Source: a virus
Taxonomy: Duplodnaviria > Caudoviricetes
DNA length: 60,512 nucleotides
Direction: 5' to 3' (one strand)
Virus record (IMG/VR): IMGVR_UViG_3300011335_000429
Coordinates: 1-60,512 of that record
In this document: positions 1 through 60,512 of the stretch, one piece after another
How the letters are laid out: each line of letters opens with the position of its first letter
How positions within the stretch are numbered: position 1 is the first letter of the stretch
The notes under the pieces: generated by a model
Told to the model about the DNA's origin: nothing
Seen by the model: only the letters and a program-made list of their open reading frames with translations
The model's database searches: none
Position numbers and translations under genes: made by a program

Positions 1-120
1 GGTGCTAGGGGGACGGTGACGGCTGCGCCCTCGCTGGCGCTGACGGGCGTAAGTGCTACAGGTGCTAGGGGGACGGTGACGGCTGCGCCCTCGCTGGCGC
101 TGACGGGCGTAAGTGCTACA
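1..120 (+). repeat. 60-bp tandem repeat (2 exact copies here, more at the window end); 1-75 identical to 60438-60512
   Basis: Lines 1 and 61 are identical and the same unit ends the window; encodes GARGTVTAAPSLALTGVSAT. Indicates a circular contig broken in a repeat. Confidence 0.95.
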
Positions 121-390
121 GGTGCTACGGGGACGATAATCGGTGAACAGGTTGTAGCAATTGCATTAACGGGCGTAAGTGCTACAGGTTCTGTGGGCAC
201 GTTGGCAACGTCAGCGTCTGTTGCGTTATCTGGTGTTCTAGGTACATCCTATACAGGGGTGTTTGTTATACCGTGGACACCGGCAGTACCGGGGCAAAAT
301 CCAAATTGGCAGGCAGATAACGAAACGCAGACACCCGCGTGGCTTGTGGTAGATAATACACAAACACCCGGTTGGATTAGCGCAACTTAA
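1..390 (+). CDS. 3' part of a repeat-rich virion structural protein whose 5' part is 60150-60512
   Basis: In frame with the ORF starting at ATG 60150 across the junction; LTGVSATG repeats; Trp-containing C-terminus (QTPGWISAT). Confidence 0.8.
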   Translation, partial: GARGTVTAAPSLALTGVSATGARGTVTAAPSLALTGVSATGATGTIIGEQVVAIALTGVSATGSVGTLATSASVALSGVLGTSYTGVFVIPWTPAVPGQNPNWQADNETQTPAWLVVDNTQTPGWISAT

Positions 391-410
391 ATAACGGTTT
401 AGGAGGAAAT

Positions 411-659
411 ATGAGTGCAGCTTGGACTCGTAAGGAAGGCAAGAATCCCAAGGGTGGGCTTAACGCCAAGGGTAGGGCTTCGTACAACGCAGCCAACCCC
501 GGAAAGCCGGGATTGAAACGGCCTCAACCAGAAGGCGGCTCCCGGCGCGATTCATTTTGCGCGAGAATGACGGGAATGAAAGAGAAGCTGACCTCCGCCA
601 AAACAGCTAGTGATCCCAATAGCCGCATAAATAAAAGTTTAAGAGCATGGAAGTGCTGA
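411..659 (+). CDS. Small basic conserved phage protein (DUF6321-like)
   Basis: AGGAGG RBS; GGLNAKGRASY and RRDSFCARM motifs recalled from this family. Confidence 0.65.
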   Translation: MSAAWTRKEGKNPKGGLNAKGRASYNAANPGKPGLKRPQPEGGSRRDSFCARMTGMKEKLTSAKTASDPNSRINKSLRAWKC

Positions 660-757
660 AACAGACGTACGTTGCCCGTGATGTCGGTATAGAGCAGGGG
701 TATTTAAGCCAGCTTCTTTCCGGTAAGCGCGGTAAATCACTGAATATGGAGGTGTAA
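647..757 (+). CDS. 36-aa helix-turn-helix peptide or remnant (not in ORF track)
   Basis: Translates MEVLKQTYVARDVGIEQGYLSQLLSGKRGKSLNMEV, which matches the XRE/Cro HTH pattern QxxxAxxxGxxxxxxSxxxxGKR. Confidence 0.5.
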   Translation: MEVLKQTYVARDVGIEQGYLSQLLSGKRGKSLNMEV

Positions 758-758
758 T

Positions 759-2624
759 TTGGCATCCACGTACAGCGCGAACCTCGCACTTGACTTGATG
801 GCTAATGGCGATCAGTCCGGCACATGGGGTACGACGAACAATACCAACCTCGGAACGTTAATTGAACAGGCGATTTCCGGGTATGTGACGCAAGCCATTA
901 CTGACGGATCGGGTGCCAATACCACGATCACGATCCCCAACGGTGCTACGGGTGTAGCCCGTAATATGTTCATTGAGATGACGGGTGCGTTGACGTTTTC
1001 TACGACCAGCCTGATCGTCCCTGCCAACAAGAAGATGTACTTCATCTACAACAACACTACGGGTGGCTTTGCTGTCACCGTTAAAGTCTCAGGTCAGACA
1101 GGCATCCTTGTCCCCAACGGCAAGAAAGTCGTTCTTACGTCTAACGGTACAGACATCGTTGAAGCGCATACCGCTATCGTCGGCAATGCCACAATGGGCG
1201 GAACCCTTGGCATCACCGGAACCACCACCGCAGCGGCGATCAATGCTTCGGGCACGGTAGCAATGGCAGGTGCGGCTACGGTGGGGACTACGCTGGGTGT
1301 GAGCGGCACCAGCACGATGGCGGCGATCAATGCGAGTGGGAACATTAGCATAAATTCAGGCGTCATTTTGCTAACAGCGGCAACGGGCGCAATTAATACG
1401 GCAGGGGCTTTAACCCTAGCACCTGCATCTGCAAATCCGCAAATTACCCTGACGGATGTAACGAAAGGTTCAGGATATATACAGGGCGGCGTAAACACTG
1501 GCGGCACGGGCGCTGGCGACTACTGGATATTCAACGTCCCAACCAGCCGGGGATTGTCGTGGGCAGTCAATAACTCAACGGTGCTGAATGCTGTGGCGGC
1601 AGGTGTTTCCATCCCCGGCACTCTTTCCGTCACCGGCACCAGCACGATGGCGGCGATCAATGCGAGTGGGAGCGTAACTCTTAGTGGCACCAGCTTCTTT
1701 CGCTCTATAACCACCAGCAACACTCCCGGCACGTTTAACTTTTACCTAGCCGCTTCGGGAATACGCGAAGGAACTGCTGGCGATTTCAACATCGACACTT
1801 ATAACGGGGGTTGGGGCGCTCGTCTGACTATCTCACAAGCAGGCGCAGTCACCATCCCCGGAACCCTCGGCGTGGGTGGCGCGGCTGTTGGCTTTGGCAA
1901 CGGCTACAACGAGATCACGATTGCAACCGGCGCGAACGGGGCGATGCTGTACTTGCAGGGTACTGGCCCGTTGAACCACAGGTTTTACGGAAACGGTGCG
2001 GGAGTAACTTACGATGCATCCGGAGCAACCTCGCACCAATTTGTAAACAACGGCGTGAATACGCTGGGCATCAGTTCAGCAGGCGCAGTAACCATCCCCG
2101 GAACGCTCGGAGTGACGGGGATTACTTCGTTGACTGGCGCGGTGCTAATAAACACAGCGTCTAACCCAAACGCCGCGAAACTGCGGCTTGCATGGACTAC
2201 GAGCGCGTACGGAATTGAGTCAGCGGCCAGCGCGGACACGCTGAGTTATCACCTAGTGATGGGGGGGCCAACATACCCATCCGCCGGGGCTATCTCGACG
2301 ACTAACAATGCCACAACTTACGCAACTTCGTCGGATAAGCGGCTAAAGGAAGATAAAGGGATATGCACGGACATATCTGTGCTGCTCAATACGGAGATAC
2401 ATGATTTCGTGTGGAAAGGGTGCGGTGATGTTGATCGCGGCGTGTTTGCACAGGATGCGATACTGGTGAACCCACGTGCTGTTAGCCACGACGTTGAGCG
2501 TGATTGGTGGGGCGCGGATTATTCCAAATACATCCCCGATCTTATCGTGGGTTGGCAAAACCACGAAGCCCGTCTAGCTGCCCTGCAAGAAGAATTCCAA
2601 TCCTACAAAAACTCCCACCCATAA
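759..2624 (+). CDS. Tail fibre with C-terminal intramolecular chaperone (peptidase S74-like)
   Basis: N-terminal GDQSGTWGTTNNTN anchor, Gly/Thr/Ala-rich repeats, C-terminal TSSDKRLKE autocleavage motif followed by GVFAQD, DYSK and a coiled coil; TTG start with GGAGG RBS. Confidence 0.85.
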   Translation: MASTYSANLALDLMANGDQSGTWGTTNNTNLGTLIEQAISGYVTQAITDGSGANTTITIPNGATGVARNMFIEMTGALTFSTTSLIVPANKKMYFIYNNTTGGFAVTVKVSGQTGILVPNGKKVVLTSNGTDIVEAHTAIVGNATMGGTLGITGTTTAAAINASGTVAMAGAATVGTTLGVSGTSTMAAINASGNISINSGVILLTAATGAINTAGALTLAPASANPQITLTDVTKGSGYIQGGVNTGGTGAGDYWIFNVPTSRGLSWAVNNSTVLNAVAAGVSIPGTLSVTGTSTMAAINASGSVTLSGTSFFRSITTSNTPGTFNFYLAASGIREGTAGDFNIDTYNGGWGARLTISQAGAVTIPGTLGVGGAAVGFGNGYNEITIATGANGAMLYLQGTGPLNHRFYGNGAGVTYDASGATSHQFVNNGVNTLGISSAGAVTIPGTLGVTGITSLTGAVLINTASNPNAAKLRLAWTTSAYGIESAASADTLSYHLVMGGPTYPSAGAISTTNNATTYATSSDKRLKEDKGICTDISVLLNTEIHDFVWKGCGDVDRGVFAQDAILVNPRAVSHDVERDWWGADYSKYIPDLIVGWQNHEARLAALQEEFQSYKNSHP

Positions 2625-2632
2625 GGACTACC

Positions 2633-2791
2633 GTGAGCGAAGAACTTAAAACCGAGCCGCAAGACATTGTGCAAGCTGTACAGATGCAGCGGGACACCGC
2701 GTTGAATGAAGTGGTGCATCTGAGGGCGCTGCTGGCTGCGGCTGGGCGCAGGATCGATGAACTGGTTAAAGCCGAAGTCAAAGAAGAATAA
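2633..2791 (+). CDS. Small coiled-coil protein (possible fibre assembly factor)
   Basis: GTG start at 2633 after AAGGA; 52 aa; directly follows the tail fibre. Confidence 0.55.
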   Translation: MSEELKTEPQDIVQAVQMQRDTALNEVVHLRALLAAAGRRIDELVKAEVKEE

Positions 2792-2803
2792 GGACGCAAA
2801 CTT

Positions 2804-2986
2804 ATGAACATCCTCAAATCCAAAACAGTCTGGCTCGGCATCATCGTCGCGCTTCTCAGCGTAGCGCAGGGGTTCCTTTTCCAGATTCCCGTGCAACCCG
2901 CAATTCAGGCGGCAATCGGCGGGGTCATTGCTGTGGCAATCGTTGTGCTGCGTTTTATGACCACTCAACCGATCTCGGATAAATAG
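2804..2986 (+). CDS. Small two-TM membrane protein, holin-like
   Basis: KSKTVW start and two hydrophobic helices; within the lysis region. Confidence 0.6.
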   Translation: MNILKSKTVWLGIIVALLSVAQGFLFQIPVQPAIQAAIGGVIAVAIVVLRFMTTQPISDK

Positions 2987-3153
2987 TGGCTACCACCAAC
3001 GAACTCGACGTTCGCCTGACCTCGCACGAAGCGGTGTGCGAACTGCGCTACGACACCATCAACGCCCGGTTGAAACGGATTGAGCATATCGGCATTACCA
3101 TTGCGGGTTTTATCATTGCATTGCTCCTCCACCTTGTGACTAAGGCTGCGTAA
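2986..3153 (+). CDS. Small coiled-coil plus TM protein (not in ORF track)
   Basis: GTG overlaps the previous stop; MATTNELDVRLTSHEAVCELRYDTINARLKRIEHIGITIAGFIIALLLHLVTKAA. The HEAVCxxRY motif is common in phage lysis regions. Confidence 0.7.
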   Translation: MATTNELDVRLTSHEAVCELRYDTINARLKRIEHIGITIAGFIIALLLHLVTKAA

Positions 3154-3308
3154 TGGACACCTTTGACATGCTGGTGAAGGCGTGGCCGATATTGCTAGCC
3201 TTGATTACGCTAATCATTGTGCTGTCAAAGATTGACCTGAGAGTTGCGGTACTGGAAGAAAAGATTAAAACCATATTTGAACTCTGGAACAAAAGGAATG
3301 AAAAATGA
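3153..3308 (+). CDS. Small TM plus coiled-coil protein (not in ORF track)
   Basis: TAATG coupling at the start and ATGA coupling at the end; MDTFDMLVKAWPILLALITLIIVLSKIDLRVAVLEEKIKTIFELWNKRNEK. Confidence 0.7.
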   Translation: MDTFDMLVKAWPILLALITLIIVLSKIDLRVAVLEEKIKTIFELWNKRNEK

Positions 3309-3853
3309 TTAAGTTTATTTTGATCGCGTTGATATCGTTCCCTGTGTTTGCTGGTGGCCCAGACGTAATGATCTGCAACGGTGAGTTCGCCTTGTGCGCC
3401 GCCAGTGGTTCTGTACCCACTGGCAAAATAATCCGTATAGAAGGTAAGGAGTTTCAGGAAGGTATGGCGGTTTGCCCTGTACTGACGGGTAAAGCAATTG
3501 CCAACGTCAAACTGATGAGCGGTAGCTGCAAGGCACCGCCGGGTAAGGTTTGGAGTTTGTTTTCCACTATTACTGAGTATCCACAAGCCCCGTCTTGGGC
3601 AGTAGTCACCATGACGCCAAGGACGTTTGTCACCAATACTGAACCGGGCGGCGGCATGTCAAACCAGTGGGCTATGATGTGCGACAAACAAGCCAAAAAA
3701 GTAAACGGTGTGCAGCTTGCTAACTGCTACGGGCCGATCAATGAATCTCCTTGGACTAACGACCGCGTTCCTTTTGGGACTAGTTCGTTCTCAGCCGCTC
3801 CTGTCGGAACGCCTAATCCGGTCGGCGCAAATATTCCTTCTGCATCCAAGTAA
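3305..3853 (+). CDS. Secreted/periplasmic Cys-rich protein of unknown function
   Basis: Signal peptide MIKFILIALISFPVFA; six cysteines. Confidence 0.7.
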   Translation: MIKFILIALISFPVFAGGPDVMICNGEFALCAASGSVPTGKIIRIEGKEFQEGMAVCPVLTGKAIANVKLMSGSCKAPPGKVWSLFSTITEYPQAPSWAVVTMTPRTFVTNTEPGGGMSNQWAMMCDKQAKKVNGVQLANCYGPINESPWTNDRVPFGTSSFSAAPVGTPNPVGANIPSASK

Positions 3854-3857
3854 AGAA

Positions 3858-4295
3858 ATGAACTTGTCTGCACATTTCACGCTTGCAGAAGCAACCCACA
3901 GCGAAACTGCTACGCGCAAGGGGATTGACAATATGCCGCCCCCCGAAGTGCTGGCAAACATGGGTGAAGCTGCGGATGGAATGGAAGAAGTTCGGGCTTT
4001 TTTGGATGCGCCTATCCACGTCTCATCTTGGTATCGCAGCCCCAAGTTAAACGCAGCGATTGGTGGTTCCCCTACAGGCGCACATCCTGAAGGCTGGGCA
4101 ATTGACTTTATGGCTCCAAAGTTCGGCACACCGCTTGAAATTTGCAAAGCAATCTTGAATAGCGATATAAAATACGACCAATTGATTTACGAAGGCACTT
4201 GGGTGCATATTAGCTTCGCCCCGACTACGCGCCAGATGGCGCTGTCGGCTACGTTTCTGGGTGGGCGGGTAACTTACTCACAGGGGATTGCGTGA
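3858..4295 (+). CDS. Endolysin, peptidase M15A family
   Basis: MNLSAHFTLAE start at ATG 3858; SSWYRSPKLNAAIGG, H-x6-D (HPEGWAID) and WVHIS zinc motifs. Confidence 0.9.
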   Translation: MNLSAHFTLAEATHSETATRKGIDNMPPPEVLANMGEAADGMEEVRAFLDAPIHVSSWYRSPKLNAAIGGSPTGAHPEGWAIDFMAPKFGTPLEICKAILNSDIKYDQLIYEGTWVHISFAPTTRQMALSATFLGGRVTYSQGIA

Positions 4296-4804
4296 TGGGT
4301 GATCTACTGAAAGGTCTGGCTCCAACCCTTGCAAGCGCCCTGCTCGGGCCTCTAGGTGGCGTAGCTGTTGCAGCCATAGGCAAGATCATTGGGGTAGACA
4401 ATGCTACCGTTGCCACGGTTACTGAGGCGTTCAACGACGGCAAGCTGACTCCTGAGCACCTTGCTGAAATCAAAAAGCTGGAACTCCAGTACCAGAACGA
4501 CGAAAAAGAACGCGGGTTCAAGTACGCTGATTTGGAGTTCAAAGACCGCGACTCGGCTCGACAGATGCAGATTTCCACGCATTCGTCCACACCAACTGTT
4601 TTGACCTACATGGTGACTGCAGGGTTTTTTGGCATCCTTGGCTGGATGATGCACGACAATAACGTAGTGGATTCCCCGCCCATCATGATTATGCTTGGTT
4701 CGTTGGGTACCGCGTGGACGGGGTGCATCAGCTTCTGGTTCGGTACCACCCAAGGTTCCCAGAACAAAGACCGTATGTTGCGTAACGCTCAACCGGTTAA
4801 ATAA
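4292..4804 (+). CDS. Holin-like membrane protein
   Basis: APTLASALLGPLGG N-terminus, DRDSARQMQ, two C-terminal TM helices ending FWFGT. Confidence 0.7.
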   Translation: MMGDLLKGLAPTLASALLGPLGGVAVAAIGKIIGVDNATVATVTEAFNDGKLTPEHLAEIKKLELQYQNDEKERGFKYADLEFKDRDSARQMQISTHSSTPTVLTYMVTAGFFGILGWMMHDNNVVDSPPIMIMLGSLGTAWTGCISFWFGTTQGSQNKDRMLRNAQPVK

Positions 4805-4807
4805 ATA

Positions 4808-6658
4808 GTGTACAAAACACTAAAACTGAAACCCGGCGTTGATCGTGAAGGAACTAACTATTCCAACGAGGGTACTTACTACGCCACAAATAAGGTTAGG
4901 TTTCGTTCTGGGTACCCTGAAAAACTGGGCGGGTGGGTACGATATACGGCGAATCAATTTACGGGTACTGCGCGTGCGCTAATCAACTGGATTAGTCTTG
5001 CCGGGTTGAACTATCTCGGCCTCGGTACGCACTTGAAATACATGATAGAGGTTAGTGGCACGTTCTTGGACGTTACACCAATTCGTTCTACCACGGCTGC
5101 AGGTGATGTGACATTTGCGGCTGCAAACGGTTCCGCTGTGATTACCGCGACAGACACAAACCACGGGGCCGTGACAAACGATTATGTAACTTTTTCCGGG
5201 GCCGTGTCACTTGGTGGGTTGATTACTGCGGCGGTGTTGAACCAAGAATATCAAGTCACTGTCATCAACGGTAGTTCCTATACGTTTACCGCCACAGCAA
5301 CGGCGAACGCGTCTGATACTGGTAACGGCGGAGGTGCAGTTGTTGGTGCTTACCAGATCAACACGGGTCTGGATGTATACGTTAGCGGTACGGGGTGGGG
5401 TGCCGGTACATACGGACGAGGCGGTTATGGTTCCGCAGCTACAGTATCGGTGGGTTCGCAATTACGCCTCTGGTCACACGATAACTTCGGTGAAGATTTG
5501 ATTGCGTGCGTGCGCGGTGGCGGGGTGTACTATTGGGATACAAGTGCGTTGGGTCGCATGGTTGCATTGACTGCATTGTCGGGGGCGTCACAAGCGCCAA
5601 CACAAGCAAACGTGGTTATGGTGTCTGATAACGACCGACACGTTATCTGCATTGGTGCAGATCAATTGAATGGGTCGGGGGCATTTGATCCACTGCTTAT
5701 TAGATGGTCAGACGTAGAAGATGCCGCCAACTGGCAACCCACAGCAACGAATTCGGCTGGTGATCTGCGGATGCAAAACGGATCGTATGTTGTGGCGGCA
5801 CTTCAGACGCGACAGGAAATCTTGATTTGGACAGACCAGACTGTATATTCACTGCAGTACGTGGGTGCGCCGCTTACTTTTGGTTTAAATATTCTCGGTG
5901 ATAGCCACGGGATCATTTCGCCTAATGCCGCAGTCACAGCGGACGGCGTTGTTTACTGGATGGCGCAGGATCGTTTTTATACGTATACCGGTCAAATTAC
6001 ACCTTTGATGAGTACCGTTTGGTTGCACGTTTTTAAAAACATTAATACGTATCAGGCATTTCAAGTTTTTGCGGCGACGAATTACAAATACAACGAAGTG
6101 TGGTGGTTCTATTGTTCCACTGACAGCAACACCATTGACTCCTACGTGATATACAACTACGTAGATACTACTTGGGCATATGGAACGCTGGCACGCACAG
6201 CTTGGTTGGATTCTCCGTTGCGCCCCTACCCAATGGCTACGGACTACAACAATCGCATTTTGTATCACGAGGCGTCGGCGGACGACGAATCAGGCGCTAC
6301 GCCAGTGGCAATCACTTCGTTCATAGAATCGGCGGACTTTGATATTGACGACGGCGATCATTTCAGTTTTGTAGACAAAATGATTCCAGACATTGACTTT
6401 AGCGAATCGACCACTGCAACGCCTTCGGTGGAAATTACGTTGTATCCTAGAAACTTTCCCGGTGCAGCGCAGGGTTCGTCTACAGCCAAAACGGTGACGG
6501 CTACAGCCATTTCCCCCGAAAGTTTGTACACGAATGAGGTGTATGTTCGGGTGCGGGGGAGACAACTGGCTTTTCGTATTACGAGCAACACGCTTGGTAC
6601 GTGGTGGCAACTGGGCATACCGCGCTTGAACATTCGTGTTGATGGGAGGAAGTCGTAA
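4808..6658 (+). CDS. Tail nozzle / DNA stabilisation protein (P22 gp10 or tail tubular B-like)
   Basis: 616-aa beta-rich protein with VRFRSGYPEKLGGW, IRWSD and EVWWFY motifs; precedes the ejection genes. Confidence 0.7.
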   Translation: MYKTLKLKPGVDREGTNYSNEGTYYATNKVRFRSGYPEKLGGWVRYTANQFTGTARALINWISLAGLNYLGLGTHLKYMIEVSGTFLDVTPIRSTTAAGDVTFAAANGSAVITATDTNHGAVTNDYVTFSGAVSLGGLITAAVLNQEYQVTVINGSSYTFTATATANASDTGNGGGAVVGAYQINTGLDVYVSGTGWGAGTYGRGGYGSAATVSVGSQLRLWSHDNFGEDLIACVRGGGVYYWDTSALGRMVALTALSGASQAPTQANVVMVSDNDRHVICIGADQLNGSGAFDPLLIRWSDVEDAANWQPTATNSAGDLRMQNGSYVVAALQTRQEILIWTDQTVYSLQYVGAPLTFGLNILGDSHGIISPNAAVTADGVVYWMAQDRFYTYTGQITPLMSTVWLHVFKNINTYQAFQVFAATNYKYNEVWWFYCSTDSNTIDSYVIYNYVDTTWAYGTLARTAWLDSPLRPYPMATDYNNRILYHEASADDESGATPVAITSFIESADFDIDDGDHFSFVDKMIPDIDFSESTTATPSVEITLYPRNFPGAAQGSSTAKTVTATAISPESLYTNEVYVRVRGRQLAFRITSNTLGTWWQLGIPRLNIRVDGRKS

Positions 6659-7068
6659 TGGCTGCGCCTGCGCTTCCCCGTCCGCCGGATCAATACAATA
6701 AACTGTATTTTTTTGAGTTGCTGCGCGTTCTTCGTTTGTATTTTGTGGGGCAAGTTGACCAGATCAACCCCGTGCTAAAGGCGTTTTCGTCTTCGCAAAC
6801 TGTTACGGCTACGACGGCTGCACTTGGTACTTCAGACGCGGGTGTAATTCTTGTAAACACGACGAGTAATAACGTTGCCGTAACGTTACCGGCTGCTAGT
6901 ACAACGTTGATGTACCAGTTCATTATCAAACGTATTTCGGCTGGCGCTAACACATTGACTATTAATACAGTTAGTGGAAACATTGATGGGTCGGCTACTA
7001 AATCGATTCCTACGCAATATGACTCCGTTACGATACGTTCGGATGGAACTAACTACTGGCTTGTGTGA
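6658..7068 (+). CDS. Virion protein (tail needle/fibre-like)
   Basis: Coupled start; VTLPAAS and SDGTNYW motifs typical of phage beta-sandwich structural domains. Confidence 0.55.
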   Translation: MAAPALPRPPDQYNKLYFFELLRVLRLYFVGQVDQINPVLKAFSSSQTVTATTAALGTSDAGVILVNTTSNNVAVTLPAASTTLMYQFIIKRISAGANTLTINTVSGNIDGSATKSIPTQYDSVTIRSDGTNYWLV

Positions 7069-7086
7069 ACGACTAAGGGGTAACAA

Positions 7087-7446
7087 ATGGCAGCTTCAAA
7101 TACAGCAATCCTTGCAAACGCAGCCCTGTTTATTGACCCCGCAAACGGTGCGACGGCGACCGTTGTTAAAGCGTCTAGCGCGGCGATTTATCAGATTTCA
7201 CTGGATAACACAGCTAACGGCGCGGCGACGTTCTTGCGACTGTACAACACTGCGGCTACCGTAACGGTAGGCACAACCGTTCCCGACTCTATGATCATGG
7301 TACCTGCGTCTGGCACGGTTAGTTTTACGATGCCGACCGGCTGGACGTTTGGTACTGGGCTGGTGCTTTCCAGCGGTACTTCAGCAACACTTGCTACGAC
7401 GACGGCACCGAGTTCCAGTTTTATAGTGCGTATCGTCTACGTTTAA
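7087..7446 (+). CDS. Putative virion structural protein
   Basis: Ala/Thr-rich beta protein; TVTVGTTVPD motif. Confidence 0.55.
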   Translation: MAASNTAILANAALFIDPANGATATVVKASSAAIYQISLDNTANGAATFLRLYNTAATVTVGTTVPDSMIMVPASGTVSFTMPTGWTFGTGLVLSSGTSATLATTTAPSSSFIVRIVYV

Positions 7447-7456
7447 GGCGCAATAA

Positions 7457-10405
7457 ATGTCCTATTACACCTACGACGGCGATAATCTTGTACTTGCAGA
7501 AGACCCGCCTGATGCCACATACGTTTCAAGGGGGGAGGGTGAGGATGGCACCACTCGTTACTACATTTACGATTCCGCAGGGCGAGGGGTTGGCTCAACA
7601 ACGCAGTCACCTCCCCCCGGAACCCGCCGCGCTGCTCCCGATGCGATTAATGAAGAGGGTTTGCTAGACGTTTCTCGTGCTCATCAAGCTTATGCAGACG
7701 GGTCGTGGCAAAAAGCCGCCGAGTATGCGCTGGGTGCTCAGGCAGAGAATGCCATCAGCGAACTCACCAAAGTCAATCCAAATTACGATTGGACAGCTTC
7801 AATAAAACAGGCGGCAGATCAATTAAACGCGGCTTACGGATCGGACTGGCAATCTCCCAATAGAGGTTCGCCGGGGGGTGTTGTTGCCGGAATATTGCAA
7901 ACCCCAGCGGCGCAGTCTGACCCGGCTATCTCTGGCCGGGTTTCTCAAGTGCTTCCGTATTTTAAAAATAAACAACATCAAGACGATGTAAATATTTTGG
8001 CAGAGCAATCTACGCACGGTTCTGAGGGTGATATGCAAATGCAGTTCCTCACCGGCGTATTGGGTGGTGCTTTAGGCGGCTATTACAACGGCATAGGAGC
8101 AGGAGAAGGCGCGTTGTCTGCCCAAGAGTTTGCGGCCAATGCGGGAGTCGGTGCATCTAACACTACGGGCGCGTTGTCTAGCTTCGCGGAATCGCTGAAA
8201 AGTTTTACCGACTTGATTCCGCCGGAACTTAAAAGCGCAATGGACAGTCTCCCGCCAGCAGCAAAAAAAGCGCTTGTTGGAGCGATAACAAACCCGCAAG
8301 ACCCGATTGGCGGAGCGATTAAAGGGGGGGTGCTTGGCGCAACGGGTGGAGAACTTTCTAGTGCGCTGACAAGTGCGGGGGTAAACCCATCAATAGCCAA
8401 GATGCTCACGCAAAGCGCAACGCAGTTTATTCAAACGGGGACTATCGACCCGACGAAGCTGGCAATGAGTGCACTTACACCGGAAATTTCCGGCGGGTTA
8501 AAAGACCTTGGCGTCCCTCCCGAAGCCTTGAACGCTGCAACCAATGCAGTCAAACAGCTTGTATCCACGGGACAGATAAATGCGGAACAGCTTGCGTTGG
8601 GGGCGGGGAATGAAGCTGTTTCCAAAGCACTGACCGATGCTGGTATTCCGAGTAACTACGTAAAACTTGTTGGGACTGCGGTTGCCTCCGCTGTCACAGG
8701 CAATAATCTTGACCTTGGTTCTATCGCTTCAGCCGTCTTGTCCGGTGACAAGAAACAACGTTCGCAGGATAGCGAAGACGAAGCAATTGCGCGGGATGTG
8801 CAAGACGAAACAGATCGTCAGAAAGGGGCTATCGCAAAGGTACAAACAGCGGCGGATCAAGAAACGGAAGATCAAGCTGGTGGGGCTATTGCAAAAGAAC
8901 AAGCAGCGGCGGAACAAGCGAAGGCTGAAGAAGATGCGCGGGTTGCAGCGGGTGATCCGCAAACAGGAACTGACAAAGGTACAGGTGCCAAAATGGATGA
9001 CGACGACAACAGAATTGTTGATCAATCTGGTGGTGGTTCCCTCACTGGCGACGACGAATACGTCGGTGACATTCCAACCGATCCGTATGCTGGGGGTGGC
9101 GAATACGTCGGTGACATTCCAACCGATCCGTATGCTGGGGGTGGCGAATACGTCGGTGACATTCCAACCGATCCAAAGGCAGGTGATTTTACTGCTGCAG
9201 AACTTAAAGCCGAGGCAGAAAGACTTAAAAATGCTGGCAAAACTGCAGCGCAGATTAAAGCCGCGCTTGGTGCGGCGGCCAAAAAACTGGGTATTGATCT
9301 TGGTTCCGGTAAAAGCATAGTTGGCGCTATTGGTGATTGGATTAAAGATAACCCCCCGTTGGCGGCGTTGAGTGGTGGACTAGTTGCCGCTATTCTTGCA
9401 GATCGGAATAAAGAACAGAAACTCACCACAACCCGGTCACTCACGCCCGAAAACCAGAAAGCGGTTAGTGGTGCGATCACCGATCTTGCTAACAGCAACG
9501 CGTATAAACCGACGCTTGGAATGACAGGGGATCAAACAGGCGCATTGGCTACGTTGAAAGGTGTGACGGATACCAAGTACACAAACCCAATGGCTGCGGG
9601 GTTGGCTACTAACCAGCAGGGCGCTATTGACCTTGCCAGTAAAAAACAAGGCGACCAACAGGCTACGATAGAAGCCGCCAAGGTTGGTACGGTGAACGCT
9701 GCAAAGGGTATCCCGACGGCAAACCTGACTCCGTACATGAACCAGTACACGATGCAGGCACTCAACCCGCAGCTTGAGCAATACGACCGTGATACGCAAA
9801 AACAACAGCAAGGTTTGTCAAGTCAAGCTGTTAAAGCAGGAGCATTTGGCGGAAGTCGGTTTGGTTTGATGGGAACAGAACTGGACAGGAACCGCGATTT
9901 CGTGCGCCAAGGCACTGTCAACACAGCAATGAAGGACGCATTCGACCGCGCTACCACTCTATACGGTGTGGACAAGGCACGCGAACTGCAGTCGGCTGGG
10001 CAGCTTCAATCAATTGCTACGGCGGGGGGAGCACTGGAAAGCCAAGATGTTAAAGACTTAGCCTCCACTGGTGCACTGCAGCAAACAACTGACCAGAACG
10101 CCAAGGACAAGGCTTACGCGGAATTTTTGCGTCAACAGAACGCGCAAGCGGGTTATGCGGGTACGGCACTTGAAACTGCAAACACCGTGGCGAAGTCGGA
10201 CATAGGGCAAAACCAGTTTACTGCGGGGTTGCCAGCGGCGAATTCCACGGCTCTGGCGAACTTGGCAAACACGACTGCAACCACGACAAACGTTGGTACG
10301 CCGCCTTCATTGCTGTCACAATTGGCGGGTGCAGGAACTGCGCTGTATGGGGTGAGTCAGTTGCTACCGAAGACGAAGACGGCGGCGGCGGTTCCGACCT
10401 CCTAG
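7457..10405 (+). CDS. Internal virion / DNA ejection protein
   Basis: 982 aa, Ala/Gly/Gln-rich; YMNQY and AGAFGGSR motifs typical of podovirus pilot proteins. Confidence 0.65.
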   Translation: MSYYTYDGDNLVLAEDPPDATYVSRGEGEDGTTRYYIYDSAGRGVGSTTQSPPPGTRRAAPDAINEEGLLDVSRAHQAYADGSWQKAAEYALGAQAENAISELTKVNPNYDWTASIKQAADQLNAAYGSDWQSPNRGSPGGVVAGILQTPAAQSDPAISGRVSQVLPYFKNKQHQDDVNILAEQSTHGSEGDMQMQFLTGVLGGALGGYYNGIGAGEGALSAQEFAANAGVGASNTTGALSSFAESLKSFTDLIPPELKSAMDSLPPAAKKALVGAITNPQDPIGGAIKGGVLGATGGELSSALTSAGVNPSIAKMLTQSATQFIQTGTIDPTKLAMSALTPEISGGLKDLGVPPEALNAATNAVKQLVSTGQINAEQLALGAGNEAVSKALTDAGIPSNYVKLVGTAVASAVTGNNLDLGSIASAVLSGDKKQRSQDSEDEAIARDVQDETDRQKGAIAKVQTAADQETEDQAGGAIAKEQAAAEQAKAEEDARVAAGDPQTGTDKGTGAKMDDDDNRIVDQSGGGSLTGDDEYVGDIPTDPYAGGGEYVGDIPTDPYAGGGEYVGDIPTDPKAGDFTAAELKAEAERLKNAGKTAAQIKAALGAAAKKLGIDLGSGKSIVGAIGDWIKDNPPLAALSGGLVAAILADRNKEQKLTTTRSLTPENQKAVSGAITDLANSNAYKPTLGMTGDQTGALATLKGVTDTKYTNPMAAGLATNQQGAIDLASKKQGDQQATIEAAKVGTVNAAKGIPTANLTPYMNQYTMQALNPQLEQYDRDTQKQQQGLSSQAVKAGAFGGSRFGLMGTELDRNRDFVRQGTVNTAMKDAFDRATTLYGVDKARELQSAGQLQSIATAGGALESQDVKDLASTGALQQTTDQNAKDKAYAEFLRQQNAQAGYAGTALETANTVAKSDIGQNQFTAGLPAANSTALANLANTTATTTNVGTPPSLLSQLAGAGTALYGVSQLLPKTKTAAAVPTS
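9056..9174 (+). repeat. 45-bp in-frame tandem repeat, 2.6 exact copies (EYVGDIPTDPYAGGG)
   Basis: Units start at 9056, 9101 and 9146. Confidence 0.95.
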
Positions 10406-10414
10406 GAGAAGAAT

Positions 10415-11695
10415 ATGGCGATGATAGACCCGATTGAACTGGAACGCATAGCTAAAGACCCGACTGTAACGGCAATGGAGCGTATGAAAGCACGCGATTT
10501 GCTGAACCAACGTCGCGTCGGCGGCAGCACCGTCGATTCACCATTGCCGCAGTTGCCGTTTGTTTCGTCAGGCGACGAAAATCGCCCTTGGTTTATGCGC
10601 AACAACACGAATCCAGTGGACGCGCTGCGGCGTAGTATGGCCTCTTTTGCCCCCCCTGCCGCCCAACCGTTTGACGCAATGGCGCAACCTCCTAAGCCCG
10701 GTGACTTGGCCGACTTTGCCGGTCGCCCCACTGTACCTACCCCCAGTATCTTGGACGGAGAATCTAGAAAACAAGCTGTCGCTGTGAATCCGGCGCAACC
10801 CATGATGCCACCGGCAAATGCAATTGGCCTCAATACGGACGCTGATATAGCTGAAATACGCGCTCGTGTCCGTCAGATGGAAGGGCGGGAATTGCCGCAG
10901 TTCAAAACGCCCAACGCCGAAGCCGATCTGACGGAACGGATGAGAAACATCACGGTGCCCACGCGACCGGGACTGTCCGATTTGTCCGACGATGATAAAA
11001 GTTCGGCTCTTTTAAGAATGGGTCTGGGGATGATGGGTGGTACGTCGCCGTACTTTGCACAGAACTTCGCTGCGGGTGGCACTGCTGGCTTGGATGCTGC
11101 CGAGAAGTCGCGTGACGCAATGATGAAAGACTTGATGACGAAATACGGCATCGACGCGGATATGGCAATGAAACTGGTGACTGCGCGTAGTCAGGATACG
11201 GCAGGTGCTAATGCAAACATAGCCGCTTTGTACAACCAACTGAATGACAGGGATAAGAATGCGCTCACTGGTATGAGCAAGGTGTTGGAACTCAGAACCG
11301 CAGCCGATAAAGTCAAATCGGACGATGCGTACCACACGCGCCACTTAGATGTGTTGAAAGACCATTACAAAAATTTGGCGGATCAAATGAAGGGTAAGTC
11401 GCCGGAAGCAAAAGCCGCCGAATTGCGTGACCAGTTTGTGTTGATTACGAAACTGAAAAACAACACGGGTAATCCGCAAGATGTTCAGTTGGGCACGATG
11501 ATGGAACGTGCGCTTCACGCTTCGGTGCCTGCATCAGAACTGAAACTTCGTCTGCCACCCCCTAAGTTGGTTGAAGCGGAAATCGAAGACGCCAAGGGCA
11601 ACCCCAAAGTGTCGGCTGCGATAAGCATGTGGTCACGCGGTGAAATAACGGATCAAGAGTTTTATGGTATTAAGGGTAGCCAATCCAAGAGATAA
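10415..11695 (+). CDS. Internal virion / ejection protein
   Basis: ALLRMGLGMMGGTSP motif; lies between two other ejection-type genes; GGAG RBS. Confidence 0.55.
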   Translation: MAMIDPIELERIAKDPTVTAMERMKARDLLNQRRVGGSTVDSPLPQLPFVSSGDENRPWFMRNNTNPVDALRRSMASFAPPAAQPFDAMAQPPKPGDLADFAGRPTVPTPSILDGESRKQAVAVNPAQPMMPPANAIGLNTDADIAEIRARVRQMEGRELPQFKTPNAEADLTERMRNITVPTRPGLSDLSDDDKSSALLRMGLGMMGGTSPYFAQNFAAGGTAGLDAAEKSRDAMMKDLMTKYGIDADMAMKLVTARSQDTAGANANIAALYNQLNDRDKNALTGMSKVLELRTAADKVKSDDAYHTRHLDVLKDHYKNLADQMKGKSPEAKAAELRDQFVLITKLKNNTGNPQDVQLGTMMERALHASVPASELKLRLPPPKLVEAEIEDAKGNPKVSAAISMWSRGEITDQEFYGIKGSQSKR

Positions 11696-11697
11696 TA

Positions 11698-14600
11698 ATG
11701 ACACCACAGGAAAAAGAAAAATTTCTCGCGTGGGCTAATACACCGGACAAGGAGCAGTATGGCCCGTTTGGTGGCAACGTTCGCGCAGGTGTCGCCAACT
11801 ACCTCGGTGGGTATGGCAATCTGGGGGCGGCGCTTGGGTTAGACACACAGGCATATGCGGATCGGAAGAAAGCGGAAGCTGACGAAATCCTGTCGCGCAC
11901 CAGTGGCCCAAAGGAATTTGCCGACGTACACGGCCCCGGCGATTTCGTTGACTACCTGAAGTCCTTGGCGGGGATGTCCGTGCCCTACTCCGCTGAAGCT
12001 GTTGTTGCGGGGTTGACGGGGGGTCTGGGCGCAGGGGCGTCACTGGGTGCAAGGGCTGTTGGCACTCGGGCGGCAGGGGAACTGGCGGCTAAACTGGCAA
12101 CGGAACGCGCTGGTTTGGATGCTGCTGGTAAAGCTATTGCCATGCACAAAATACCTTCTGCCACGATCATGTCGTCGTTGGATGAAGCTGCCAAGTCGTT
12201 GGGTGTACAGCGCGGTGCCATGGGCGGTATGGTGGCGGGAACGATACCTTCGGCGGCTGGGGACATTGCCCAGAACCAGTACGAAGAAGCCAAGCAGTAC
12301 AACTTGCCAGCTATTTTGGCTGGTGCGCCAGCCTACGCCGCGTTGAACCTCCTTGGCCCCGAAGCACTGGCAATCAAGGGACTGAGCGGTGCTGGGCGGT
12401 TCCTGCCCAGTGCTGCGGATATATCGTCGCGTGCGGGGCTGCGTGGTGCGGCTGAACGCGCTGCGTTGGGGGTGGTCGCTGGCGGCACGATGGAAGGGGT
12501 TGGCGAGACTGGTCAGGAAGTCATCAACCAGATGGGGCGTATGGCGGTGAACCCCAACGCATCCCTGACCAGCCCTGACGCCCTGCATCGGTACTATGAG
12601 TCGTTCATTGGCGGTGCTGCGTTGGGTGGCACGATGTCCGGTGTGGGTGGCGCGTTCACGAAACCCGCGATTCAAACCCCGTCCGACATGGCGGATCGGG
12701 TTACGCAGATGCACCAGAACCAAGAGCAGATTTCGCTTGGCAACAAGATCGACGCCGTGAAGCGTGAGGATGCGACAGCGGTAATCGAAGAACGCGACAA
12801 GGCAATGCGCGATGCCACAGCAGCCGCAGCGAAGACACAGGCAGAAGAAATAAAGCAAGTACAGGAAGCGGCGAAGAAGCAGCAGGATGAAGTAGTGAAA
12901 GCAGCGGAAACTGCCAAGAAGGAAGCGGAAGTCAAGCTGGAGGCGAAAGCCACGGTGGTTAGTGAGGCGATGAAAGCCGTTGACGCTGATGACAGTATCG
13001 CAGACGGGCTGAAGGCGCTTGTAAAAATCAAACTGACTGATCTGAATAAATCGCTGGAACTTGCGCCGCCGGAAACACACGAAACCATACTCACTGCGAT
13101 TTTGGCAGCGCAAAAAGGTAAGCGCACCAACGAAGCTAAAGCACTTAGAAATGCAGTGCGGTTGTATAGCAATGCGTCGGCAACGGTTGCAAAAGCACCG
13201 AGCGTAACGCCGATTGGTATGGGTACGGCAGAAGAAATACTCAGCGGAAAGAGTGCTGCTGAACTGAGCGACGAAACCCAGAGCCAACTTGATGACGCAC
13301 TGCGTGCCTCGGCCCCGCCTGTAAGTTTGGACGGTACGGTGATAGACACGACCTCACTGGGGATAAGGAAGACACCGAACTTCACACCGCCGATACTGGA
13401 TTCAACGGAAGCGTTCAACCTTGAGCGCATCAGAAGGGCAGTTGCCGGTGGTGAACTAGTAACGGATGCAGATTTGTTTTTGTTGCGGGAAGCGGACAAG
13501 GTTGAAGCCAACCCCAACGCGCAGATTGCTTTGGCAAACGAGCCTCTCGCACCGACGCAGATACTGCCAATCAGTGAACGCGCCGCATCTACCGTTGGCA
13601 AAAAACGTACTCGCCTTGCACAAGAAATTCGCGCCGACCTTGAACGGAATTCATCGAAGAACTTCAGTCTTGCGCCGACTGATGAGCAAACAGTTACGAC
13701 ACAACGGATTAACGCTGACGCGGATGAGCGTCGCAGGGTTGGTGCCGCTAACGCCGCTGATACGGAAGCAAACTCGGATGTTTTGATTGAGCCGCCGCTG
13801 TCCGAAGTTCGCGCCACGTACAACAAGGCAAACGAACAGTATTTGCGTGCGCTCGACCTGAAAAACCCCGACTACGCACTGGCAAACAGGATTTCGGACT
13901 GGGCAATCAAGACGTTTTCAAAGTACGACACCAGCGAACTGAACGCACCGGATGCCCAAGGGTGGTATCGCTCACCGCAGGGTACGCTTGATTTGGTTAA
14001 CGTGGTCAACGCCGCCAAGGAGAAACAAAATGCCCGTAAACCGAGGAGCAATCGCACGAATGCTAAAGCCGGGTCTGGGACTGACCAAACCCAAAGCGCC
14101 ATCGAAACCATCGCGGCCACTAAAGCCGACGAAACCCCGGTTCAAGTAACACCGGAGGAACAACGTGATGGCAAGATAAAAGTCGTCGTTGATGATAAGT
14201 CAGGCGATGTAATCATCATGTGGGGTAACGACGAGTTGTATCGGCAGCAGTTTGCCACGGAAAAGCTGTTGTCTCAGTACAAAGGCGACACGCTGGATCG
14301 CGTAATTAAAGAGCGTTCCAACAAGGTAATGGGTAGTGACGCTTTCAAGGCGGCGTATGAAAACGCTTACCAGCAGTGGCAGGAAGCGCAGCCACTGAAT
14401 CGCTTTGAGCAAGCGTACTTGGATGCTGTTAAAAAGCCTGCGGGTACTGACCCTATGGCGGATTTCATCGTAAGTGGCGCTAACTCCATCAACATTCGTC
14501 GTTCTATACTGGAGGGAAATTATGCCCCTGAAGTCGGAAGCACAACGTCGGTGGATGGCGGAAAACAATCCGGAGATGCTGGCCCGGTGGTCAAAAGAAA

Positions 14601-17600
14601 CGCCGCCGGGAAAACTCCCAGAGCGCGTCGGCGTAAAGGCGACACAACCCAAGCGACGGACAACGAATCAAGCAATGCGTCCGCAGCGACCGATGAAGCC
14701 AATGAGGACGACCAAGGGGCGGTAACGGATCAGGAGTTGACGGGTGAAGACGTTGAAAACGTCGTAGATAAAACGCTTGTTTCACTGCGCAAGGAACAAG
14801 GGCTGTTATTCAAAAAACTGAAACAAGCTGCTGAAGACTCACCAAACGACGTACCTGAACTGAAGTTGGAAGCGTTGCGTGCGACCGAGCGGATTTTCCA
14901 ACACTATCGTGACAACGGTAACGTTACGGAGAAAAGGTCTGCCGCAAAAGAACTTCCAAGGATAGCAGAGGGGATAACAAAACTAGAAAATGAATTAACA
15001 CGCAGCATTGAAGAACAGGAATCGTCGTTGATTTCGGGCGTCGATACCAATACCACAGTTATTGATGAAACCACCGATAGACCTACCCCCGCGCCGAAGG
15101 AAAGAACAAAGGCTGACCTTAAAACCGCCGCTGACGAAATCCTTGCTAATGGCGAAGTTGCTGCGGCTGCTGATAATCGGGAAGACCTGACGAACGAAGG
15201 TCAAGCAGAAGCATACGCAGCAAAAACCGCCAAGGAAGAAGCGGCACAACAAGCAGCGTTGGAAGCGGCGGTGGTCGAAGAAAACGAAAGAGTGAAAGCC
15301 GAAGACAGGGCGCAATGGGAAGCTGCGCTTACGCCGGGACAAAAAAATGAACTGTTTCGGTTGGCGCAACAAGAACAGGCCGATGACCGCGTGCCTGCTG
15401 TTGGTAGGTACAAAGACTGGAATACAAAACCGACGAACACTGAAGGTGAGGAAGTAGATTCTGCTTCCGACTACATATACAAACGTTTTTCGCAGTGGAC
15501 TGCCGGTGGTGGAAGCCAGCGTAACTGGACGCCACGCGCTGATGCCATATTCAGTTCCGTTTTTACCGTGCTGCTGGACAATTACAAGACGCAAGGGCGC
15601 ATAGATGAATTGCAACGCGCCGGTCACATACAAGAAGCGCAGGTTGAAGGACTTTTAAATAGCGCAGACAGAGCGGACGCCGCTAGGATAATTCGCGCCC
15701 AAACGAAGATGGCGGGTACCGGATGGAACGCCGCTGTTCGGGCAAAACTTCTGGAGATGTACGCTGACTTCCAAGTTAATGCTTCCAAGTTTACGGGCAG
15801 ACTTGCGGAGATACTGACCAAGCTGGGTAAACTTGCTGTCGCTGGCATCATGGCACTCACGATTGCGTTCTCGCCCACCGTGGCACAACGGGCCGAAGCC
15901 ATGACAATGCCCACGCCCACCCGCGTGGAGGTTCTGGAAACCATTACCAGTGAGCGCCCTCGCGCTGATTTCCAAGGGGTGCAAGCTGGGTCGCAAGTGC
16001 GTTACACCGCCGACTGGATGGTGCGGAACAACAAGAACAAAAACCTTCCGTTCATCCTCGTTGATAAACAGAATGGTTTCATGTTTGCGTTCGATGCGGG
16101 TGGCAAGCTGTACGAAGGTGGTAAATCCCCAGCCATCACAGGCAAGGCACGCGCTGACGCATTGACCACAGCACAAGCAAGTAAAGGACTTAACGAAACC
16201 ACCGATGCCGACAAGGTGACGGAAGCAGGCATCTACGAAGCCACGGGTGCCAATACAAAAGACTATGGTCAGGCCGTGGTTGTTAAGCAGTACGACAACT
16301 CTCAGATGGCGATCCACACGGTATATTTGGGCACTCCGTCGGAAAACCGGGCGGGACGTTTGCAATCTGCCAACTCGCTGGATAAGCGCATCAGCTACGG
16401 GTGTATCAACGCACCAGCGTCATTCATTAATGACGTAATTGCCCCGCACTTCGCCGGTAAGTCGATAGTGGTCGTACTGCCTGAAATGTCAACTGCAAGG
16501 TCGGCATTTAACATCATCGACAGCGAGTACGAAACCACTACGGTGGACAAGTCGTTCAGCTACGGAGCGACGGAGGCTGTTGGTAACGAGGAACGCGACC
16601 CGGCGACTGGGTTGCCGAAGCAAGAGCGTAGGGCAGAAGCACGTTCGTCCACGCGCCGCAGGCAAGATAACCAACCGGCACAGCCTTCCGACCCAACAGT
16701 GCCTGCGTGGGTGAACGAAGCATTGACAAACCCCGATACAAACTCAACTTCGCTGTTGCGGGAAATCAGTCAAGATGGTCGTGGAACCAGTCCCCTGTAT
16801 AAGATACTGGCGGAAGCACTACTGTCGTTCGGCGTTGGTGACATCAACCTTGTCTACTCAAACACTGAGGGTAAAAGCGCCGAAGGCGAACGCATTGCGG
16901 GGTCGTTTGACGCTGTAACCAATACCGTTACGATCTACCGTGGTGGCGAGAACATCGAAACCATCCTCCACGAATACGTCCATTCGGTGACAACGCACCT
17001 GCTGGATCGCGCAGAAGCGGAGTACAACCAAGCTGTATCGAACAAAACCCCGTTTGACAGCATGACCAAGGAACAACAGCGCCTTCGTCTGGCATACGAG
17101 CGCATGACCAAACTGTACGAAGAAGCACGGGCAGTGTTGGGCGAAGACCCCGAACTGAAGAACGCATTCAAAACGTTGAACGAATTTGTTACGGAAGCGT
17201 TGACTAACCGCACCCTGCAAAACCGGATGATGAAAGTGCAGTCGGAAGTGGGTGTGCTGAAACCCTCCGTCTGGCGGCAATTCATCAACGCAATGAAAGA
17301 TTTCCTTGGATTGGATGAGTTTACTGGCGACCCCGCGTTTGCCCAGTCTGTGCTGGCGCGTGTACTGGAAGGCGCACCGTCGTTCCTTGGTTCCATAGAA
17401 GACACGGTTGTGTACAGCGGCAGTGAAAGCGTCAACTACCAAACAATCCCCGGTGGCAGCATCACATCAGCCTTTACCGCTACGCGGCCCGGTGTACCGC
17501 CAGCCGAGTTTGGTTACGACGCCATAAATCAAGCGCGGGAAAAGGGCGACGACCAAACCAGTCAGGAGCGCACGGGCGAGTGGATGCGCCGGGGTAAGGA

Positions 17601-20600
17601 AATGCTGTCCGATGGCATCTCGCACTTCAACAACGTGCGTTACGTTGCCTCGCGTTCGTTCGGTTACTCGAAAATCTACGACCTTGCGGAGACATACAAC
17701 AGCATCAAGCTGACGCTCCAAACCGTGTTCAACGCAAAGCTGGCTAGGCTCATGGCGATGCCGAAAGCCTCCCGCGACAAGATTGGCAAATACATTTACT
17801 ACACCACAATCCGTAAGGGCGACGGTCTGACCCCCTCGGACATCATGTACTACATGCAAAACCGCAACGAACCGATCTACGAAGAGCAGAAGGACGGCAC
17901 AGCGGTGGCTGTACAGGCGATGAAAGAACGTGGGATGTTCTCCGAGGCAGAACTGAAGAACGTGCAGGACTCGCTGGATGGCAAGCCGATGCCGCAGATG
18001 ACTGAGGCTGAGTACAAGGCATACAAAGACACGATGGAAGCCATGATGGATGGCGCTGCCTCGTTGTACTACGGCGAGTACCTCGCGGATGCGGAGTCCA
18101 CGGCAGACTACCTGAACTCGCAGCGCCTTGGCATCCCCAACACCGACGCAGGGAAGAAGGTTGATGAGTTGGTCGCGGACTTGCGTAGACGTGTGATGGA
18201 GTATGCCGAGAAGAATATCGGTATTGACCCTGCCACGGGTGTTGTGACGGCAGCAAGCGATGAAACGATCAAGAAGTTGATCGAACTGGATGAGAACCTG
18301 TACGGTGTAATAACGGCCAACGCCAACGACCCACAGATGCAGCAGGTTGCCCAAGCACTGGACATGACTGTGGACGAACTCAGGACGGCAGCAAAGGACA
18401 TCAACGACGGGGCGAAGTCGAAGGCTCCTGACCGCGCACGCCGCATCACCAACTCCATCATGATTTCGGGGCTGGACAGACCGCAACTGATGTCACAACG
18501 CATCTTCGCAGTCGAGTCGATCCTCGGTGGCTACGCCCCCCTCAAACGGTACGGCAAGTACATCGTGAACCTGTCGTATAAGGACGGTGACGGCAACCTG
18601 ATCCCCGCTGACCAAGTGGACGATTCGTTTGCAAAGTTGCTGCCCATCTACGCTGATGACGATCTGGAGTTCATGAAGAAATCACGCGACTTCATGGTGG
18701 ATACTTACAAGGATGTGGCATACCCGATCCTGCTGAAGAACGGCGAGGTGGTTGAAAACGCCACGATTGAAGTGGGCAAAGTAGAAGCCAAGCGCACCGC
18801 AAAGCGGGTATCCGACCGCATCCAGTACCGCGAAATTATGCGTGCGCTGGACAAACTCGGTATCAAGCTGTCGCTGGATCAGCGCACCAAAGCTGTGAAA
18901 GCCACGACCGACGCCGACTCCGCTGTACGCCAGCACCTGAAGCGCGTGGGACGCCCCGGCGCTAGTGAAGATTTCGTGACTGCAGTGTCCGAAGACCTGT
19001 CGCGCCGTTCGGCCCTGATCGCGGCCCGTCGCATTGCACCCCAGATGGAATCGGTGATGGCGGACGTGAACGGTGAATACTGGGGTGACGGCACGGCCCA
19101 GATTGCCAAGATGGAAGAGGCACTGGCCTCCGCCAGAGCGAGGGGGAATAAGGCGCTCATTACGATAGCCGAGCACGATCTGTCAGGCACCAAACGGTTG
19201 TACGAAGCGCAGCAAGGGGTTCACCGTGGTAAGCCACGGGATGCCGCGCAGGAGTTCGTGACATGGTTTTTCAAGGAAGGTGGCAGCGACGACAGCAACC
19301 AGTTCGCTTCCCAAGTGCGTTCCGTGACCACCGTGGTACAGATTGGCCTTGCGTTCGCATCTGCCGTTACCAACCTGACTTCACTACCACTACACGCGCT
19401 GTCGGGCCTTGCCACGTACAACGATAAGACGGGGTTCGGTGGCGGGTTCGGAGAAATAAATTCTGCCAAAGCGTTGATAAAAGCGGTCAAGGTGCTCAGT
19501 CCGGTCATGATGAAGTCGGCGGCGCAACTGTGGAATACGGAAACGTTCTTCGCGCATACGTGGCTGGCCGATCAAGTCAAGGCGGCGGAAGCTAAAAACG
19601 CGGGTAAGAAAGTGGGCGAGAAGAACATCCTGCATAACGGCTACTCGCTTGATGCGTGGAAATTCATCCAGATTCAGTCGGAGTCGGGGGTGACTGCGCC
19701 ACAGAACGTGAACGCAATGATGGGGTCAGCATCGAAGAAAGTGTATGGTTCCAAGGGCGACGAGATTATGGGTCGGGCAATGGCACTGTTTGCAGCCACG
19801 GAAGAAATGAACCGGATGGCGACCCTGCTGGCGTCCTACGAACTGTACAACGAGCGTGCCGCCGCTGCGGGGATGGACAACACAATAAACCCCCTGACGC
19901 AGAGTTCGCCCCGTCAGGACTACGTTGGAAAAGCCGCAGTGAAGATGGTGTTCGACACGCAAGGCGCGTATAGCCAAGCGAACCGCCCAAAGCTATTCCG
20001 TAGCGGTGTCATGTCGATGGTGTATATGTACAAGACCTTTGCCGTGACGACGCTGGAACTGCTGCGGAATCTCCCCCCGCGTGGTCGTCTGCTGTTCCTT
20101 GGAATACTGCATATGTTCTCGGGGGCGCAGGGTATCCCGCTGTTTGAAGAACTGATAACCCTGATTGACATCATTTCGCAACGGTTCGGAATGGGTAATT
20201 CGATCACCAAGGGCAACGCCGAACGCGAACTGAACCTGTTCCTCAAGGCGTGGGGTAATGAACTCGGCGTACCGCTGGATAAAATCGCCATGCATGGCAT
20301 CCTCGACACCATGACCGGAACGAAGTTCTTCGGACGTGCGGGGGTAAACGTAGGTATCCCGTTCCTCGGACTGGGGCGTGCGGGGGCGGATGTGGAGAAG
20401 GAGTTTGGCAAGGCACTGGGAGCGCCGATTGGCGCAGTAGGAGGTACAGTGCGTTCGTTGGGGGCGCTGGCGCGGGGTGACTTTGAACGCGCAGCAAAAG
20501 AGAACCCTGTCACAGGGTTGAAAAACTTTGCGGATGCGTACCTGTACTACAAGTACGACAACGTGCTGAATAAACGCGGCCAGATCGTAATCAAGGAACC

Positions 20601-20961
20601 GACTGCCCTTGACATCGGCGCACGCGCTCTGGGTTTCTACCCCGAGGCGTTTTTTCTGTCCAACGACAAGGTGCGGTTGGAAGAGTACAGTCGCGCATAT
20701 GCCAAGGAACTGTCCAGTGGATTTATCCAAATGGGTACACGCGCCGCTATCCTCCGCGACACCGATGCATTGAACGAAGTGCGTGCCTTGGTGCGTGAGC
20801 ACAACAACATATTCAAAGGCACGGAACTGTACATAGGCGAATTCAACACGAAACTGTCCGCCGCGACCAAGCTGGCGAAGAAAACGCTGGCCGAACGCGA
20901 AGTGAAATCGCTGTCGAAAGCACAGCGCCCGAGCGCGAAGTTGTTGTTTGATGAAGACTGA
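11698..20961 (+). CDS. Giant (3087 aa) polyvalent virion protein with L,D-transpeptidase-like, HExxH metallopeptidase and PLxRFG-like domains
   Basis: Gly/Ala-rich N-terminus with EGVGETGQE; AIHTVY...RISYGCIN; ETILHEYVH at 16969-16983; YAPLKRYG at about 18538. Confidence 0.8.
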   Translation: MTPQEKEKFLAWANTPDKEQYGPFGGNVRAGVANYLGGYGNLGAALGLDTQAYADRKKAEADEILSRTSGPKEFADVHGPGDFVDYLKSLAGMSVPYSAEAVVAGLTGGLGAGASLGARAVGTRAAGELAAKLATERAGLDAAGKAIAMHKIPSATIMSSLDEAAKSLGVQRGAMGGMVAGTIPSAAGDIAQNQYEEAKQYNLPAILAGAPAYAALNLLGPEALAIKGLSGAGRFLPSAADISSRAGLRGAAERAALGVVAGGTMEGVGETGQEVINQMGRMAVNPNASLTSPDALHRYYESFIGGAALGGTMSGVGGAFTKPAIQTPSDMADRVTQMHQNQEQISLGNKIDAVKREDATAVIEERDKAMRDATAAAAKTQAEEIKQVQEAAKKQQDEVVKAAETAKKEAEVKLEAKATVVSEAMKAVDADDSIADGLKALVKIKLTDLNKSLELAPPETHETILTAILAAQKGKRTNEAKALRNAVRLYSNASATVAKAPSVTPIGMGTAEEILSGKSAAELSDETQSQLDDALRASAPPVSLDGTVIDTTSLGIRKTPNFTPPILDSTEAFNLERIRRAVAGGELVTDADLFLLREADKVEANPNAQIALANEPLAPTQILPISERAASTVGKKRTRLAQEIRADLERNSSKNFSLAPTDEQTVTTQRINADADERRRVGAANAADTEANSDVLIEPPLSEVRATYNKANEQYLRALDLKNPDYALANRISDWAIKTFSKYDTSELNAPDAQGWYRSPQGTLDLVNVVNAAKEKQNARKPRSNRTNAKAGSGTDQTQSAIETIAATKADETPVQVTPEEQRDGKIKVVVDDKSGDVIIMWGNDELYRQQFATEKLLSQYKGDTLDRVIKERSNKVMGSDAFKAAYENAYQQWQEAQPLNRFEQAYLDAVKKPAGTDPMADFIVSGANSINIRRSILEGNYAPEVGSTTSVDGGKQSGDAGPVVKRNAAGKTPRARRRKGDTTQATDNESSNASAATDEANEDDQGAVTDQELTGEDVENVVDKTLVSLRKEQGLLFKKLKQAAEDSPNDVPELKLEALRATERIFQHYRDNGNVTEKRSAAKELPRIAEGITKLENELTRSIEEQESSLISGVDTNTTVIDETTDRPTPAPKERTKADLKTAADEILANGEVAAAADNREDLTNEGQAEAYAAKTAKEEAAQQAALEAAVVEENERVKAEDRAQWEAALTPGQKNELFRLAQQEQADDRVPAVGRYKDWNTKPTNTEGEEVDSASDYIYKRFSQWTAGGGSQRNWTPRADAIFSSVFTVLLDNYKTQGRIDELQRAGHIQEAQVEGLLNSADRADAARIIRAQTKMAGTGWNAAVRAKLLEMYADFQVNASKFTGRLAEILTKLGKLAVAGIMALTIAFSPTVAQRAEAMTMPTPTRVEVLETITSERPRADFQGVQAGSQVRYTADWMVRNNKNKNLPFILVDKQNGFMFAFDAGGKLYEGGKSPAITGKARADALTTAQASKGLNETTDADKVTEAGIYEATGANTKDYGQAVVVKQYDNSQMAIHTVYLGTPSENRAGRLQSANSLDKRISYGCINAPASFINDVIAPHFAGKSIVVVLPEMSTARSAFNIIDSEYETTTVDKSFSYGATEAVGNEERDPATGLPKQERRAEARSSTRRRQDNQPAQPSDPTVPAWVNEALTNPDTNSTSLLREISQDGRGTSPLYKILAEALLSFGVGDINLVYSNTEGKSAEGERIAGSFDAVTNTVTIYRGGENIETILHEYVHSVTTHLLDRAEAEYNQAVSNKTPFDSMTKEQQRLRLAYERMTKLYEEARAVLGEDPELKNAFKTLNEFVTEALTNRTLQNRMMKVQSEVGVLKPSVWRQFINAMKDFLGLDEFTGDPAFAQSVLARVLEGAPSFLGSIEDTVVYSGSESVNYQTIPGGSITSAFTATRPGVPPAEFGYDAINQAREKGDDQTSQERTGEWMRRGKEMLSDGISHFNNVRYVASRSFGYSKIYDLAETYNSIKLTLQTVFNAKLARLMAMPKASRDKIGKYIYYTTIRKGDGLTPSDIMYYMQNRNEPIYEEQKDGTAVAVQAMKERGMFSEAELKNVQDSLDGKPMPQMTEAEYKAYKDTMEAMMDGAASLYYGEYLADAESTADYLNSQRLGIPNTDAGKKVDELVADLRRRVMEYAEKNIGIDPATGVVTAASDETIKKLIELDENLYGVITANANDPQMQQVAQALDMTVDELRTAAKDINDGAKSKAPDRARRITNSIMISGLDRPQLMSQRIFAVESILGGYAPLKRYGKYIVNLSYKDGDGNLIPADQVDDSFAKLLPIYADDDLEFMKKSRDFMVDTYKDVAYPILLKNGEVVENATIEVGKVEAKRTAKRVSDRIQYREIMRALDKLGIKLSLDQRTKAVKATTDADSAVRQHLKRVGRPGASEDFVTAVSEDLSRRSALIAARRIAPQMESVMADVNGEYWGDGTAQIAKMEEALASARARGNKALITIAEHDLSGTKRLYEAQQGVHRGKPRDAAQEFVTWFFKEGGSDDSNQFASQVRSVTTVVQIGLAFASAVTNLTSLPLHALSGLATYNDKTGFGGGFGEINSAKALIKAVKVLSPVMMKSAAQLWNTETFFAHTWLADQVKAAEAKNAGKKVGEKNILHNGYSLDAWKFIQIQSESGVTAPQNVNAMMGSASKKVYGSKGDEIMGRAMALFAATEEMNRMATLLASYELYNERAAAAGMDNTINPLTQSSPRQDYVGKAAVKMVFDTQGAYSQANRPKLFRSGVMSMVYMYKTFAVTTLELLRNLPPRGRLLFLGILHMFSGAQGIPLFEELITLIDIISQRFGMGNSITKGNAERELNLFLKAWGNELGVPLDKIAMHGILDTMTGTKFFGRAGVNVGIPFLGLGRAGADVEKEFGKALGAPIGAVGGTVRSLGALARGDFERAAKENPVTGLKNFADAYLYYKYDNVLNKRGQIVIKEPTALDIGARALGFYPEAFFLSNDKVRLEEYSRAYAKELSSGFIQMGTRAAILRDTDALNEVRALVREHNNIFKGTELYIGEFNTKLSAATKLAKKTLAEREVKSLSKAQRPSAKLLFDED

Positions 20962-20963
20962 CA

Positions 20964-21254
20964 ATGGCGACTGACGAAGAACTACTGAACCAGCGTTTTA
21001 GCGACGCGGAACAAGGTGAATTCATTACGCGCTTGCGCGAGATGTTGCGTATGTCGGGGAGTGGTGGAGTAGGACAAGGGATTTTGTCGGGGGGAGGGCG
21101 CGTAGCGTTGGATATACCCGTTGATAAACAATCAACGGTTTCACCCTACGTTCGTGGTGGTGGGGCGATTGGGTCGGTAAATACCCCAGAAGGCAAAATG
21201 CGCATTAAAGAATTCAACCCTGAGTTTGGAATTAATTACATGCGTAGGTGGTAA
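20964..21254 (+). CDS. Hypothetical protein, beta-strand-rich with C-terminal Trp
   Basis: ORF tightly packed in the + operon. Confidence 0.6.
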   Translation: MATDEELLNQRFSDAEQGEFITRLREMLRMSGSGGVGQGILSGGGRVALDIPVDKQSTVSPYVRGGGAIGSVNTPEGKMRIKEFNPEFGINYMRRW

Positions 21255-21260
21255 CTGACG

Positions 21261-22013
21261 ATGGCTAAATATTCCGACGAAGAATTCAGACGGGTAATTG
21301 CTGCAGTGCGACAAGCCGAGAGTGGGGGGAATCGCCACGCGTACAATCCTAATTCTGGTGCGATGGGTTCTATGCAGACCATGCCGGAAACATTGCGTAA
21401 ACCGGGGTATGGGGTAAAGCCTGCAACCGATAACAGTCCCAATGAACAGGAACGTGTTGGTGTGGACTACTTGAAGGCAATGCTGAATAAGTACGCCACG
21501 TTGCCCGAAGCCTTGGCTGCGTATAACCACGGGCCGGGAAACGTTGACAAACGCGGTATGGGAGCCTTACCAGCCGAGACTCAGAACTACATCTCCAAGG
21601 TATCTAAAATGGCGGGGATGTCTCCCAGCTTTCAGGCTGATGTCAGGAAAAGCGAACCGACCGCCCTGTCCGTAGCGGCTGCAACACCAAACCCGTCGAT
21701 GCCGCCAGCGCAGCCACCCGTGGCAAGCGCCGAGCCTGTGCGGGGTACTCAGGTGTCAACCGCGCCCGAAACCGCTCCTGCGCCCCCTGCAGCCGCTTCT
21801 GTGGCGACTGCCCCGGCACAAGTTATAACTCCCCCCGCAGCACAGGTGCCCGACTTCACCGCGCAGATTGCCAAGATGCGGGAAATGTACGAGCGGGAAA
21901 TGTACGAGCCTGACCGGACGAAGCGTACAATGGAGTTGATGGCAAACGCTGCCCCAAAGTCCCAGACCGAACAGCTTTTTGATGCAATGCGGAAAAAGCA
22001 ATTTCAGATGTAA
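21261..22013 (+). CDS. Lytic transglycosylase (SLT domain) with Pro/Ala-rich tail
   Basis: AESGG, GAMGSMQTMPET and ALAAYNHGPG motifs. Confidence 0.9.
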   Translation: MAKYSDEEFRRVIAAVRQAESGGNRHAYNPNSGAMGSMQTMPETLRKPGYGVKPATDNSPNEQERVGVDYLKAMLNKYATLPEALAAYNHGPGNVDKRGMGALPAETQNYISKVSKMAGMSPSFQADVRKSEPTALSVAAATPNPSMPPAQPPVASAEPVRGTQVSTAPETAPAPPAAASVATAPAQVITPPAAQVPDFTAQIAKMREMYEREMYEPDRTKRTMELMANAAPKSQTEQLFDAMRKKQFQM

Positions 22014-22062
22014 CGGCTTGACCCCTGCGCACATTCTCCTCCCCCCGTGACGCAGGGTCTTT

Positions 22063-22101
22063 GCCCCCGGTGCTGAATATGCCGCGCCGGGGGCTTTTTT
22101 T
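22063..22101 (+). terminator. Rho-independent terminator where the two arms converge
   Basis: GCCCCCGGTGC / GCGCCGGGGGC stem followed by a T7 run. Confidence 0.85.
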
Positions 22102-24997
22102 ACTTATGCAGCTTCAGCACGTTGGTGCGTGTATCTGTCGTTGTAGCTGTACTGCTGACAGGGGCCAGCATACCGCGCAGTTTCTCGTGGGTTAGATCAA
22201 ACCCAATCACCCTGACCTGACCCAGCTTCATGTTTGAATCCTTACCCATGTAAATCTTGCCCCATTTATTCGGGCGGAACTCGGCACCGTCGCGGCACAC
22301 TGTCTCCACGATGCGCTTCATATCGTACCCGGTCTGGATAAGCCACTTCTGGAAGTGGAACTTGTCGAAGAACATGCTGCCCCGTTCTGGCTGACCCGCA
22401 GTATTGATGTAGATTTCCTTGCGAATACGCACTTCGCCACGCGGTGCAGGGTCTTGCGTAACTGGGTAGCCCTTGCCGTAGGACACGGTAAGACAGGCAC
22501 CGTTGAATTCGTTCTGGTACTCCGCTATCAGATCGTAGGTGTCGAGCGCACCGCTTGCAATATGCACCCGCTGGATCGGCAGTTGGTCAAGCGCCCACCG
22601 GGTGGCAGCGTCTGCATCGAACAAAATCAACCCCATCTCGTTTGCCAGCGTGATACCCAGATGGTGCAGCACAATCGCCATCTTCCAGTACCGTTCTATG
22701 GCACCAAATATAGCGCCGTAGTGTTCAGCTATGTACAACTCGGTTGCCTTGATACGCCGATTAATTTCCGGCGCTCCCATTTTCAGTAAGCCGACTATAA
22801 ATTCGTGACCGGCGTACCCGTAGTTATTCCAAATGATTTCGCGCACCTTGGCACCCATGTTCTTGGGGCCGTTAAACATGATGTTTTCTTCAAAAGTAAA
22901 TTCCAGCACACGCATCGACACCGCTTCGCTCTGACTACCGTGCATACTCTTTTCACGAAACGGTTTGTTGGTAGATACGTACACGGGCAGCGCCCAGATG
23001 CGTGGGATCGCTTCGGTTTTCCTGTTCTTGTCCCGCCCCTCCGTTGCCCAGTACGCCAAGTCACTGGCTTGTTCGGGGGGCATATCCGTGACTTCATCGA
23101 TGGTGATTGGCATATGCGCCATCATGCCCATGCGGTCGGCGTAACCCATCTGCGTACCCCTGCCGATGCCAAGGATGTGCTGGTTGCCGTACACCGAGTT
23201 GATCCATTCCAGCATGGCTGACTTACCCAGACCAGTCTCGCCCAACAGGGATACCATGATGCCCTTCAGCCCGGTAAGCTGCACTAGCGGCGCGGCGAAC
23301 GCTCCGCCAAGGGCAAATGCGTGTCCTGCCAGTGTCGGGTGGCTCAGTCCCTTAGTCAGTGCCTTCCACAGTTTGGCATCACCCTTGGGCACGAACGCCT
23401 TGTCAAACCCCTTGTTTGAAATTACCTTGGACATACCAACTTCTATCGAATCCACCCCGCCCTTGTCGTTCCTCCGGTATTCAATGTTGCCGATGACGAA
23501 TGACTTGTGATCGTTCTTCCATCCAAATGAGTCGTACAGTTCAGATGAGGCTTGATGTTTTTGAAGTTGCTGCAGATATGCACGCATATACCGCCCTATA
23601 TTGCCAGTCTGTTTTACATCCATGAGCAGAAAGCTGTTTTCTGCGAGGCTTTTTATTAGTTCATCCGGTTTGGTAGCGAACATGGCCGAGTTGCGAATCC
23701 GCATCTTGACGTACCCGGCGTGCGGTTTGTCCCACACCCACACACTTTCATCGAACCCGTTGGCAGGGTCACGGACAATCTGAATCGGAAACAGGTCGTA
23801 GTTGCTTATCTGTACCGACACGCCAGCAACTTGGGCATAGATGCCATCTACAGCGCGGAGAAATTCAATTGACGGTTCTGCAAAGGGAGAGGGTTGGGAT
23901 TCGTCTACTTCGGCATCAGGTGCGGGGGCGGCTATTTTCTCCGGTGCTGGTGCACCCAACTGTGCTGGGCTTGCTATTAGCTTATTGAACTGACATTTAC
24001 TGCACACACCGGATTTCAGTTCGTCGAATTTAGCGCATGTAGCGGGGCCAGTCGTCTTGCTAGTCCACTGCCTGAGTTTCGCTATCGTCCCTTCTGGTGT
24101 GAATGTCTCGTGCCCCTTACTCCAATTGATCGCCACTGCCTCGGGGTCGATACAGGCTGACGCCACGCCCATCAATGCATACCACTCGGGTTCTGGTATA
24201 CCCGCACCCCCCGCTGATGTCAGGCGCTTTATATGGGCGCAGTTGGCGACGATCTTGTCGGGGTCAGAGGGTGGGTATGTTGTACCCTCAAGCAATGCGT
24301 CAACCAGTGCGCTGCGTGCAATTGGAACCGGTTGTGCTGGCGGGAGCGCAGCATTCACGGTTCGTTCGCTAGTGCCAATAATCGTCAGGAGAGTGTCGAA
24401 ATCAAACGGCCCAGCATCACGAAGCAGTGCTACCGTATTGCCGCCTTTGAAATTCGTAGTACCAATGGGACGCAGTACCATCGACGCGTCGTGGATTTTA
24501 GACCAATCGACTTCAAACCCGTATTGCTTGCACAGAGCACGCAACCCTAAGCCAGCGGCGACCCATTGGGGTTTCAAGATCGCGGCGTTAAGCGTCCAGT
24601 AGCAATGCAGTCCATTGCCACTGGATACAATCATTGGTAATGGAAGACGGGATGCTTTCAGGAATTTGACTAACTCCTGCAGTCCAACGTTCTGGTCGAT
24701 GTACGGTTTGTCTTCGCCGCAGTCAATATCAAGGGCCAGCGTTTTGAATGCTACGGCTTGATCGCCCCTGCGTTGCCAGATGTCCTTGCCGTTTTCATTA
24801 GGCCCATAGTTATCGGTGAACACGCCTAGTGCGTAGTATGCGGTCAAACCCTTTGCACTTGCCTTCAGGCTGGCTTGTGCCAGTTCTTCTATCGTACTGA
24901 ACCCTTCGTTCCACAACCTCTTCTTTTTGTATGTTCCTACATAAGTACCAAATGTCTGATCCGGCAATACCCGTGTTAAAAATTCTAAGCAATCCAT
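22100..24997 (-). CDS. Primase-helicase (AEP-type primase, PriCT-like, DUF927, P-loop NTPase)
   Basis: LDID and SSGNGLHCYW primase motifs; CxxF...CxxC; FGW; Walker A GETGLGKS; IDE Walker B. Likely start MDCLEFL at 24997. Confidence 0.85.
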   Translation of the reverse strand: MDCLEFLTRVLPDQTFGTYVGTYKKKRLWNEGFSTIEELAQASLKASAKGLTAYYALGVFTDNYGPNENGKDIWQRRGDQAVAFKTLALDIDCGEDKPYIDQNVGLQELVKFLKASRLPLPMIVSSGNGLHCYWTLNAAILKPQWVAAGLGLRALCKQYGFEVDWSKIHDASMVLRPIGTTNFKGGNTVALLRDAGPFDFDTLLTIIGTSERTVNAALPPAQPVPIARSALVDALLEGTTYPPSDPDKIVANCAHIKRLTSAGGAGIPEPEWYALMGVASACIDPEAVAINWSKGHETFTPEGTIAKLRQWTSKTTGPATCAKFDELKSGVCSKCQFNKLIASPAQLGAPAPEKIAAPAPDAEVDESQPSPFAEPSIEFLRAVDGIYAQVAGVSVQISNYDLFPIQIVRDPANGFDESVWVWDKPHAGYVKMRIRNSAMFATKPDELIKSLAENSFLLMDVKQTGNIGRYMRAYLQQLQKHQASSELYDSFGWKNDHKSFVIGNIEYRRNDKGGVDSIEVGMSKVISNKGFDKAFVPKGDAKLWKALTKGLSHPTLAGHAFALGGAFAAPLVQLTGLKGIMVSLLGETGLGKSAMLEWINSVYGNQHILGIGRGTQMGYADRMGMMAHMPITIDEVTDMPPEQASDLAYWATEGRDKNRKTEAIPRIWALPVYVSTNKPFREKSMHGSQSEAVSMRVLEFTFEENIMFNGPKNMGAKVREIIWNNYGYAGHEFIVGLLKMGAPEINRRIKATELYIAEHYGAIFGAIERYWKMAIVLHHLGITLANEMGLILFDADAATRWALDQLPIQRVHIASGALDTYDLIAEYQNEFNGACLTVSYGKGYPVTQDPAPRGEVRIRKEIYINTAGQPERGSMFFDKFHFQKWLIQTGYDMKRIVETVCRDGAEFRPNKWGKIYMGKDSNMKLGQVRVIGFDLTHEKLRGMLAPVSSTATTTDTRTNVLKLHK

Positions 24998-25023
24998 AAG
25001 AGAACTCCATGCGAATAAGGGAA

Positions 25024-25057
25024 GGCGGGGGAGACTGAAGATACTCGTTCCCCCGCC
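25024..25057 (-). terminator. GC-rich hairpin between the ssDNA-binding-like and primase genes
   Basis: GGCGGGGGA...TCCCCCGCC inverted repeat; no clear U tract. Confidence 0.4.
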
Positions 25058-25083
25058 CCGGATCAACCTAGCTAATTACAAAC

Positions 25084-26139
25084 TTACTTGAGCAGGCTAT
25101 CCAGTTCCGCTTCCAAATCGGCCATAGAATTGGCACCCGAGACAGTACCAGATGATACTGGAGCTTGTTGGATAGGTTGTGCAGGTGCAGCATTACCAAA
25201 TCCACTGGGCATCCCCTGTTGTATTTGTGCATCAGCTTTCGGGGGACGACCGCGCCGCTTGGGTGCTTCGGATGGCGCTTCAACTTCTACTGCCGGTGCT
25301 GTCGTAGTGCCCCCAAAACCGTTGGGTTTGGCTTGTTGCAGCAAAACGGGGGCGGGTGTCGGATTCATTTCAGCCGGATTAGTCAAAGGGGGGCCAAGCA
25401 CATCTACTTTCTTCGCCCCTACCGCCCGTGGTGCACTAGAACGACCCAACATACCCAGTACATCCTGAACATCCACCGATTCCTTCTTTTCCTGAATCTT
25501 CGGATAGAGTTGTTCCGCTACAAATCCAGCAAACGCAAACTGGAGCAACGGGTAGGACGCAGCAGCATCAAATGTCAGGCGGGTACGCACCATATCCGGC
25601 TCGTAACCACGCATGGTGAGGTCTTTCACGTACTTGGTCAGATTGCGCATGGACGCAGCCGGAACCACCATCAGGTACGTTTTGGTCGGATCGTCAGCCG
25701 GAACCACGGCAATGCGGCGGGAGTCGCTGCACGCCTTGATTTCAGTACCCTGCGGAGTCAGCTTCGACCCCCACTGGTTCTTCGGACACGTTGCACAAAT
25801 GTCATTCTGCGGAGCGACCGAATCCGCTTCGGGTTTCACACCCAACACAGAGTGGCAGTCAGGTGCGGTCGGCTCGTCGCCGGGGTTCCAAGGCTTGATG
25901 TAAAACATCTTCGACACGCCCGGTACGGCACCAACAATCACCGTATCAAGGAACAACTGATCCAGAACGAATTCGTCCTGACCTTCACGAATGCGGAACC
26001 GCCCTTGCTTCAGGGAAATGCGCGGCACACTGGTCGGTGCGCCAACTAACAGCGATGCTACGAGACTGGATGAAGCACCCTCCCTCCCTTGCATGTAAGC
26101 GGGGAGTTGTGAGGCGTTCAATGCGGGTAGAGTTTCCAT
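25084..26139 (-). CDS. Putative ssDNA-binding/annealing protein with Zn motif
   Basis: PRISLKQGRF, PDC, CATCPKNQWGS, KAC motifs; low-complexity linker and acidic C-terminus; in the replication module. Confidence 0.6.
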   Translation of the reverse strand: METLPALNASQLPAYMQGREGASSSLVASLLVGAPTSVPRISLKQGRFRIREGQDEFVLDQLFLDTVIVGAVPGVSKMFYIKPWNPGDEPTAPDCHSVLGVKPEADSVAPQNDICATCPKNQWGSKLTPQGTEIKACSDSRRIAVVPADDPTKTYLMVVPAASMRNLTKYVKDLTMRGYEPDMVRTRLTFDAAASYPLLQFAFAGFVAEQLYPKIQEKKESVDVQDVLGMLGRSSAPRAVGAKKVDVLGPPLTNPAEMNPTPAPVLLQQAKPNGFGGTTTAPAVEVEAPSEAPKRRGRPPKADAQIQQGMPSGFGNAAPAQPIQQAPVSSGTVSGANSMADLEAELDSLLK

Positions 26140-26153
26140 TCTGTTTTACCTTC

Positions 26154-26549
26154 CTATTTTGCAGTTGGCTTGCGAACATTCAGTACACGTTTGGTGCCGT
26201 AGTTAATTCCCGGCGGCACCTCTTTGGTATCATTAATAATTGATCGTACTGCTGTTTTGGATACACGTTTCTCCAATAAGTCCCACGCCTCCTTTCCGAT
26301 AATGTATTCAAGGGTGACAGTCCAGTCTGCTACCTGCGCAAAATCAACGGTCGTAAAGTACGCTGTACCTGCGGCGGTTTTAAATGATTCAACACCATCT
26401 TGGTCTGCCTTCAGCCGCAGCCACGCATCCAGCTTTGACATGCTCTGCTCTACGGCATTCACACGTTCCTTCGCTTCAGCTTCAATCCGTGCTACTTCAT
26501 CTCGCATTTCAATGTACTTTGCTACAACAATATCAACCGTAATGGTCAT
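26154..26549 (-). CDS. Conserved coiled-coil replication/recombination-module protein
   Basis: N-terminal coiled coil; KTAAGTAY, DW, LLEKRVS and PPG motifs. Confidence 0.6.
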   Translation of the reverse strand: MTITVDIVVAKYIEMRDEVARIEAEAKERVNAVEQSMSKLDAWLRLKADQDGVESFKTAAGTAYFTTVDFAQVADWTVTLEYIIGKEAWDLLEKRVSKTAVRSIINDTKEVPPGINYGTKRVLNVRKPTAK

Positions 26550-28105
26550 AGGAACTCCTCTTGGTTTTCGATCAATTCCAACAATAAACCCTGCATCGAC
26601 TGCCGATCCCGCAGGCGTTTAAAGGCGCGTCGTTCTACCTCCGTTGCTTCAATGTGAATAATCTGTGTTTTAAGTAATTGCTTCGGCCCTTTAATGCGAT
26701 CATTGGCCTGCTCATACGTTTCGTTGCTGTTCGTCGGCCCCGCCCAGATGATCGTAGTCGCGGGGGTCATGTCCAAACCGTGTTGCATACACCGAGCGTC
26801 CGCCACCAAGACACGCAGGTTCTTGTCGTCAACGAATGACTTGAAGATCAAGTTGCGTTGGTTTCTGGATACTGCGCCGTTGACAACCGCCACCTTGAAG
26901 TGCTTGCTCAACGCTTCTGCAATGCTGTGAAGCGCCGCAGTGAACGGCACAAAGATCAGTACCTTCTCGCTGCACTCTTCGATGACTTCGCGGATCACGT
27001 CGATGCGTGGTGAGCAGTCAACCGGTACCGTACCCCCATCATCTGTATACACCCCACCGAGCAAAATCTGAAGAAGTTTCTGCACCTTCGACGCTTCATT
27101 CACTGCCGTAATCTGTTGTCCCTTAACCTCAGTGACAAGCTGGCGCATCATGGACAGGAACATCTTCTTTTGCATCGGAGTCAGGTCGCACTGCCGTGTC
27201 TCGTACATCGTGTCCGGTAGGTCGAAACAGTCTTCCCGTGTATAGCGGATACTCGGTTGCAGGTACTGGCTGACAATCTGTTCAGCGCCCGGTCGTGGCT
27301 TCCATGTCCACATGGCGATCTTCATCATCACCTGCTCACGAAACAGCGTGTGTCGTGGCAAACCGGGTGCCTTCAACAACTTGCACAGTGCCCAAGCATC
27401 CGTTGGTTCGTTTGGTGTAGGTGTACCCGTCAACAGCCACAAACGAAGGTCGGGGTGCTCATCCATAAAGTTATGAAAGTGCCTGAACCGAATCGTTGAC
27501 GGGTTACGCAGCACCGCCGCCTCATCGTATATAACCAAGTCGATGTCGTCGGGCAGTGAATCTTTGATGATGGAAAATCCATCGTGGTTCACAACGTAGA
27601 AGTCAGCGGGTTGCTGCAGCAGTTTCAACCGACGAGCACGATCACCGTACAGCACCACACCCTTACGCCACCAGAAGCTGGTGAATATCTCCGCAGCCCA
27701 TACCATATCCATCGTGGACATAGGACATACGATCAGCACCTTGCGAACTAATTTCTGGTGCATTAGGTAGTCTGCCGTCCACAGGCAGCTATTGGTTTTC
27801 CCGGTACGTGGGGCATTCAAGATCGCCGCACGCTGGTGGTAGGTCAGGAACTCGGATGTAACGCGCTGGTGGGCGAACGGATTGTACTTGCCTTGCGCTT
27901 TGGGCCAGTTGTACTGATACCCCATCGGACTTGGGACGGAGATACCAAGGTTACGCAGCACCTTCGTTTCGTCAAGGTTGTGGGGGATATACAGCAACCC
28001 CTGACCCTTGTATTGGAAAGGTCTGGCACTCGGTATGCAACTGGTAATCTGCGCCGCGTTGTCCGGTTTAAGGACAATTGCCCTGCGACTTTCAACAATT
28101 AGCAT
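26546..28105 (-). CDS. SF2 (SNF2-like) helicase
   Basis: RTGKT, YDEA, LTGTP, HGLDMT and QANDRI motifs. Confidence 0.9.
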   Translation of the reverse strand: MLIVESRRAIVLKPDNAAQITSCIPSARPFQYKGQGLLYIPHNLDETKVLRNLGISVPSPMGYQYNWPKAQGKYNPFAHQRVTSEFLTYHQRAAILNAPRTGKTNSCLWTADYLMHQKLVRKVLIVCPMSTMDMVWAAEIFTSFWWRKGVVLYGDRARRLKLLQQPADFYVVNHDGFSIIKDSLPDDIDLVIYDEAAVLRNPSTIRFRHFHNFMDEHPDLRLWLLTGTPTPNEPTDAWALCKLLKAPGLPRHTLFREQVMMKIAMWTWKPRPGAEQIVSQYLQPSIRYTREDCFDLPDTMYETRQCDLTPMQKKMFLSMMRQLVTEVKGQQITAVNEASKVQKLLQILLGGVYTDDGGTVPVDCSPRIDVIREVIEECSEKVLIFVPFTAALHSIAEALSKHFKVAVVNGAVSRNQRNLIFKSFVDDKNLRVLVADARCMQHGLDMTPATTIIWAGPTNSNETYEQANDRIKGPKQLLKTQIIHIEATEVERRAFKRLRDRQSMQGLLLELIENQEEFL

Positions 28106-28376
28106 ACAACCACTGCTCCAGAATTGTGTAATCGGAACCGTCGATTACCATGACGGTGCCACCCGCTTCTTTGATACTGTGCATGGTGATGACCTGTCGC
28201 GGCGTTGGTTTGCCACCGGGTGCTTTCGTTTCTATTGCCAAATACAACCCGTTTGCACAGCAGATGAAATCCAGTGAGGGCGAACCCATTCCGTTTTGTA
28301 CGGGCATGTGCCAGTACACGTTGTGCTTTTTAAGTAGCGCCTTGACCTTATCCTTAACCTTACCCTCTGGCGTCAT
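28092..28376 (-). CDS. VRR-NUC domain nuclease
   Basis: TPEGKVK, LDF, IETKAPG and PTPRQ motifs. Confidence 0.9.
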   Translation of the reverse strand: MTPEGKVKDKVKALLKKHNVYWHMPVQNGMGSPSLDFICCANGLYLAIETKAPGGKPTPRQVITMHSIKEAGGTVMVIDGSDYTILEQWLYANC

Positions 28377-28377
28377 T

Positions 28378-28590
28378 TTATTTCTTCCCTGTTTTGCTAT
28401 CGTCTTTCAGGAACGTAATTTCTGGCTTTTCTTTACACAGTGCGTAGTATTCAATCTGAACTTTGGCGCTGTTAATCATCTTCCCTGCGATGTTGGCAAA
28501 CTCCGCTGCCTTTTGTGGGGTGATGGTGCCTGCTACAAGTTCTCCCCAAACAATCGAAAGGTTATCCCTAAGTTTATTTACTGAGTTCAT
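28378..28590 (-). CDS. Hypothetical helical protein
   Basis: ANIAGKMINSAKVQIEY; overlaps the upstream gene. Confidence 0.65.
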   Translation of the reverse strand: MNSVNKLRDNLSIVWGELVAGTITPQKAAEFANIAGKMINSAKVQIEYYALCKEKPEITFLKDDSKTGKK

Positions 28591-29023
28591 GTGTAATTTT
28601 CCGTTTAATTTTAATTAAAATACGAGTTACTTCGATTAACTCTTGGGGTATGTCTTTTTTAGACATCGTAGTGCCTCGCGCTAAATACGCTTTTATGTAT
28701 TGAGAATGCAGTTCATCGCGTCTTTTTTTACAGCGCTCCCTCTCGTTTTTAGTAAGTCTTTCACGATACTTTTTTGCATATACAGCGTGTTCTGCTTTGA
28801 TTGTAGTTGGATTATTACGTACACGTTTACGCTGGCGTGATAAATAAGATTCCTTATTATCTATATAATGTTTTGCGCTTCGCACTGCAATTCGCTCTTT
28901 ATTTTTTTTATAGTATTCCGCGTTTGTTTTAATAATTCGTTCTCTATACTTTGCATAGTATCTAGCGCGTTCTGCTTTCCTATCTCCTCTTCCTGATTCC
29001 ATCATTTCCTCGCATAAGGACAT
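28574..29023 (-). CDS. AT-rich, highly basic protein with YYxxNKE-type repeats
   Basis: Resembles linker/DNA-binding parts of homing endonucleases but has no catalytic motif; start uncertain (about 29005). Confidence 0.6.
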   Translation of the reverse strand: MSLCEEMMESGRGDRKAERARYYAKYRERIIKTNAEYYKKNKERIAVRSAKHYIDNKESYLSRQRKRVRNNPTTIKAEHAVYAKKYRERLTKNERERCKKRRDELHSQYIKAYLARGTTMSKKDIPQELIEVTRILIKIKRKITHELSK

Positions 29024-29655
29024 TGTGGTTTAAAGCCGCACCAGTTGCACAATCCCGAAGGTTTGGCAGGCCAGTTGTCTGATTCCGATGCGCGGTACAC
29101 GCGGCGTATCTTCGATATGACTTCCTCCCACATTTTGTTAATGTCTTTCCGGTAGTAAATCTCCGTGTCAACCATCTTGCTTTGCGTCCAGATAAAGCCA
29201 CTGCGTACTTCTTCTACCTCCGGTTCGTGAGCAAACACCATTAACGCGCACAGCTTTAACTGGTCAAAGTCGTCTTTGTGTTTACCCGTCTTGTAGTCAA
29301 GCACCGCTGCAACCGTGGGGGATATGCGGATAAACAAGTCCAGAATTCCACGCAGCCACGCATCCGCTGCCATCCATTCCGTGGGTTTTAGTTCGTCGTT
29401 CAGGCATACTTTCCATTCGCACTTGAACTCGTACCCAAGGAATTTATTCATCGTGGGTTCAAAGTGCGTCAGGTAGTCGGGTAGCGGTCGCCCCTCAGTC
29501 ATGCGCAGTTCAAAGTCCTTGTGTACCCGCTCCCCCCATGTGGCGGCTTCGCCCTTAACGTCAGGAATGTCCTTCAGAATTCTTTTGTGGTAATACTGGA
29601 GCGCACAGTTATCAAAATCTTTTAGTGATGAATGACTAAAGGTTATTTTTTTCAT
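29002..29655 (-). CDS. PD-(D/E)XK exonuclease (RecB/Cas4-like)
   Basis: SHSSL...C, RGILDL, LDYKTGK, QLKLCA and CNWC...C motifs. Confidence 0.9.
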   Translation of the reverse strand: MKKITFSHSSLKDFDNCALQYYHKRILKDIPDVKGEAATWGERVHKDFELRMTEGRPLPDYLTHFEPTMNKFLGYEFKCEWKVCLNDELKPTEWMAADAWLRGILDLFIRISPTVAAVLDYKTGKHKDDFDQLKLCALMVFAHEPEVEEVRSGFIWTQSKMVDTEIYYRKDINKMWEEVISKIRRVYRASESDNWPAKPSGLCNWCGFKPQCPYARK

Positions 29656-29804
29656 TGCATCGTGGGTTTATGTATTTCGGGGGCGGCTGCGGCGGCGGTA
29701 GCCAAGTACACTGCTTGTACCATTTGAGTATGGTATGCGGCACGCTGGACTTTCCACCGGCGGTACTTCGCTTTCCACATCCTGCGCTTTTCAGTTTGGT
29801 TCAC
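29652..29804 (-). CDS. 50-aa hypothetical protein (not in ORF track)
   Basis: GTGA and ATGA overlaps with both neighbours; MNQTEKRRMWKAKYRRWK... Confidence 0.55.
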   Translation of the reverse strand: MNQTEKRRMWKAKYRRWKVQRAAYHTQMVQAVYLATAAAAAPEIHKPTMQ

Positions 29805-30058
29805 AGTGATCCCTTCTTTCCTTTCCGCCATGCGGCGTTGGTTGATTCGGATACGACACGCAAGTTTGACGGGGCATTGGTGCCACCATCCTTCAGCATT
29901 TTCTTGTGGTCAACTTCCTTGTTGTCCCCCTTGTGTACCGTACCTGCTTTCAATGCGGCATACCGAGCGCGGTTATTCGCTTCCCGTTTGTTTACCTGTT
30001 CCGGTTGTGCGTTGTACGCTTTCTGACTGGCTAGACGTGCTGGCGTTGATTTCAACAT
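29801..30058 (-). CDS. Small HNH-motif protein
   Basis: EVDHKK...GGTN...NLRVV...N; likely start MLKST after GGAG. Confidence 0.8.
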   Translation of the reverse strand: MLKSTPARLASQKAYNAQPEQVNKREANNRARYAALKAGTVHKGDNKEVDHKKMLKDGGTNAPSNLRVVSESTNAAWRKGKKGSL

Positions 30059-30082
30059 AGTAGTTCTCCACATTAAAAATGA

Positions 30083-31906
30083 TCATGAATACCTGTCACC
30101 CATCTCGCCTTCTGCAGCGACAGGAATGTCGGGCCACCAGTCAGGACTCGTACTCATTACCTTCACCCCGAAGGCAAGCGCGTCCTGTGCTTCATCGTCA
30201 CGAGCAAGGTACACCACCTCATCGTGAACCGCAAGGCATACGGGAAATTCTTTTGAAATGGTCAGCAACTGACCCATGACAACGTTCCGTGCAAACGCCT
30301 CACCCAAGTGCTGGACGACCTTGGAACCGTACAGGTAGACCTTCTTTCCGTGGGACGTAGTGCAATACCAGTCGCCCTTCTCGGAACGCCGCAAATCCCG
30401 ATACTTGAGTTCTAGGTGCGGTGCAACATAGATCGTTTCAAACCCCGTCCGTGCTAATCCATGCACATCGATAGCAAAACTCAGACCAGACGCAATCGCT
30501 TGCAGCATGTCATCACAGCGGTACCACAGCTTCGGTACGCTACGGTAGGTGGAGCGGTATAGGGCAACGATGCGCTGCGCTTCCGCGTCGATCTCAGCAG
30601 GGGTATCGCCCAATTTAGCGCCCCAGATACGGCAGGTTTCCTTGAATTTCTCCCACCCAGACCCGTATCCCAAGGACAGGTGGGCAATTTTCCCAACGAA
30701 CCTTTCAGCGGCGTCAGCTTTGGTGATCGTCCTGCCGTACAACTGGCTGGCAAACTCGCAGTACAGGTCGCGCTTGTCCCGCAATGCCTGAACCACATCC
30801 ACCTGCCCCGCCAGCATGTGTGTCACCCGCAGTTCGATGTTGCTGGAGTCCACCGCAATGATCTTGAACCCCTTGGGAGCCTTGATCGACTTGCGTAGCT
30901 TGCCTCCGCGCTTCATGTTCTGGAGGTTCTGCTTGTCTGACCCCCCCATCCGGCTGGTCATGGCAGCGAAATAGGACAGGGCCACCGGCAACGGGCCGCG
31001 TCTGGACATACCTAGGAAGCGTGCAGAGCGGGTTTCTTCGATGGTGGACTTCACCCCTAGACGCGCCGCCACAATACCAGCCACGAGGGGGTCTGAGTCT
31101 TCCAGCAGGGCGGTAAAGCCCTTGTCGGTCTTGCCGAAGGCGTAGGTCAGCACCTCGGCCCCGGCTGTTTCGGACTTGGCGACCGACACTTTCATCGGTA
31201 CTTCCACACCCATCGACTCAAGCAGCAGCGCCAGTTTGTCGTTGGACATGAGTACATCCTTGGGGGCGATCATCGCCACTTCATTCAGGATGCGTTCCTT
31301 GTCTGCGACGACCTCGGCGTGGTATTCCGCCAACATATCCGTATCCAGTTCAAGCAGTGGGGTGCAGAACATACGGATCACCCGGTCGATCAGCAGCAGT
31401 TCAAACTTCGGTGTAACTCCTGTCAGTTTGTTGTACAGCATCCACGTCAAATCGCTGTCGTTACAGCAGTACCTGCCGTACTGCGCAAGCGTTTCCACTG
31501 CGAAGTCGGGATAACGCATCCCACGCGCCATCACAACCTCCGTACCCTTTACACCGATCTCGTAAGCTGCGGCAAGTTTGGCAAGGCTGACACCCTTGGG
31601 GTTCCACGGTCGCGCCATCGACAGGGTATCCAGATACAGCGCAGGAATAATGCCGTAGTGGTGCGACAGGATAAACCCATCAAACATCGTGTTGTGACAG
31701 AGCAGGGCAAACTTCTGTGCCCCGAGCCAACCCATCAGTTTGGGTATCAGTGGTTGAGGAAACCACCGTGCAGTGCCGTCATTGATCTTGACACTTACGC
31801 CAATGGCTTCAAACCGCGAGTCACGGACATATTCCTCCGTGGTCATCTTCGACAAACTGTATTCGGTGTCGTAATACGTTTCAAAATCCAGCGTAATGAT
31901 GTTCAT
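30083..31906 (-). CDS. polA: DNA polymerase family A with 3'-5' exonuclease
   Basis: LDFETY, HNTMFD and YCCND exonuclease motifs; NLQN, DSSNIELR (motif A), RFVGKIAHLSLGYG (motif B), VHDE (motif C). Confidence 0.92.
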   Translation of the reverse strand: MNIITLDFETYYDTEYSLSKMTTEEYVRDSRFEAIGVSVKINDGTARWFPQPLIPKLMGWLGAQKFALLCHNTMFDGFILSHHYGIIPALYLDTLSMARPWNPKGVSLAKLAAAYEIGVKGTEVVMARGMRYPDFAVETLAQYGRYCCNDSDLTWMLYNKLTGVTPKFELLLIDRVIRMFCTPLLELDTDMLAEYHAEVVADKERILNEVAMIAPKDVLMSNDKLALLLESMGVEVPMKVSVAKSETAGAEVLTYAFGKTDKGFTALLEDSDPLVAGIVAARLGVKSTIEETRSARFLGMSRRGPLPVALSYFAAMTSRMGGSDKQNLQNMKRGGKLRKSIKAPKGFKIIAVDSSNIELRVTHMLAGQVDVVQALRDKRDLYCEFASQLYGRTITKADAAERFVGKIAHLSLGYGSGWEKFKETCRIWGAKLGDTPAEIDAEAQRIVALYRSTYRSVPKLWYRCDDMLQAIASGLSFAIDVHGLARTGFETIYVAPHLELKYRDLRRSEKGDWYCTTSHGKKVYLYGSKVVQHLGEAFARNVVMGQLLTISKEFPVCLAVHDEVVYLARDDEAQDALAFGVKVMSTSPDWWPDIPVAAEGEMGDRYS

Positions 31907-32088
31907 GTGCGTAAATCCTTTTGTATGTTCATCAATACACGATGGTCGCTGGGGGACACACTGATCGTGGCAGTCTTGCCTGTTGTGTGTTTACCCTTGA
32001 TATGTTTTCCTCGACTCTTGGTGAACTCCCACCCTCGCTCCGCTGCATCCTTCAAAATCTTTTTCAGTTCTTTGTTGTTGGTTAGCAT
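31903..32088 (-). CDS. HicA-like (dsRBD-fold) protein
   Basis: 61 aa; GW...GKH...H...T.S..PSD pattern. Confidence 0.65.
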   Translation of the reverse strand: MLTNNKELKKILKDAAERGWEFTKSRGKHIKGKHTTGKTATISVSPSDHRVLMNIQKDLRT

Positions 32089-32249
32089 TATTTTCCTGTG
32101 ATCCAGCTAGGTTGTTTTCTATCTAAACATCCTTGGCAGCGCCACGTTTTGATGCGCCCACCTCGGCCCTTGGCTACCAGCTTCACGCCTTCGTTAAGCT
32201 GGCACGATCCGCACAGCCCCGGCTTGCGTTCTTTCGGTACATTATTCAT
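32088..32249 (-). CDS. Small Zn-ribbon protein (not in ORF track)
   Basis: MNNVPKERKPGLCGSC...WRCQGCLDRK, two CxxC motifs; coupled to both neighbours. Confidence 0.6.
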   Translation of the reverse strand: MNNVPKERKPGLCGSCQLNEGVKLVAKGRGGRIKTWRCQGCLDRKQPSWITGK

Positions 32250-32419
32250 CAGATTTTATCTTTCCATGTTTTGTCTACTTGGGTTGTCATCGCAGCCCCC
32301 CACCCGGCCTTGAATGCTTGGTAATGTGATCCCTCGGTAGGGAAAATATATCCCGGCTTGACATTGCCACCGTATATATTTTTTTGAACCCACTTCTCCC
32401 ACGCTTCTTTCATCACCAT
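32249..32419 (-). CDS. Hypothetical protein
   Basis: EAWEKW...AFKAGWGAA motif typical of small phage proteins; start after GGAG. Confidence 0.55.
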   Translation of the reverse strand: MVMKEAWEKWVQKNIYGGNVKPGYIFPTEGSHYQAFKAGWGAAMTTQVDKTWKDKI

Positions 32420-32847
32420 GCTCCTGTAAGTATGCCGACCATCACGACCACGCCTGCGCCGGTCAGGATTCCCTGAACCCACATCCACGTTTTCCAGAGG
32501 AGGAAATCTTTTTCCGTGTAAACGCGGCACTCGTCCTGCACTACGTTCTTCATAGCTTCCTTATCGGTAAGCCGCGTTCGTCAATCAGCTTGGTGTTGAT
32601 GCCCAGTTCGATATGCTTGACGTACTTCTTGCCCGGCGGGATCAGCGTGGGCGGGTGGAACCAACTCGGCATTGCCGCCATACCTAGCTGCATGGGTGAC
32701 GGTGATGTGGGTTTTTTCCTAGACATTTAGTTTCCTCGTGTAAACAGGGCAAGGTAAATCCCTGCGGTCAGGCACAGAACAAACATGGCCCAGAGCGCCC
32801 AATCGGGCCACGGCTTCATTTGTCGGCCTCCTTTGCAATCGCAGCCA

Positions 32848-33438
32848 TCAGGCCGGATTCGCCCGGTTCTCAGGCTTGTGGTGGTCAACCGGAACGACAG
32901 TCCGAAGCGCCATTTTTGATTGCACTTCTTCAAGGCTCACCGGGAACCAGTCGTTCGGGTCAACACCAACGTCCATGCGGAGCGCACCCGTATCCTTGAG
33001 CGACCCGTGGCAATGCCCGTGAAGGTGCCAAGAGCCATGCGCCATTCCGTCCCATGAGAGGATTGGGAAGTGGCACAGGACAATCGGATGCGGAACTTTC
33101 TTCAGTTCGCCTTCGTCGTCCTGATACTCAATGTGCGGACGGATCAGGGCGTAATCGCGCATCGACTCCCATGCCAGTTTCTTGGCGCTCTGGTAGTCAT
33201 GGTTGCCTAGGATCAGGTGCTTGCGTCCAGAAAGCTGCGCGAAGATGTCCTGCGCCTTCGTAGGGCCGCAGAACGCGAAGTCGCCAACAAAGTAAACCTC
33301 GTCATCGCGCTTGATCCTGTGGTTCCAACGCTCGATCATGCCGTGGTTCATTTCCTCCACGCTCGTCCAAGGGCGCTGGCAATAGTCGATGATGTGCTTG
33401 TGCCAGAAGTGCGTGTCCGATGTGAAATAAACGCTCAT
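32848..33438 (-). CDS. Calcineurin-like metallophosphoesterase
   Basis: SDTHF, VGDF, GNHD, CHFP, HGHCH and DVGVD motifs; likely start MSVYF. Confidence 0.9.
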   Translation of the reverse strand: MSVYFTSDTHFWHKHIIDYCQRPWTSVEEMNHGMIERWNHRIKRDDEVYFVGDFAFCGPTKAQDIFAQLSGRKHLILGNHDYQSAKKLAWESMRDYALIRPHIEYQDDEGELKKVPHPIVLCHFPILSWDGMAHGSWHLHGHCHGSLKDTGALRMDVGVDPNDWFPVSLEEVQSKMALRTVVPVDHHKPENRANPA

Positions 33439-34127
33439 TTCGATTGCTCCTTCAGTTCTCGCCATTCCGCGCAGTTTGTTAGGAACCCGGCCTCACACTC
33501 AAAGCCGTACTCATCAATTTTCGCCAAGATTGCCCCCGTTGCGGATCGCGTCGCAATCAACTCGCGCTCTAGCTGACGGGCGAAAAACGCCGCGACCACA
33601 ACATCCGCATCCCCGTCGAGCCGCTCCATCCTGACCGTTGCCGCATCCGTTCTCGGCGTGTTGCTCATTTTTGCTCCTTCCACGCTTGCGCCCACGTTCC
33701 ACGCTTGTGCCCACGTTGCAACTCCCGTTGCAACTCCGTTGGTCATTTGATCGGCTACACGTTTTTCTGCCACAAGCAACTGCTCCAACAAACTGTCCCG
33801 ATCATGCTCTGCCATGCGCTTTGCGTTCTCGGCCCTCTCAGCCCTGCCTAGGTACTGCGGAAGGAGGCGCTGTTTGAGGTCTATAAGTTCACGTTCAAAC
33901 GCCTCAAGCATCTCAATCAACGGCCTCACCGCGCCGGGTGCAGATGACCCCAGCGACAGCCATCCCGCTTCCATCATCTTTACCACCGCGTCCGTGACGG
34001 GTGTGTCAACTGCCCCCCTTTCCACAATGCTTTCAGCAAGCATCTCAACTTCAGCCCTGTGCTTGGCGATCAACTCCCGGTTCTCCTCTCGCCGCGTTAA
34101 CCGCGCTCCTTCATCTTCGTTATCCAC
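33435..34127 (-). CDS. Hypothetical coiled-coil protein (possibly two fused modules)
   Basis: TPVTDA..FEREL and TPRTDA..QLEREL segments. Confidence 0.55.
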   Translation of the reverse strand: MDNEDEGARLTRREENRELIAKHRAEVEMLAESIVERGAVDTPVTDAVVKMMEAGWLSLGSSAPGAVRPLIEMLEAFERELIDLKQRLLPQYLGRAERAENAKRMAEHDRDSLLEQLLVAEKRVADQMTNGVATGVATWAQAWNVGASVEGAKMSNTPRTDAATVRMERLDGDADVVVAAFFARQLERELIATRSATGAILAKIDEYGFECEAGFLTNCAEWRELKEQSK

Positions 34128-34338
34128 CGTTCTTCTCCTTAATCAAAGCGTGTAAACAATCTTCAATGTTCGGGCCTACCGTGCTGTGTCCCCACATATC
34201 GTTACGCCTGACATCTATAGTCAAGTCGCCGTTGATGCTGGTCTTGAGCAGCCGTCCTATCTCAGCGCACGATGCCGTGAATTGTTTCGGTGCCTCGTCT
34301 GGTGGGCAGACCGTGAATGTGTAGGGTAATTTAGCCAT
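34120..34338 (-). CDS. Hypothetical protein
   Basis: MAKLPYTFTVCP start after AGGAG. Confidence 0.6.
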   Translation of the reverse strand: MAKLPYTFTVCPPDEAPKQFTASCAEIGRLLKTSINGDLTIDVRRNDMWGHSTVGPNIEDCLHALIKEKNGG

Positions 34339-34633
34339 TGTTCTTCTCCTTGAGTTTTGCTTCGATGGCATTGACGTAATCTATTGAGGCTATATCGTAG
34401 TTGTCCATCAATTCTTCTCCTTCAGCATCCGTCAGTCCAACCCACTCTTCCTTCTTGCTGCGTTCTGCGCGCTGTTGTCTGTAATGCCCCAACACATCCC
34501 GCAGTTCTGACTCCAGTGAATCAAGTAGTTCGTCAAATGTGTCGGCATGGCCTGTCGCTAAGTCAAACGTACCCATGATGCGTATCAGTCGTTCTTTTGC
34601 TTTAAGAAAAGGAAAGTTCATTTTCCGCTCCAC
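34331..34633 (-). CDS. Hypothetical protein
   Basis: C-terminal WVGLTD...AIEAKLKEKN motif. Confidence 0.6.
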   Translation of the reverse strand: MERKMNFPFLKAKERLIRIMGTFDLATGHADTFDELLDSLESELRDVLGHYRQQRAERSKKEEWVGLTDAEGEELMDNYDIASIDYVNAIEAKLKEKNNG

Positions 34634-34872
34634 CGTTCAGTCTTGTTGCTTGTTTTAGCCATTTGCCCGTCAATGTATTTGTCGAGCGAACTTTCAGACG
34701 ACATACTTTCTGCAAGGTAAGTTTCACGGCCCCCGGCATATTCTTTTCTAAGCCATCTGTACCTCTCCGCATCCTCCAGCAACTGCTCTGCCCATACGGT
34801 CACGCCTTCCTGCGCCGTTGCTAACTTAGCCGCATCAATCTCTCTGCACATTTCTAGTATTCTTTTATCCAC
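34618..34872 (-). CDS. Hypothetical protein (DAERYRWLR motif)
   Basis: GTG start after AGGAGG. Confidence 0.6.
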   Translation of the reverse strand: MDKRILEMCREIDAAKLATAQEGVTVWAEQLLEDAERYRWLRKEYAGGRETYLAESMSSESSLDKYIDGQMAKTSNKTERWSGK

Positions 34873-35086
34873 CGTTCTCCTCCTTATCACCAATCTTCAC
34901 GGACTCAAGGAACTCCGCCAACAAGTAGACGCAGGGCAGTATTAGGTCGCGGCAGATGGCATCGTGTACATCAGACTCAGTCATGCCCTGCGCTAAAAGT
35001 TTAAGCGCACCGAGTCGCTCGCTCACCAACACATCCAAGCGGTCGAAGTCGAGTCGTTTCACTTTTTCAATGTTGTCGTATTTCAC
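34865..35086 (-). CDS. Hypothetical protein
   Basis: Overlapping start/stop chain. Confidence 0.55.
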   Translation of the reverse strand: MKYDNIEKVKRLDFDRLDVLVSERLGALKLLAQGMTESDVHDAICRDLILPCVYLLAEFLESVKIGDKEENGG

Positions 35087-35388
35087 AAGTCCCCCTTACG
35101 CTTTTTATATTTCTGTGTATACCCGTCATTGCCCAGCCAACGGTCAAGCTGCGCCCTCCAATCCCTCACTTGATCTTCACAGACTAAAATAAGATAAGGA
35201 GTCCCGCGCTTGGTTGCTGCCCGTTCCATTTCTTCGTATGCAGCATCAAAACCCTTCCATTTGCCCAACTGATGCAGCGTGAGAACTTCATCCAAGTAGT
35301 ACCAATTCTCAATCGGTGTTGCTGGCGCGGGTTTAACGCGGGGCCAGTCTGCAAGTTCTTTGTCTATCTCTGCTGTTGATATTTTCAT
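35083..35388 (-). CDS. Hypothetical protein
   Basis: ATGA coupling at MKIST. Confidence 0.55.
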   Translation of the reverse strand: MKISTAEIDKELADWPRVKPAPATPIENWYYLDEVLTLHQLGKWKGFDAAYEEMERAATKRGTPYLILVCEDQVRDWRAQLDRWLGNDGYTQKYKKRKGDL

Positions 35389-35540
35389 TTCTTCACCCTC
35401 CTGACTGCAAGCACCTTCGGAACCCACCGGAACTTGTCCGGTAAAGGCTCTTTGAGTTTCGGAACCCTGTTCACCGGATGACCGACCCACCGGGTGTCTA
35501 GCCACTTGATTGCGGCTTCTAGTTTCTCGGCTTGTGTCAT
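35385..35540 (-). CDS. Hypothetical protein
   Basis: MTQAEKLEAAIKWL; ATGA coupling. Confidence 0.5.
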   Translation of the reverse strand: MTQAEKLEAAIKWLDTRWVGHPVNRVPKLKEPLPDKFRWVPKVLAVRRVKK

Positions 35541-35728
35541 TTCTGCGCCCTCGTATAGATCAGCCCTTCGATCATCTGCAACCTGCAAGCTGTGTCGATA
35601 AGGAACTCTTCAATCTCACCCCCCTTGCACTCCACGCAGTAAGCATCATCCGCAATGGCATCAACCAGAACAGTAATCTTGTCCACCGTCTTCTGGTTGA
35701 TCTTGGTCTTGAGTGTTCTTGGTTTCAT
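35537..35728 (-). CDS. Hypothetical protein
   Basis: ATGA coupling on both sides. Confidence 0.55.
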   Translation of the reverse strand: MKPRTLKTKINQKTVDKITVLVDAIADDAYCVECKGGEIEEFLIDTACRLQMIEGLIYTRAQK

Positions 35729-35982
35729 TTCAGTTCCTCCAATTCAATCAGCTTGTCCAAGTAGTGTCGCGCCTTCTTCAGGTCTTCGACCCCACCCTTG
35801 CTACGGTATCTCACGACATACTTGATTACGTTGCCATCCAGAAACCCGCAGTCCCATGCCGCGATAGCGTCCCACGGTTGCAGCTTCTTTTCCTTGTAGT
35901 GCGTACCACCTACCTGTGTATCGTTGGCAATCTTGTTCATTGCCTCGTCTTCTTCTGGGGTGACAGCGATAATTGGGTTCAT
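35725..35982 (-). CDS. DUF3310 (SaV-like) protein
   Basis: QVGGTHY, GNVIKYVVRY and KGGVEDLKKARHYL motifs. Confidence 0.88.
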   Translation of the reverse strand: MNPIIAVTPEEDEAMNKIANDTQVGGTHYKEKKLQPWDAIAAWDCGFLDGNVIKYVVRYRSKGGVEDLKKARHYLDKLIELEELK

Positions 35983-36119
35983 TTTTCTTCTCCTAGTTTG
36001 TCTAAGTTTGGTTCGTCTAATGCATCGTCCAACTTTCTAAAGATCGCCAGTGCCAGCTTGTTATCAGTCTTCCACGCTTCCCGTTCCAGTTCGCTCAACT
36101 TCATGTTGTCGTAGTCCAT
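35979..36119 (-). CDS. Small hypothetical protein (not in ORF track)
   Basis: MDYDNMKLSELEREAW...; fills the gap with coupled ends. Confidence 0.5.
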   Translation of the reverse strand: MDYDNMKLSELEREAWKTDNKLALAIFRKLDDALDEPNLDKLGEEK

Positions 36120-36370
36120 CATTCAATCCTCCATACACGTACACCCTGCTCCCACGGCTTACATACGAACTTCCATTCGGTCATCCGGGTGACGCGCCCC
36201 GCTGCTAATTCCATCCGCCTAAGTAGTACCGCAGGGGTGTCAGCCTCCGTCTTGGGAACGAAGAACGATTGCCCCACACCCAATAACTTGAACGGATACT
36301 TGGGCGGCGCACCGCGCCCGACTTTTTTGGGCGGGGTTATGTGTGAATCAATTGGAAATTCATTAGACAT
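36119..36370 (-). CDS. Small putative DNA-binding protein (KYPF..L.VGQSFFVP...GVRVWR family)
   Basis: Motif recognition; start MSNEF at 36370. Confidence 0.7.
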   Translation of the reverse strand: MSNEFPIDSHITPPKKVGRGAPPKYPFKLLGVGQSFFVPKTEADTPAVLLRRMELAAGRVTRMTEWKFVCKPWEQGVRVWRIE

Positions 36371-36791
36371 ACGCAGTCTCCCGATAGTTTTTTGGTATGT
36401 CATCCACCTCTTCCCACTCAACATCCGGCAGCGGCAGCACGACACACTGGGCAATACGCGCTTTTGGAAATACGGAGAAAGTCTCCTGCATATCGTTATG
36501 CACAATTACCCTGACTTCGCCCCGGTAGTTGGAGTCGATCAGACTAGGCGAGTTATGCACCGTGATGCCATGCTTAACCGATAGCCCGGTGCGAGGTACG
36601 ATAAACAATCCATACCCCGGTGGCATCTCAATAGCAATACCACAGGGAATGCTCTTGCGCTCACCGTATTCGACAATCTCATTGCGATTCAGACACGCAA
36701 ACAAATCGAACGCGCTGTCTCCGGGGTTCGTTCGCACTGGCAAAATGCTACTCCGAAATAATGCTTTAACTTTGATTTTCATAACCGGCAC
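36363..36791 (-). CDS. dut: Trimeric dUTPase homologue lacking motif V
   Basis: AFDL, PRTGL, IDSNYRGE and RIAQ motifs; C-terminal RGxGGFGSTG absent. Confidence 0.85.
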   Translation of the reverse strand: MPVMKIKVKALFRSSILPVRTNPGDSAFDLFACLNRNEIVEYGERKSIPCGIAIEMPPGYGLFIVPRTGLSVKHGITVHNSPSLIDSNYRGEVRVIVHNDMQETFSVFPKARIAQCVVLPLPDVEWEEVDDIPKNYRETAYV

Positions 36792-37166
36792 TCATGAAAT
36801 ACGCAGGATTTCGACACCATGTTTGCCCACACTGGACGTATAACTACCCTTACCCCAAAGCGCATGGCACTTGGCGGTCGCAACACTACGCATTTCATCA
36901 GGCGTACTACCGGCTTTGTACGGTATTGTGACTACATCTCCGGGTTTTACCCCCCCGAGAAGGGGACTAATATGATCGTTGTAGTACCCCCGCTCGTGTG
37001 TTAATACGCGAGTCCGTACCTTTTCCGTTTGTATTACAAGGTCGCCGTGTTCAGTACCGTCTGGTGCTATGACTTTGTACTTTGCTCCTGTTGCATTCAA
37101 CAGGCGAACCGCTGACGCGATAGTTTTACTGATGATTTCTGGTTGTGTAGTACCGTTTGTTTTCAT
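36792..37166 (-). CDS. Hypothetical protein
   Basis: GAGG RBS; WGKGSYTS...VEILR. Confidence 0.6.
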   Translation of the reverse strand: MKTNGTTQPEIISKTIASAVRLLNATGAKYKVIAPDGTEHGDLVIQTEKVRTRVLTHERGYYNDHISPLLGGVKPGDVVTIPYKAGSTPDEMRSVATAKCHALWGKGSYTSSVGKHGVEILRIS

Positions 37167-37187
37167 AGATTAAGTTCCTCGTGTAAG

Positions 37188-38135
37188 TTAAGCAATCGCC
37201 AGTACGCGATCCATAGCCTTGTCCCACGCCTTGCCTTTCAACGTAGCCCCCTGTCCAAACCATGCACTGTTAAGGCGGGTGTCTGCCCCCCTCCCACGAA
37301 CGTGGTCAGCCATTGCGGTGATGCCATTGACGATGCCCCAGAGCGTAGGCTCCGCACCCTTGCCGCTGGTGTACACCTGCATCAAGTCCTTCAGTATCCG
37401 ATTGCCCTCCGCCTCCGCCACCACTTCCTCGTCGGTCAGTTCGCGCTCAAGCAGCAACTCGGCGTACCAACGTGCAGCCTGTGTCGGAGTCAACTGGATA
37501 CGGTGCATGATGCCAGCGGATTCCTTGAATTTCTCCCACTCATCTTCCATTAATCCGAGGTCGATCTTTATCTTCGTCGCATCAAAGTCGGAGGAGTGAT
37601 ACACCTTGACCGCAGGTTCCCCGCTATTCAGGGCCACTTCCATCGTGTTGTTGCATACCACCCGAGTGGATGTGTGCTTACCTGTAGTTGCCAGCGACCC
37701 GTCATAGGACGTAGCCAGTAGCAGGTACTGCTTGACCACATCGTTCGTCCCAATGGTAAAGGCATTGCCTGACTTAGCCAGCGCCCAGATGCGTTTGCCT
37801 CCTGCCAACGACCCGGCAGTCTCCATCGTGAATCCGTTGTCGCGGATCAGGGTATCGAAAAAGTTAAGGATGTCATCGGGTTGATGCACCTTATATCCCT
37901 TGGCTACGACCGACAGGAGTTTCTTCGTGTCGTTACGGTACAGTGCGAAGCGATCATCGGACACATGAACGACGCCAACATCATCCACGAATACGATGGG
38001 TGTCTTGTTTACCGCATGGGATAACCCCGCTATCGCACGCCACTGGTCAAGGGTTGCGCCCTCCGGCATGACTTCCTCCAACCCATGCCACGATGCCTGT
38101 CCAATCAATGCCATCTTCTCTACTAATGAAGCCAT
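37188..38135 (-). CDS. DUF932/DUF945 family protein
   Basis: WHGL, ETAGSL.GGKRIWALA, YLLLATSYDGS, RVVCNNT and TLWG motifs. Confidence 0.88.
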   Translation of the reverse strand: MASLVEKMALIGQASWHGLEEVMPEGATLDQWRAIAGLSHAVNKTPIVFVDDVGVVHVSDDRFALYRNDTKKLLSVVAKGYKVHQPDDILNFFDTLIRDNGFTMETAGSLAGGKRIWALAKSGNAFTIGTNDVVKQYLLLATSYDGSLATTGKHTSTRVVCNNTMEVALNSGEPAVKVYHSSDFDATKIKIDLGLMEDEWEKFKESAGIMHRIQLTPTQAARWYAELLLERELTDEEVVAEAEGNRILKDLMQVYTSGKGAEPTLWGIVNGITAMADHVRGRGADTRLNSAWFGQGATLKGKAWDKAMDRVLAIA

Positions 38136-38152
38136 GGTAATTTGCTCCTAGG

Positions 38153-38500
38153 TTAATCAACAGATACGGAAAGGGAAATGCTCTCACGCAATGCTTTACG
38201 AACCTTGTCATCAAAGTCGTAGTCGTCAATCGCAGTTTCCATTTTGCTATCGAAGTCGTAATCGTCAATCGCAGTTTCCACAACGCTGGACAAGTCGTAA
38301 TCGTCAATCGCTTTTTCCAATGCAAGGGCAAAGGTTGTGCCCATCGTTATGTGCTCATCCACGATGGTGGTGATTGCATCCTTGATGTCTGCCGAGAAGG
38401 GCGGTGGGGAAACGGAAATAGAAGGGGCGGACGTACCTGCATCCGAAGCAAGCGCATCGTACATCGCACCTGCGGCTAATAGAAAAGCTGCCTTATCCAT
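38153..38500 (-). CDS. Acidic protein with three 13-aa AIDDYD repeats
   Basis: 39-bp repeats at about 38203-38320; start MDKAAF after GGAG. Confidence 0.65.
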   Translation of the reverse strand: MDKAAFLLAAGAMYDALASDAGTSAPSISVSPPPFSADIKDAITTIVDEHITMGTTFALALEKAIDDYDLSSVVETAIDDYDFDSKMETAIDDYDFDDKVRKALRESISLSVSVD

Positions 38501-38531
38501 AATAGTTAATCTCCTAATGAGCAAATTAAAA

Positions 38532-38556
38532 TGGGGCGGGACAACCCCGCCCCCCT
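38532..38556 (-). terminator. Hairpin, possible terminator
   Basis: GGGGCGGG / CCCGCCCC stem followed on the - strand by ATTTTAATTT. Confidence 0.55.
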
Positions 38557-38568
38557 ACTACCTAATGC

Positions 38569-38760
38569 TTAAATCGTGCCGTAAGAGGCGACTGCCGCAT
38601 CCTTGGCGACAACCCGCATCTTGCCGGATTGCGCGTTCACCAGCACCGTCGTACCCGTATCACGAGGCACAACATCACGGGACACATTCACCCGGATGTA
38701 AGTACGACCACCATCTTTCAACTGCAACTTGCTACCGAACGGAACGTTTTTGACGTTCAT
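38569..38760 (-). CDS. Hypothetical protein
   Basis: AGGAG RBS, 63 aa. Confidence 0.65.
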   Translation of the reverse strand: MNVKNVPFGSKLQLKDGGRTYIRVNVSRDVVPRDTGTTVLVNAQSGKMRVVAKDAAVASYGTI

Positions 38761-38804
38761 AATGTACTCCTAATAGATTAAGTGTAGGGTTTAACTTTAC
38801 AACA

Positions 38805-39143
38805 TTACGCTTCGTTTTTAAGTTGGTCAAGTACCTCCTTGTTGATGAATCCGTTACGCATCAGCACCTCTGTCAACAGCGAGGCAGTGGCATCTACTTT
38901 GGCCTCGTCATCGTAGTGGGGTAGGTCGCTGCGTTTCAGGAACTGCATATGGCCCATATAACTGAGCGCATGGAGTATTTCGTGGATAAGTAAGTACAGT
39001 CGCCACGTATCGTCAGTATCCTTGTGGATACTCAGAGTACCTTCCTCCGCATCCATGAACCCGAACAGCATCTGCCCCGTATCGCTGGGTGGGATGCGCC
39101 GTATGCGTACTTTCCACTTGTTGCCCAGTATGTCTAGTTCGAT
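38805..39143 (-). CDS. Small HExxH metallopeptidase-like protein (start uncertain)
   Basis: LIHEILHAL...E; the frame stays open upstream of ATG 39071 to an ATC at 39143 preceded by AGGAGG. Confidence 0.6.
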   Translation of the reverse strand: MELDILGNKWKVRIRRIPPSDTGQMLFGFMDAEEGTLSIHKDTDDTWRLYLLIHEILHALSYMGHMQFLKRSDLPHYDDEAKVDATASLLTEVLMRNGFINKEVLDQLKNEA

Positions 39144-39144
39144 G

Positions 39145-39387
39145 TTACTTCCCTCCTACGAGTTCATATGTACGCACAGCACGTTCATAGTCCACATCAT
39201 TCACCAAACGGTCGCCATTCACACCCTGTTTGGCAAAGGGTTTCAGTGCATTGAGTAGTTTGTGTTCGTTATCAGGTGCCTCCTTCATCTTCACCGTCAT
39301 GGTTTTGATACGCTGCAACTGATCCGGCGAAGGGTTATCAGGCAACGTACTGATTGCTTCAAGCAAACGCTTCAGCATTGAGTTCAT
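39145..39387 (-). CDS. Hypothetical protein
   Basis: GGAGG RBS. Confidence 0.6.
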   Translation of the reverse strand: MNSMLKRLLEAISTLPDNPSPDQLQRIKTMTVKMKEAPDNEHKLLNALKPFAKQGVNGDRLVNDVDYERAVRTYELVGGK

Positions 39388-39395
39388 AGTTCCTC

Positions 39396-40706
39396 CTAGT
39401 TAATCCGCATACCCGATTCCCACATGGCAAGACGCTCTTCCAAACCCCCAATCTCATCGATCAACTGGGCATTGAGAGCACGGGAATTGGTCAGTGCATC
39501 GTCAATTTCCTTGAATTCCTCATCCATAGTCTGTAACTCAAACGCATGTTCTGAAATGACTTCACACAGGTTCTGTATCAGGTCAGCCAATGCACTCGGG
39601 TCGCCCGTCTTGGTCAACTGGAGCACGGCATAGAACGACATCCCATTGACACCATCGTAGTCAATAGGAACATTGCGCCAGTCGGAGTAGTCCGTGGTGT
39701 CCGATGTGTAGGGCAGTTCAGTAATAGGTGTCACCGTTGCCTTTGATTGAAACTGTACCAGTTTGCGCCGCAGTTTCTTCTGCTGCCGCTTGGACATCTT
39801 GGTGAAGGTAGGCTTCGTCGGTGTGTAGTAGTCGTTTGCACCACCGTGTCCATATCCATAGTTGTACTGACGGGTATAGTCCACTTCGTCCTTGTCCCGC
39901 ACCACAGGCAGTACCACATCGCCGCTCTGGAAGATGTCTATCATTGCATCACGCAGGGTACGCAGGTGGGTCACATCCAGAGTCTCATCCTTTGTATGCT
40001 CGCTGTCATACCCTACGCTTACGTTGCAGCATTCGGGAATGATCTTGCGGTAGTTTGCGGTATCGGTGAACGATCCGGTGTCGTCAGGTATGTACTTGAA
40101 CCCACCCGCCCCATTCAGTACCGAGCACAGGCCAATGGCAAACTCCTGCGAACACACCTTGCCGCTGAACATCTCCGTAATCACATCGGAGTCGCCGCGC
40201 CTGTCGAACGCAATAGCCCACTTGAACCGGGCCAGCCACTCCTTGTGATCCTTCGCCATACCTGCTGACCCTATGCCACCACACTCCTCGCCGCGATGGA
40301 AGATGTACGTACCGGGAACCTTGGCATCGATCATCTCCATCAACAACCACATCCCCGCACCATCGTCAGCACCGAGGGGCTGACCGTCTTCCTTGTAGTA
40401 CATATCCAACCCTTCGTCATACAGCGGCACTTGGTGTACATCTTCCTCGTCAAGCGCAGCCTTACCTGCCGCGTCACGGTGTACCGTGTCGATGTGTGAA
40501 CAGAACAGGATCGGCGGCACAACGTTGTTGGCATCAGCTACGTCAAGGACATAGGCAAGCGTGCTTTGCTTGTCCGGTTCCGTGTTGTTAGTCATACGGG
40601 TCAGGGTAAAGTCGCGCTTCAGTACGTTTTGGATGAACCGGAATTCACCCAGTGTCCCGTTGCCGCGACGATACGTAAGGATTTCATGCAGTCGTTCGAG
40701 ATTCAT
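39396..40706 (-). CDS. Zn-dependent peptidase, M28/M20 clan
   Basis: SHIDTVH, GADDGAG, GEECG, AFDRRG, TDT and VGY..EH motifs. Confidence 0.85.
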   Translation of the reverse strand: MNLERLHEILTYRRGNGTLGEFRFIQNVLKRDFTLTRMTNNTEPDKQSTLAYVLDVADANNVVPPILFCSHIDTVHRDAAGKAALDEEDVHQVPLYDEGLDMYYKEDGQPLGADDGAGMWLLMEMIDAKVPGTYIFHRGEECGGIGSAGMAKDHKEWLARFKWAIAFDRRGDSDVITEMFSGKVCSQEFAIGLCSVLNGAGGFKYIPDDTGSFTDTANYRKIIPECCNVSVGYDSEHTKDETLDVTHLRTLRDAMIDIFQSGDVVLPVVRDKDEVDYTRQYNYGYGHGGANDYYTPTKPTFTKMSKRQQKKLRRKLVQFQSKATVTPITELPYTSDTTDYSDWRNVPIDYDGVNGMSFYAVLQLTKTGDPSALADLIQNLCEVISEHAFELQTMDEEFKEIDDALTNSRALNAQLIDEIGGLEERLAMWESGMRIN

Positions 40707-42628
40707 GCAACCTCCATTTCTTTTTGTGTAAGGGCGGCTTCAACGCCCAACGATTCGTCGCCACGGACGAGGTTAGTAAATATGTTATTGCGGATATCCC
40801 TACGGAATGACGAGGGTAAGTCGTCAAGCGAGTACCCGATGGCGGGATTGTGGAGTGGATACAGCAATTGCCAACCCGATAGTCTGCTGCCCGTCACCCG
40901 GAATCTACCGCGATACGCCGGGTCTTGTAGTGCTGAAGGATGAAAACGCAGCGAATTCGACCCCGAATTTTCTTGTGCGCTGATAAACCAACGTTCGGTA
41001 GTGAGTATTTGTGCTTGCGTCAAGCCACACCTTGTCACTTGATCTATGTGTATCACACGCCCATCATCAAGCGTAACTGCCGAGGACGGATTCGTGTATT
41101 CGTACCCATCGTATGGCACAGTCAGCCGCACTGCCCTATCGGTAGACACATACCCACCATATATTTCAGTCATGTCGTCAATGGAGACATAGTCACCAGT
41201 CTCAGCGCATTGGGCAATGTTGAAGTGTTCAATGTGATCTTGGTGGTAGTACTCACCATCCATCTCGACTGTGTAGTCTTCATGGACAAGTGCCATACGA
41301 TTGCGACCATTAACATGAACGTGCGCTGACGTAAAGGACTCGCAGCAACTATTGCAGATGTTCTCGCCACCATATACCCGCGTCAACTCATCGCATCCAT
41401 CACTGCATGAATCGCAGCAGTACTCGTGCTCGTCCTCGTCATCATTGGACACGGGTACCGAGTCCTCGTCGCATACGTAGTTGATCGTACCCTTTTGGTT
41501 GTACGCCTCGTAGGTATCGAACCCCGCATCCGTTGTGGTCATCCAGTATTCCCCGGCGTCGATGATGTTCAGCGACCCGCCGCCCGACTGCGTACCCTTG
41601 TCCACGTAGGACATGATGTGCCGACCGCTATTTTTCTCATCCGGTATCTTGCGAAGGCGCAGTCCCGACAGTGCATACGACCGCTGTTCATACCCCTCAA
41701 CAACCAGTGCGCGGCTCAACTTGTCCTGATCGCCATAGATACGCGCTGCTTTCTTGGTGCTCTTATTGCAGATGCAGCGTGCCGTAATGTGTGACTCATC
41801 CCGTGGGTCGGTGATATAGGCCACCGTGAAATCCCCTGTTGCGTACACCGCTGCCGGATGGATGTGTCCCCTGTACCACGCGTTCTTCTCGTCATGAAAT
41901 CCCTTCGTCATGCACGATTCGCTCGGCCCGTGATTAATGGCATGGATAATCTCAGCCTCGGTATTGGCCCACCTGATCTTGACCGGGGAATTCACCGCTA
42001 CATGGGTAGCAGCCATCTGGTTGATCTGCTCTGCCGACAATACCCCACTGAAATACTTGGTGAGATAGCGTCCCGGTTTGGTACGGGTTTCGCGCTTCAG
42101 CAGCATCTTCTCCACGCTCTCGTAGTACGCCACCTGTGTCGGATCGACCGTGCTGGTATGCAGGCAATGGAACAGGAAGTGAGGGGAATTCTGGAAGAAG
42201 GTGTCGTGATGCCAGTGAACCTGTTTCCACGTGCCGTTATCGTACTCCCCTTGTGCATCGGTCAGTGCATTACGCAGCTTGGCTGGCAGCACATCTATAA
42301 TGGAGAGGGCATCGTCGTACTGGAAGCACGGCAGGACGTGGGCATTGGTAAACAGGTAAAACAGGTCATCCCACGCCTTGCGGTGGACGTGTTGTGCCAC
42401 CGTCTTACCGAATACTTTACGCATCTTAATGCGCTCTGCAATGACGCTGCGGTCGGTGTTGTCGAACGTCCACTTGCCCACGGTGCTGTACAGCACCTTC
42501 ATCGTAGTACCCTGACTCATCCGTATGCTCAACTTCGTGTTCTTGAATTCGTAGAAGGAACGGGTATGGGTGTACGTTCCCCCTCTCCGGTAATAACTAC
42601 GGTGTGCCAGCACTGCGATGGTTGCCAT
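40703..42628 (-). CDS. Large early protein with Cys/acidic Zn-ribbon-like repeats
   Basis: KPGRYL, SCM, RIYG, YVD and several CxxC motifs; coupled to the peptidase. Confidence 0.65.
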   Translation of the reverse strand: MATIAVLAHRSYYRRGGTYTHTRSFYEFKNTKLSIRMSQGTTMKVLYSTVGKWTFDNTDRSVIAERIKMRKVFGKTVAQHVHRKAWDDLFYLFTNAHVLPCFQYDDALSIIDVLPAKLRNALTDAQGEYDNGTWKQVHWHHDTFFQNSPHFLFHCLHTSTVDPTQVAYYESVEKMLLKRETRTKPGRYLTKYFSGVLSAEQINQMAATHVAVNSPVKIRWANTEAEIIHAINHGPSESCMTKGFHDEKNAWYRGHIHPAAVYATGDFTVAYITDPRDESHITARCICNKSTKKAARIYGDQDKLSRALVVEGYEQRSYALSGLRLRKIPDEKNSGRHIMSYVDKGTQSGGGSLNIIDAGEYWMTTTDAGFDTYEAYNQKGTINYVCDEDSVPVSNDDEDEHEYCCDSCSDGCDELTRVYGGENICNSCCESFTSAHVHVNGRNRMALVHEDYTVEMDGEYYHQDHIEHFNIAQCAETGDYVSIDDMTEIYGGYVSTDRAVRLTVPYDGYEYTNPSSAVTLDDGRVIHIDQVTRCGLTQAQILTTERWFISAQENSGSNSLRFHPSALQDPAYRGRFRVTGSRLSGWQLLYPLHNPAIGYSLDDLPSSFRRDIRNNIFTNLVRGDESLGVEAALTQKEMEVA

Positions 42629-42630
42629 GA

Positions 42631-42786
42631 TTACTTCGCTCCTTTGGTCGCGTTGATCTTGGTGCGTTGCTTTACAGCACGCAGGTTGTTGGCATCAAGG
42701 TACGCGAGTTTCTGAGCGGCAGTCTTGTCCTGCCACGCCTTGTTCCTCGCATCCGCTTCAGCACGTTTCATCGCTTTCAGTTTCAT
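42631..42786 (-). CDS. Small basic protein (not in ORF track)
   Basis: MKLKAMKRAEADARNKAWQDKTAAQKLAYLD... Confidence 0.55.
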   Translation of the reverse strand: MKLKAMKRAEADARNKAWQDKTAAQKLAYLDANNLRAVKQRTKINATKGAK

Positions 42787-42800
42787 ATGCATATACTCGC

Positions 42801-43097
42801 TTACGCGAGTATCTCCTTCTCGTTGTTGTAATAGGCTTTCCAGCCGGGTGTTTTCCTATCCCCTCGGTTAATAAACTGAAGGTTTCTAACGTTGATAACC
42901 CACGTATTGCTGTTGGAGCGGTCACGTCCAATGGTGCTGCGTTCGTTGAGGTCATCTGCCAACACGTAGACGCTTTGTGTATTAGTCGGGCCACACATTC
43001 CTGTGATGACGCCAGTGCAGCCAATGGAGAACACTTCTATCCCGCGCATTCCTGCGTCCTCAGAGACATACATCACCTTGTCCCCAACATTAAACAT
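42801..43097 (-). CDS. SH3/KOW-like hypothetical protein
   Basis: FNVGDKV...GCTGVI; GGAGG RBS. Confidence 0.6.
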   Translation of the reverse strand: MFNVGDKVMYVSEDAGMRGIEVFSIGCTGVITGMCGPTNTQSVYVLADDLNERSTIGRDRSNSNTWVINVRNLQFINRGDRKTPGWKAYYNNEKEILA

Positions 43098-43341
43098 GGT
43101 TCACCTCCTGTTCTTGCAAGACATAGGCTTTCCAACCATCCGTTCGCCTGTCACGCTTGCCGATCATCTGGAATCGATGTGCGTAGTACCTTGCATCGTT
43201 GGGGTTCGTCTTGGAATCCAGATGCACTTCGACCATGTCAACGTCTACTATAAGAGTAATCATCCCCGTAGCATGGAGTGGCAGGTCGGACTTGGGATCA
43301 ACGACGATCACCCTGTCCCCCACTCTCAGTTTAGTGGTCAT
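43090..43341 (-). CDS. SH3/KOW-like hypothetical protein, probable paralogue of the neighbour
   Basis: LRVGDRV...ATGMI; shared DRxTxGWKAY tail. Confidence 0.6.
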   Translation of the reverse strand: MTTKLRVGDRVIVVDPKSDLPLHATGMITLIVDVDMVEVHLDSKTNPNDARYYAHRFQMIGKRDRRTDGWKAYVLQEQEVNHV

Positions 43342-43443
43342 CTCACACTCCCAAAGAGAACATCAGAATCACGAAGCCCCACACCACAATCAATGTGAAG
43401 TTAGTCAGCATTACTACGTGTATAAACCTCATCTCACCCCTCC

Positions 43444-43719
43444 TTACCAGTCGCATTGCAAAAACACGGTGACACCGCGCATTTGCATGAACAAGAATAA
43501 AAGAAACGCCTCGTCAAAAGAAAGCAGATGCGCTTCCGTGATCCGGTAGACCAATTCCTCAGTCATCGGCACGGCAACATTGTTGGGTGCAAACTTCACA
43601 AAACCCCACGCGCTACGGGCATAGTAGAGTTCAATAAACCTATCCTTATCTGCCGCGCTGTACGTCTTTTGCGCTGGATCGGCGTCTTTTATTGCAAAAA
43701 TGTGTACGTCTAGTCCCAT
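43444..43719 (-). CDS. Hypothetical protein (MGLD...Y.R...W family)
   Basis: MGLDVHIF start, ELYYAR, C-terminal CDW. Confidence 0.6.
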   Translation of the reverse strand: MGLDVHIFAIKDADPAQKTYSAADKDRFIELYYARSAWGFVKFAPNNVAVPMTEELVYRITEAHLLSFDEAFLLFLFMQMRGVTVFLQCDW

Positions 43720-43721
43720 GA

Positions 43722-44009
43722 TTAGTCCTTTGTCCACTGCTGGTACACGCCAGCCTCGTAGTCTTTGAAACGCGGATCGGTAAACTCATCCTCTGCCGAC
43801 CACTGATCCAGCGGGGCAATATTGGCCTGTTGCACCAACAACCACGCGTGGGCCGTATCCTCGTTTGCAAAGAATGCCGATATGACGCTGTGAGGGTGAC
43901 CCTCCCAGAAGCCAGTAATTTCGGCTTGCCAAAACACCATGCTGGCTGCGGCAATTTCAGCTTCCGTTTCTTTCCGCAGTCGGTTCACCATTTCATCAAA
44001 CTCTTCCAT
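43722..44009 (-). CDS. Hypothetical acidic protein
   Basis: GGAGGT RBS. Confidence 0.6.
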   Translation of the reverse strand: MEEFDEMVNRLRKETEAEIAAASMVFWQAEITGFWEGHPHSVISAFFANEDTAHAWLLVQQANIAPLDQWSAEDEFTDPRFKDYEAGVYQQWTKD

Positions 44010-44029
44010 GCTCTACCTCCACTGTTAAG

Positions 44030-44648
44030 TTTCATCGGCTTTGCAATGGGTACAGACGTGACAAAACACCACGTCAGTGGTGTCCGTGATTTATACCCAT
44101 TGGAAAACCCGCCTCGGTTTAGGTGCGCCCCATTGCTGGTGGCTCCCAACAGCACCATGCCTTGCTTAATGCCTTGGCGGATAACCTTGCAGCCCATCAA
44201 CCACCGCCTGTTTAAGGTCAGCCACCGCATGTGGGACAGTAAGCACGAACGAGGAAAAGCACTCGGCGTGGCCTGTAGCCAGTCGGACTAGGTCGAAGTC
44301 GATATATCTCCAGTAGTATCTGCCGTGTCAACTACAAGCCTTACAGCACAACGTATGGATGGGGGTGTTGTCTACCAGAGGGATGTTTACCGATAATCTC
44401 AGGGAACCGAGTCTGTCCAATTCCGTGGTATCGCTAAGTGGTGTGCCGCCAGCCTCGCAGCTTTCATTCGGACACCTGTTGATGAGTATCAACCTCTAAT
44501 GGCAATCCTGCCAACCCTGCCGTGCCGCAGACCAGTAATGATGGAATCGGAGGAGAATTGTACGTACAAGCGATTTGCTTCGATACACCAGCCGGGTTCG
44601 AGCCAACTGTTCTGTATTCGCTTGCCGTGGTCGAAGCCGCTCGACCGG
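44030..44648 (-). ncRNA. Candidate large structured non-coding RNA / leader
   Basis: No credible CDS; sigma70-type promoter directly upstream; many helices with G-U pairs and GNRA loops on the - strand. Confidence 0.55.
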
Positions 44649-44653
44649 AAAAC

Positions 44654-44682
44654 ATCCTCTCACAAAGCCGAAAACTTGTCAA
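44654..44682 (-). promoter_or_regulatory. Sigma70-type promoter TTGACA-17-GAGGAT
   Basis: Perfect -35 at 44682-44677, TG before the -10, IHF consensus at 44693-44705. Confidence 0.6.
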
Positions 44683-44705
44683 GTTTTTGCCGCAAGTCGT
44701 TGATT

Positions 44706-45059
44706 TCACAGCGTTTTTTGCTGTCGGCGTTGTCGCTTTTGCCTCGCTTTTTTGCGGTCAGCAATTAGCTTCAACTCGTACTGCGCCTGTGCCATCCTCT
44801 TTTTCTTTAATTCCACCCGTTCGTAAATGGGCATGGGGGTATTAATTAAACGCTGCGCCTCACGCCTGACTTTACTCAGACGTAGTGTGGGTTTAATAAA
44901 ATCGGCAATTAATTCCTCACGTAACTTATCCTTGTGCGTCTGGATATAATTGTTTTTCAGGGCAAGCATCGTGTAGCCATGTATTTCTGGCGGCTTTTCG
45001 CGTTTATTTTTATTCTTTTTCGCGTGTAATGCCAGTTGGGATAATTCTTTTGGCGTCAT
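44706..45059 (-). CDS. Highly basic hypothetical protein
   Basis: AAGGA RBS; own promoter. Confidence 0.6.
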   Translation of the reverse strand: MTPKELSQLALHAKKNKNKREKPPEIHGYTMLALKNNYIQTHKDKLREELIADFIKPTLRLSKVRREAQRLINTPMPIYERVELKKKRMAQAQYELKLIADRKKARQKRQRRQQKTL

Positions 45060-45091
45060 TTTTAATTCCTTCTCGCTTTTTTAATGGTGCG

Positions 45092-45120
45092 AATGTAGCG
45101 TGTTTTGGCATTAAAGTCAA
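45092..45120 (-). promoter_or_regulatory. Sigma70-type promoter TTGACT-17-TACATT
   Basis: Consensus match upstream of the 45059 start. Confidence 0.6.
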
Positions 45121-45700
45121 TTAAAATGATTTTCCTCAGAATGTGGGATATGTCAAGTGCTTGAATATAAAGGGATTGTACGACTTACATCCGTATCCTT
45201 CGGGGAAAGACCCCCGCGAAATATTCCAACTACCCAAAATAAATTTCTATACGCGAGGGTCTATATTTTTTAAGAAAAGGATGTATATATATATATATCT
45301 TTAAGAATCAATTAGTTAGTTGCATCCGCACCCTCATTGGTATCCCCTTTGGTATCCCTTGGCTAAATCCCTCCGCGGATTGTCTATTCCCCGTTTCCCT
45401 TATGGTTCAATGACTTAGTGTTTGAAAATCGTTTAATTTTGACGACCTAAAACGCGGATAGTGTTGTAAGTCATTGATTATACAGTGATGTGTACGCAGT
45501 GTAAAACGGGCCTCCATAGGAGAGAGGTAATTAAATTAAATGGCTAGGCGTAGTACAACACGGATATTAAATGGCGAAAAGGCGCTGGCCTCCGGCGAAT
45601 GGGTTTTTATTTAATTAAATTAATTAACTGGTACTTCCCTCCGCGTAAATGAAGTGCGTGCCTCCGAATCATGAGTGCCGGTCTTAAAAAATAGGCAAAA
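45121..45700. other. AT-rich non-coding region with IHF consensus sites, (AT)n run and short direct repeats; candidate origin or packaging site
   Basis: WATCAANNNNTTR matches at 45306-45318 (+) and 45467-45479 (-); near matches at 45154 and 45405; TGGTATCCC twice. Confidence 0.55.
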
Positions 45701-45733
45701 AAATTGCGCCACCCCATTACAGGGTGGCGCAAT
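45697..45733 (-). terminator. Rho-independent terminator of the first early operon
   Basis: ATTGCGCCACCC stem on the - strand followed by a T run. Confidence 0.75.
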
Positions 45734-45737
45734 GAAA

Positions 45738-45887
45738 CTAGAACAGTGGGGCAATTTCGCCATTAAGATAGGCATCCCAGTCGCGCTCGTATTGCATTTC
45801 TGCCGCCCTTTCAATCCAAGAAAGGTATTCCATTTCTCCCGGTGGAAGTACTGCAGCGCGGTACAGCAAAGCGATAAGTAATTTCAA
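45738..45887 (-). CDS. 49-aa early protein (not in ORF track)
   Basis: TTG start; MKLLIALLYRAAVLPPGEMEYLSWIERAAEMQYERDWDAYLNGEIAPLF; ends at the terminator. Confidence 0.45.
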   Translation of the reverse strand: MKLLIALLYRAAVLPPGEMEYLSWIERAAEMQYERDWDAYLNGEIAPLF

Positions 45888-45945
45888 TTTAATTTTCCGT
45901 AAGTGTAAGACTGCACCACGCCTTACGGGACGTGGTGCAGTTAAA

Positions 45946-46128
45946 TCAGTGAACGTGCCGCGCCATTGTTACGGCGCGCAAAAGGCGTGAAAACCTGCGA
46001 CGACTGGAAACTGTCGCAGTAGCCAGTGGCTTATACATCACCACCGCAGTGTGTTTCGGAGCCGCTTTCGCGGCTTTTCTTTCGGACAGGCGCATTGCGC
46101 CCTTTCCGTTTCGTTTGATTTTAATCAT
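45946..46128 (-). CDS. Small basic early protein
   Basis: GAGG RBS; flanked by hairpins. Confidence 0.55.
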   Translation of the reverse strand: MIKIKRNGKGAMRLSERKAAKAAPKHTAVVMYKPLATATVSSRRRFSRLLRAVTMARHVH

Positions 46129-46175
46129 GTCGAATCCTCGACACTGCCGTCTTACGGGACGGCAGTGCTTTCAGA

Positions 46176-46478
46176 TTATTTGGAGAGGCGAATCCACATT
46201 TCGCGAGTTTCACCTTCTACGCTAAACGTGGCGTAGTGTTTCCCCATCGACGCTTTTCCCGTGCCGATCACAACGCCTTTGAATGTTGCGGCGCGAATGC
46301 GGCGCGTGGCGTCCGCGATTTGTTCGGCTTGCGTGGCAATTGCCGGAGCCGCTTTCGCGGCTTTTGCCGGAACCGCAGGAGCCGCAGGAGCCACAGGAGC
46401 CGCTTGCTGCATTGCGGCGAGAACAGCGGCCACTACGGACGCTACATCAACAGCGGGTACTACAGGCTTGTTAGCCAT
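46176..46478 (-). CDS. Ala/Pro-rich early protein
   Basis: Start MANKP after GGGAG; downstream of a promoter. Confidence 0.6.
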   Translation of the reverse strand: MANKPVVPAVDVASVVAAVLAAMQQAAPVAPAAPAVPAKAAKAAPAIATQAEQIADATRRIRAATFKGVVIGTGKASMGKHYATFSVEGETREMWIRLSK

Positions 46479-46648
46479 GTCTAATGCTCCCGTTAAGGGT
46501 ACTGCGTTACCGCGTCTAACATGAGCGGCCAATGTGTTACCCGGTATCACCCGGAAAGTGCCGATTCTCTCGGCAGCTCGAATCGCTAGTTTGGGAGACT
46601 GTATCGGCATCGTGAACCTTCGCCGTGCGCCCTTGCTTGCTTGAATCC

Positions 46649-46677
46649 ATAATGCCCACTTGTGCATCAATTGTCAA
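46649..46677 (-). promoter_or_regulatory. Sigma70-type promoter TTGACA-17-CATTAT
   Basis: Consensus match; head of the leftward arm. Confidence 0.65.
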
Positions 46678-46847
46678 TCTTTTTTTGATCGGCGCACCGG
46701 CACTTTTTTGTACCCCCCCAGAGGCCAAACCGCTAGCCTCCTCTATGAGGGATTGCACCGCGCACCCAGTGACCGAATCCACGCAGCACAGTTAAACCCT
46801 AAGCCGTTAGGGTTCTGCTAGCAGCCACCCAAGTTAAACCTCACACA

Positions 46848-46876
46848 TTGACACAAAGTGTTTATAGATATAACAT
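46848..46876 (+). promoter_or_regulatory. Sigma70-type promoter TTGACA-17-TAACAT
   Basis: Consensus match; head of the rightward packaging/structural arm. Confidence 0.6.
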
Positions 46877-46882
46877 GGGTTC

Positions 46883-47089
46883 ATGCGTACCTGCCCCAAG
46901 TGCAAATCCAACTACGAAGAGGGTGAGTTTCCGGTAGATCGGTCGCGTGTTTCGGGGCGGTATCCGTACTGTAAGGCGTGTGCGGTGATGATGCAGATGC
47001 TTTGGCGTGAGAACAACCCGGATAAACACAAGGCAATCGTGGCACGCCGCCTTGCACGGATCAAAAAGAGCCATGAACAGTCCGCCTGA
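46883..47089 (+). CDS. Zn-finger protein resembling the N-terminus of EndoVII/HNH homing endonucleases
   Basis: CPKC...F..DRSRVSG....CKAC...WRENNPDK; no nuclease domain. Confidence 0.65.
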   Translation: MRTCPKCKSNYEEGEFPVDRSRVSGRYPYCKACAVMMQMLWRENNPDKHKAIVARRLARIKKSHEQSA

Positions 47090-47624
47090 CGACTCGGAGA
47101 TGATGGAAATACTCAGCCAGCAACTGGCTGTGCCGCCTGATCCGAGCAAAACGGCCCCCTACCCGCGTGGATTGGCGTTGGATTTGGCGTTACAGACGGC
47201 TTCTCTCCCTGTAATACTGGAGTCCTACAACCTGACCCCTGCGGATGCGAAGCGTATCTTCGTTAACCCCGCGTTCCGTCTGGAATACGATGAGATGGTG
47301 GCTTCCACCAGACAGGAAGGCTTCTCATTCAGGCGAAAAGCGGCGGCGCAAGCCGAGGCGTATCTGGAAGTGTTGTGGGGGATGGCAAATTCGCCGTTAA
47401 CCCCGGCGGCTGTGCGTGCAGATATCGTCAAATCAACGGTAAAGTGGGGGGCGTTGGAGAGTGCGCCAACGGCGCAGGCTGCGGGTGCGGACATGTTCAG
47501 TGCGGAGGCGCTGCGAAAGTTGCAGGAGATGCCCGATCAGGAGTTGGAAGTCAATGTGATGAAGATCATCAGCCGCAAACGTCCTGAAGCAATGAAAACA
47601 ATCACTGTGGAAAACGAAAAATGA
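47073..47624 (+). CDS. Putative terminase small subunit
   Basis: Helical 183-aa protein upstream of terL; positional inference only. Confidence 0.45.
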   Translation: MNSPPDDSEMMEILSQQLAVPPDPSKTAPYPRGLALDLALQTASLPVILESYNLTPADAKRIFVNPAFRLEYDEMVASTRQEGFSFRRKAAAQAEAYLEVLWGMANSPLTPAAVRADIVKSTVKWGALESAPTAQAAGADMFSAEALRKLQEMPDQELEVNVMKIISRKRPEAMKTITVENEK

Positions 47625-47914
47625 TCGCAGAACAACTTGGATTGCATCGTAGACCGAAGGTACTGGAGTTTCGTGTGGTGGATGTGTTGAATGAAGCGTC
47701 GTATTTGGAGGCAGCGAAGTTACTGCGAGAGCGGGGTGACTTACCACTAATGCTGTTTGTGCAGGATGACCACGTGATGCCAGAGTTTGCCGAGTGGCTG
47801 TGGAATAACCACCGGGTGACGAGTTTTATGATGTTGCCGGTCGGTCTGTTGAATTCGCCGTCGCGGTGGGCGTTGGCGGGGCATAAATACACGGTGTTGG
47901 GCGGGTTGACTTGA
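47621..47914 (+). CDS. Hypothetical protein
   Basis: ATGA and TTGA coupling. Confidence 0.55.
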   Translation: MIAEQLGLHRRPKVLEFRVVDVLNEASYLEAAKLLRERGDLPLMLFVQDDHVMPEFAEWLWNNHRVTSFMMLPVGLLNSPSRWALAGHKYTVLGGLT

Positions 47915-50436
47915 TCCTATCGGAAGACGACTTCGATTTCTCGGCATTTGCGCCGAAGGAAGTGGTATTGATAAGGGAGTACCTGCGAAGGAAAGCAGTA
48001 CGGGCCAAAGGCGAGAAATTCATCGACTACGTGCAGGCGTTATGGCCTTGGTTTATTGTGGAAGCGGTGCACGTCATGATCGCTGACTATTTTGAGAAGC
48101 TGTTGGCAGGTGAAATTGACCGACTGATGATTAACATGCCTCCGCGTACTGGGAAAAGCGTGATGACATCCGAGGCGCTGCCTGCGTGGTGGATTGGGCA
48201 CTTCCCAACAGACAAAATACTGCACACAAGTTATGCGCTTGGGTTGGTGGAAAAGTTTGGCAGGAAAATCCGCAACTCGTTGGCAGACCCCGCGTATCAG
48301 GAAATGTTTCCCGGCACCCGGTTGGCAAAAGACAGCAAGGCCAGTGCGCAGTGGGCGACGGCGGTGGGGGGCGAGTACAACGCGGCGGGGTTGGGGGGTG
48401 GCGTGGCGGGTAAGGGCTGGAACCTCGGCATCATTGATGACCCAACGTCTGAGCAGGACGCATTTTCAAAAACTGCGCACGATAATGCGTTTGAGTGGTA
48501 CGGCGCGGGGTTTTACACCAGACGGCAACCGGACAGGAATGCTGTGGTGGTGACACAGTGTATGACAGGCGATACCCCCGTCCTGATGGCAAGTGGAACA
48601 GAAAAACCACTGCGTCACATCCAACCCGGTGATGAAGTGGCGACATACGAGAACGGGGCGTTGACTACTACCCGCGTAGCTGCGTGGCGGTCAAATGGTA
48701 TAGATGCCATATATACGGTGCACACACGATCTGGTAGAATACTCCGTGCTAACGAGCGACACCCGTTTCTTGTTGAGCAAAACGGAGAGCGAAAATGGGT
48801 GAGACTGCGCGACCTGACACCGGGCCTTGGCCTTGTACTACTGAAGGGTGTACTAGACTTGGGCGGACAAAAACCAGACCGGGAAAATGCAACGCTTGCA
48901 CGGCCTCCAAGTCGTATCACAAAAAACACCCTGATGCGCCGTATCGCCCGGTGGGGCATCATGGTAAGTGGAAAGGTAAATTCTGTATTGATGAAGCGTG
49001 CGCAGAACCCGCTATCATCCATGGATACTGCGCTTCACACCACCAGAAATTTCTTTGGTTGGTTGGGCACCGCAGTGCTTCGTATAGTCCCGAGTATCGA
49101 CGTAACGACCATCTTAAACGGCGCTACGGGATTACAACAAAACAATTCGACAAACTTTTTTGTGAACAGAAATACGTTTGCGCCGTATGTAAACAACCCC
49201 CATCAAAACACAATACTCGCGCACATTGGAACGGTAAGCTATGCGTCGATCACGACCACACAACGGGGCGTGTACGAGGGTTGTTGTGTAACGACTGCAA
49301 CCTCGCAGTCGGATACGCAAAGACCGCAGCTACAGCAGATGCAGTGGCGCAATATCTCCAACTTCACGGTGGATCGGATAACGGCGATAGTTCCTGATGG
49401 GCGGGAAGAAGTATTCGACGTAGAAATTGAACGCACGGAAAATTTCATTGCTAATGGATTTGTCAGCCATAACACCCGTTGGCGCACCGACGATTTGACC
49501 GGGCGGCTGTTGGAGGAAGAAAGGAAAGACGAGGGGGCGGACAAATGGACACTGCTTAAAATCCCCGCCATTTTGGATGAAGAGGGTGCGGATATGTTGA
49601 ATAAATACGCAAACCACCCCGCGATTAAGGTGCCGTGCAGGTACAGGGAAGGGGACAGCTTTGCGCCGCAGCGATGGCCGTTGGTGGAAATCAACCGCAC
49701 GATCAACCAGATCAGCAGGAAGGCGCAAGCGTCCCTGTACCGGCAAAGCCCCACGGAAGAAGAGGGTTCGATACTGTTAAGGAAATGGTGGCAGGTGTGG
49801 GAAAACGAGCCGCCGAAAGTGGAGTTTGTTATACAGTCCTACGACACGGCGTTTGAAGAATCCGAGCGAAACGACTTCTCGGCACGGACGACGTGGGGGG
49901 TATTCAAGTACGAGAAGACGAACCAGTACTGCGCGATACTGCTGGAAGCGATGGAAAAACGCCTTAATTTCCCCGACTTGCGACAAAACGCGTGGGAATC
50001 GTACCAGCAGTACAAGCCGGATCGCGTGATCGTGGAGAAGAAAGCCTCCGGTCACAGCTTGATCCAAGAACTGAGAAAACGCGGCGTGCCGATAACGGCG
50101 AGTCAGGCAAAAGGCTCCAAGGAAAGTCGTATGGATACGGCATCAGTACCCCTTGAGGCCGGGAACGTATACTATTTCGACACGCGTTGGGCTAATGCGG
50201 TGGTAGACCATTGCGCGGTGTTTCCGAACGGGCCAAATGATGACTTGGCTGACAGCGTGGCACACGCCTTGATTTGGCTGCGTAAAACGTTTCATTTGGA
50301 TGCCCGGTCAGATCGGCGCTTTGACAAGGATGCCGTTGAGGACGACGCGAATGAAAGATTTGCCGTTACCCCCCAGAGAAGTTACGCTGTACGGCGCACC
50401 GGCACCCGGATGCGCATAGGAGAAAGACATGGCTAA
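47911..50436 (+). CDS. terL: Terminase large subunit containing an intein
   Basis: Walker A MPPRTGKS, Walker B GIIDD, coupling motif VVVTQ/TRW split by the intein, nuclease motifs SYDTA, VEKKASG and DDLADS. Confidence 0.95.
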   Translation: MILSEDDFDFSAFAPKEVVLIREYLRRKAVRAKGEKFIDYVQALWPWFIVEAVHVMIADYFEKLLAGEIDRLMINMPPRTGKSVMTSEALPAWWIGHFPTDKILHTSYALGLVEKFGRKIRNSLADPAYQEMFPGTRLAKDSKASAQWATAVGGEYNAAGLGGGVAGKGWNLGIIDDPTSEQDAFSKTAHDNAFEWYGAGFYTRRQPDRNAVVVTQCMTGDTPVLMASGTEKPLRHIQPGDEVATYENGALTTTRVAAWRSNGIDAIYTVHTRSGRILRANERHPFLVEQNGERKWVRLRDLTPGLGLVLLKGVLDLGGQKPDRENATLARPPSRITKNTLMRRIARWGIMVSGKVNSVLMKRAQNPLSSMDTALHTTRNFFGWLGTAVLRIVPSIDVTTILNGATGLQQNNSTNFFVNRNTFAPYVNNPHQNTILAHIGTVSYASITTTQRGVYEGCCVTTATSQSDTQRPQLQQMQWRNISNFTVDRITAIVPDGREEVFDVEIERTENFIANGFVSHNTRWRTDDLTGRLLEEERKDEGADKWTLLKIPAILDEEGADMLNKYANHPAIKVPCRYREGDSFAPQRWPLVEINRTINQISRKAQASLYRQSPTEEEGSILLRKWWQVWENEPPKVEFVIQSYDTAFEESERNDFSARTTWGVFKYEKTNQYCAILLEAMEKRLNFPDLRQNAWESYQQYKPDRVIVEKKASGHSLIQELRKRGVPITASQAKGSKESRMDTASVPLEAGNVYYFDTRWANAVVDHCAVFPNGPNDDLADSVAHALIWLRKTFHLDARSDRRFDKDAVEDDANERFAVTPQRSYAVRRTGTRMRIGERHG
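48559..49473 (+). mobile_element. Intein (305 aa) in TerL
   Basis: Block A CMTGDTPVLMASG, block B ANERHPF, block F VFDVEIE, block G NFIANGFVSHN followed by Thr(+1). Confidence 0.93.
48795..49397 (+). CDS. Endonuclease VII-family (His-Me finger) homing endonuclease, out of frame inside the intein
   Basis: LKRRYGIT...Q...CAVC...LCVDHDHTTGRVRGLLCNDCNLAVG; N-terminal Cys/His zinc fingers; GGAGAG RBS before the ATG. Confidence 0.9.
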   Translation: MGETARPDTGPWPCTTEGCTRLGRTKTRPGKCNACTASKSYHKKHPDAPYRPVGHHGKWKGKFCIDEACAEPAIIHGYCASHHQKFLWLVGHRSASYSPEYRRNDHLKRRYGITTKQFDKLFCEQKYVCAVCKQPPSKHNTRAHWNGKLCVDHDHTTGRVRGLLCNDCNLAVGYAKTAATADAVAQYLQLHGGSDNGDSS

Positions 50437-53005
50437 ATCAATTGGAATGTTGAAGGTACAACCCGGTGCGCTCGAAGATATTTCGCTAACCCCCGGTGAA
50501 ATAGAAATTAACTTCGGTGTTACGCCGATTGATGAGATGGAAGCGTTTACTGTTGACCCTGAAACGGGTGACATAACCGAGAGCGGTGCGGAAGAAGATG
50601 CGGAGGCGACGGAAATCCAGAATGCGGCGTTTAATGACAACCTCGCGTGCTGCATGGAAGAAGATGACCTTGAAGATATTGGCACCAGTGTGTTGGAAAT
50701 GGTCAAGAACGACATCGATAGTCGTAAGGATTGGTATGAAAAACTGAAAGAAGGGTTGCAGCGTCTTGGTGTGTACAACCCCGACTCGGATGCGGACACC
50801 GGGATTGCAAAGGTTACGCACCCCCTCCTGTTGGAAGCGGCAACACAGTTTCAGGCCCGTGCGATGACGGAGTTGCTGCCCCCCGGTGGCCCGGTAAAAT
50901 CGTTTATCGAAGGGCTGAGTGACGAGGCTGTGCAAGCGCAAGCAAGCCGCGTCGAGCGGTATATGAACTACCAGCTTACGATTGAAGATCGGTCGTATTA
51001 CGACGAGCGCGACCAAATGATGTTCCTCCTGCCCTTCACCGGCAGCGAGTTTGACAAACAGTATTACTGCCCTGCAACAGAACGGGTGTTGAGTCGGTGG
51101 GTGCATTGCGACGACTTTATTGTGCCGTACAACACCAAGACACTGGAGGAAGCAACCCGCTACACCCACGTCGTTCGGATGACGGGCAATCAGCTTCGTG
51201 CTGCGATGGCGGCGGGGGTTTATGACGAAGTTGATTTGGGCGAACCAGTCAGTACGGATTTGAGCGAAGCGCCGTTGACATCCAAACTGCAGGAACTCGA
51301 CGGCCAGATTAAAGTCGATACGCTGGACGCAGACAAGGAATACACGCTGTACGAAGTGCACATTGATTACGATGTGGAAGGGCTAGTGGAAGCCGCACCG
51401 CTCCCGTTCATGATTACCATCGACAGCGAAACCGGCAAGGTTCTGAGTATCTACAGGAACTGGAAAGAAACGGATCGGCTACAACGTAAACGCATTCGGT
51501 TTACCCACAAGAAGTTCCTCCCCGGATTTGGGTTTTATGGATTCGGGTTGCTGCACTGCATTGGTAATTTGGGAGATGCGGCAAGCGAAATCCTGCGCAT
51601 TTTGATTGATTCCGGTGCGTTTGCCACGTTGCAGGGTGGATTCAAGTCCATCGACGCGAAGATCAAGGGCGATGTGATCCTGCAGCCCGGTCAGTGGCAA
51701 GACACCGAGATGACGGCGGATGAGTTGCAACGTGCGTTCTACACGCCCCCGTGGAAGGAACCCAGCCCAACGCTTGAGAAGTTGTTGGGAGTGCTGGTCG
51801 ATGCAGGGCAGAGATTTGCGTCTACTACGGAAACGATGACGGGCGATGCCGCGACGACTGGCCCGGTGGGGACGATGGTTGCGCAGATTGAACAGGGGAG
51901 CAAGGTGTTCTCCGGTATCCATAAGCGCCTGCACAAAGCGTTTGGTGATGAGTTTCTGCACATCGCTGAGTTGAATGGCGAGTATTTGCCTGACGCTTAT
52001 CCGTATCGTATGCAGACGCAGGAACAGAACGTGTTGCGTGCGGACTTTGATGGGCGCGTTGACATCATTCCTGTATCTGACCCGAACATCTTCTCCAGCG
52101 CACAACGCATCGCATTGGCGCAGTCGGCATTCCAGATGACAACGCAGTTGCCTGATATGGGTGATCGGCGTGAAGCGGCGGTGCAGTTGCTGACGGCGCT
52201 GCGTTATCCGAACCCGGAGAAGATATTTCCCAAACCAGCCGATGCGCAACGTGTTGACCCATTGAACGAAGGCTCCGTGATGTTGATGGGACGACCCATT
52301 AAAGCATTCTTGGATCAGGATCACACGTCGCACATGACGGTACACCAAGGGCAGATACAAGGACTACCGCCGCAATATCACCCGCTCATGACGGCGCATA
52401 TCGCTGAACACATGGCAATGGCGCAGTATATGAAGTTTGTAATGATGGGCGTGCAGTTGCCCCCTGTGAAGTGGGATGCGGAGAAGACCCTCCCGATGAT
52501 GCCTAACCTGCCGCCTGAAATTGAAACGCAGATTGCCAAGGCGTCGGCACAGGCAATGCAACAGATGATGCAGCAACTCCAGCAACAACAAGCCGCTCAA
52601 CAGGGTCAGCAACCCCAAGGTGGCGCGAATCCGCAAGCGGATGCAGCAGCAGCAACACAACAGAAATTGCAGGCGCAGGATGCGGAGTTTAAACAAAAAC
52701 TGCAACACAAGGATGCGGAGTTCCAATCCGAGCAACAACGCAAGAACGCGGAACTGGCTGCAAATGTGGATCGTGAAGACGCTCTATCGGGGATTTCTCC
52801 CGATATGGTGAAACAGGCACAGGAGTTCATCACAAATTCCGGGGTGCAAATGTCGCCGCGTGAACTGGCGGTGTTGTCTAAGGCGCTTGGGGCACCGTTT
52901 GATAAGGTCATACAGGCAATATCGCGTATGCAGATGGGTGGTCAGGGCGCTGGGCCAGTGCCTATCGTGACTAATTTTGAACAGAACCCGGCCAGATTTA
53001 CATAA
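50429..53005 (+). CDS. Portal protein
   Basis: HPLLLEAATQFQARA, YMNYQL, FLPGFGFYGFGL and PVGT motifs; follows terL; Gln-rich C-terminal barrel region. Confidence 0.88.
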   Translation: MAKSIGMLKVQPGALEDISLTPGEIEINFGVTPIDEMEAFTVDPETGDITESGAEEDAEATEIQNAAFNDNLACCMEEDDLEDIGTSVLEMVKNDIDSRKDWYEKLKEGLQRLGVYNPDSDADTGIAKVTHPLLLEAATQFQARAMTELLPPGGPVKSFIEGLSDEAVQAQASRVERYMNYQLTIEDRSYYDERDQMMFLLPFTGSEFDKQYYCPATERVLSRWVHCDDFIVPYNTKTLEEATRYTHVVRMTGNQLRAAMAAGVYDEVDLGEPVSTDLSEAPLTSKLQELDGQIKVDTLDADKEYTLYEVHIDYDVEGLVEAAPLPFMITIDSETGKVLSIYRNWKETDRLQRKRIRFTHKKFLPGFGFYGFGLLHCIGNLGDAASEILRILIDSGAFATLQGGFKSIDAKIKGDVILQPGQWQDTEMTADELQRAFYTPPWKEPSPTLEKLLGVLVDAGQRFASTTETMTGDAATTGPVGTMVAQIEQGSKVFSGIHKRLHKAFGDEFLHIAELNGEYLPDAYPYRMQTQEQNVLRADFDGRVDIIPVSDPNIFSSAQRIALAQSAFQMTTQLPDMGDRREAAVQLLTALRYPNPEKIFPKPADAQRVDPLNEGSVMLMGRPIKAFLDQDHTSHMTVHQGQIQGLPPQYHPLMTAHIAEHMAMAQYMKFVMMGVQLPPVKWDAEKTLPMMPNLPPEIETQIAKASAQAMQQMMQQLQQQQAAQQGQQPQGGANPQADAAAATQQKLQAQDAEFKQKLQHKDAEFQSEQQRKNAELAANVDREDALSGISPDMVKQAQEFITNSGVQMSPRELAVLSKALGAPFDKVIQAISRMQMGGQGAGPVPIVTNFEQNPARFT

Positions 53006-53015
53006 AGGAGAACTG

Positions 53016-53222
53016 ATGAACAGCATGATGGATTTACGGGATGCGCTGCGTTTGTGCCTAGACAAGAAAATAGCCGACAACATGCGCAAGATCGGCAGTG
53101 GGCAAGCAAAAGACTACGCCGAGTACAAGAGCAGCACGGGCCGTGTGCAAGGTTTGAACGATGCTCGGGTACTGATGGACGAAGTCTTTGCAAAACTACT
53201 TAACTCGGGAGATGACGAATAA
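53016..53222 (+). CDS. Small conserved head-module protein
   Basis: AAGGAG RBS; G.AKDYAEYK...G...GL motif. Confidence 0.7.
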   Translation: MNSMMDLRDALRLCLDKKIADNMRKIGSGQAKDYAEYKSSTGRVQGLNDARVLMDEVFAKLLNSGDDE

Positions 53223-53581
53223 TGGAACCGGTTGATATGGTGAACGACCCGAACAGGCCGCGTCCTATTTTTTGGCGCGTGTTGGTTCAACCCAACGTGG
53301 CGCAGTCGGTATCAAAAGGCGGGATTGCACTACCTGACGATACGCGGGATTCGCAGGACATCCTGAATTACATCGGACGCATTGTTGCGATGGGTAAGCT
53401 GGCGTACACACATGCGCGTTTGCAGGGGGAGGATGATATGCCCAAGGTCGGTGACTGGGTGATCTATGGGCGTTACGCGGGGCAGATGTTGTCCTACAAG
53501 GGCGTAAAACTTCTGATGATTAACGACGATGAAGTGCTTGGCATTGCGCCCGACCCCGACTCACTTAAAATCTACGTATAA
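53222..53581 (+). CDS. groES: Co-chaperonin GroES-like protein
   Basis: RP...RVLV, SKGGIALP, KVGDWVIYGRYAG and INDDEVLG motifs. Confidence 0.9.
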   Translation: MEPVDMVNDPNRPRPIFWRVLVQPNVAQSVSKGGIALPDDTRDSQDILNYIGRIVAMGKLAYTHARLQGEDDMPKVGDWVIYGRYAGQMLSYKGVKLLMINDDEVLGIAPDPDSLKIYV

Positions 53582-53590
53582 GGACACATC

Positions 53591-54634
53591 ATGGCACTGC
53601 CTGACGGAAAGCCGATTGTTGACGAAGACGAAGCAGATGCGGCTGATGGGCTGCAACCGCTTGACCTTAATGCAGTCGCATCAGTTCAGCCTGACGACGA
53701 TATTGAAGTAAGTATCGAAGAAGACGCACCGGCTGCACCGGTTGCTGCCGACCAAGCTGAAGCACCTGATGAAAGCGAAACACCTGCCGCCGACACTGGT
53801 GAAGACCCTGCCGATACGGAATACAAAGGGTTCACACCTGCAATTCAAAAACGCATTCAACGCGAGATTAGGATTCGGCGTACTGCTGAAGCTGCGGCTA
53901 ATGCGGCGGTCGGACAACGTGCGGAATTTGAAGCGCGTGCAACACAGCGTGAAACAGAAGCTGAAAATCTGCGCGTCAACAACCTTGAGTTGCAACGCAA
54001 CTACGCGGAAGTCCTGATCCATGCGTTTAGCAAGGAGATGGATGTAAAACAGCGTGACCTAAAGGCGGCGCGTGATGGCGCAGATTTTGAAGTAGAGCAA
54101 AAAATCCAAGGGGAAATTGATGACTTGCGTTTCAAACAAAACCAAGTCAAGGATATGCACAGTCGCATTCCTGCTGCGCCGGAAAGAAAGGCGGCATCGG
54201 CTCAAGCTGTGGAAGCGACTTCTACGCCGACTCCCGCACGGCGTCCCACGCCCCCAACAAACCCAATTGCAGCGCAGTGGATGACAAAGAACGCAAGTTG
54301 GTTTAACCACGATAAATTTAAAACGCAGCGTCGGTATGCGTTGGTGGTGGATGCGGAGTTAGCATCGGAAGGATACGACCAGAAATCATCTGATTACTAT
54401 CAGGAATTGGATCAACGCATTGATGCAGCTTTCCCCACGCTTCGTCGGAAGAAAAACACGGTGGATGCGCCAACTGCGGGGGCTTCGGCTCCGAGCGCGG
54501 GTAGGAGCAATAGCAGTAAGGTTGTACTGCGCCAATCTGACCTTGCCACAATGCGTCAGTTTGGACTAGACCCATCAAATAAAATGCATTTAAAAGAATT
54601 TGCACGTCAGATGAAAGATAACACCGGAGCCTGA
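53591..54634 (+). CDS. Putative capsid scaffolding protein
   Basis: Acidic N-terminus, coiled coil, W...N.WF and YY.ELD.RI...FP motifs; between portal and capsid. Confidence 0.7.
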   Translation: MALPDGKPIVDEDEADAADGLQPLDLNAVASVQPDDDIEVSIEEDAPAAPVAADQAEAPDESETPAADTGEDPADTEYKGFTPAIQKRIQREIRIRRTAEAAANAAVGQRAEFEARATQRETEAENLRVNNLELQRNYAEVLIHAFSKEMDVKQRDLKAARDGADFEVEQKIQGEIDDLRFKQNQVKDMHSRIPAAPERKAASAQAVEATSTPTPARRPTPPTNPIAAQWMTKNASWFNHDKFKTQRRYALVVDAELASEGYDQKSSDYYQELDQRIDAAFPTLRRKKNTVDAPTAGASAPSAGRSNSSKVVLRQSDLATMRQFGLDPSNKMHLKEFARQMKDNTGA

Positions 54635-54638
54635 TATC

Positions 54639-55196
54639 ATGAAAAATACACAGCAGATTGATGACGATATTCCTATCCCCGGCAGTGTGTCGCTGTCTCG
54701 TGAGCGTGCGCGTGAACCGGTACATGAGTCTCGCGAGTACGAAACGTATGAACTGTCGGATGCAAACAAGTCCGAGGCTGACAAACCATGGGTTCGTCCT
54801 ACCAGCCTTGAAGCGCCCCCCGCACGCCCCGGATTTGCACAGCGGTGGATCAGGGTTGCTATCCGCAACGACCCAGACCCGACAAATACGTCCCGCAAAT
54901 TCCGCGAAGGGTGGAAGCCGCGTGCGGCATCTACGGTGCCGTCGTCATACCAAGCGCCCACTATTGCGCATGGGAAATGGGCGGGAACCATTGGTGTCGA
55001 AGGTATGGTGCTGTGCGAGATGCCTACCAAAATGGTGGAAAAACGTCGTAAGTTTTACGCGGGTGAGACACGCCGTGTGACTAGTGCTATTGAGACAGAA
55101 CTGCAGGCGCAAAGCCACCCGTCCATGCAGATCACGCAGGAACGCTCCAGTAAGCTGGTTCGGGAGGTAAAACCGATGACTGACGGAGAAAGTTGA
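54639..55196 (+). CDS. Conserved head-module protein
   Basis: W.RPTSL.AP...PG...RWIR and REGW motifs. Confidence 0.65.
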   Translation: MKNTQQIDDDIPIPGSVSLSRERAREPVHESREYETYELSDANKSEADKPWVRPTSLEAPPARPGFAQRWIRVAIRNDPDPTNTSRKFREGWKPRAASTVPSSYQAPTIAHGKWAGTIGVEGMVLCEMPTKMVEKRRKFYAGETRRVTSAIETELQAQSHPSMQITQERSSKLVREVKPMTDGES

Positions 55197-55221
55197 CATC
55201 TTCTAAAAGGTGGAGTAGAAA

Positions 55222-55250
55222 GGGCACATCACGGTGTGCCTTTTTTATTT
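55222..55250 (+). terminator. Rho-independent terminator
   Basis: GGCACA(TCACGG)TGTGCC followed by TTTTTTATTT. Confidence 0.75.
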
Positions 55251-55350
55251 TAGGGGGCAAATCCGGTGGCGCTGACGTGTAGAACTTTCAGTCGAGCGAG
55301 AGTAGAGAGGAAGCGGGTTTCTTTTCAATTTCGTTTTATGGAGGTTTCTC

Positions 55351-55947
55351 ATGGCAGCAAACTCGTTTGGTTTTTCCGGGTTTACGCCGCTGCGTCACAT
55401 GGCGGGGGGCGTAATTCGTGCCAACGCGTATCAGATTCTTACTTCTGGTACCACTGGTTTCAACGACAACTTTTACACTGGCGACATGGTGCTGTTGAAC
55501 TCTGACGGAACCATTGAAATCGGTGCCGCAGGTTCTGGCGCTACTGCTATCGGCATTTTTGCTGGTTGCACGTATGTTGCGTCTAGCGATAACACGATCA
55601 AGTTTGCCCCCAACTGGCCTGCAAGTACCGCTGTCATTACCGGTACGACAATTACGGCTTATGTGTACGACGATCCGAACATCACGTATGACGTGACTTC
55701 TGATGCAACGACGGTTGTGGCGCAAGACATGGTTGGAATGAACGCCGACCACGTTGTGGGCACCGGCAGCAACTTCACCGGGCAGTCTGGTTCGTCCCTG
55801 AACGTTACGTCTGGCACCGGCTCCGGCACGGCGCAGTTCCGTATTCTTGGAATTCGCGCACTCGCTAACAACCCTGTTGGTTTCACGAACACGAAGCTCG
55901 AAGTTAAGTTTAATGAGCATCTGTTCCTGACCACGACCGGCGTATAA
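55351..55947 (+). CDS. Capsid decoration/cement-like protein
   Basis: Directly upstream of the major capsid gene; GIFAGCTY and V.DDP motifs; GGAGG RBS. Confidence 0.65.
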   Translation: MAANSFGFSGFTPLRHMAGGVIRANAYQILTSGTTGFNDNFYTGDMVLLNSDGTIEIGAAGSGATAIGIFAGCTYVASSDNTIKFAPNWPASTAVITGTTITAYVYDDPNITYDVTSDATTVVAQDMVGMNADHVVGTGSNFTGQSGSSLNVTSGTGSGTAQFRILGIRALANNPVGFTNTKLEVKFNEHLFLTTTGV

Positions 55948-55958
55948 GGGGATAAATC

Positions 55959-56873
55959 ATGGCTATCAATCGCGCACTAATTCGTAAGCAACTCGTCCCC
56001 GGCCTTAACGCAGTTTTTGGTCTGGAGTACAAGCAGTATCCTGAAGAATGGCGGGAATTCCTGACCGTCAACAAGGAGTCCAACCGCGCCTATGTCGAAG
56101 ATGTTCTGATGACTGGGTTTGGTGGTGCGGAAGTGAAAGCTGAAGGCGCTGCGGTTCTGTATGACCAAGCGTCGGAAAGCTACGTGTCGCGGTACATTTT
56201 TGAAACTGTTGCTTTGGCGTTCGCGCTGACTGAAGAAGCAATGGAAGATAACCTGTACGGCGACCTTGGTTCGAAGATGAGTAAGGCGCTGGCCCGCTCA
56301 ATGCAGTACACGAAGAACGTCAAAGCCGCTAACGTCATCAACAACGGATACGACACGAACTACGCTGGTGGTGACGGCAAACCGTTGTTTTCGGCCTCGC
56401 ATCCGACCAAGAGTGGCGTGAACGGATCGAACCTGCTGGCTACTGCTGCTGATCTGGCAGAAACCTCGCTGGAAGACATGCTCATCCTGATTGGTCAAGC
56501 AGTTGATGACCGGGGCATCCCGATGGCGCTGAAAGTTAAGAGCCTGAACATTCCGATTCAACTGCAATTCGTCGCCCGTCGTCTGCTGGGTGGTGATGAG
56601 CGTCCCGGAACGTCGGATCGTGACATCAACGCTGTGAAGCAAATGGGTATTCTGAGCGCACAGGGCGTGAAGATGAACCACTACTTCACTGACCCGGATC
56701 AGTTTTTTCTGTGCACTGACTGCGCCGATGGTCTGAAGTACATTGAGCGTGTGGCTATGAAGACTGGCATGGAAGGCGACTTCGAGTCGGGAAACCTTCG
56801 CTACAAGGCGCGTGAGCGTTATGTGGTGGGTTGGTCTGACTGGCGTGGTGCTTACGGCACGCCGGGGGCGTAA
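55959..56873 (+). CDS. Major capsid protein (Mu gpT-like HK97 fold)
   Basis: MAINRA...L.PGLNA.FG.EY, EEAMEDNLY, GDG.PLFS..HP and RYKARERY..GWSD.RG motifs. Confidence 0.9.
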   Translation: MAINRALIRKQLVPGLNAVFGLEYKQYPEEWREFLTVNKESNRAYVEDVLMTGFGGAEVKAEGAAVLYDQASESYVSRYIFETVALAFALTEEAMEDNLYGDLGSKMSKALARSMQYTKNVKAANVINNGYDTNYAGGDGKPLFSASHPTKSGVNGSNLLATAADLAETSLEDMLILIGQAVDDRGIPMALKVKSLNIPIQLQFVARRLLGGDERPGTSDRDINAVKQMGILSAQGVKMNHYFTDPDQFFLCTDCADGLKYIERVAMKTGMEGDFESGNLRYKARERYVVGWSDWRGAYGTPGA

Positions 56874-56879
56874 ATAACT

Positions 56880-56902
56880 GGGGGGCTTCGGCCCCCCGTT
56901 TT
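56880..56902 (+). terminator. Rho-independent terminator after the capsid gene
   Basis: GGGGGG-C(TTCG)G-CCCCCC then GTTTT. Confidence 0.8.
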
Positions 56903-56903
56903 A

Positions 56904-56960
56904 CCTATGTAAACTGCTTCAGCAGACGTAGTAGAGATTACATAGGCTTTTTGCTACTAC
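56904..56960 (+). promoter_or_regulatory. Candidate cis-regulatory RNA pseudoknot
   Basis: 9-bp P1 (56904-12/56938-46), inner hairpin, 7-bp loop pairing (56928-34/56954-60) next to the RBS. Confidence 0.55.
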
Positions 56961-56975
56961 ATAAGGAATACTATC

Positions 56976-57479
56976 ATGGGTCAAACTACTTTTTCCGGGC
57001 CGGTTCGTTCTCTTGCAGGTTTTATTTCGCAAGGCGGTAACAATATTGTTACGCTTGGCGCAACAGCAACGCTTTCTGTTTCTACACATGGCGGCAAAAT
57101 TTGTCTTGTCCCCGCTACCTGTGCAATCACCCTGCCGACCATTGACGCAACTTCTACGGCTAGTGCCGGTGTAAGTGCGGACGCAACAAATAACCTTGGC
57201 GTTGAATTTAAGCTGTTCTTCAACGTGATCTCTGCGGGTGCAACTGCGCAGACCGTTACTTGCGGCGGTTCAGACAAACTCGTTGGTGCCTTGATTGTTA
57301 GCGGAACCACTACAATGGCTTTTGCTTCGGTAACTGGCACAGTCATCACGCTGAACGCAACGACTAAGGGTGGTGCGGCGCGAGGCAGTGTTATTTCGCT
57401 GATTCCGCTGGCGGCTAACCTCTGGTCTGTAAACGGTGTTCTGATTGGGTCTGGTACTGTTGCCACGCCGTTCTCGTAA
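56976..57479 (+). CDS. Virion structural protein
   Basis: TTFSGPVRSLAGF start; G.G..ATPF end. Confidence 0.7.
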   Translation: MGQTTFSGPVRSLAGFISQGGNNIVTLGATATLSVSTHGGKICLVPATCAITLPTIDATSTASAGVSADATNNLGVEFKLFFNVISAGATAQTVTCGGSDKLVGALIVSGTTTMAFASVTGTVITLNATTKGGAARGSVISLIPLAANLWSVNGVLIGSGTVATPFS

Positions 57480-57535
57480 TATTGCAAGTGTGGGAGGCGG
57501 GTTATCCCGCCTCCTGCAACGCATAGGAGTTTTTT

Positions 57536-57922
57536 ATGGCTAATGCTTTTGCGGTACAGATTCTTCAACAAGGGGCGCGTAACGCAATTGTTAAGCTAAC
57601 GGGTTTGCTGGATACGTCGGATGAAGCACGCACGATCAAAGTGGATGTAAGTGCGTTGGTGCCTTCATGTTCACTTATCCGCATAGATAAGATTCAGTGG
57701 CAAATCAGTTCGCAACTGACGGTAAAGTTGGATTGGGATGCTACGACGCCCGTGTTGATAACTACGCTTGTTGGTGCGCAACACGCAAAATACCGGGATT
57801 TCGGAGGGCTGTATAATAACGCTGGCACTGGTGTTACTGGCGATATTTTCCTGACTACGGTTGGATGGGCCAGTGGCGTTCAATCGTACACAATCGTGTT
57901 GTCGATGGTTAAAGACGCGTAG
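57536..57922 (+). CDS. Virion structural protein
   Basis: DFGGL.NNAG.G.TGDI motif. Confidence 0.65.
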   Translation: MANAFAVQILQQGARNAIVKLTGLLDTSDEARTIKVDVSALVPSCSLIRIDKIQWQISSQLTVKLDWDATTPVLITTLVGAQHAKYRDFGGLYNNAGTGVTGDIFLTTVGWASGVQSYTIVLSMVKDA

Positions 57923-57931
57923 GTTATATAA

Positions 57932-58603
57932 ATGGCAACTTCTGGCACGTATAGCTGGTCGCCCGAACTTGTTGAAATCTACGACGAGGCGTTTGAACGT
58001 TGTGGCGTTCCGTTAGAAACGCTTGATGGGCGTCATTTGCGTGCTGCTCGGCGGTCAATGGAGTTTATGTTGTCCGCGATGGCGAACATCGGTATTTTGT
58101 TGTGGGCGGTTGACCAGCAGACACAGCTACTGACCGAAGCGGTGCCGACGTACAACACCCCCGTTGGAACGATAGCCATCCTCGACATGGTGCTGCGTCG
58201 TAACGGTCTTGATGTGAACGTGTTTCCGATGCAGCGCGACGAGTATTTGGCGATTCCCAGCAAGACGCAGGAAGGGTTGCCTAGTCGGTATTATTTTGAC
58301 CGTCAGGAAACGACACCTACGATCACACTGTGGTCGAATCCAATACTGAGCACGGATCAAATCATCTACTACCGGCTGCGTCGTTTGCAAGATGCGGGGG
58401 ATGCGACAAACACACTTGACGTGCCGTATCGGTGGCAGGAAACAATGTGTGCGGGACTGGCAGCGCGATTGGCGTTAAAGTTTGCACCCGACAAATATCA
58501 GTTGTTGAAGGGGGATTACGAACAACACTTGCGTATGGCGCTGCAGGAAGACCGCCAACGTTCACCTACTATGATTCGCCCTAAATTCGGGATGCGGCGG
58601 TAG
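57932..58603 (+). CDS. Head-tail adaptor / tail tubular A-like protein
   Basis: MATSGT, EAFERCG, ARRS, IP.K...G.P and GLA..LA motifs. Confidence 0.65.
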   Translation: MATSGTYSWSPELVEIYDEAFERCGVPLETLDGRHLRAARRSMEFMLSAMANIGILLWAVDQQTQLLTEAVPTYNTPVGTIAILDMVLRRNGLDVNVFPMQRDEYLAIPSKTQEGLPSRYYFDRQETTPTITLWSNPILSTDQIIYYRLRRLQDAGDATNTLDVPYRWQETMCAGLAARLALKFAPDKYQLLKGDYEQHLRMALQEDRQRSPTMIRPKFGMRR

Positions 58604-58893
58604 TGGCTGGATATGCAAAAGGCTTATATGCAATTGCCGAGTGTCAACAGTGCGGTTTTCGGTTCAAACTATCGCAGTTGCGTAGTGACGGTCAAACGCC
58701 TAATTTGCTTGTCTGTCGCAGTTGCTACGACATAAAAAACGAAGCGGAATTTCCCATAAATATGTCGGACAATACTGCGCTGTATCACCCTGCTCCCGAT
58801 TTAGATGCGGCTGCTTCTCGCGTGCTGGAAGACACTACGCCGATAGCTGAGTTGTTGTTCCCCGGTGAGCCTGTATTTGGGGGCGAGACATGA
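58603..58893 (+). CDS. Small Zn-binding virion-module protein
   Basis: CQQCGFRF...VCRSCYD. Confidence 0.65.
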   Translation: MAGYAKGLYAIAECQQCGFRFKLSQLRSDGQTPNLLVCRSCYDIKNEAEFPINMSDNTALYHPAPDLDAAASRVLEDTTPIAELLFPGEPVFGGET

Positions 58894-59492
58894 ACTACGC
58901 AGCACTTTCTCAGATGATTCAGGACGGGTGTGAAAACGCCGAGACTTCGTTTGTTGCACATATCCCCGATTTTGTTAAAGCGGCGGAGCAACGTATTTAT
59001 CAAGCGGTGCAGCTTCCGGCTACACGCAAGCGTTCTACGGGTACCGCCACGGCGGGTAATCGGTATTTGACGGTGCCAACTGACTTTTTGGCGGCGTTCG
59101 CCGCTTCGATTGTGGATGCGGGTACGTATTACAACATGCAATTTCGTGATGTAGATTGGCTGCGTGCGGCGTATCCAGAACCCGCAGCGGTGGGCGTGCC
59201 GTTGTATTACGGACTCATCGATGACACAACGTTTTTGTTATCTAAGACGCCAGCCGTGTCATACGTAGTTGAACTGCATTACTACTACAAGCCTTCGTCA
59301 ATTGTTGATACCGGTACAAGTTGGCTCGGTACGAATTTTGATAACGTCTTGTTCTGGGGATCGATGGTGCAGGCATACTTGTACTTAAAAGGCGAAGACG
59401 AATTGGTGAAGTCGTATGACGCACAGTTTAAGGAAGGTCTGTCACTACTAAAATCCGTTGGCGACGACGCATCTAAAAAGAGGTTGGTATGA
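58890..59492 (+). CDS. Phage adaptor/connector protein
   Basis: MNYA.L, AEQRI, G.P.YY, ELHYYYKP and SWLG motifs. Confidence 0.65.
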   Translation: MNYAALSQMIQDGCENAETSFVAHIPDFVKAAEQRIYQAVQLPATRKRSTGTATAGNRYLTVPTDFLAAFAASIVDAGTYYNMQFRDVDWLRAAYPEPAAVGVPLYYGLIDDTTFLLSKTPAVSYVVELHYYYKPSSIVDTGTSWLGTNFDNVLFWGSMVQAYLYLKGEDELVKSYDAQFKEGLSLLKSVGDDASKKRLV

Positions 59493-59683
59493 TTGTTACT
59501 ACGACTAAAGGCGATATGGACGACTCGCTGCTTGAAAAGAGGGCTGGGGGTCACGACAACGATAACGAAACCGCATCGTGGGTTGAGTATTGGTTGAACG
59601 GAGAACTGGTTCACAGGTCTGCAAATGTGGCTTTGAAACGTATGCCACTTATGGTTGCAACGCAGGGAACTTTGGGAGGTTAA
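59489..59683 (+). CDS. Small conserved hypothetical protein
   Basis: TTKGDMD...WVEYWLNGELVHRS. Confidence 0.7.
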   Translation: MIVTTTKGDMDDSLLEKRAGGHDNDNETASWVEYWLNGELVHRSANVALKRMPLMVATQGTLGG

Positions 59684-59686
59684 GTT

Positions 59687-60148
59687 ATGGCTAACACACA
59701 AGCTATGTGCACACAGTTTAAGGCCGATGTTATGAACGGTCTTCACGCTTTTGGGGCGTCGGTTATTCGCGGCGGCACAACCAAAGACACCTACTACATG
59801 GCACTGTATCTGGCGTCGGCTACGCGGAATGCATCTGACACGGTGTACAGCGCCACGGGTGAACTTGCGGCTTCGGGCAACTACACTGCAGGTGGGGCTG
59901 CGCTCACAACTGCTACTGCGCCAAGTACCAGCGGCACTACTTCGTTCTTTACTCCGTCTGCATCGGTATCGTGGTCGGCGCTAACGTCATCGGGATCGTT
60001 TGATGCTGCGCTGATGTACAACTTTACGTCATCGACAAAACTTGCCGTGGCGGTGTTTACGTTTGGTGCTCAATCAATTACGGCTGGCACGTTTTCTTTG
60101 ACGATGCCAACGAATGACGCATCCACGGGTTTGATACGCATCGCTTAA
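59687..60148 (+). CDS. Virion structural protein
   Basis: QAMCT.FK, ALY, YTAGG and GTF...MP...LIRIA motifs. Confidence 0.7.
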   Translation: MANTQAMCTQFKADVMNGLHAFGASVIRGGTTKDTYYMALYLASATRNASDTVYSATGELAASGNYTAGGAALTTATAPSTSGTTSFFTPSASVSWSALTSSGSFDAALMYNFTSSTKLAVAVFTFGAQSITAGTFSLTMPTNDASTGLIRIA

Positions 60149-60149
60149 A

Positions 60150-60512
60150 ATGGCAACGATCACCACGTATGTCGGTTATGGAACTGGTGTATGGGGTCGC
60201 GGTGGGTATGGTGAAAGTTTAGTAGAAGCGGCAATTGATGGTGCAAGTGCTACAGGTGCTACGGGGTCAGTGACGGCTGCGCCCTCGTTGGCGTTGACGG
60301 GCGTAAGTGCTACGGGTGCTACGGGGTCAGTGGCGCTTGGTACACGCAGCTTCGCGCTGACGGGCGTAAGTGCTACAGGTGCTACGGGGACGGTGACGGC
60401 TGCGCCCTCGCTGGCGCTGACGGGCGTAAGTGCTACAGGTGCTAGGGGGACGGTGACGGCTGCGCCCTCGCTGGCGCTGACGGGCGTAAGTGCTACAGGT
60501 GCTAGGGGGACG
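60150..60512 (+). CDS. 5' part of the repeat-rich virion protein continuing into 1-390
   Basis: ATG at 60150 (MATITTYVGYGTGVWGRGGYG...) is open to the window end. Confidence 0.8.
   Translation, partial: MATITTYVGYGTGVWGRGGYGESLVEAAIDGASATGATGSVTAAPSLALTGVSATGATGSVALGTRSFALTGVSATGATGTVTAAPSLALTGVSATGARGTVTAAPSLALTGVSATGARGT
60241..60512 (+). repeat. Tandem 60/63-bp repeat array
   Basis: AAGTGCTAC(A/G)GGTGCTA core repeated five times. Confidence 0.92.

What the first reader, a model, noticed from the sequence alone, without database searches (positions are those of the whole stretch)
44030..44682. Candidate ~620-nt highly structured ncRNA with its own promoter
Seen: a long stretch with no credible CDS in an otherwise gene-dense arm, starting just after a TTGACA-17-GAGGAT promoter. 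Minus-strand helices include GGUCGA/UCGACC at the 5' end, CAAGCGA/UCGCUUG closing a multiloop, UGGCA/UGCCA, GUUGAU/AUCAAC, GCGA- and GCAA-capped stems, a 12-bp GGCUUGUAGUUG/UGGCUACAGGCC helix (44340-29/44281-70), GGCGG/CCGCC, and a long terminal hairpin (CAAUGGGUA/UACCCAUUG, 44102-44044) just before the next RBS. G-U pairs favour the - strand. Established: phages carry large ornate RNAs such as GOLLD and ROOL. I cannot match this one to a known class, so it may be new (scaffold, anti-defence sponge or antitermination leader).
Basis: partly seen in the sequence, partly recalled or inferred. Interest (0 to 1): 0.75.

Follow-up and report, generated by a model that had tools for sequence, protein, structure and literature searches.

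The report
Conserved 620-base phage noncoding RNA
A 620-base stretch of a freshwater phage genome that encodes no protein is kept almost unchanged between related phages and is probably made into a folded RNA of a kind not yet catalogued, although most of its fold and its job remain unproven.

Summary
The ORF-poor stretch is real and it is a functional non-coding element, not a chance gap. The window is a complete 60.5-kb phage record from fresh water. Between this phage and a sister lineage (L004), neighbouring genes differ at 0.34-0.46 substitutions per synonymous site. The roughly 600-nt body differs at only about 3% outside four hairpin tips.

Evidence against a coding gene:
- No frame has coding potential.
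- Substitutions lack codon periodicity, and one indel is 1 nt long.
- No ORF in the region has a protein family or homologues.

Evidence for an RNA:
- All three large indels sit at hairpin tips.
- Two hairpins carry compensatory changes.
- The minus strand tolerates the changes better than the plus strand.
- The promoter is invariant.
- A lake metatranscriptome library holds contigs of the element.

"Highly structured" is not shown. 180 of 194 predicted pairs never vary, and only the terminal hairpin folds exceptionally (z -5.6). Against genome background the whole stretch has z -1.4.

There is no Rfam match, and no homologue was found outside this narrow phage clade. I read it as a candidate new phage RNA family of unknown function. 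Interest is moderate.

The parts
44654..44682 (-). Promoter: -35 TTGACA (44682-44677), 17-nt spacer, TG (44662-44661), -10 GAGGAT (44659-44654). The inferred start is near 44648-44645.
   Evidence: Sequence read. The promoter is invariant in L003 and L004 while the upstream CDS is about 80% identical. It was not listed by the consensus scan because the -10 matches 3 of 6. The 5' end of an RNA-library contig lies near 44641 (inferred from record lengths).
44629..44646 (-). 5' hairpin GGUCGAG-CGGC-UUCGACC
   Evidence: Helix 1. Its 7 pairs are all invariant, so it is untested by covariation.
44562..44628 (-). Long helix (CAAGCGA.../...UCGCUUG) carrying a variable hairpin at 44589-44609
   Evidence: Helices 2-4. 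Helix 4 has 1 double and 2 one-sided compatible changes. Its tip is 11 nt here and 47 nt in L004, L003 and the lake variants.
44544..44561 (-). Predicted single-stranded C/U-rich linker with CCUCC (44553-44549)
   Evidence: Unpaired, and invariant. When the 3' tail is included, it is predicted to pair with the downstream Shine-Dalgarno with probability 0.43-0.44 (window) and 0.36 (L004).
44331..44539 (-). Central domain, including hairpin GUUGA/UCAAC and a hairpin whose tip (44450-44473) is 24 nt longer than in L004. A 1-nt indel lies at 44528.
   Evidence: Helices 6-10, with 3 one-sided compatible changes and no double changes. Indels are shown.
44261..44328 (-).
   Evidence: Helices 11-13, with 1 one-sided change. 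Alternative pairings appear.
44112..44254 (-). Fourth, multi-branched domain. It overlaps the 125-nt run 44170-44294 that shows no difference from L004.
   Evidence: z -1.71, with 11 of 200 shuffles as stable. One one-sided change. Model R1 found it only in the window and L004.
44037..44109 (-). Long terminal hairpin. The basal stem is 44093-44109 with 44037-44053. An inner hairpin at 44066-44083 is followed by UUUU (44062-44065).
   Evidence: z -5.62, 0 of 200 shuffles. 4 pairs changed on both sides and were kept (44098-44101 with 44045-44048), plus 2 one-sided changes. Listed as I1.
44010..44036 (-). 3' tail with Shine-Dalgarno GGAGG (44016-44020), just before the ATG of the next gene (44007-44009)
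   Evidence: The tail and the SD are kept in L004 although a different gene follows.
44706..45059 (-). Upstream 117-aa gene of unknown function (context)
   Evidence: 79% aa identity to L004, dS 0.46. Only 5 protein clusters were found in 5.8 billion proteins.
43722..44009 (-). Downstream 95-aa gene (context). It is part of a 577-nt two-gene segment (43438-44014) that some natural variants lack.
   Evidence: (joint 43437 to 44015).

Best explanation
The stretch is a gene for a non-coding RNA of about 590-640 nt, on the minus strand from about 44647 to about 44037-44026. It belongs to a narrow lineage of freshwater phages.

Inferred mechanism:
1. Host sigma-70 RNA polymerase starts at an invariant TTGACA-17-TGnGAGGAT promoter inside the leftward early operon.
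2. The RNA begins with a protective 5' hairpin.
3. It has a body of several domains whose sequence is under strong purifying selection at nearly every position, with peripheral hairpin tips free to change length.
4. It ends in a long, compensated hairpin.

The basal stem of that hairpin lies downstream of the inner hairpin-plus-U4. Since that basal stem is maintained by compensatory changes, functional transcripts must read through the U-tract. So the hairpin is more likely a 3' stabiliser or an RNase III-type processing site that separates the RNA from the downstream mRNA than a terminator.

The RNA most likely acts as an RNA in its own right, as a stable folded early RNA of the same general kind as ROOL and GOLLD. 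Its partner and function are unknown.

What is shown: non-coding status, nucleotide-level conservation, promoter conservation, strand bias, two compensated hairpins, and presence in an RNA library.

What is inferred: transcription start, read-through and processing, a stand-alone role, and the fold of the central roughly 450 nt.
For: Conservation:
- Per-100-nt identity to L004 is 0.93-0.98 in five of the six bins between 44100 and 44699, and 0.88 in the sixth. The bins from 44700 to 46199 run 0.51-0.96, with eleven of the fifteen at 0.60-0.85.
- There are 44 substitutions in all. 28 fall in four clusters at hairpin tips, and 16 are scattered over about 540 columns.
- Neighbouring genes give dS 0.46 (117 codons) and 0.34 (216 codons of TerL).
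- The lake-water DNA variants X10, X12 and X14 differ by about 1% in the flanks. They show no difference between 43663 and 44688 except a replaced hairpin tip.

Not coding:
- No positive coding frame.
- Substitutions fall 10/10/8 across the three codon positions.
- A 1-nt indel at 44528.
- 0 families for 7 ORFs in Pfam and in PHROGs.
- 0 hits for the 153-aa plus-strand ORF among 1.84 billion representatives.
- 1 near-identical hit only for the 81-aa ORF.

RNA and strand:
- All three large indels (36, 24 and 3 nt) sit at hairpin tips or extend a helix.
- In the consensus, 5 pairs changed on both sides, 9 changed on one side, and none is broken.
- Using the window-only MFE as an unbiased structure, the minus strand keeps 14 and breaks 9 of the touched pairs. 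The plus strand keeps 10 and breaks 15.
- Fold z is -3.54 on minus against -0.99 on plus.

Promoter: invariant in three lineages.

RNA library: run X20 holds two contigs (151 and 299 nt) on 44219-44591 that extend to about 44641. Their difference counts match the L004-type sequence.
Against: - Only two full-length distinct sequences exist, plus one partial sequence and one hairpin variant.
- 180 of 194 predicted pairs never vary, so they say nothing.
- Covariation is confined to 2 of 22 helices, and 20 of 500 shuffles reach the observed values.
- The consensus structure was derived from the same two sequences, so 'none broken' is partly by construction. With the window-only MFE, 9 of 23 touched pairs break.
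- Stability is ordinary against genome background (z -1.41; 13 of 188 windows as low or lower). It is also ordinary for three of four sub-domains.
- The low divergence could partly reflect a recent exchange of this segment between lineages rather than constraint.
- The -10 hexamer is weak, and the consensus scan did not list the promoter.
- The RNA-library contigs have depth of about 3. Contigs cannot show strand, ends or level, and DNA can be present in an RNA library.
- No terminator separates the element from the next gene, so a stand-alone RNA is not shown.
Confidence: 0.55

Rival explanations
1. It is a long cis-acting 5' leader, not a stand-alone RNA. The element would be the structured 5' UTR of the downstream early genes. 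Its conserved CCUCC linker would pair with the Shine-Dalgarno of the first downstream gene, and/or the inner hairpin plus U-tract would attenuate transcription. Expression of the downstream genes would then be gated by the fold.
For: - No efficient terminator lies between the element and the next gene. The SD starts 17 nt after the hairpin.
- The 3' tail and SD context are kept in L004 and in the short lake variant, although a different gene follows.
- Predicted SD to CCUCC pairing has probability 0.43-0.44 (window) and 0.36 (L004).
- The inner hairpin ACACCAC/GUGGUGU followed by UUUU looks like an attenuator.
- In L004 the gene that follows encodes a 28-aa hydrophobic peptide. Products of that type are often tightly controlled at translation (recalled general knowledge of type I toxin mRNAs).
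Against: - 600 nt of near-invariant sequence is far more than known leaders of this type need.
- CCUCC pairing with GGAGG is expected by chance for any exposed CCUCC. One occurrence was found against 0.3 expected.
- The downstream gene is interchangeable, which argues against a gene-specific regulator.
- The pairing probability is under 0.5 and comes from thermodynamic prediction alone.
Confidence: 0.25
2. It is a DNA-level element or a recently exchanged mosaic segment. The block would be conserved because it was recently swapped between lineages, or because the DNA itself is a site for replication, recombination or protein binding. RNA structure would be incidental.
For: - Phage genomes are mosaics. 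Other short islands of high identity exist nearby (45600-45699 at 0.96 and 44900-44999 at 0.94).
- Flanking gene content differs by indels at both edges.
- Most predicted pairs are invariant.
- Stability is ordinary.
- The Watson-Crick swaps in the terminal hairpin fit either strand.
Against: - No direct repeats or iterons and no AT-rich tract in the block. G+C is 0.53.
- Differences are not random. They cluster in hairpin tips and are compensated.
- One-sided changes are G-U compatible on the minus strand only.
- The invariant block begins at a promoter and ends at an SD, which are the limits of a transcription unit.
- Contigs of the block occur in an RNA library.
Confidence: 0.12
3. It is one or more decayed, very small or unconventional protein-coding genes.
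For: - ORFs of 81, 54, 37 and 81 aa tile the minus strand, and a 153-aa ORF lies on the plus strand.
- The 54-aa and 81-aa ORFs persist in L004, and the 24-nt and 36-nt indels are multiples of three.
Against: - No coding-potential signal.
- No periodicity.
- A 1-nt indel breaks the first 81-aa ORF in L004.
- By my reading of the two translations, the amino-acid changes in the 54-aa ORF are mostly non-synonymous.
- No family or homologue.
- 6-10 stops per minus frame, of all three kinds, so no single recoding opens a frame.
Confidence: 0.03

Closest known systems
ROOL RNA (Rumen-Originating, Ornate, Large)
   Same: It is phage- or prophage-encoded, ORF-free, roughly 500-600 nt and multi-domain, with no known protein partner and unknown function. 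Passages of 10.1101/2024.12.08.627333 were read.
   Different: No match to the Rfam model at gathering score or at E<=10. No tRNA genes nearby, whereas ROOL is 'often near tRNA islands'. The fold here is mostly unproven. The distribution is one narrow freshwater phage clade rather than many phages. Nanocage formation is untested.
[quoted passage not shown]
   Same: It is a large phage-associated RNA first seen partly in lake metagenomes, with unknown function. Like GOLLD, this element has a less conserved periphery and a highly conserved block (44170-44294).
   Different: No Rfam match. About 620 nt against more than 800 nt. No linked tRNA. No evidence of multimerisation.
RNase III processing hairpins between early genes of T7-type phages (recalled textbook knowledge, not tested here)
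   Same: A long imperfect hairpin sits between transcription-unit segments of an early operon, with no efficient termination. This applies to the terminal hairpin 44037-44109 and perhaps to the two CCGUAA-loop hairpins further upstream.
   Different: Only the 3' hairpin would be explained, not the 500-nt conserved body. Cleavage was not tested.
Cis-acting leader RNAs: HK022 put antitermination RNA and structured hok-type toxin mRNAs (recalled, not tested here)
   Same: The element is promoter-proximal and lies ahead of a long operon. There is predicted long-range pairing that hides an SD. A small hydrophobic peptide gene follows directly in L004.
   Different: Those elements are roughly 70-400 nt and have defined motifs. 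No sequence or model match was found here. The downstream gene is interchangeable.

Membership tests
ROOL RNA (Rfam) | Significant match to the family covariance model | tested here: not met
   cmscan of the whole window at gathering score gave 0 matches. For 43900-44800 at E<=10 the only match was mir-6529 at E 5.9. In L004 at E<=10 nothing lay inside the element.
ROOL RNA (Rfam) | Phage or prophage location, often beside tRNA genes | tested here: inconclusive
   The phage location is met. ARAGORN found 0 tRNA genes in the window. The tRNA link is frequent in ROOL but not defining.
ROOL / GOLLD | Self-assembly into a homo-oligomeric RNA cage | not testable with these tools
   This needs cryo-EM or SEC-MALS of the transcript.
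GOLLD RNA (Rfam) | Significant match to the family covariance model, with the conserved 3' region | tested here: not met
   Searches gave no match.
Group I / group II introns and other ribozymes in Rfam | Match to a model, and insertion within a host gene | tested here: not met
   No match at E<=10. The element lies between complete genes, and the gene after it differs between lineages.
Sigma-70 promoter | -35 and -10 hexamers with 16-18 nt spacing | tested here: inconclusive
   The -35 matches 6 of 6, the spacer is 17 nt, and the -10 matches 3 of 6 with a TG extension. It falls below the scan's threshold. It is invariant in L003, L004 and the lake variants. No transcription start data are available.
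Intrinsic terminator | G+C-rich hairpin directly followed by a U run, ending the transcript | tested here: inconclusive
   The inner hairpin 44066-44083 is followed by UUUU. It was not listed by the scan. The compensated basal stem lies downstream of the U run, which implies read-through.
Structured non-coding RNA (generic) | Significant covariation across most helices | tested here: inconclusive
   2 of 22 helices have changes on both sides. 180 of 194 pairs are invariant. 20 of 500 shuffles reach the observed values. Only 2 distinct full-length sequences are available.
CsrA/RsmA-type protein sponge RNA | Many GGA motifs in hairpin loops | tested here: not met
   6 GGA found against 8.4 expected from the genome-wide density.

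The most novel reading that the evidence does not exclude
This is the founding member of a new class of large phage-encoded RNAs, unrelated in sequence to ROOL and GOLLD. It would be made early from a host-type promoter. Its near-invariant 600-nt body would reflect dense tertiary or quaternary RNA-RNA contacts, or tight binding to a host machine. One candidate is the ribosome or SD-bearing mRNAs, bound through the exposed CCUCC linker. The variable hairpin tips would be solvent-exposed periphery.
Probability: 0.3. Interest if true: 0.75.

Novelty: new variant of a known kind. Interest (0 to 1): 0.55.

Why it matters
Large RNAs without a coding role are rare in phages. The two known classes, ROOL and GOLLD, turned out to build RNA-only cages whose purpose is still unknown.

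A third, unrelated large RNA would give an independent case for asking what such RNAs do during infection. It sits in the early operon of a phage that also carries a giant virion protein with a weak virion-RNA-polymerase match.

The element is also a clean natural example of nucleotide-level constraint. It diverges by about 3% where synonymous sites have diverged by 0.34-0.46 per site, with hairpin tips that expand and contract. That makes it a well-defined target for structure probing and deletion genetics.

Its weakness is the narrow distribution. With so few variants, comparative proof of the fold is not yet possible.

Tried and rejected
Known RNA families. Rfam at gathering score on the whole window and at E<=10 on the element and on L004 gave nothing. 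The mir-6529 hit (E 5.9, plus strand, on the terminal hairpin) is chance.

Homologue hunts that led nowhere:
- blastn of 43700-45100 against 50,697 phage records: no match.
- Single-protein searches of viral contigs with the 95-aa, 641-aa and 436-aa neighbours: none.
- The 117-aa neighbour gave L002 in viral contigs, which ends before the element. In metagenome contigs it gave L003, which is cut about 120 nt into the element, and L004, which is complete.
- Three exact 17-mers in viral contigs gave 5, 5 and 14 stretches. One 20-mer in 185,579 species genomes gave 15 stretches. nhmmer and blastn found no similarity beyond the seed. The best was L093 at E 0.0015 and 11 bits, with unrelated flanks.
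- 80 loci of distant relatives, kept from 458 found with the peptidase alignment A3, showed no nhmmer match (best E 3.2). Covariance model R1 of the fourth domain found nothing in 84 sources totalling 1,317,825 bases.

Thermodynamic significance of the whole stretch. I rejected this as evidence after the genome-background control.

DGR or retron-like template, or antisense to phage genes. There is no second copy or long complementarity in the window, only 10-13-nt chance matches.

Origin-like iterons. None found.

CsrA sponge. No GGA enrichment.

Resemblance of ACAGAAC...GAACCCGGCU to a bacterial RNase P motif. This was recalled from memory. I rejected it because that part is the variable hairpin tip, which L004 lacks, and because Rfam found no RNase P match.

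Uncovered parts in read laying. The RNA run X20 showed no contig elsewhere in 41000-48000 except a 31-nt low-complexity match at 46373-46403. I do not use this as evidence. The run was found with the element itself. Its phage is the L004 type, whose flanks are only 51-96% identical to the window by 100-nt bin, at a likeness threshold of 80. Depth is about 3.

Literature. Four searches turned up no description of this element. For 10.1101/2024.12.08.627333 I read only the passages returned. All other papers were seen as search listings only. Supplements are closed, so alignments of new RNA classes in supplements could not be compared. Hence 'not described' rests on Rfam 15 and these four searches.

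Full report
CONTEXT. The window is a whole virus record of 60,512 bases with direct terminal repeats.

The rightward arm carries structural genes:
- terminase large subunit at 47911-50436;
- portal at 50429-53005;
- a major-head-like protein at 55959-56873;
- a 3,087-aa protein with a weak match to virion RNA polymerase (E 3.9e-12, residues 1703-1889).

The leftward arm (46670 down to 22100, minus strand) carries small early genes followed by replication genes. These include DNA polymerase, helicase, primase-helicase and an M28-like peptidase.

The finding lies near the start of the leftward arm. It sits between a 117-aa gene (44706-45059) and a 95-aa gene (43722-44009), both of unknown family.

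Near-identical DNA occurs in 20 of 24 listed public runs from 8 studies, labelled lake water, freshwater, riverine and viral metagenomes. I laid three lake-water DNA runs from two studies. They hold the phage on contigs of 19-21 kb with about 1% differences.

THE OBSERVATION. The ORF-poor stretch, the promoter letters and the listed complementary segments are all in the sequence.

Whether the folding is more than chance depends on the control:
- Against dinucleotide shuffles, the 653-nt minus strand has z -3.54 (0 of 20 shuffles as stable). The plus strand has z -0.99 (3 of 20).
- Against 188 natural 620-nt windows of the same genome (both strands; windows overlapping 43900-44800 left out), regressed on G+C, the minus strand has z -1.41. 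13 of 188 windows are as low or lower. The plus strand has z -0.07.
- By sub-domain with 200 shuffles each, the minus strand gives -0.37, -1.10, -1.71 and -5.62. The plus strand gives +0.08, +1.67, -0.24 and -3.88.

So only the terminal hairpin is thermodynamically exceptional. The consistent minus-over-plus difference is real but modest.

NOT CODING.
- A codon-usage log-odds model trained on 16 long ORFs of the window gives positive scores to the flanking genes in their frames. It gives none to any of the six frames between about 44630 and 44030.
- Each minus-strand frame has 6-10 stops, of all three kinds.
- Seven ORFs from the region match no Pfam or PHROGs family at E<=0.1.
- The 153-aa plus-strand ORF has 0 hits among 1.84 billion representative proteins.
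- The 81-aa minus-strand ORF has a single, 97%-identical hit among 5.8 billion.
- In the comparison with L004, the 28 substitutions between 44100 and 44650 fall 10/10/8 over the three codon positions.
- A 1-nt indel at 44528 shifts the frame of the first 81-aa ORF.

RELATIVES AND CONSERVATION. The clade is narrow. The 117-aa neighbour has only 5 protein clusters in the large collection.

Three related contigs were fetched:
- L002 ends before the element.
- L003 is cut about 120 nt into it.
- L004 covers it fully.

Identity to L004 per 100 nt of window is 0.95, 0.93, 0.88, 0.96, 0.98 and 0.95 from 44699 down to 44100. The fifteen upstream bins (44700-46199) run 0.51-0.96. Eleven of them are at 0.60-0.85, and two short islands reach 0.94 and 0.96.

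Of 44 substitutions in aligned columns, 28 lie in four clusters: 44592-44606, 44484-44488, 44084-44101 and 44045-44051. All four are hairpin tips or the terminal hairpin. The other 16 are spread over about 540 columns, which is about 3%. A run of 125 nt (44170-44294) shows no difference.

As a neutral yardstick, the 117-aa gene has dS 0.46 and dN 0.16. The first 216 codons of the terminase (against L002) have dS 0.34 and dN 0.016. The element therefore changes about ten times more slowly than synonymous sites. That is as slowly as the amino-acid-changing sites of the terminase.

The lake variants X10, X12 and X14 agree. The shown table of differences lists none between 43663 and 44688. X10's contig on 44015-44591 has 0 other letters. 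Flanking pieces carry 13 in 499 and 21 in 1,943 (only the best-supported 40 of 141 differences are listed).

The high-identity block starts about 25 nt upstream of the -35 hexamer. It ends just past the Shine-Dalgarno of the next gene. In other words, it has the limits of a transcription unit.

EVIDENCE FOR RNA STRUCTURE.

(i) Indels.
- The hairpin at 44589-44609 has an 11-nt tip in the window. In L004, L003 and all three lake variants the tip is 47 nt. Folded alone, the longer form extends the same helix.
- The hairpin closed by GGUG/CACC carries 24 extra nt (44450-44473) in the window. These include a GCGA-capped stem.
- A 3-nt indel lies inside the terminal hairpin.

(ii) Compensation. The two-sequence RNAalifold consensus has 194 pairs in 22 helices. 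Of these, 180 never vary. 9 vary on one side and stay standard pairs. 5 changed on both sides and stay paired, 1 in the 44589-44609 hairpin and 4 in the terminal hairpin, where CAAUGGG/CCCAUUG becomes CUCAAGG/CCUUGAG. None is broken.

(iii) Controls.
- 20 of 500 column shuffles reach the observed values.
- Sliding the 3' partners by 1-3 columns drops paired cells to 33-44% and double changes to 0-1. The tool warns that a structure derived from the same sequences beats slid versions for that reason alone.
- As an unbiased test I took the MFE of the window sequence alone and asked what L004's substitutions do to it. On the minus strand, 15 of 44 fall in loops and 24 pairs are touched: 14 kept (5 double), 9 broken, 1 opposite a gap. 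On the plus strand, 14 fall in loops and 26 pairs are touched: 10 kept (4 double), 15 broken, 1 opposite a gap.

This favours the minus strand and some real structure. The fold of the central roughly 450 nt remains essentially untested, because it hardly varies.

TRANSCRIPTION.
- The promoter (TTGACA, 17 nt, TG-n-GAGGAT) is invariant in all lineages seen. It is one of four TTGACA-type sites reading leftward within 2 kb: 46677, 45156, 44682 and the near-consensus site at 45505.
- The -10 is weak, and the consensus scan did not list the site.
- The single RNA-labelled run that holds part of the stretch (X20, a lake metatranscriptome library) has two contigs of 151 and 299 nt. They lie on 44219-44369 and on 44354-44591, with 86 further letters beyond. 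They carry 6 and 10 other letters, and 25 gap letters.
- Those counts, and the loose-end consensus, equal what the L004-type sequence would give. With the 47-nt tip, the 299-nt contig reaches about 44641, a few bases inside the inferred start (my arithmetic).
- These are contigs at depth of about 3 from a library that may contain DNA. I therefore count this as presence in an RNA library and a weak hint of a 5' end. It is not proof of transcription.

THE 3' END. The terminal hairpin (44037-44109) encloses a 7-bp hairpin followed by UUUU (44062-44083). The four compensated pairs are in the basal stem, and its 3' arm lies beyond the U run. Selection on that stem implies that functional transcripts extend past the U run. 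I therefore read the hairpin as a stabilising or processing structure rather than an efficient terminator (inference).

The 3' tail and the SD (GGAGG, 44016-44020) are kept in L004, where a different gene follows. That gene encodes a 28-aa hydrophobic peptide, homologous to the window's small ORF at 43343-43456. One lake contig joins 43437 to 44015. So the 577-nt segment holding the 95-aa and 97-aa genes is present or absent among natural variants.

When the tail is included in the fold, the invariant CCUCC of the single-stranded linker (44549-44553) is predicted to pair with the SD. The probability is 0.43-0.44 in the window and 0.36 in L004. This keeps a cis-regulatory reading alive, but a single CCUCC opposite a GGAGG is weak evidence.

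COMPARISON WITH KNOWN SYSTEMS.
- No Rfam 15 family matches.
- The closest in kind are ROOL and GOLLD. These are large phage-borne RNAs of unknown function that form RNA-only cages and often lie near tRNA genes (passages read). This element shares the size class, the phage location and the lack of a known partner. It shares no homology, and the window has no tRNA genes.
- No homologue was found in 80 loci of distantly related phages, by nhmmer or by a covariance model of the fourth domain.
- None was found by four exact-word scans of viral and prokaryotic genome collections (checked).

VERDICT. This is a real, selectively maintained non-coding element, about 0.85 likely to function as or through an RNA of the minus strand.
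- Stand-alone structured RNA: 0.55.
- Cis-acting leader: 0.25.
- DNA-level or mosaic explanation: 0.12.
- Coding: 0.03.

It is not in Rfam, and the four literature searches made here did not find it. The claim 'highly structured, ornate' is not yet earned. The narrow distribution limits both the comparative proof and the breadth of interest.

Noticed in passing
window 47911-50436 (+), insertion about 48559-49473: The terminase large subunit (841 aa) carries an intein. Pfam Intein_splicing matches at E 4.8e-14 (residues 253-521), and there is a Hint match. PHROGs terminase matches are split at residues 35-217 and 438-810. The related contig L002 lacks about 915 nt exactly there.
   Followed up: partly
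window 46142-46167 and 45911-45940 (minus strand): Two 10-12-bp hairpins with the same CCGUAA loop flank a 60-aa ORF (45946-46128). The repeat shows up as D3, and the sequence was read. They could be processing sites, protein-binding hairpins or phage-polymerase signals.
   Followed up: no
window 45060-45945: This is a second ORF-poor early region. It holds a strong terminator-like hairpin (45703-45733, minus strand; 14 pairs plus a T run), a near-consensus promoter (45505-45477; 11 of 12) and further TTGACA sites. It also has an (AT)n palindrome at 45277-45303 and a 100-nt island at 45600-45699 that is 96% identical to L004, while its neighbouring bins are 60-77%. No Rfam match was found at E<=1 apart from a chance hit.
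   Followed up: partly
window 45881-46500: The most stable 620-nt window of the genome on both strands, with z -3.3 and -2.9 against genome background. It overlaps an Ala/Pro-rich 164-aa ORF containing 9-nt tandem repeats at 46366-46401. In the lake variants, 46179-46486 is replaced by 299 other letters.
   Followed up: no
window 43438-44014: A 577-nt segment holding the 95-aa and 97-aa genes is missing in L004 and in one lake contig (joint 43437 to 44015). In those forms the SD after the RNA element is fused to a 28-29-aa hydrophobic peptide gene, which is the window's ORF 43343-43456.
   Followed up: partly
window 11698-20961 (+): A 3,087-aa protein has a weak match to N4-type virion RNA polymerase (phrog_2206, E 3.9e-12, residues 1703-1889) and to phrog_11358. 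If it is a virion polymerase, early transcription may not rely on host sigma-70 promoters alone.
   Followed up: no
window 55181-55800 (+): The third most stable 620-nt window against genome background, with z -2.9. A TTGACA site lies at 55193.
   Followed up: no

What the first reader, a model, noticed from the sequence alone, without database searches (positions are those of the whole stretch)
48559..49473. Terminase intein whose homing endonuclease is encoded in a different reading frame
Seen: the intein (Cys 48559 to His-Asn 49473, Thr+1) splits the TerL motif VVVTQ/TRW. Its in-frame middle (~200 aa) has no LAGLIDADG or HNH motif and looks like non-functional sequence, yet has no stop. The same DNA in the -1 frame (48795-49397) encodes a complete EndoVII-family nuclease (YGIT...CAVC...VDHDH..G.VRGLLC..CN) with N-terminal zinc fingers and its own SD (GGAGAG) and ATG. 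That ATG overlaps the intein K-W-V codons and the stop overlaps the block F region. A naive estimate for 200 stop-free codons is (61/64)^200, about 1e-4, so selection probably keeps both frames open. Established: intein endonucleases are normally in-frame domains. Inference: a composite selfish element in which splicing discards the off-frame peptide while the nuclease is translated independently, uncoupling homing from terminase expression. It may show how free endonucleases colonise mini-inteins.
Basis: partly seen in the sequence, partly recalled or inferred. Interest (0 to 1): 0.9.

Follow-up and report, generated by a model that had tools for sequence, protein, structure and literature searches.

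The report
Terminase intein carrying an out-of-frame nuclease gene
A self-splicing protein insert in a freshwater phage's DNA-packaging gene carries its own nuclease gene in a shifted reading frame; the layout is real and widespread, but was described in 2025 for phages of actinobacteria.

Summary
The TerL gene (47911-50436) carries a 305-codon intein (48559-49473). Inside it, a 200-codon Endonuclease VII-type HNH gene (48795-49397) lies in the +2 frame.

It is not a sequencing error. Logan contigs of runs from three studies give the stretch with no difference or gap. The same +2 offset is present in 80 of 80 related IMG/VR loci, 4 of 4 actinophages checked and 18 of 19 intein-borne copies in bacterial genome contigs.

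Variation in the overlap follows the nuclease frame, and the in-frame middle (residues 99-265) is predicted disordered. The nuclease start codon uses the intein's invariant Trp80 codon. A GGAG Shine-Dalgarno lies on the Gly76 codon.

Two relatives, 90-94% identical in DNA, lack exactly bases 48559-49473, and intein presence changes at least 22 times on a TerL tree. This fits a mobile intein plus a separately translated homing nuclease. Splicing, translation and cleavage remain inferred; a homologue (Chandler gp6) was shown to splice.

The architecture is in print (Gosselin et al., bioRxiv 2025, actinophages), so this is a new member of a known kind. What I could add: its spread beyond actinophages, the constant frame offset and the start signals.

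The parts
47911..50436 (+). Large terminase subunit (TerL, terminase_6 type) precursor ORF, 841 codons including the intein
   Evidence: ORF list. Pfam Terminase_6C E 4.2e-9 and Intein_splicing E 4.8e-14. The start codon is TTG as listed and was not verified.
47911..48558 (+). N-extein (216 codons), ending in VVVTQ
   Evidence: It aligns without a gap to the intein-less alleles L086 and L087 up to base 48558.
48559..49473 (+). Intein, 305 codons: Cys1 to His-Asn, followed by Thr+1
   Evidence: Pfam. L086 and L087 lack exactly these 915 bases. All 64 rows of alignment A1 end in SHN and 63 of 64 begin with CM.
48559..48852 (+). Hint N-lobe (intein residues 1-98)
   Evidence: AlphaFold2 block means for residues 1-90 are all above 90; residues 99-265 are the only stretch under 50. 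Foldseek top hits are DnaB mini-inteins. Variation is highest at codon position 3 of the intein frame: 0.29/0.25/0.54.
48853..49353 (+). In-frame middle of the intein (residues 99-265): stop-free, predicted disordered linker with no domain of its own
   Evidence: pLDDT is below 50 and there is no secondary structure. No Pfam nuclease family is found. Mean pairwise identity is 34% in this frame against 58% in the nuclease frame. The highest variation falls at intein-frame codon position 2.
49354..49473 (+). Hint C-lobe (residues 266-305), including the ENFIANG..SHN end block
   Evidence: Block means of pLDDT are above 90 from residue 271; residues 261-270 average 58. Residues E294-N299 and S303-N305 are invariant. 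Position diversity of the last 24 codons is 0.16/0.07/0.58.
48784..48789 (+). Shine-Dalgarno-like GGAGAG, five bases before the nuclease ATG; it lies on the Gly76-Glu77 codons of the intein
   Evidence: An SD-like 4-mer lies at -17 to -5 in 55 of 68 distinct relatives. The Gly codon there is GGA in 51 of 67, against 124 of 556 Gly codons elsewhere in the inteins.
48795..49397 (+). Nested nuclease gene (200 codons plus stop) in the +2 frame: Cys-rich N-terminal half and Endonuclease VII-type HNH core
   Evidence: ORF. Pfam PF02945. AlphaFold2 mean pLDDT is 82. Foldseek top hits are T4 endonuclease VII (E 4.6e-3, prob 1.0) and Hpy99I. There are 38 invariant columns, including the Cys and DH.H residues.
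48834..49043 (+). Cys-rich region of the nuclease (residues 14-83): two putative zinc-binding modules. 'Zinc finger' is inferred from Cys spacing only.
   Evidence: Invariant C14, C19, C32, C64, C69 and C79, and nearly invariant C35, in alignment A2.
49110..49358 (+). Endonuclease VII / HNH catalytic core (nuclease residues 106-188)
   Evidence: Six-frame PF02945 match, E 1.5e-18, 62.6 bits; it is the only match in the 60.5-kb genome.
48795..48852 (+). 5' dual-use overlap: the first 19 nuclease codons lie on structured Hint N-lobe codons. The ATG is the last base of Lys79 plus the first two bases of invariant Trp80.
   Evidence: (W80 invariant). In the first 20 aligned nuclease codons the variation pattern follows the intein frame: 0.45/0.39/0.22. 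Nuclease residues 1-10 have mean pLDDT 52.
49354..49397 (+). 3' dual-use overlap: the low-confidence nuclease tail and its TGA stop lie on the first strand of the Hint C-lobe
   Evidence: Nuclease residues 191-200 have mean pLDDT 53.
49474..50436 (+). C-extein, starting with TRW
   Evidence: It aligns from base 49474 to L086 and L087 immediately after their N-extein.

Best explanation
This is a two-gene selfish element inside the essential terL gene of a complete, uncultivated 60.5-kb freshwater phage.

Gene 1 is a class-1-type intein, inserted at a site that matches the TerL6-f site of mycobacteriophage Chandler, which Kelley et al. 2016 place in the ATPase coupling (C) motif. Ribosomes translating terL read straight through. 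They produce the two Hint lobes joined by about 167 residues of unstructured peptide. The intein then splices itself out and leaves a 536-aa terminase.

Gene 2 is an Endonuclease VII-type HNH nuclease with a Cys-rich N-terminal half. It occupies the same DNA in the +2 frame. It is translated on its own by internal initiation on the terL message, from a GGAG Shine-Dalgarno on the intein's Gly76 codon and an ATG built on the intein's Trp80 codon.

In a mixed infection the nuclease would cut the uninterrupted terL allele of a relative. Repair from the intein-bearing copy would then transfer intein and nuclease together. The intein makes the insertion harmless, and it probably also destroys the nuclease's target site in its own genome.

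Shown here:
- the anatomy and its conservation;
- amino-acid-level selection on the nuclease frame, with only stop avoidance in the intein frame's middle;
- conserved start signals;
- precise presence/absence among close relatives;
- many gains or losses on the TerL tree.

Inferred: splicing in this phage, internal initiation, nuclease activity and its target.
For: **Real, not an error**
- Logan contigs of runs from three studies cover 48400-49650 with 0 differences and 0 gaps. At most one of them can be the window's source.
- The nuclease frame is the intein frame +2 in 80 of 80 IMG/VR loci.
- The same offset is seen in AlanGrant, Angelicage, Phlyer and Chandler, 4 of 4 checked against their annotated CDS.
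- It is also seen in 18 of 19 intein-borne copies in bacterial genome contigs.

**Selection by frame** (67 distinct sequences)
- In the overlap, diversity at nuclease-frame codon positions 1/2/3 is 0.33/0.27/0.55, and mean amino-acid identity is 58%.
- The same DNA read in the intein frame gives 0.28/0.55/0.34 and 34% identity.
- The Hint lobes show the usual position-3 pattern in the intein frame.

**Stop avoidance**
- There are 0 stops in the intein frame in 68 of 68 distinct sequences, against a mean of 1.55 expected.
- Nuclease codons NTA are never followed by a purine (0 of 165), and NTG never by A (0 of 392). In a control region the figures are 177 of 357 and 154 of 366.

**Structure**
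- Two confident Hint lobes flank residues 99-265, which have pLDDT below 50. Mini-inteins are the top fold matches.
- The nuclease model has mean pLDDT 82. T4 endonuclease VII and Hpy99I are its top matches.
- All 38 invariant columns of alignment A2 are kept in the window.

**Start signals**
- A start codon lies at intein offset 233-239 in all 81 loci evaluated. W80 is invariant.
- An SD-like 4-mer is present in 55 of 68.
- GGA is used for Gly76 in 51 of 67, against a background of 124 of 556.
- No promoter-like site lies inside the intein.

**Mobility**
- L086 and L087 are 90-94% identical in DNA and lack exactly 48559-49473.
- 78 of 80 further TerL homologue loci have no insert at the site; 2 could not be judged.
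- On a C-extein tree of 64 intein-bearing and 78 intein-free rows, presence changes at least 22 times, 12 of them forced by starred branches.
- The element is 56-66% identical between Angelicage and the listed aquatic loci, whose exteins are 18-27% identical.

**Published support**
- The Chandler gp6 TerL6-f intein spliced quickly in a reporter (PMC5050341, passages). Chandler has the same +2 nuclease ORF.
- F-CphI is annotated in the S-PM2 record as a homing endonuclease. It matches the nuclease core at 48.6% identity, E 4e-11.
Against: - Nothing here shows that the nuclease is translated, that it cuts the empty terL allele, or that this particular intein splices.
- The only RNA-library contig found covers 48401-48661 and may be DNA carry-over.
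- 13 of 68 distinct sequences lack an SD-like 4-mer.
- The Foldseek match of the nuclease model to T4 endonuclease VII is weak by E-value (4.6e-3; no match at E <= 0.001).
- Intein and extein identities are correlated across the IMG/VR set (Spearman 0.78). Much of the spread may therefore be vertical or between near relatives.
- No close donor of the window's intein was found; the best nuclease identity is 60%.
- The flanks next to the insertion show no co-conversion signal relative to L086 and L087.
- The intein-bearing and intein-free sets in the tree were collected with different queries, so the count of changes is not a frequency.
Confidence: 0.8

Rival explanations
1. The nuclease is domesticated. 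On this reading the EndoVII-type enzyme, made from the terL message at packaging time, serves the phage itself rather than homing, for example by trimming branched DNA or assisting terminase cutting. Those two roles are recalled from what is known of T4 endonuclease VII and of terminase-associated HNH proteins; they come from no call.
For: - The gene sits inside terL and has no promoter-like site of its own.
- It is the only PF02945 match in the genome.
- It is under purifying selection.
- PMC3592412 (search-listing abstract only) says many phages encode HNH proteins next to terminase genes.
Against: - TerL alleles 98-99% identical in protein lack it together with the intein, so it is dispensable for this TerL.
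- Its presence is patchy on the TerL tree.
- One distinct relative (loci L073 and L076) carries a nonsense codon in the nuclease frame while its TerL frame stays open.
- A relative of its core, F-CphI, is annotated as a homing endonuclease.
Confidence: 0.07
2. Decaying relic. The intein is in effect a mini-intein, and the nuclease ORF is a remnant that is no longer expressed and is open only because it has not yet been hit.
For: - One distinct sequence of 68 (loci L073 and L076) has a premature stop in the nuclease frame.
- Expression was not shown.
- No close donor was found.
Against: - 67 of 68 distinct sequences keep a full ORF at 41-60% identity to the window's.
- Variation concentrates at the nuclease frame's third codon position.
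- 38 columns are invariant, including the catalytic and Cys residues.
- The start codon and the GGA/GGAG are conserved.
Confidence: 0.05
3. Programmed frameshifting. Ribosomes shift from the intein frame into the nuclease frame, and possibly back, making an intein-nuclease fusion rather than a free protein.
For: In the window a run of four A lies directly before the ATG (48792-48795). A -1 slip there would enter the nuclease frame.
Against: - The bases before the start differ widely among relatives, and no shared slippery run is seen.
- In 12 of 68 a stop codon in the nuclease frame directly precedes the start.
- In all loci the nuclease frame is closed 0-42 codons upstream.
- A conserved ATG or GTG with GGAG points to initiation.
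- A second shift would be needed to complete the intein.
Confidence: 0.03
4. Sequencing or assembly artefact. Two compensating indels put an in-frame nuclease domain out of frame.
For: None found.
Against: - The same offset appears in 80 of 80 IMG/VR loci, 4 of 4 isolate phage genomes checked and 18 of 19 genome-contig copies.
- Contigs of runs from three studies have 0 gaps.
Confidence: 0.005

Closest known systems
[quoted passage not shown] Their named examples are Angelicage (spelled 'Angelicase' in the text), Affeca, Keitabear and Sedona.
   Same: - Same host gene and same nuclease family.
- Same strand and same frame ('frame 3' relative to the intein).
- Same disordered in-frame middle.
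- Same proposed origin, by invasion of an intein by a free-standing nuclease gene.
- They are direct homologues. To Angelicage the nuclease is 50% identical and the Hint N-lobe 62%. Short stretches of DNA are 73-78% identical.
   Different: - The window is not an actinophage. Its G+C is about 0.53, its portal is nearest to Roseobacter, Pelagibacter and Caulobacter phages, and it occurs in freshwater, lake and river runs.
- Its nuclease has an extra N-terminal Cys module that Angelicage and Phlyer lack and AlanGrant has.
- The preprint text contains no word beginning 'metagenom' and no 'start codon'.
TerL6-f intein of mycobacteriophage Chandler gp6 (Kelley et al. 2016, mBio, PMC5050341; passages read)
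   Same: - Homologous intein at a matching site. The flanks are ILIQ / TRWH in its sister phage Phlyer and VVVTQ / TRWR in the window.
- Chandler carries the same +2 nuclease ORF.
- Its intein was shown to splice.
   Different: The passages I read name no nuclease for TerL6-f, and endonuclease activity was tested only for TerL1-b and TerL1-c. Chandler is a cluster B3 mycobacteriophage.
[quoted passage not shown]
   Same: - An intein whose nuclease lies in the +2 frame.
- Purifying selection in the nuclease frame and relaxed selection in the overlapped intein frame.
- Sporadic distribution.
   Different: The nuclease there is LAGLIDADG rather than EndoVII/HNH. The host gene is cellular (dnaX), not a phage gene. 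The two inteins are unrelated in sequence as far as I tested: none of my searches returned it.
ShiLan 'hidden HNH' insertion in a phage DNA methylase (Arsenault et al. 2025, PMC11855218; abstract and Discussion read)
   Same: An HNH gene nested out of frame inside a host gene whose frame stays open through it.
   Different: The ShiLan element has no splicing domain, so the extra peptide stays in the host protein. The authors found no ribosome binding site. Here a Hint domain removes the peptide, and a GGAG is conserved.
Free-standing EndoVII-type homing endonucleases such as F-CphI of cyanophage S-PM2. The name is from the record's annotation. Its target, next to the psbA intron site, is recalled and comes from no call.
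   Same: The nuclease core is related (48.6% identity over residues 98-169, E 4e-11). It is a free protein, not fused to a splicing element. A splicing element interrupts the target gene.
   Different: F-CphI is a separate gene, not nested in a coding frame, and the partner there is an RNA intron rather than an intein.
T4 endonuclease VII (PDB 1e7l, 1en7, 2qnf)
   Same: Same Pfam family and best fold match.
   Different: By recall, T4 EndoVII is a junction-resolving enzyme and not a homing enzyme. The match covers about 85 alignment columns at 26% identity, and the window protein adds a Cys-rich N-terminal half.

Membership tests
Intein (Hint-fold protein-splicing element) | Hint fold made of N- and C-terminal splicing lobes | tested here: met
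   Pfam Intein_splicing is above its cut-off. In the AlphaFold2 model only residues 99-265 fall below pLDDT 50, and the block means of the flanking lobes are above 90. Foldseek top hits are DnaB mini-inteins, E 4.6e-9.
Intein (Hint-fold protein-splicing element) | Nucleophile at position 1, terminal Asn (usually His-Asn), and Cys/Ser/Thr at +1 | tested here: met
   Cys1, His304-Asn305 and Thr+1 are present in the window. SHN is present in 64 of 64 rows and CM in 63 of 64. Block B reads A-N-E-R-H, with Asn where I recall Thr being usual.
Intein (Hint-fold protein-splicing element) | In-frame, stop-free insertion in a host protein, precisely absent from homologues | tested here: met
   The frame is open in 81 of 81 loci. 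L086 and L087 lack exactly 48559-49473. 78 of 80 other TerL homologue loci have contiguous exteins at the site; 2 could not be judged.
Intein (Hint-fold protein-splicing element) | Protein splicing activity | not testable with these tools
   Only by homology: the Chandler gp6 TerL6-f intein spliced in a reporter (PMC5050341).
Endonuclease VII / HNH (His-Me finger), Pfam PF02945 | Profile match above the curated cut-off | tested here: met
   60.2 bits against a cut-off of 23.6; 62.6 bits in the six-frame search.
Endonuclease VII / HNH (His-Me finger), Pfam PF02945 | Beta-beta-alpha-metal fold with catalytic His/Asn and a four-Cys zinc site | tested here: met
   Invariant C129, C132, D152, H153, H155, C165, N166, C168 and N169. 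The model has strands at 150-153 and 160-164 followed by a helix at 166-175. The best fold matches are T4 EndoVII and Hpy99I at prob 1.0, but the E-value is only 4.6e-3.
Endonuclease VII / HNH (His-Me finger), Pfam PF02945 | Nuclease activity | not testable with these tools
Non-canonical intein with an out-of-frame EndoVII-like nuclease (Gosselin et al. 2025) | Nuclease ORF lies between the splicing lobes, on the same strand, in frame 3 (+2) relative to the intein | tested here: met
   The offset is 236 bases, which is 2 mod 3.
Non-canonical intein with an out-of-frame EndoVII-like nuclease (Gosselin et al. 2025) | Sequence homology of both intein and nuclease to the described actinophage examples | tested here: met
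   Against Angelicage the nuclease is 50% identical and the Hint N-lobe 62%. Against Phlyer, Chandler and AlanGrant the nuclease is 40-47% and the Hint N-lobe 58%.
Non-canonical intein with an out-of-frame EndoVII-like nuclease (Gosselin et al. 2025) | In-frame middle has no recognisable structure | tested here: met
   pLDDT is below 50 and no secondary structure is predicted at residues 99-265.
Homing endonuclease gene (functional class) | Sporadic presence among close relatives, with an intact empty site | tested here: met
Homing endonuclease gene (functional class) | Cleaves the allele that lacks the element and drives its own copying | not testable with these tools
   Needs a cleavage assay and mixed infections.

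The most novel reading that the evidence does not exclude
The out-of-frame layout is not a passing stage of colonisation. It is one old and evolutionarily stable dual-coding design.

A single intein lineage carries its nuclease in the +2 frame, with the Shine-Dalgarno and start codon built into the Gly76 and Trp80 codons of the Hint fold. That lineage is now spread through phages and prophages associated with several bacterial phyla, including actinobacterial, alphaproteobacterial and clostridial isolates and many aquatic viral contigs.

No in-frame derivative appeared among 102 intact intein-borne copies (80 viral, 4 actinophage, 18 genome-contig); a nineteenth genome-contig copy, L106, has a broken TerL frame. 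The 2025 preprint suggests that such ORFs could drift into frame by small indels. If the out-of-frame state is instead selected, possible reasons are these: an in-frame, DNA-binding EndoVII domain might hinder folding or splicing of the terminase precursor, or separate initiation might set a low nuclease dose.
Probability: 0.5. Interest if true: 0.55.

Novelty: new member of a known kind. Interest (0 to 1): 0.4.

Why it matters
The window gives a clean natural example, outside actinophages, of how a free-standing nuclease gene and a mini-intein can merge into one mobile unit without being fused as protein.

The family-wide data obtained here add three things to the published description.
- The architecture is common in environmental phages: 227 IMG/VR stretches encode a relative, and all 80 examined show the layout.
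- The frame offset is constant.
- The nuclease's translation signals are written into conserved intein codons.

This makes the 'splicing first, nuclease later' model of intein origin testable, because matched empty and occupied alleles (L086/L087 against the window) are in hand.

On the practical side, gene callers and intein surveys that look only in frame will label such inteins as nuclease-less and miss the nested gene. Kelley et al. 2016 reported no nuclease for TerL6-f in the passages I read.

Tried and rejected
- **Internal promoter for the nuclease.** The sigma-70-type scan of 47500-50600 found one site, at 48103, where shuffles give a mean of 2.3. None lies inside the intein. This is not evidence either way for other promoter types.
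- **Expression.** The only run on record as RNA (X20) gave one contig over 48401-48661. It crosses the extein-intein junction but does not reach the nuclease ORF, and it may be DNA in an RNA library. I draw nothing from it.
- **Fold match of the nuclease model.** No match reached E <= 0.001. I did not run the wider structural search.
- **Co-conversion tract.** The 90 bases on each side of the insertion differ from L086 and L087 at about the same rate as the flanks overall, so there is no signal.
- **Close donor.** The best nuclease identity in IMG/VR is 60%, so the source of the window's intein is unknown.
- **Roseophage DSS3_VP1.** Its authors describe a group I intron with a 'Type VII' homing endonuclease in terL (PMC8323127, passages). 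I checked whether it is a misread case of this architecture. It is not. Its TerL is annotated as two CDS with a separate ORF between them. The ORF matches the nuclease core at 36% identity, and no Hint lobe was found at E <= 1e-2.
- **In-frame versions.** None was found. The one copy in which the Hint N-lobe and the nuclease share a frame (L106) has its Hint C-lobe in another frame, so its TerL is broken. It is a pseudogene or an indel error.
- **Loci not examined.** Only the best 80 of 227 IMG/VR stretches and the 29 genome-contig loci were examined. The metagenome collection was not scanned. An in-frame form could exist among loci not examined.
- **Rows dropped before counts.**
  - L015 and L079 (cut contigs) and L047 (ends in SSN rather than SHN) were left out of the set of 81 loci. 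All three still show the +2 offset.
  - L073 (truncated nuclease) was left out of the diversity statistics.
  - L001-L003 were left out of the alignments sent to structure prediction, as the tool requires.
  - L001-L003, and loci with under 230 clean C-extein residues, were left out of the tree. L156 and L191 were left out as not judgeable.
- **Supplements.** The supplements of all papers were closed. Supplemental Table 1 of the 2025 preprint may list which phages carry the EndoVII-type nuclease, and I could not see it.

Full report
**What is there**

The window is a complete virus record of 60,512 bases with direct terminal repeats. Its G+C is about 0.53. Its portal protein is nearest to those of Roseobacter phages CRP-901/902, Pelagibacter phages HTVC023P/027P and Caulobacter phages, at 34-42% identity.

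The terL ORF runs from 47911 to 50436 (841 aa). It matches Terminase_6C and Intein_splicing in Pfam. The intein starts with Cys at 48559 and ends with His-Asn at 49473, followed by Thr. The flanks read VVVTQ and TRW.

An ATG ORF of 200 codons lies at 48795-49397 in the +2 frame. It matches Endonuclease_7 (PF02945) at E 1.9e-16, well above the curated cut-off. It is the only PF02945 match in the genome, and the intein is the only Intein_splicing match.

The nuclease frame opens just six codons before the ATG. GGAGAG lies five bases upstream of it.

**Not an artefact**

Logan contigs of runs from three different studies (river 2025, lake 2019, lake 2023) cover 48400-49650 with no difference and no gap. 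At most one of them can be the window's own source.

More telling is the behaviour of relatives. A search of IMG/VR with the nuclease protein found 227 stretches that encode a relative. In all 80 that were fetched, the nuclease lies inside a terL intein in the frame one behind the intein frame, which is the same +2 offset.

The best matches among isolate phage genomes lie inside the annotated terminase genes of actinophages. In AlanGrant, Angelicage, Phlyer and Chandler the offset from the annotated CDS start is again 2 mod 3. Each of the three whose ORFs I listed has a separate ORF of 151-194 codons; for Chandler the offset and a 183-codon open frame were seen.

In bacterial genome contigs, 19 of 29 loci found carry the nuclease within the intein. 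Eighteen of the 19 have the same offset and an open TerL frame. They include isolates of Bradyrhizobium, Mycolicibacterium, Oribacterium and Dysosmobacter, and MAGs labelled with many phyla. The exception, L106, has a broken TerL frame.

**Which frame is selected where**

From 81 usable loci I took 68 distinct intein DNA sequences.

| Region | Frame read | Diversity at codon positions 1/2/3 | Mean aa identity |
|---|---|---|---|
| Overlap | nuclease | 0.33/0.27/0.55 | 58% |
| Overlap, same DNA | intein | 0.28/0.55/0.34 | 34% |
| Hint N-lobe | intein | 0.29/0.25/0.54 | 62% |
| Last 24 intein codons | intein | 0.16/0.07/0.58 | 82% |
| First 20 aligned nuclease codons | nuclease | 0.45/0.39/0.22 | - |

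All values are, on 67 sequences.

In the overlap, most change therefore falls on the second codon position of the intein frame. That is what is expected if the amino-acid sequence in that frame does not matter. The first 20 aligned nuclease codons follow the intein frame instead. So each stretch of DNA is under amino-acid selection in essentially one frame, with short dual-use ends.

The intein frame is kept open by codon choice.
- None of the 68 sequences has a stop there, although reshuffling each ORF's own synonymous codons gives 1.55 stops on average.
- Nuclease codons NTA are never followed by a purine (0 of 165), and NTG never by A (0 of 392). In a control region the figures are 177 of 357 and 154 of 366.
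- For the window alone, the chance of an open frame is 3-4%, not the 1e-4 of the naive estimate.

**Structure**

With a 64-row alignment, AlphaFold2 models the intein as two confident Hint lobes. Block means of pLDDT are above 90 for residues 1-90 and from 271 on. Residues 99-265 have pLDDT below 50 and no secondary structure. The best fold matches are DnaB and RecA mini-inteins.

The nuclease model has mean pLDDT 82. Its best matches are T4 endonuclease VII and Hpy99I at probability 1.0, but with weak E-values. All 38 invariant columns of the nuclease alignment, including the Cys ligands and the D-H-x-H and N residues, are present in the window.

**Translation signals**

A start codon lies at intein offset 233-239 in all 81 loci, ATG in most and GTG in a few. 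It is made of the last base of the codon before the intein's invariant Trp80 plus the TG of that Trp codon.

An SD-like 4-mer lies 5-17 bases upstream in 55 of 68 distinct sequences. It sits on the nearly invariant Gly76. That Gly uses GGA in 51 of 67 cases, against 124 of 556 Gly codons elsewhere in the same inteins, which is a synonymous-site bias.

In 12 of 68 a stop in the nuclease frame directly precedes the start, and no shared slippery run is present. This argues for initiation and against frameshifting. No promoter-like site lies inside the intein, so the nuclease is probably read from the terL message.

**Mobility**

Two IMG/VR contigs (L086, L087) are 90-94% identical to the window in DNA on both sides. 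They join base 48558 directly to 49474, so they lack exactly the 915 intein bases. A third contig (L085) is 96% identical and carries the intein end.

A second scan with a C-extein alignment returned 80 further TerL homologue loci. Of these, 78 have contiguous exteins at the site and 2 could not be judged.

On a FastTree of 64 intein-bearing and 78 intein-free C-exteins, presence changes at least 22 times. Twelve of these are forced by starred branches, and shuffled labels need a mean of 46.8. The two sets were collected with different queries, so this shows patchiness and not a frequency.

Across large distances the element is far better conserved than its host gene. Between Angelicage and the listed aquatic loci it is 56-66% identical, while their exteins are 18-27% identical. 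Within the aquatic set, intein and extein identities are correlated (Spearman 0.78).

**What is known**

The architecture is in print.
[quoted passage not shown] They name Angelicage, Affeca, Keitabear and Sedona. They note that the in-frame part has no recognisable structure, and they propose invasion of an intein by a free-standing nuclease gene.
- The same group described an out-of-frame HNH without a splicing domain in a methylase (PMC11855218). They also described an out-of-frame LAGLIDADG nuclease in the cyanobacterial dnaX intein, with frame-specific selection (bioRxiv 10.64898/2026.09.14.751524).
- Kelley et al. 2016 (PMC5050341, passages) placed the TerL6-f intein in the ATPase coupling motif. 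They showed that the Chandler gp6 intein splices. The passages I read name no nuclease for it.

Four full-text searches found no report of this element outside actinophages.

**Verdict**

It is, however, a new member of a recently described kind.
- its wide occurrence beyond actinophages;
- the constant +2 offset, with no in-frame derivative among the copies examined;
- start signals embedded in conserved Hint codons;
- matched empty and occupied alleles for experiments.

Splicing, internal initiation and cleavage remain to be shown.

Noticed in passing
L029:1176-2150 (also suggested for L023, L030, L040, L054, L056, L094 and L103 by a gap or extra-long open frame in the N-extein): Some relatives carry a second, conventional intein in the same terL, just after the Walker-B-like IIDDPH. 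It begins with Ala, ends in THN and is followed by Ser. Its LAGLIDADG nuclease is in frame (Pfam LAGLIDADG_3 E 1.6e-7). One gene thus hosts a canonical and a non-canonical intein.
   Followed up: partly
L111:1723-2148 within the open frame L111:629-2920: A family-A DNA polymerase gene (Pfam DNA_pol_A E 1.5e-28) lies on a contig of a MAG labelled Saccharibacteria. It holds an EndoVII-type ORF of 141 codons (PF02945 E 2.5e-20) one frame behind the polymerase frame. My intein queries found no Hint lobe. It looks like a ShiLan-type hidden nuclease in a polymerase.
   Followed up: partly
L073 and L076 (same intein DNA), nuclease frame offset 334 from the intein start: There is a premature stop in the nuclease frame after 31 codons. 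The intein/TerL frame stays open, and the rest of the nuclease frame still aligns at 55% identity. This looks like a recently inactivated nuclease inside a still intact intein.
   Followed up: partly
L048:1218-1283: The first 21 intein residues, including Cys1, are replaced by a divergent copy of the start of the C-extein (TRWGKRDLTGQVL...), directly after the N-extein. It is either a dead recombinant between an empty and an occupied allele or a metagenome assembly chimera of the two.
   Followed up: partly
L106:2141-3050: In a 911-kb contig of an alphaproteobacterial MAG the Hint N-lobe and the nuclease share a frame, but the Hint C-lobe and C-extein are in another. TerL is therefore interrupted: a prophage pseudogene or an indel error of the assembly.
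   Followed up: no
L047:1040-2074: This intein ends in Ser-Ser-Asn instead of Ser-His-Asn, so it lacks the penultimate His. It keeps the full +2 nuclease ORF.
   Followed up: no
L041:2115-3137: The intein has 341 codons and the nuclease 236. The extra stretch of about 38 residues lies near the nuclease N-terminus, and both frames remain open through it.
   Followed up: no
window 47621-47914 and 47911: The 97-codon ORF upstream of terL ends four bases into the listed TTG start of terL (overlap TTGA). The true terL start, and hence the 536-aa figure for the spliced product, is not verified.
   Followed up: no
L200 (Bacteriophage DSS3_VP1, MN602266) 4390-6410: terL is annotated as two CDS with a separate ORF between them. 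That ORF matches the EndoVII-type core at 36% identity, and no Hint lobe is found. This is a different way, an intron according to its authors, for the same nuclease family to sit in terL.
   Followed up: yes
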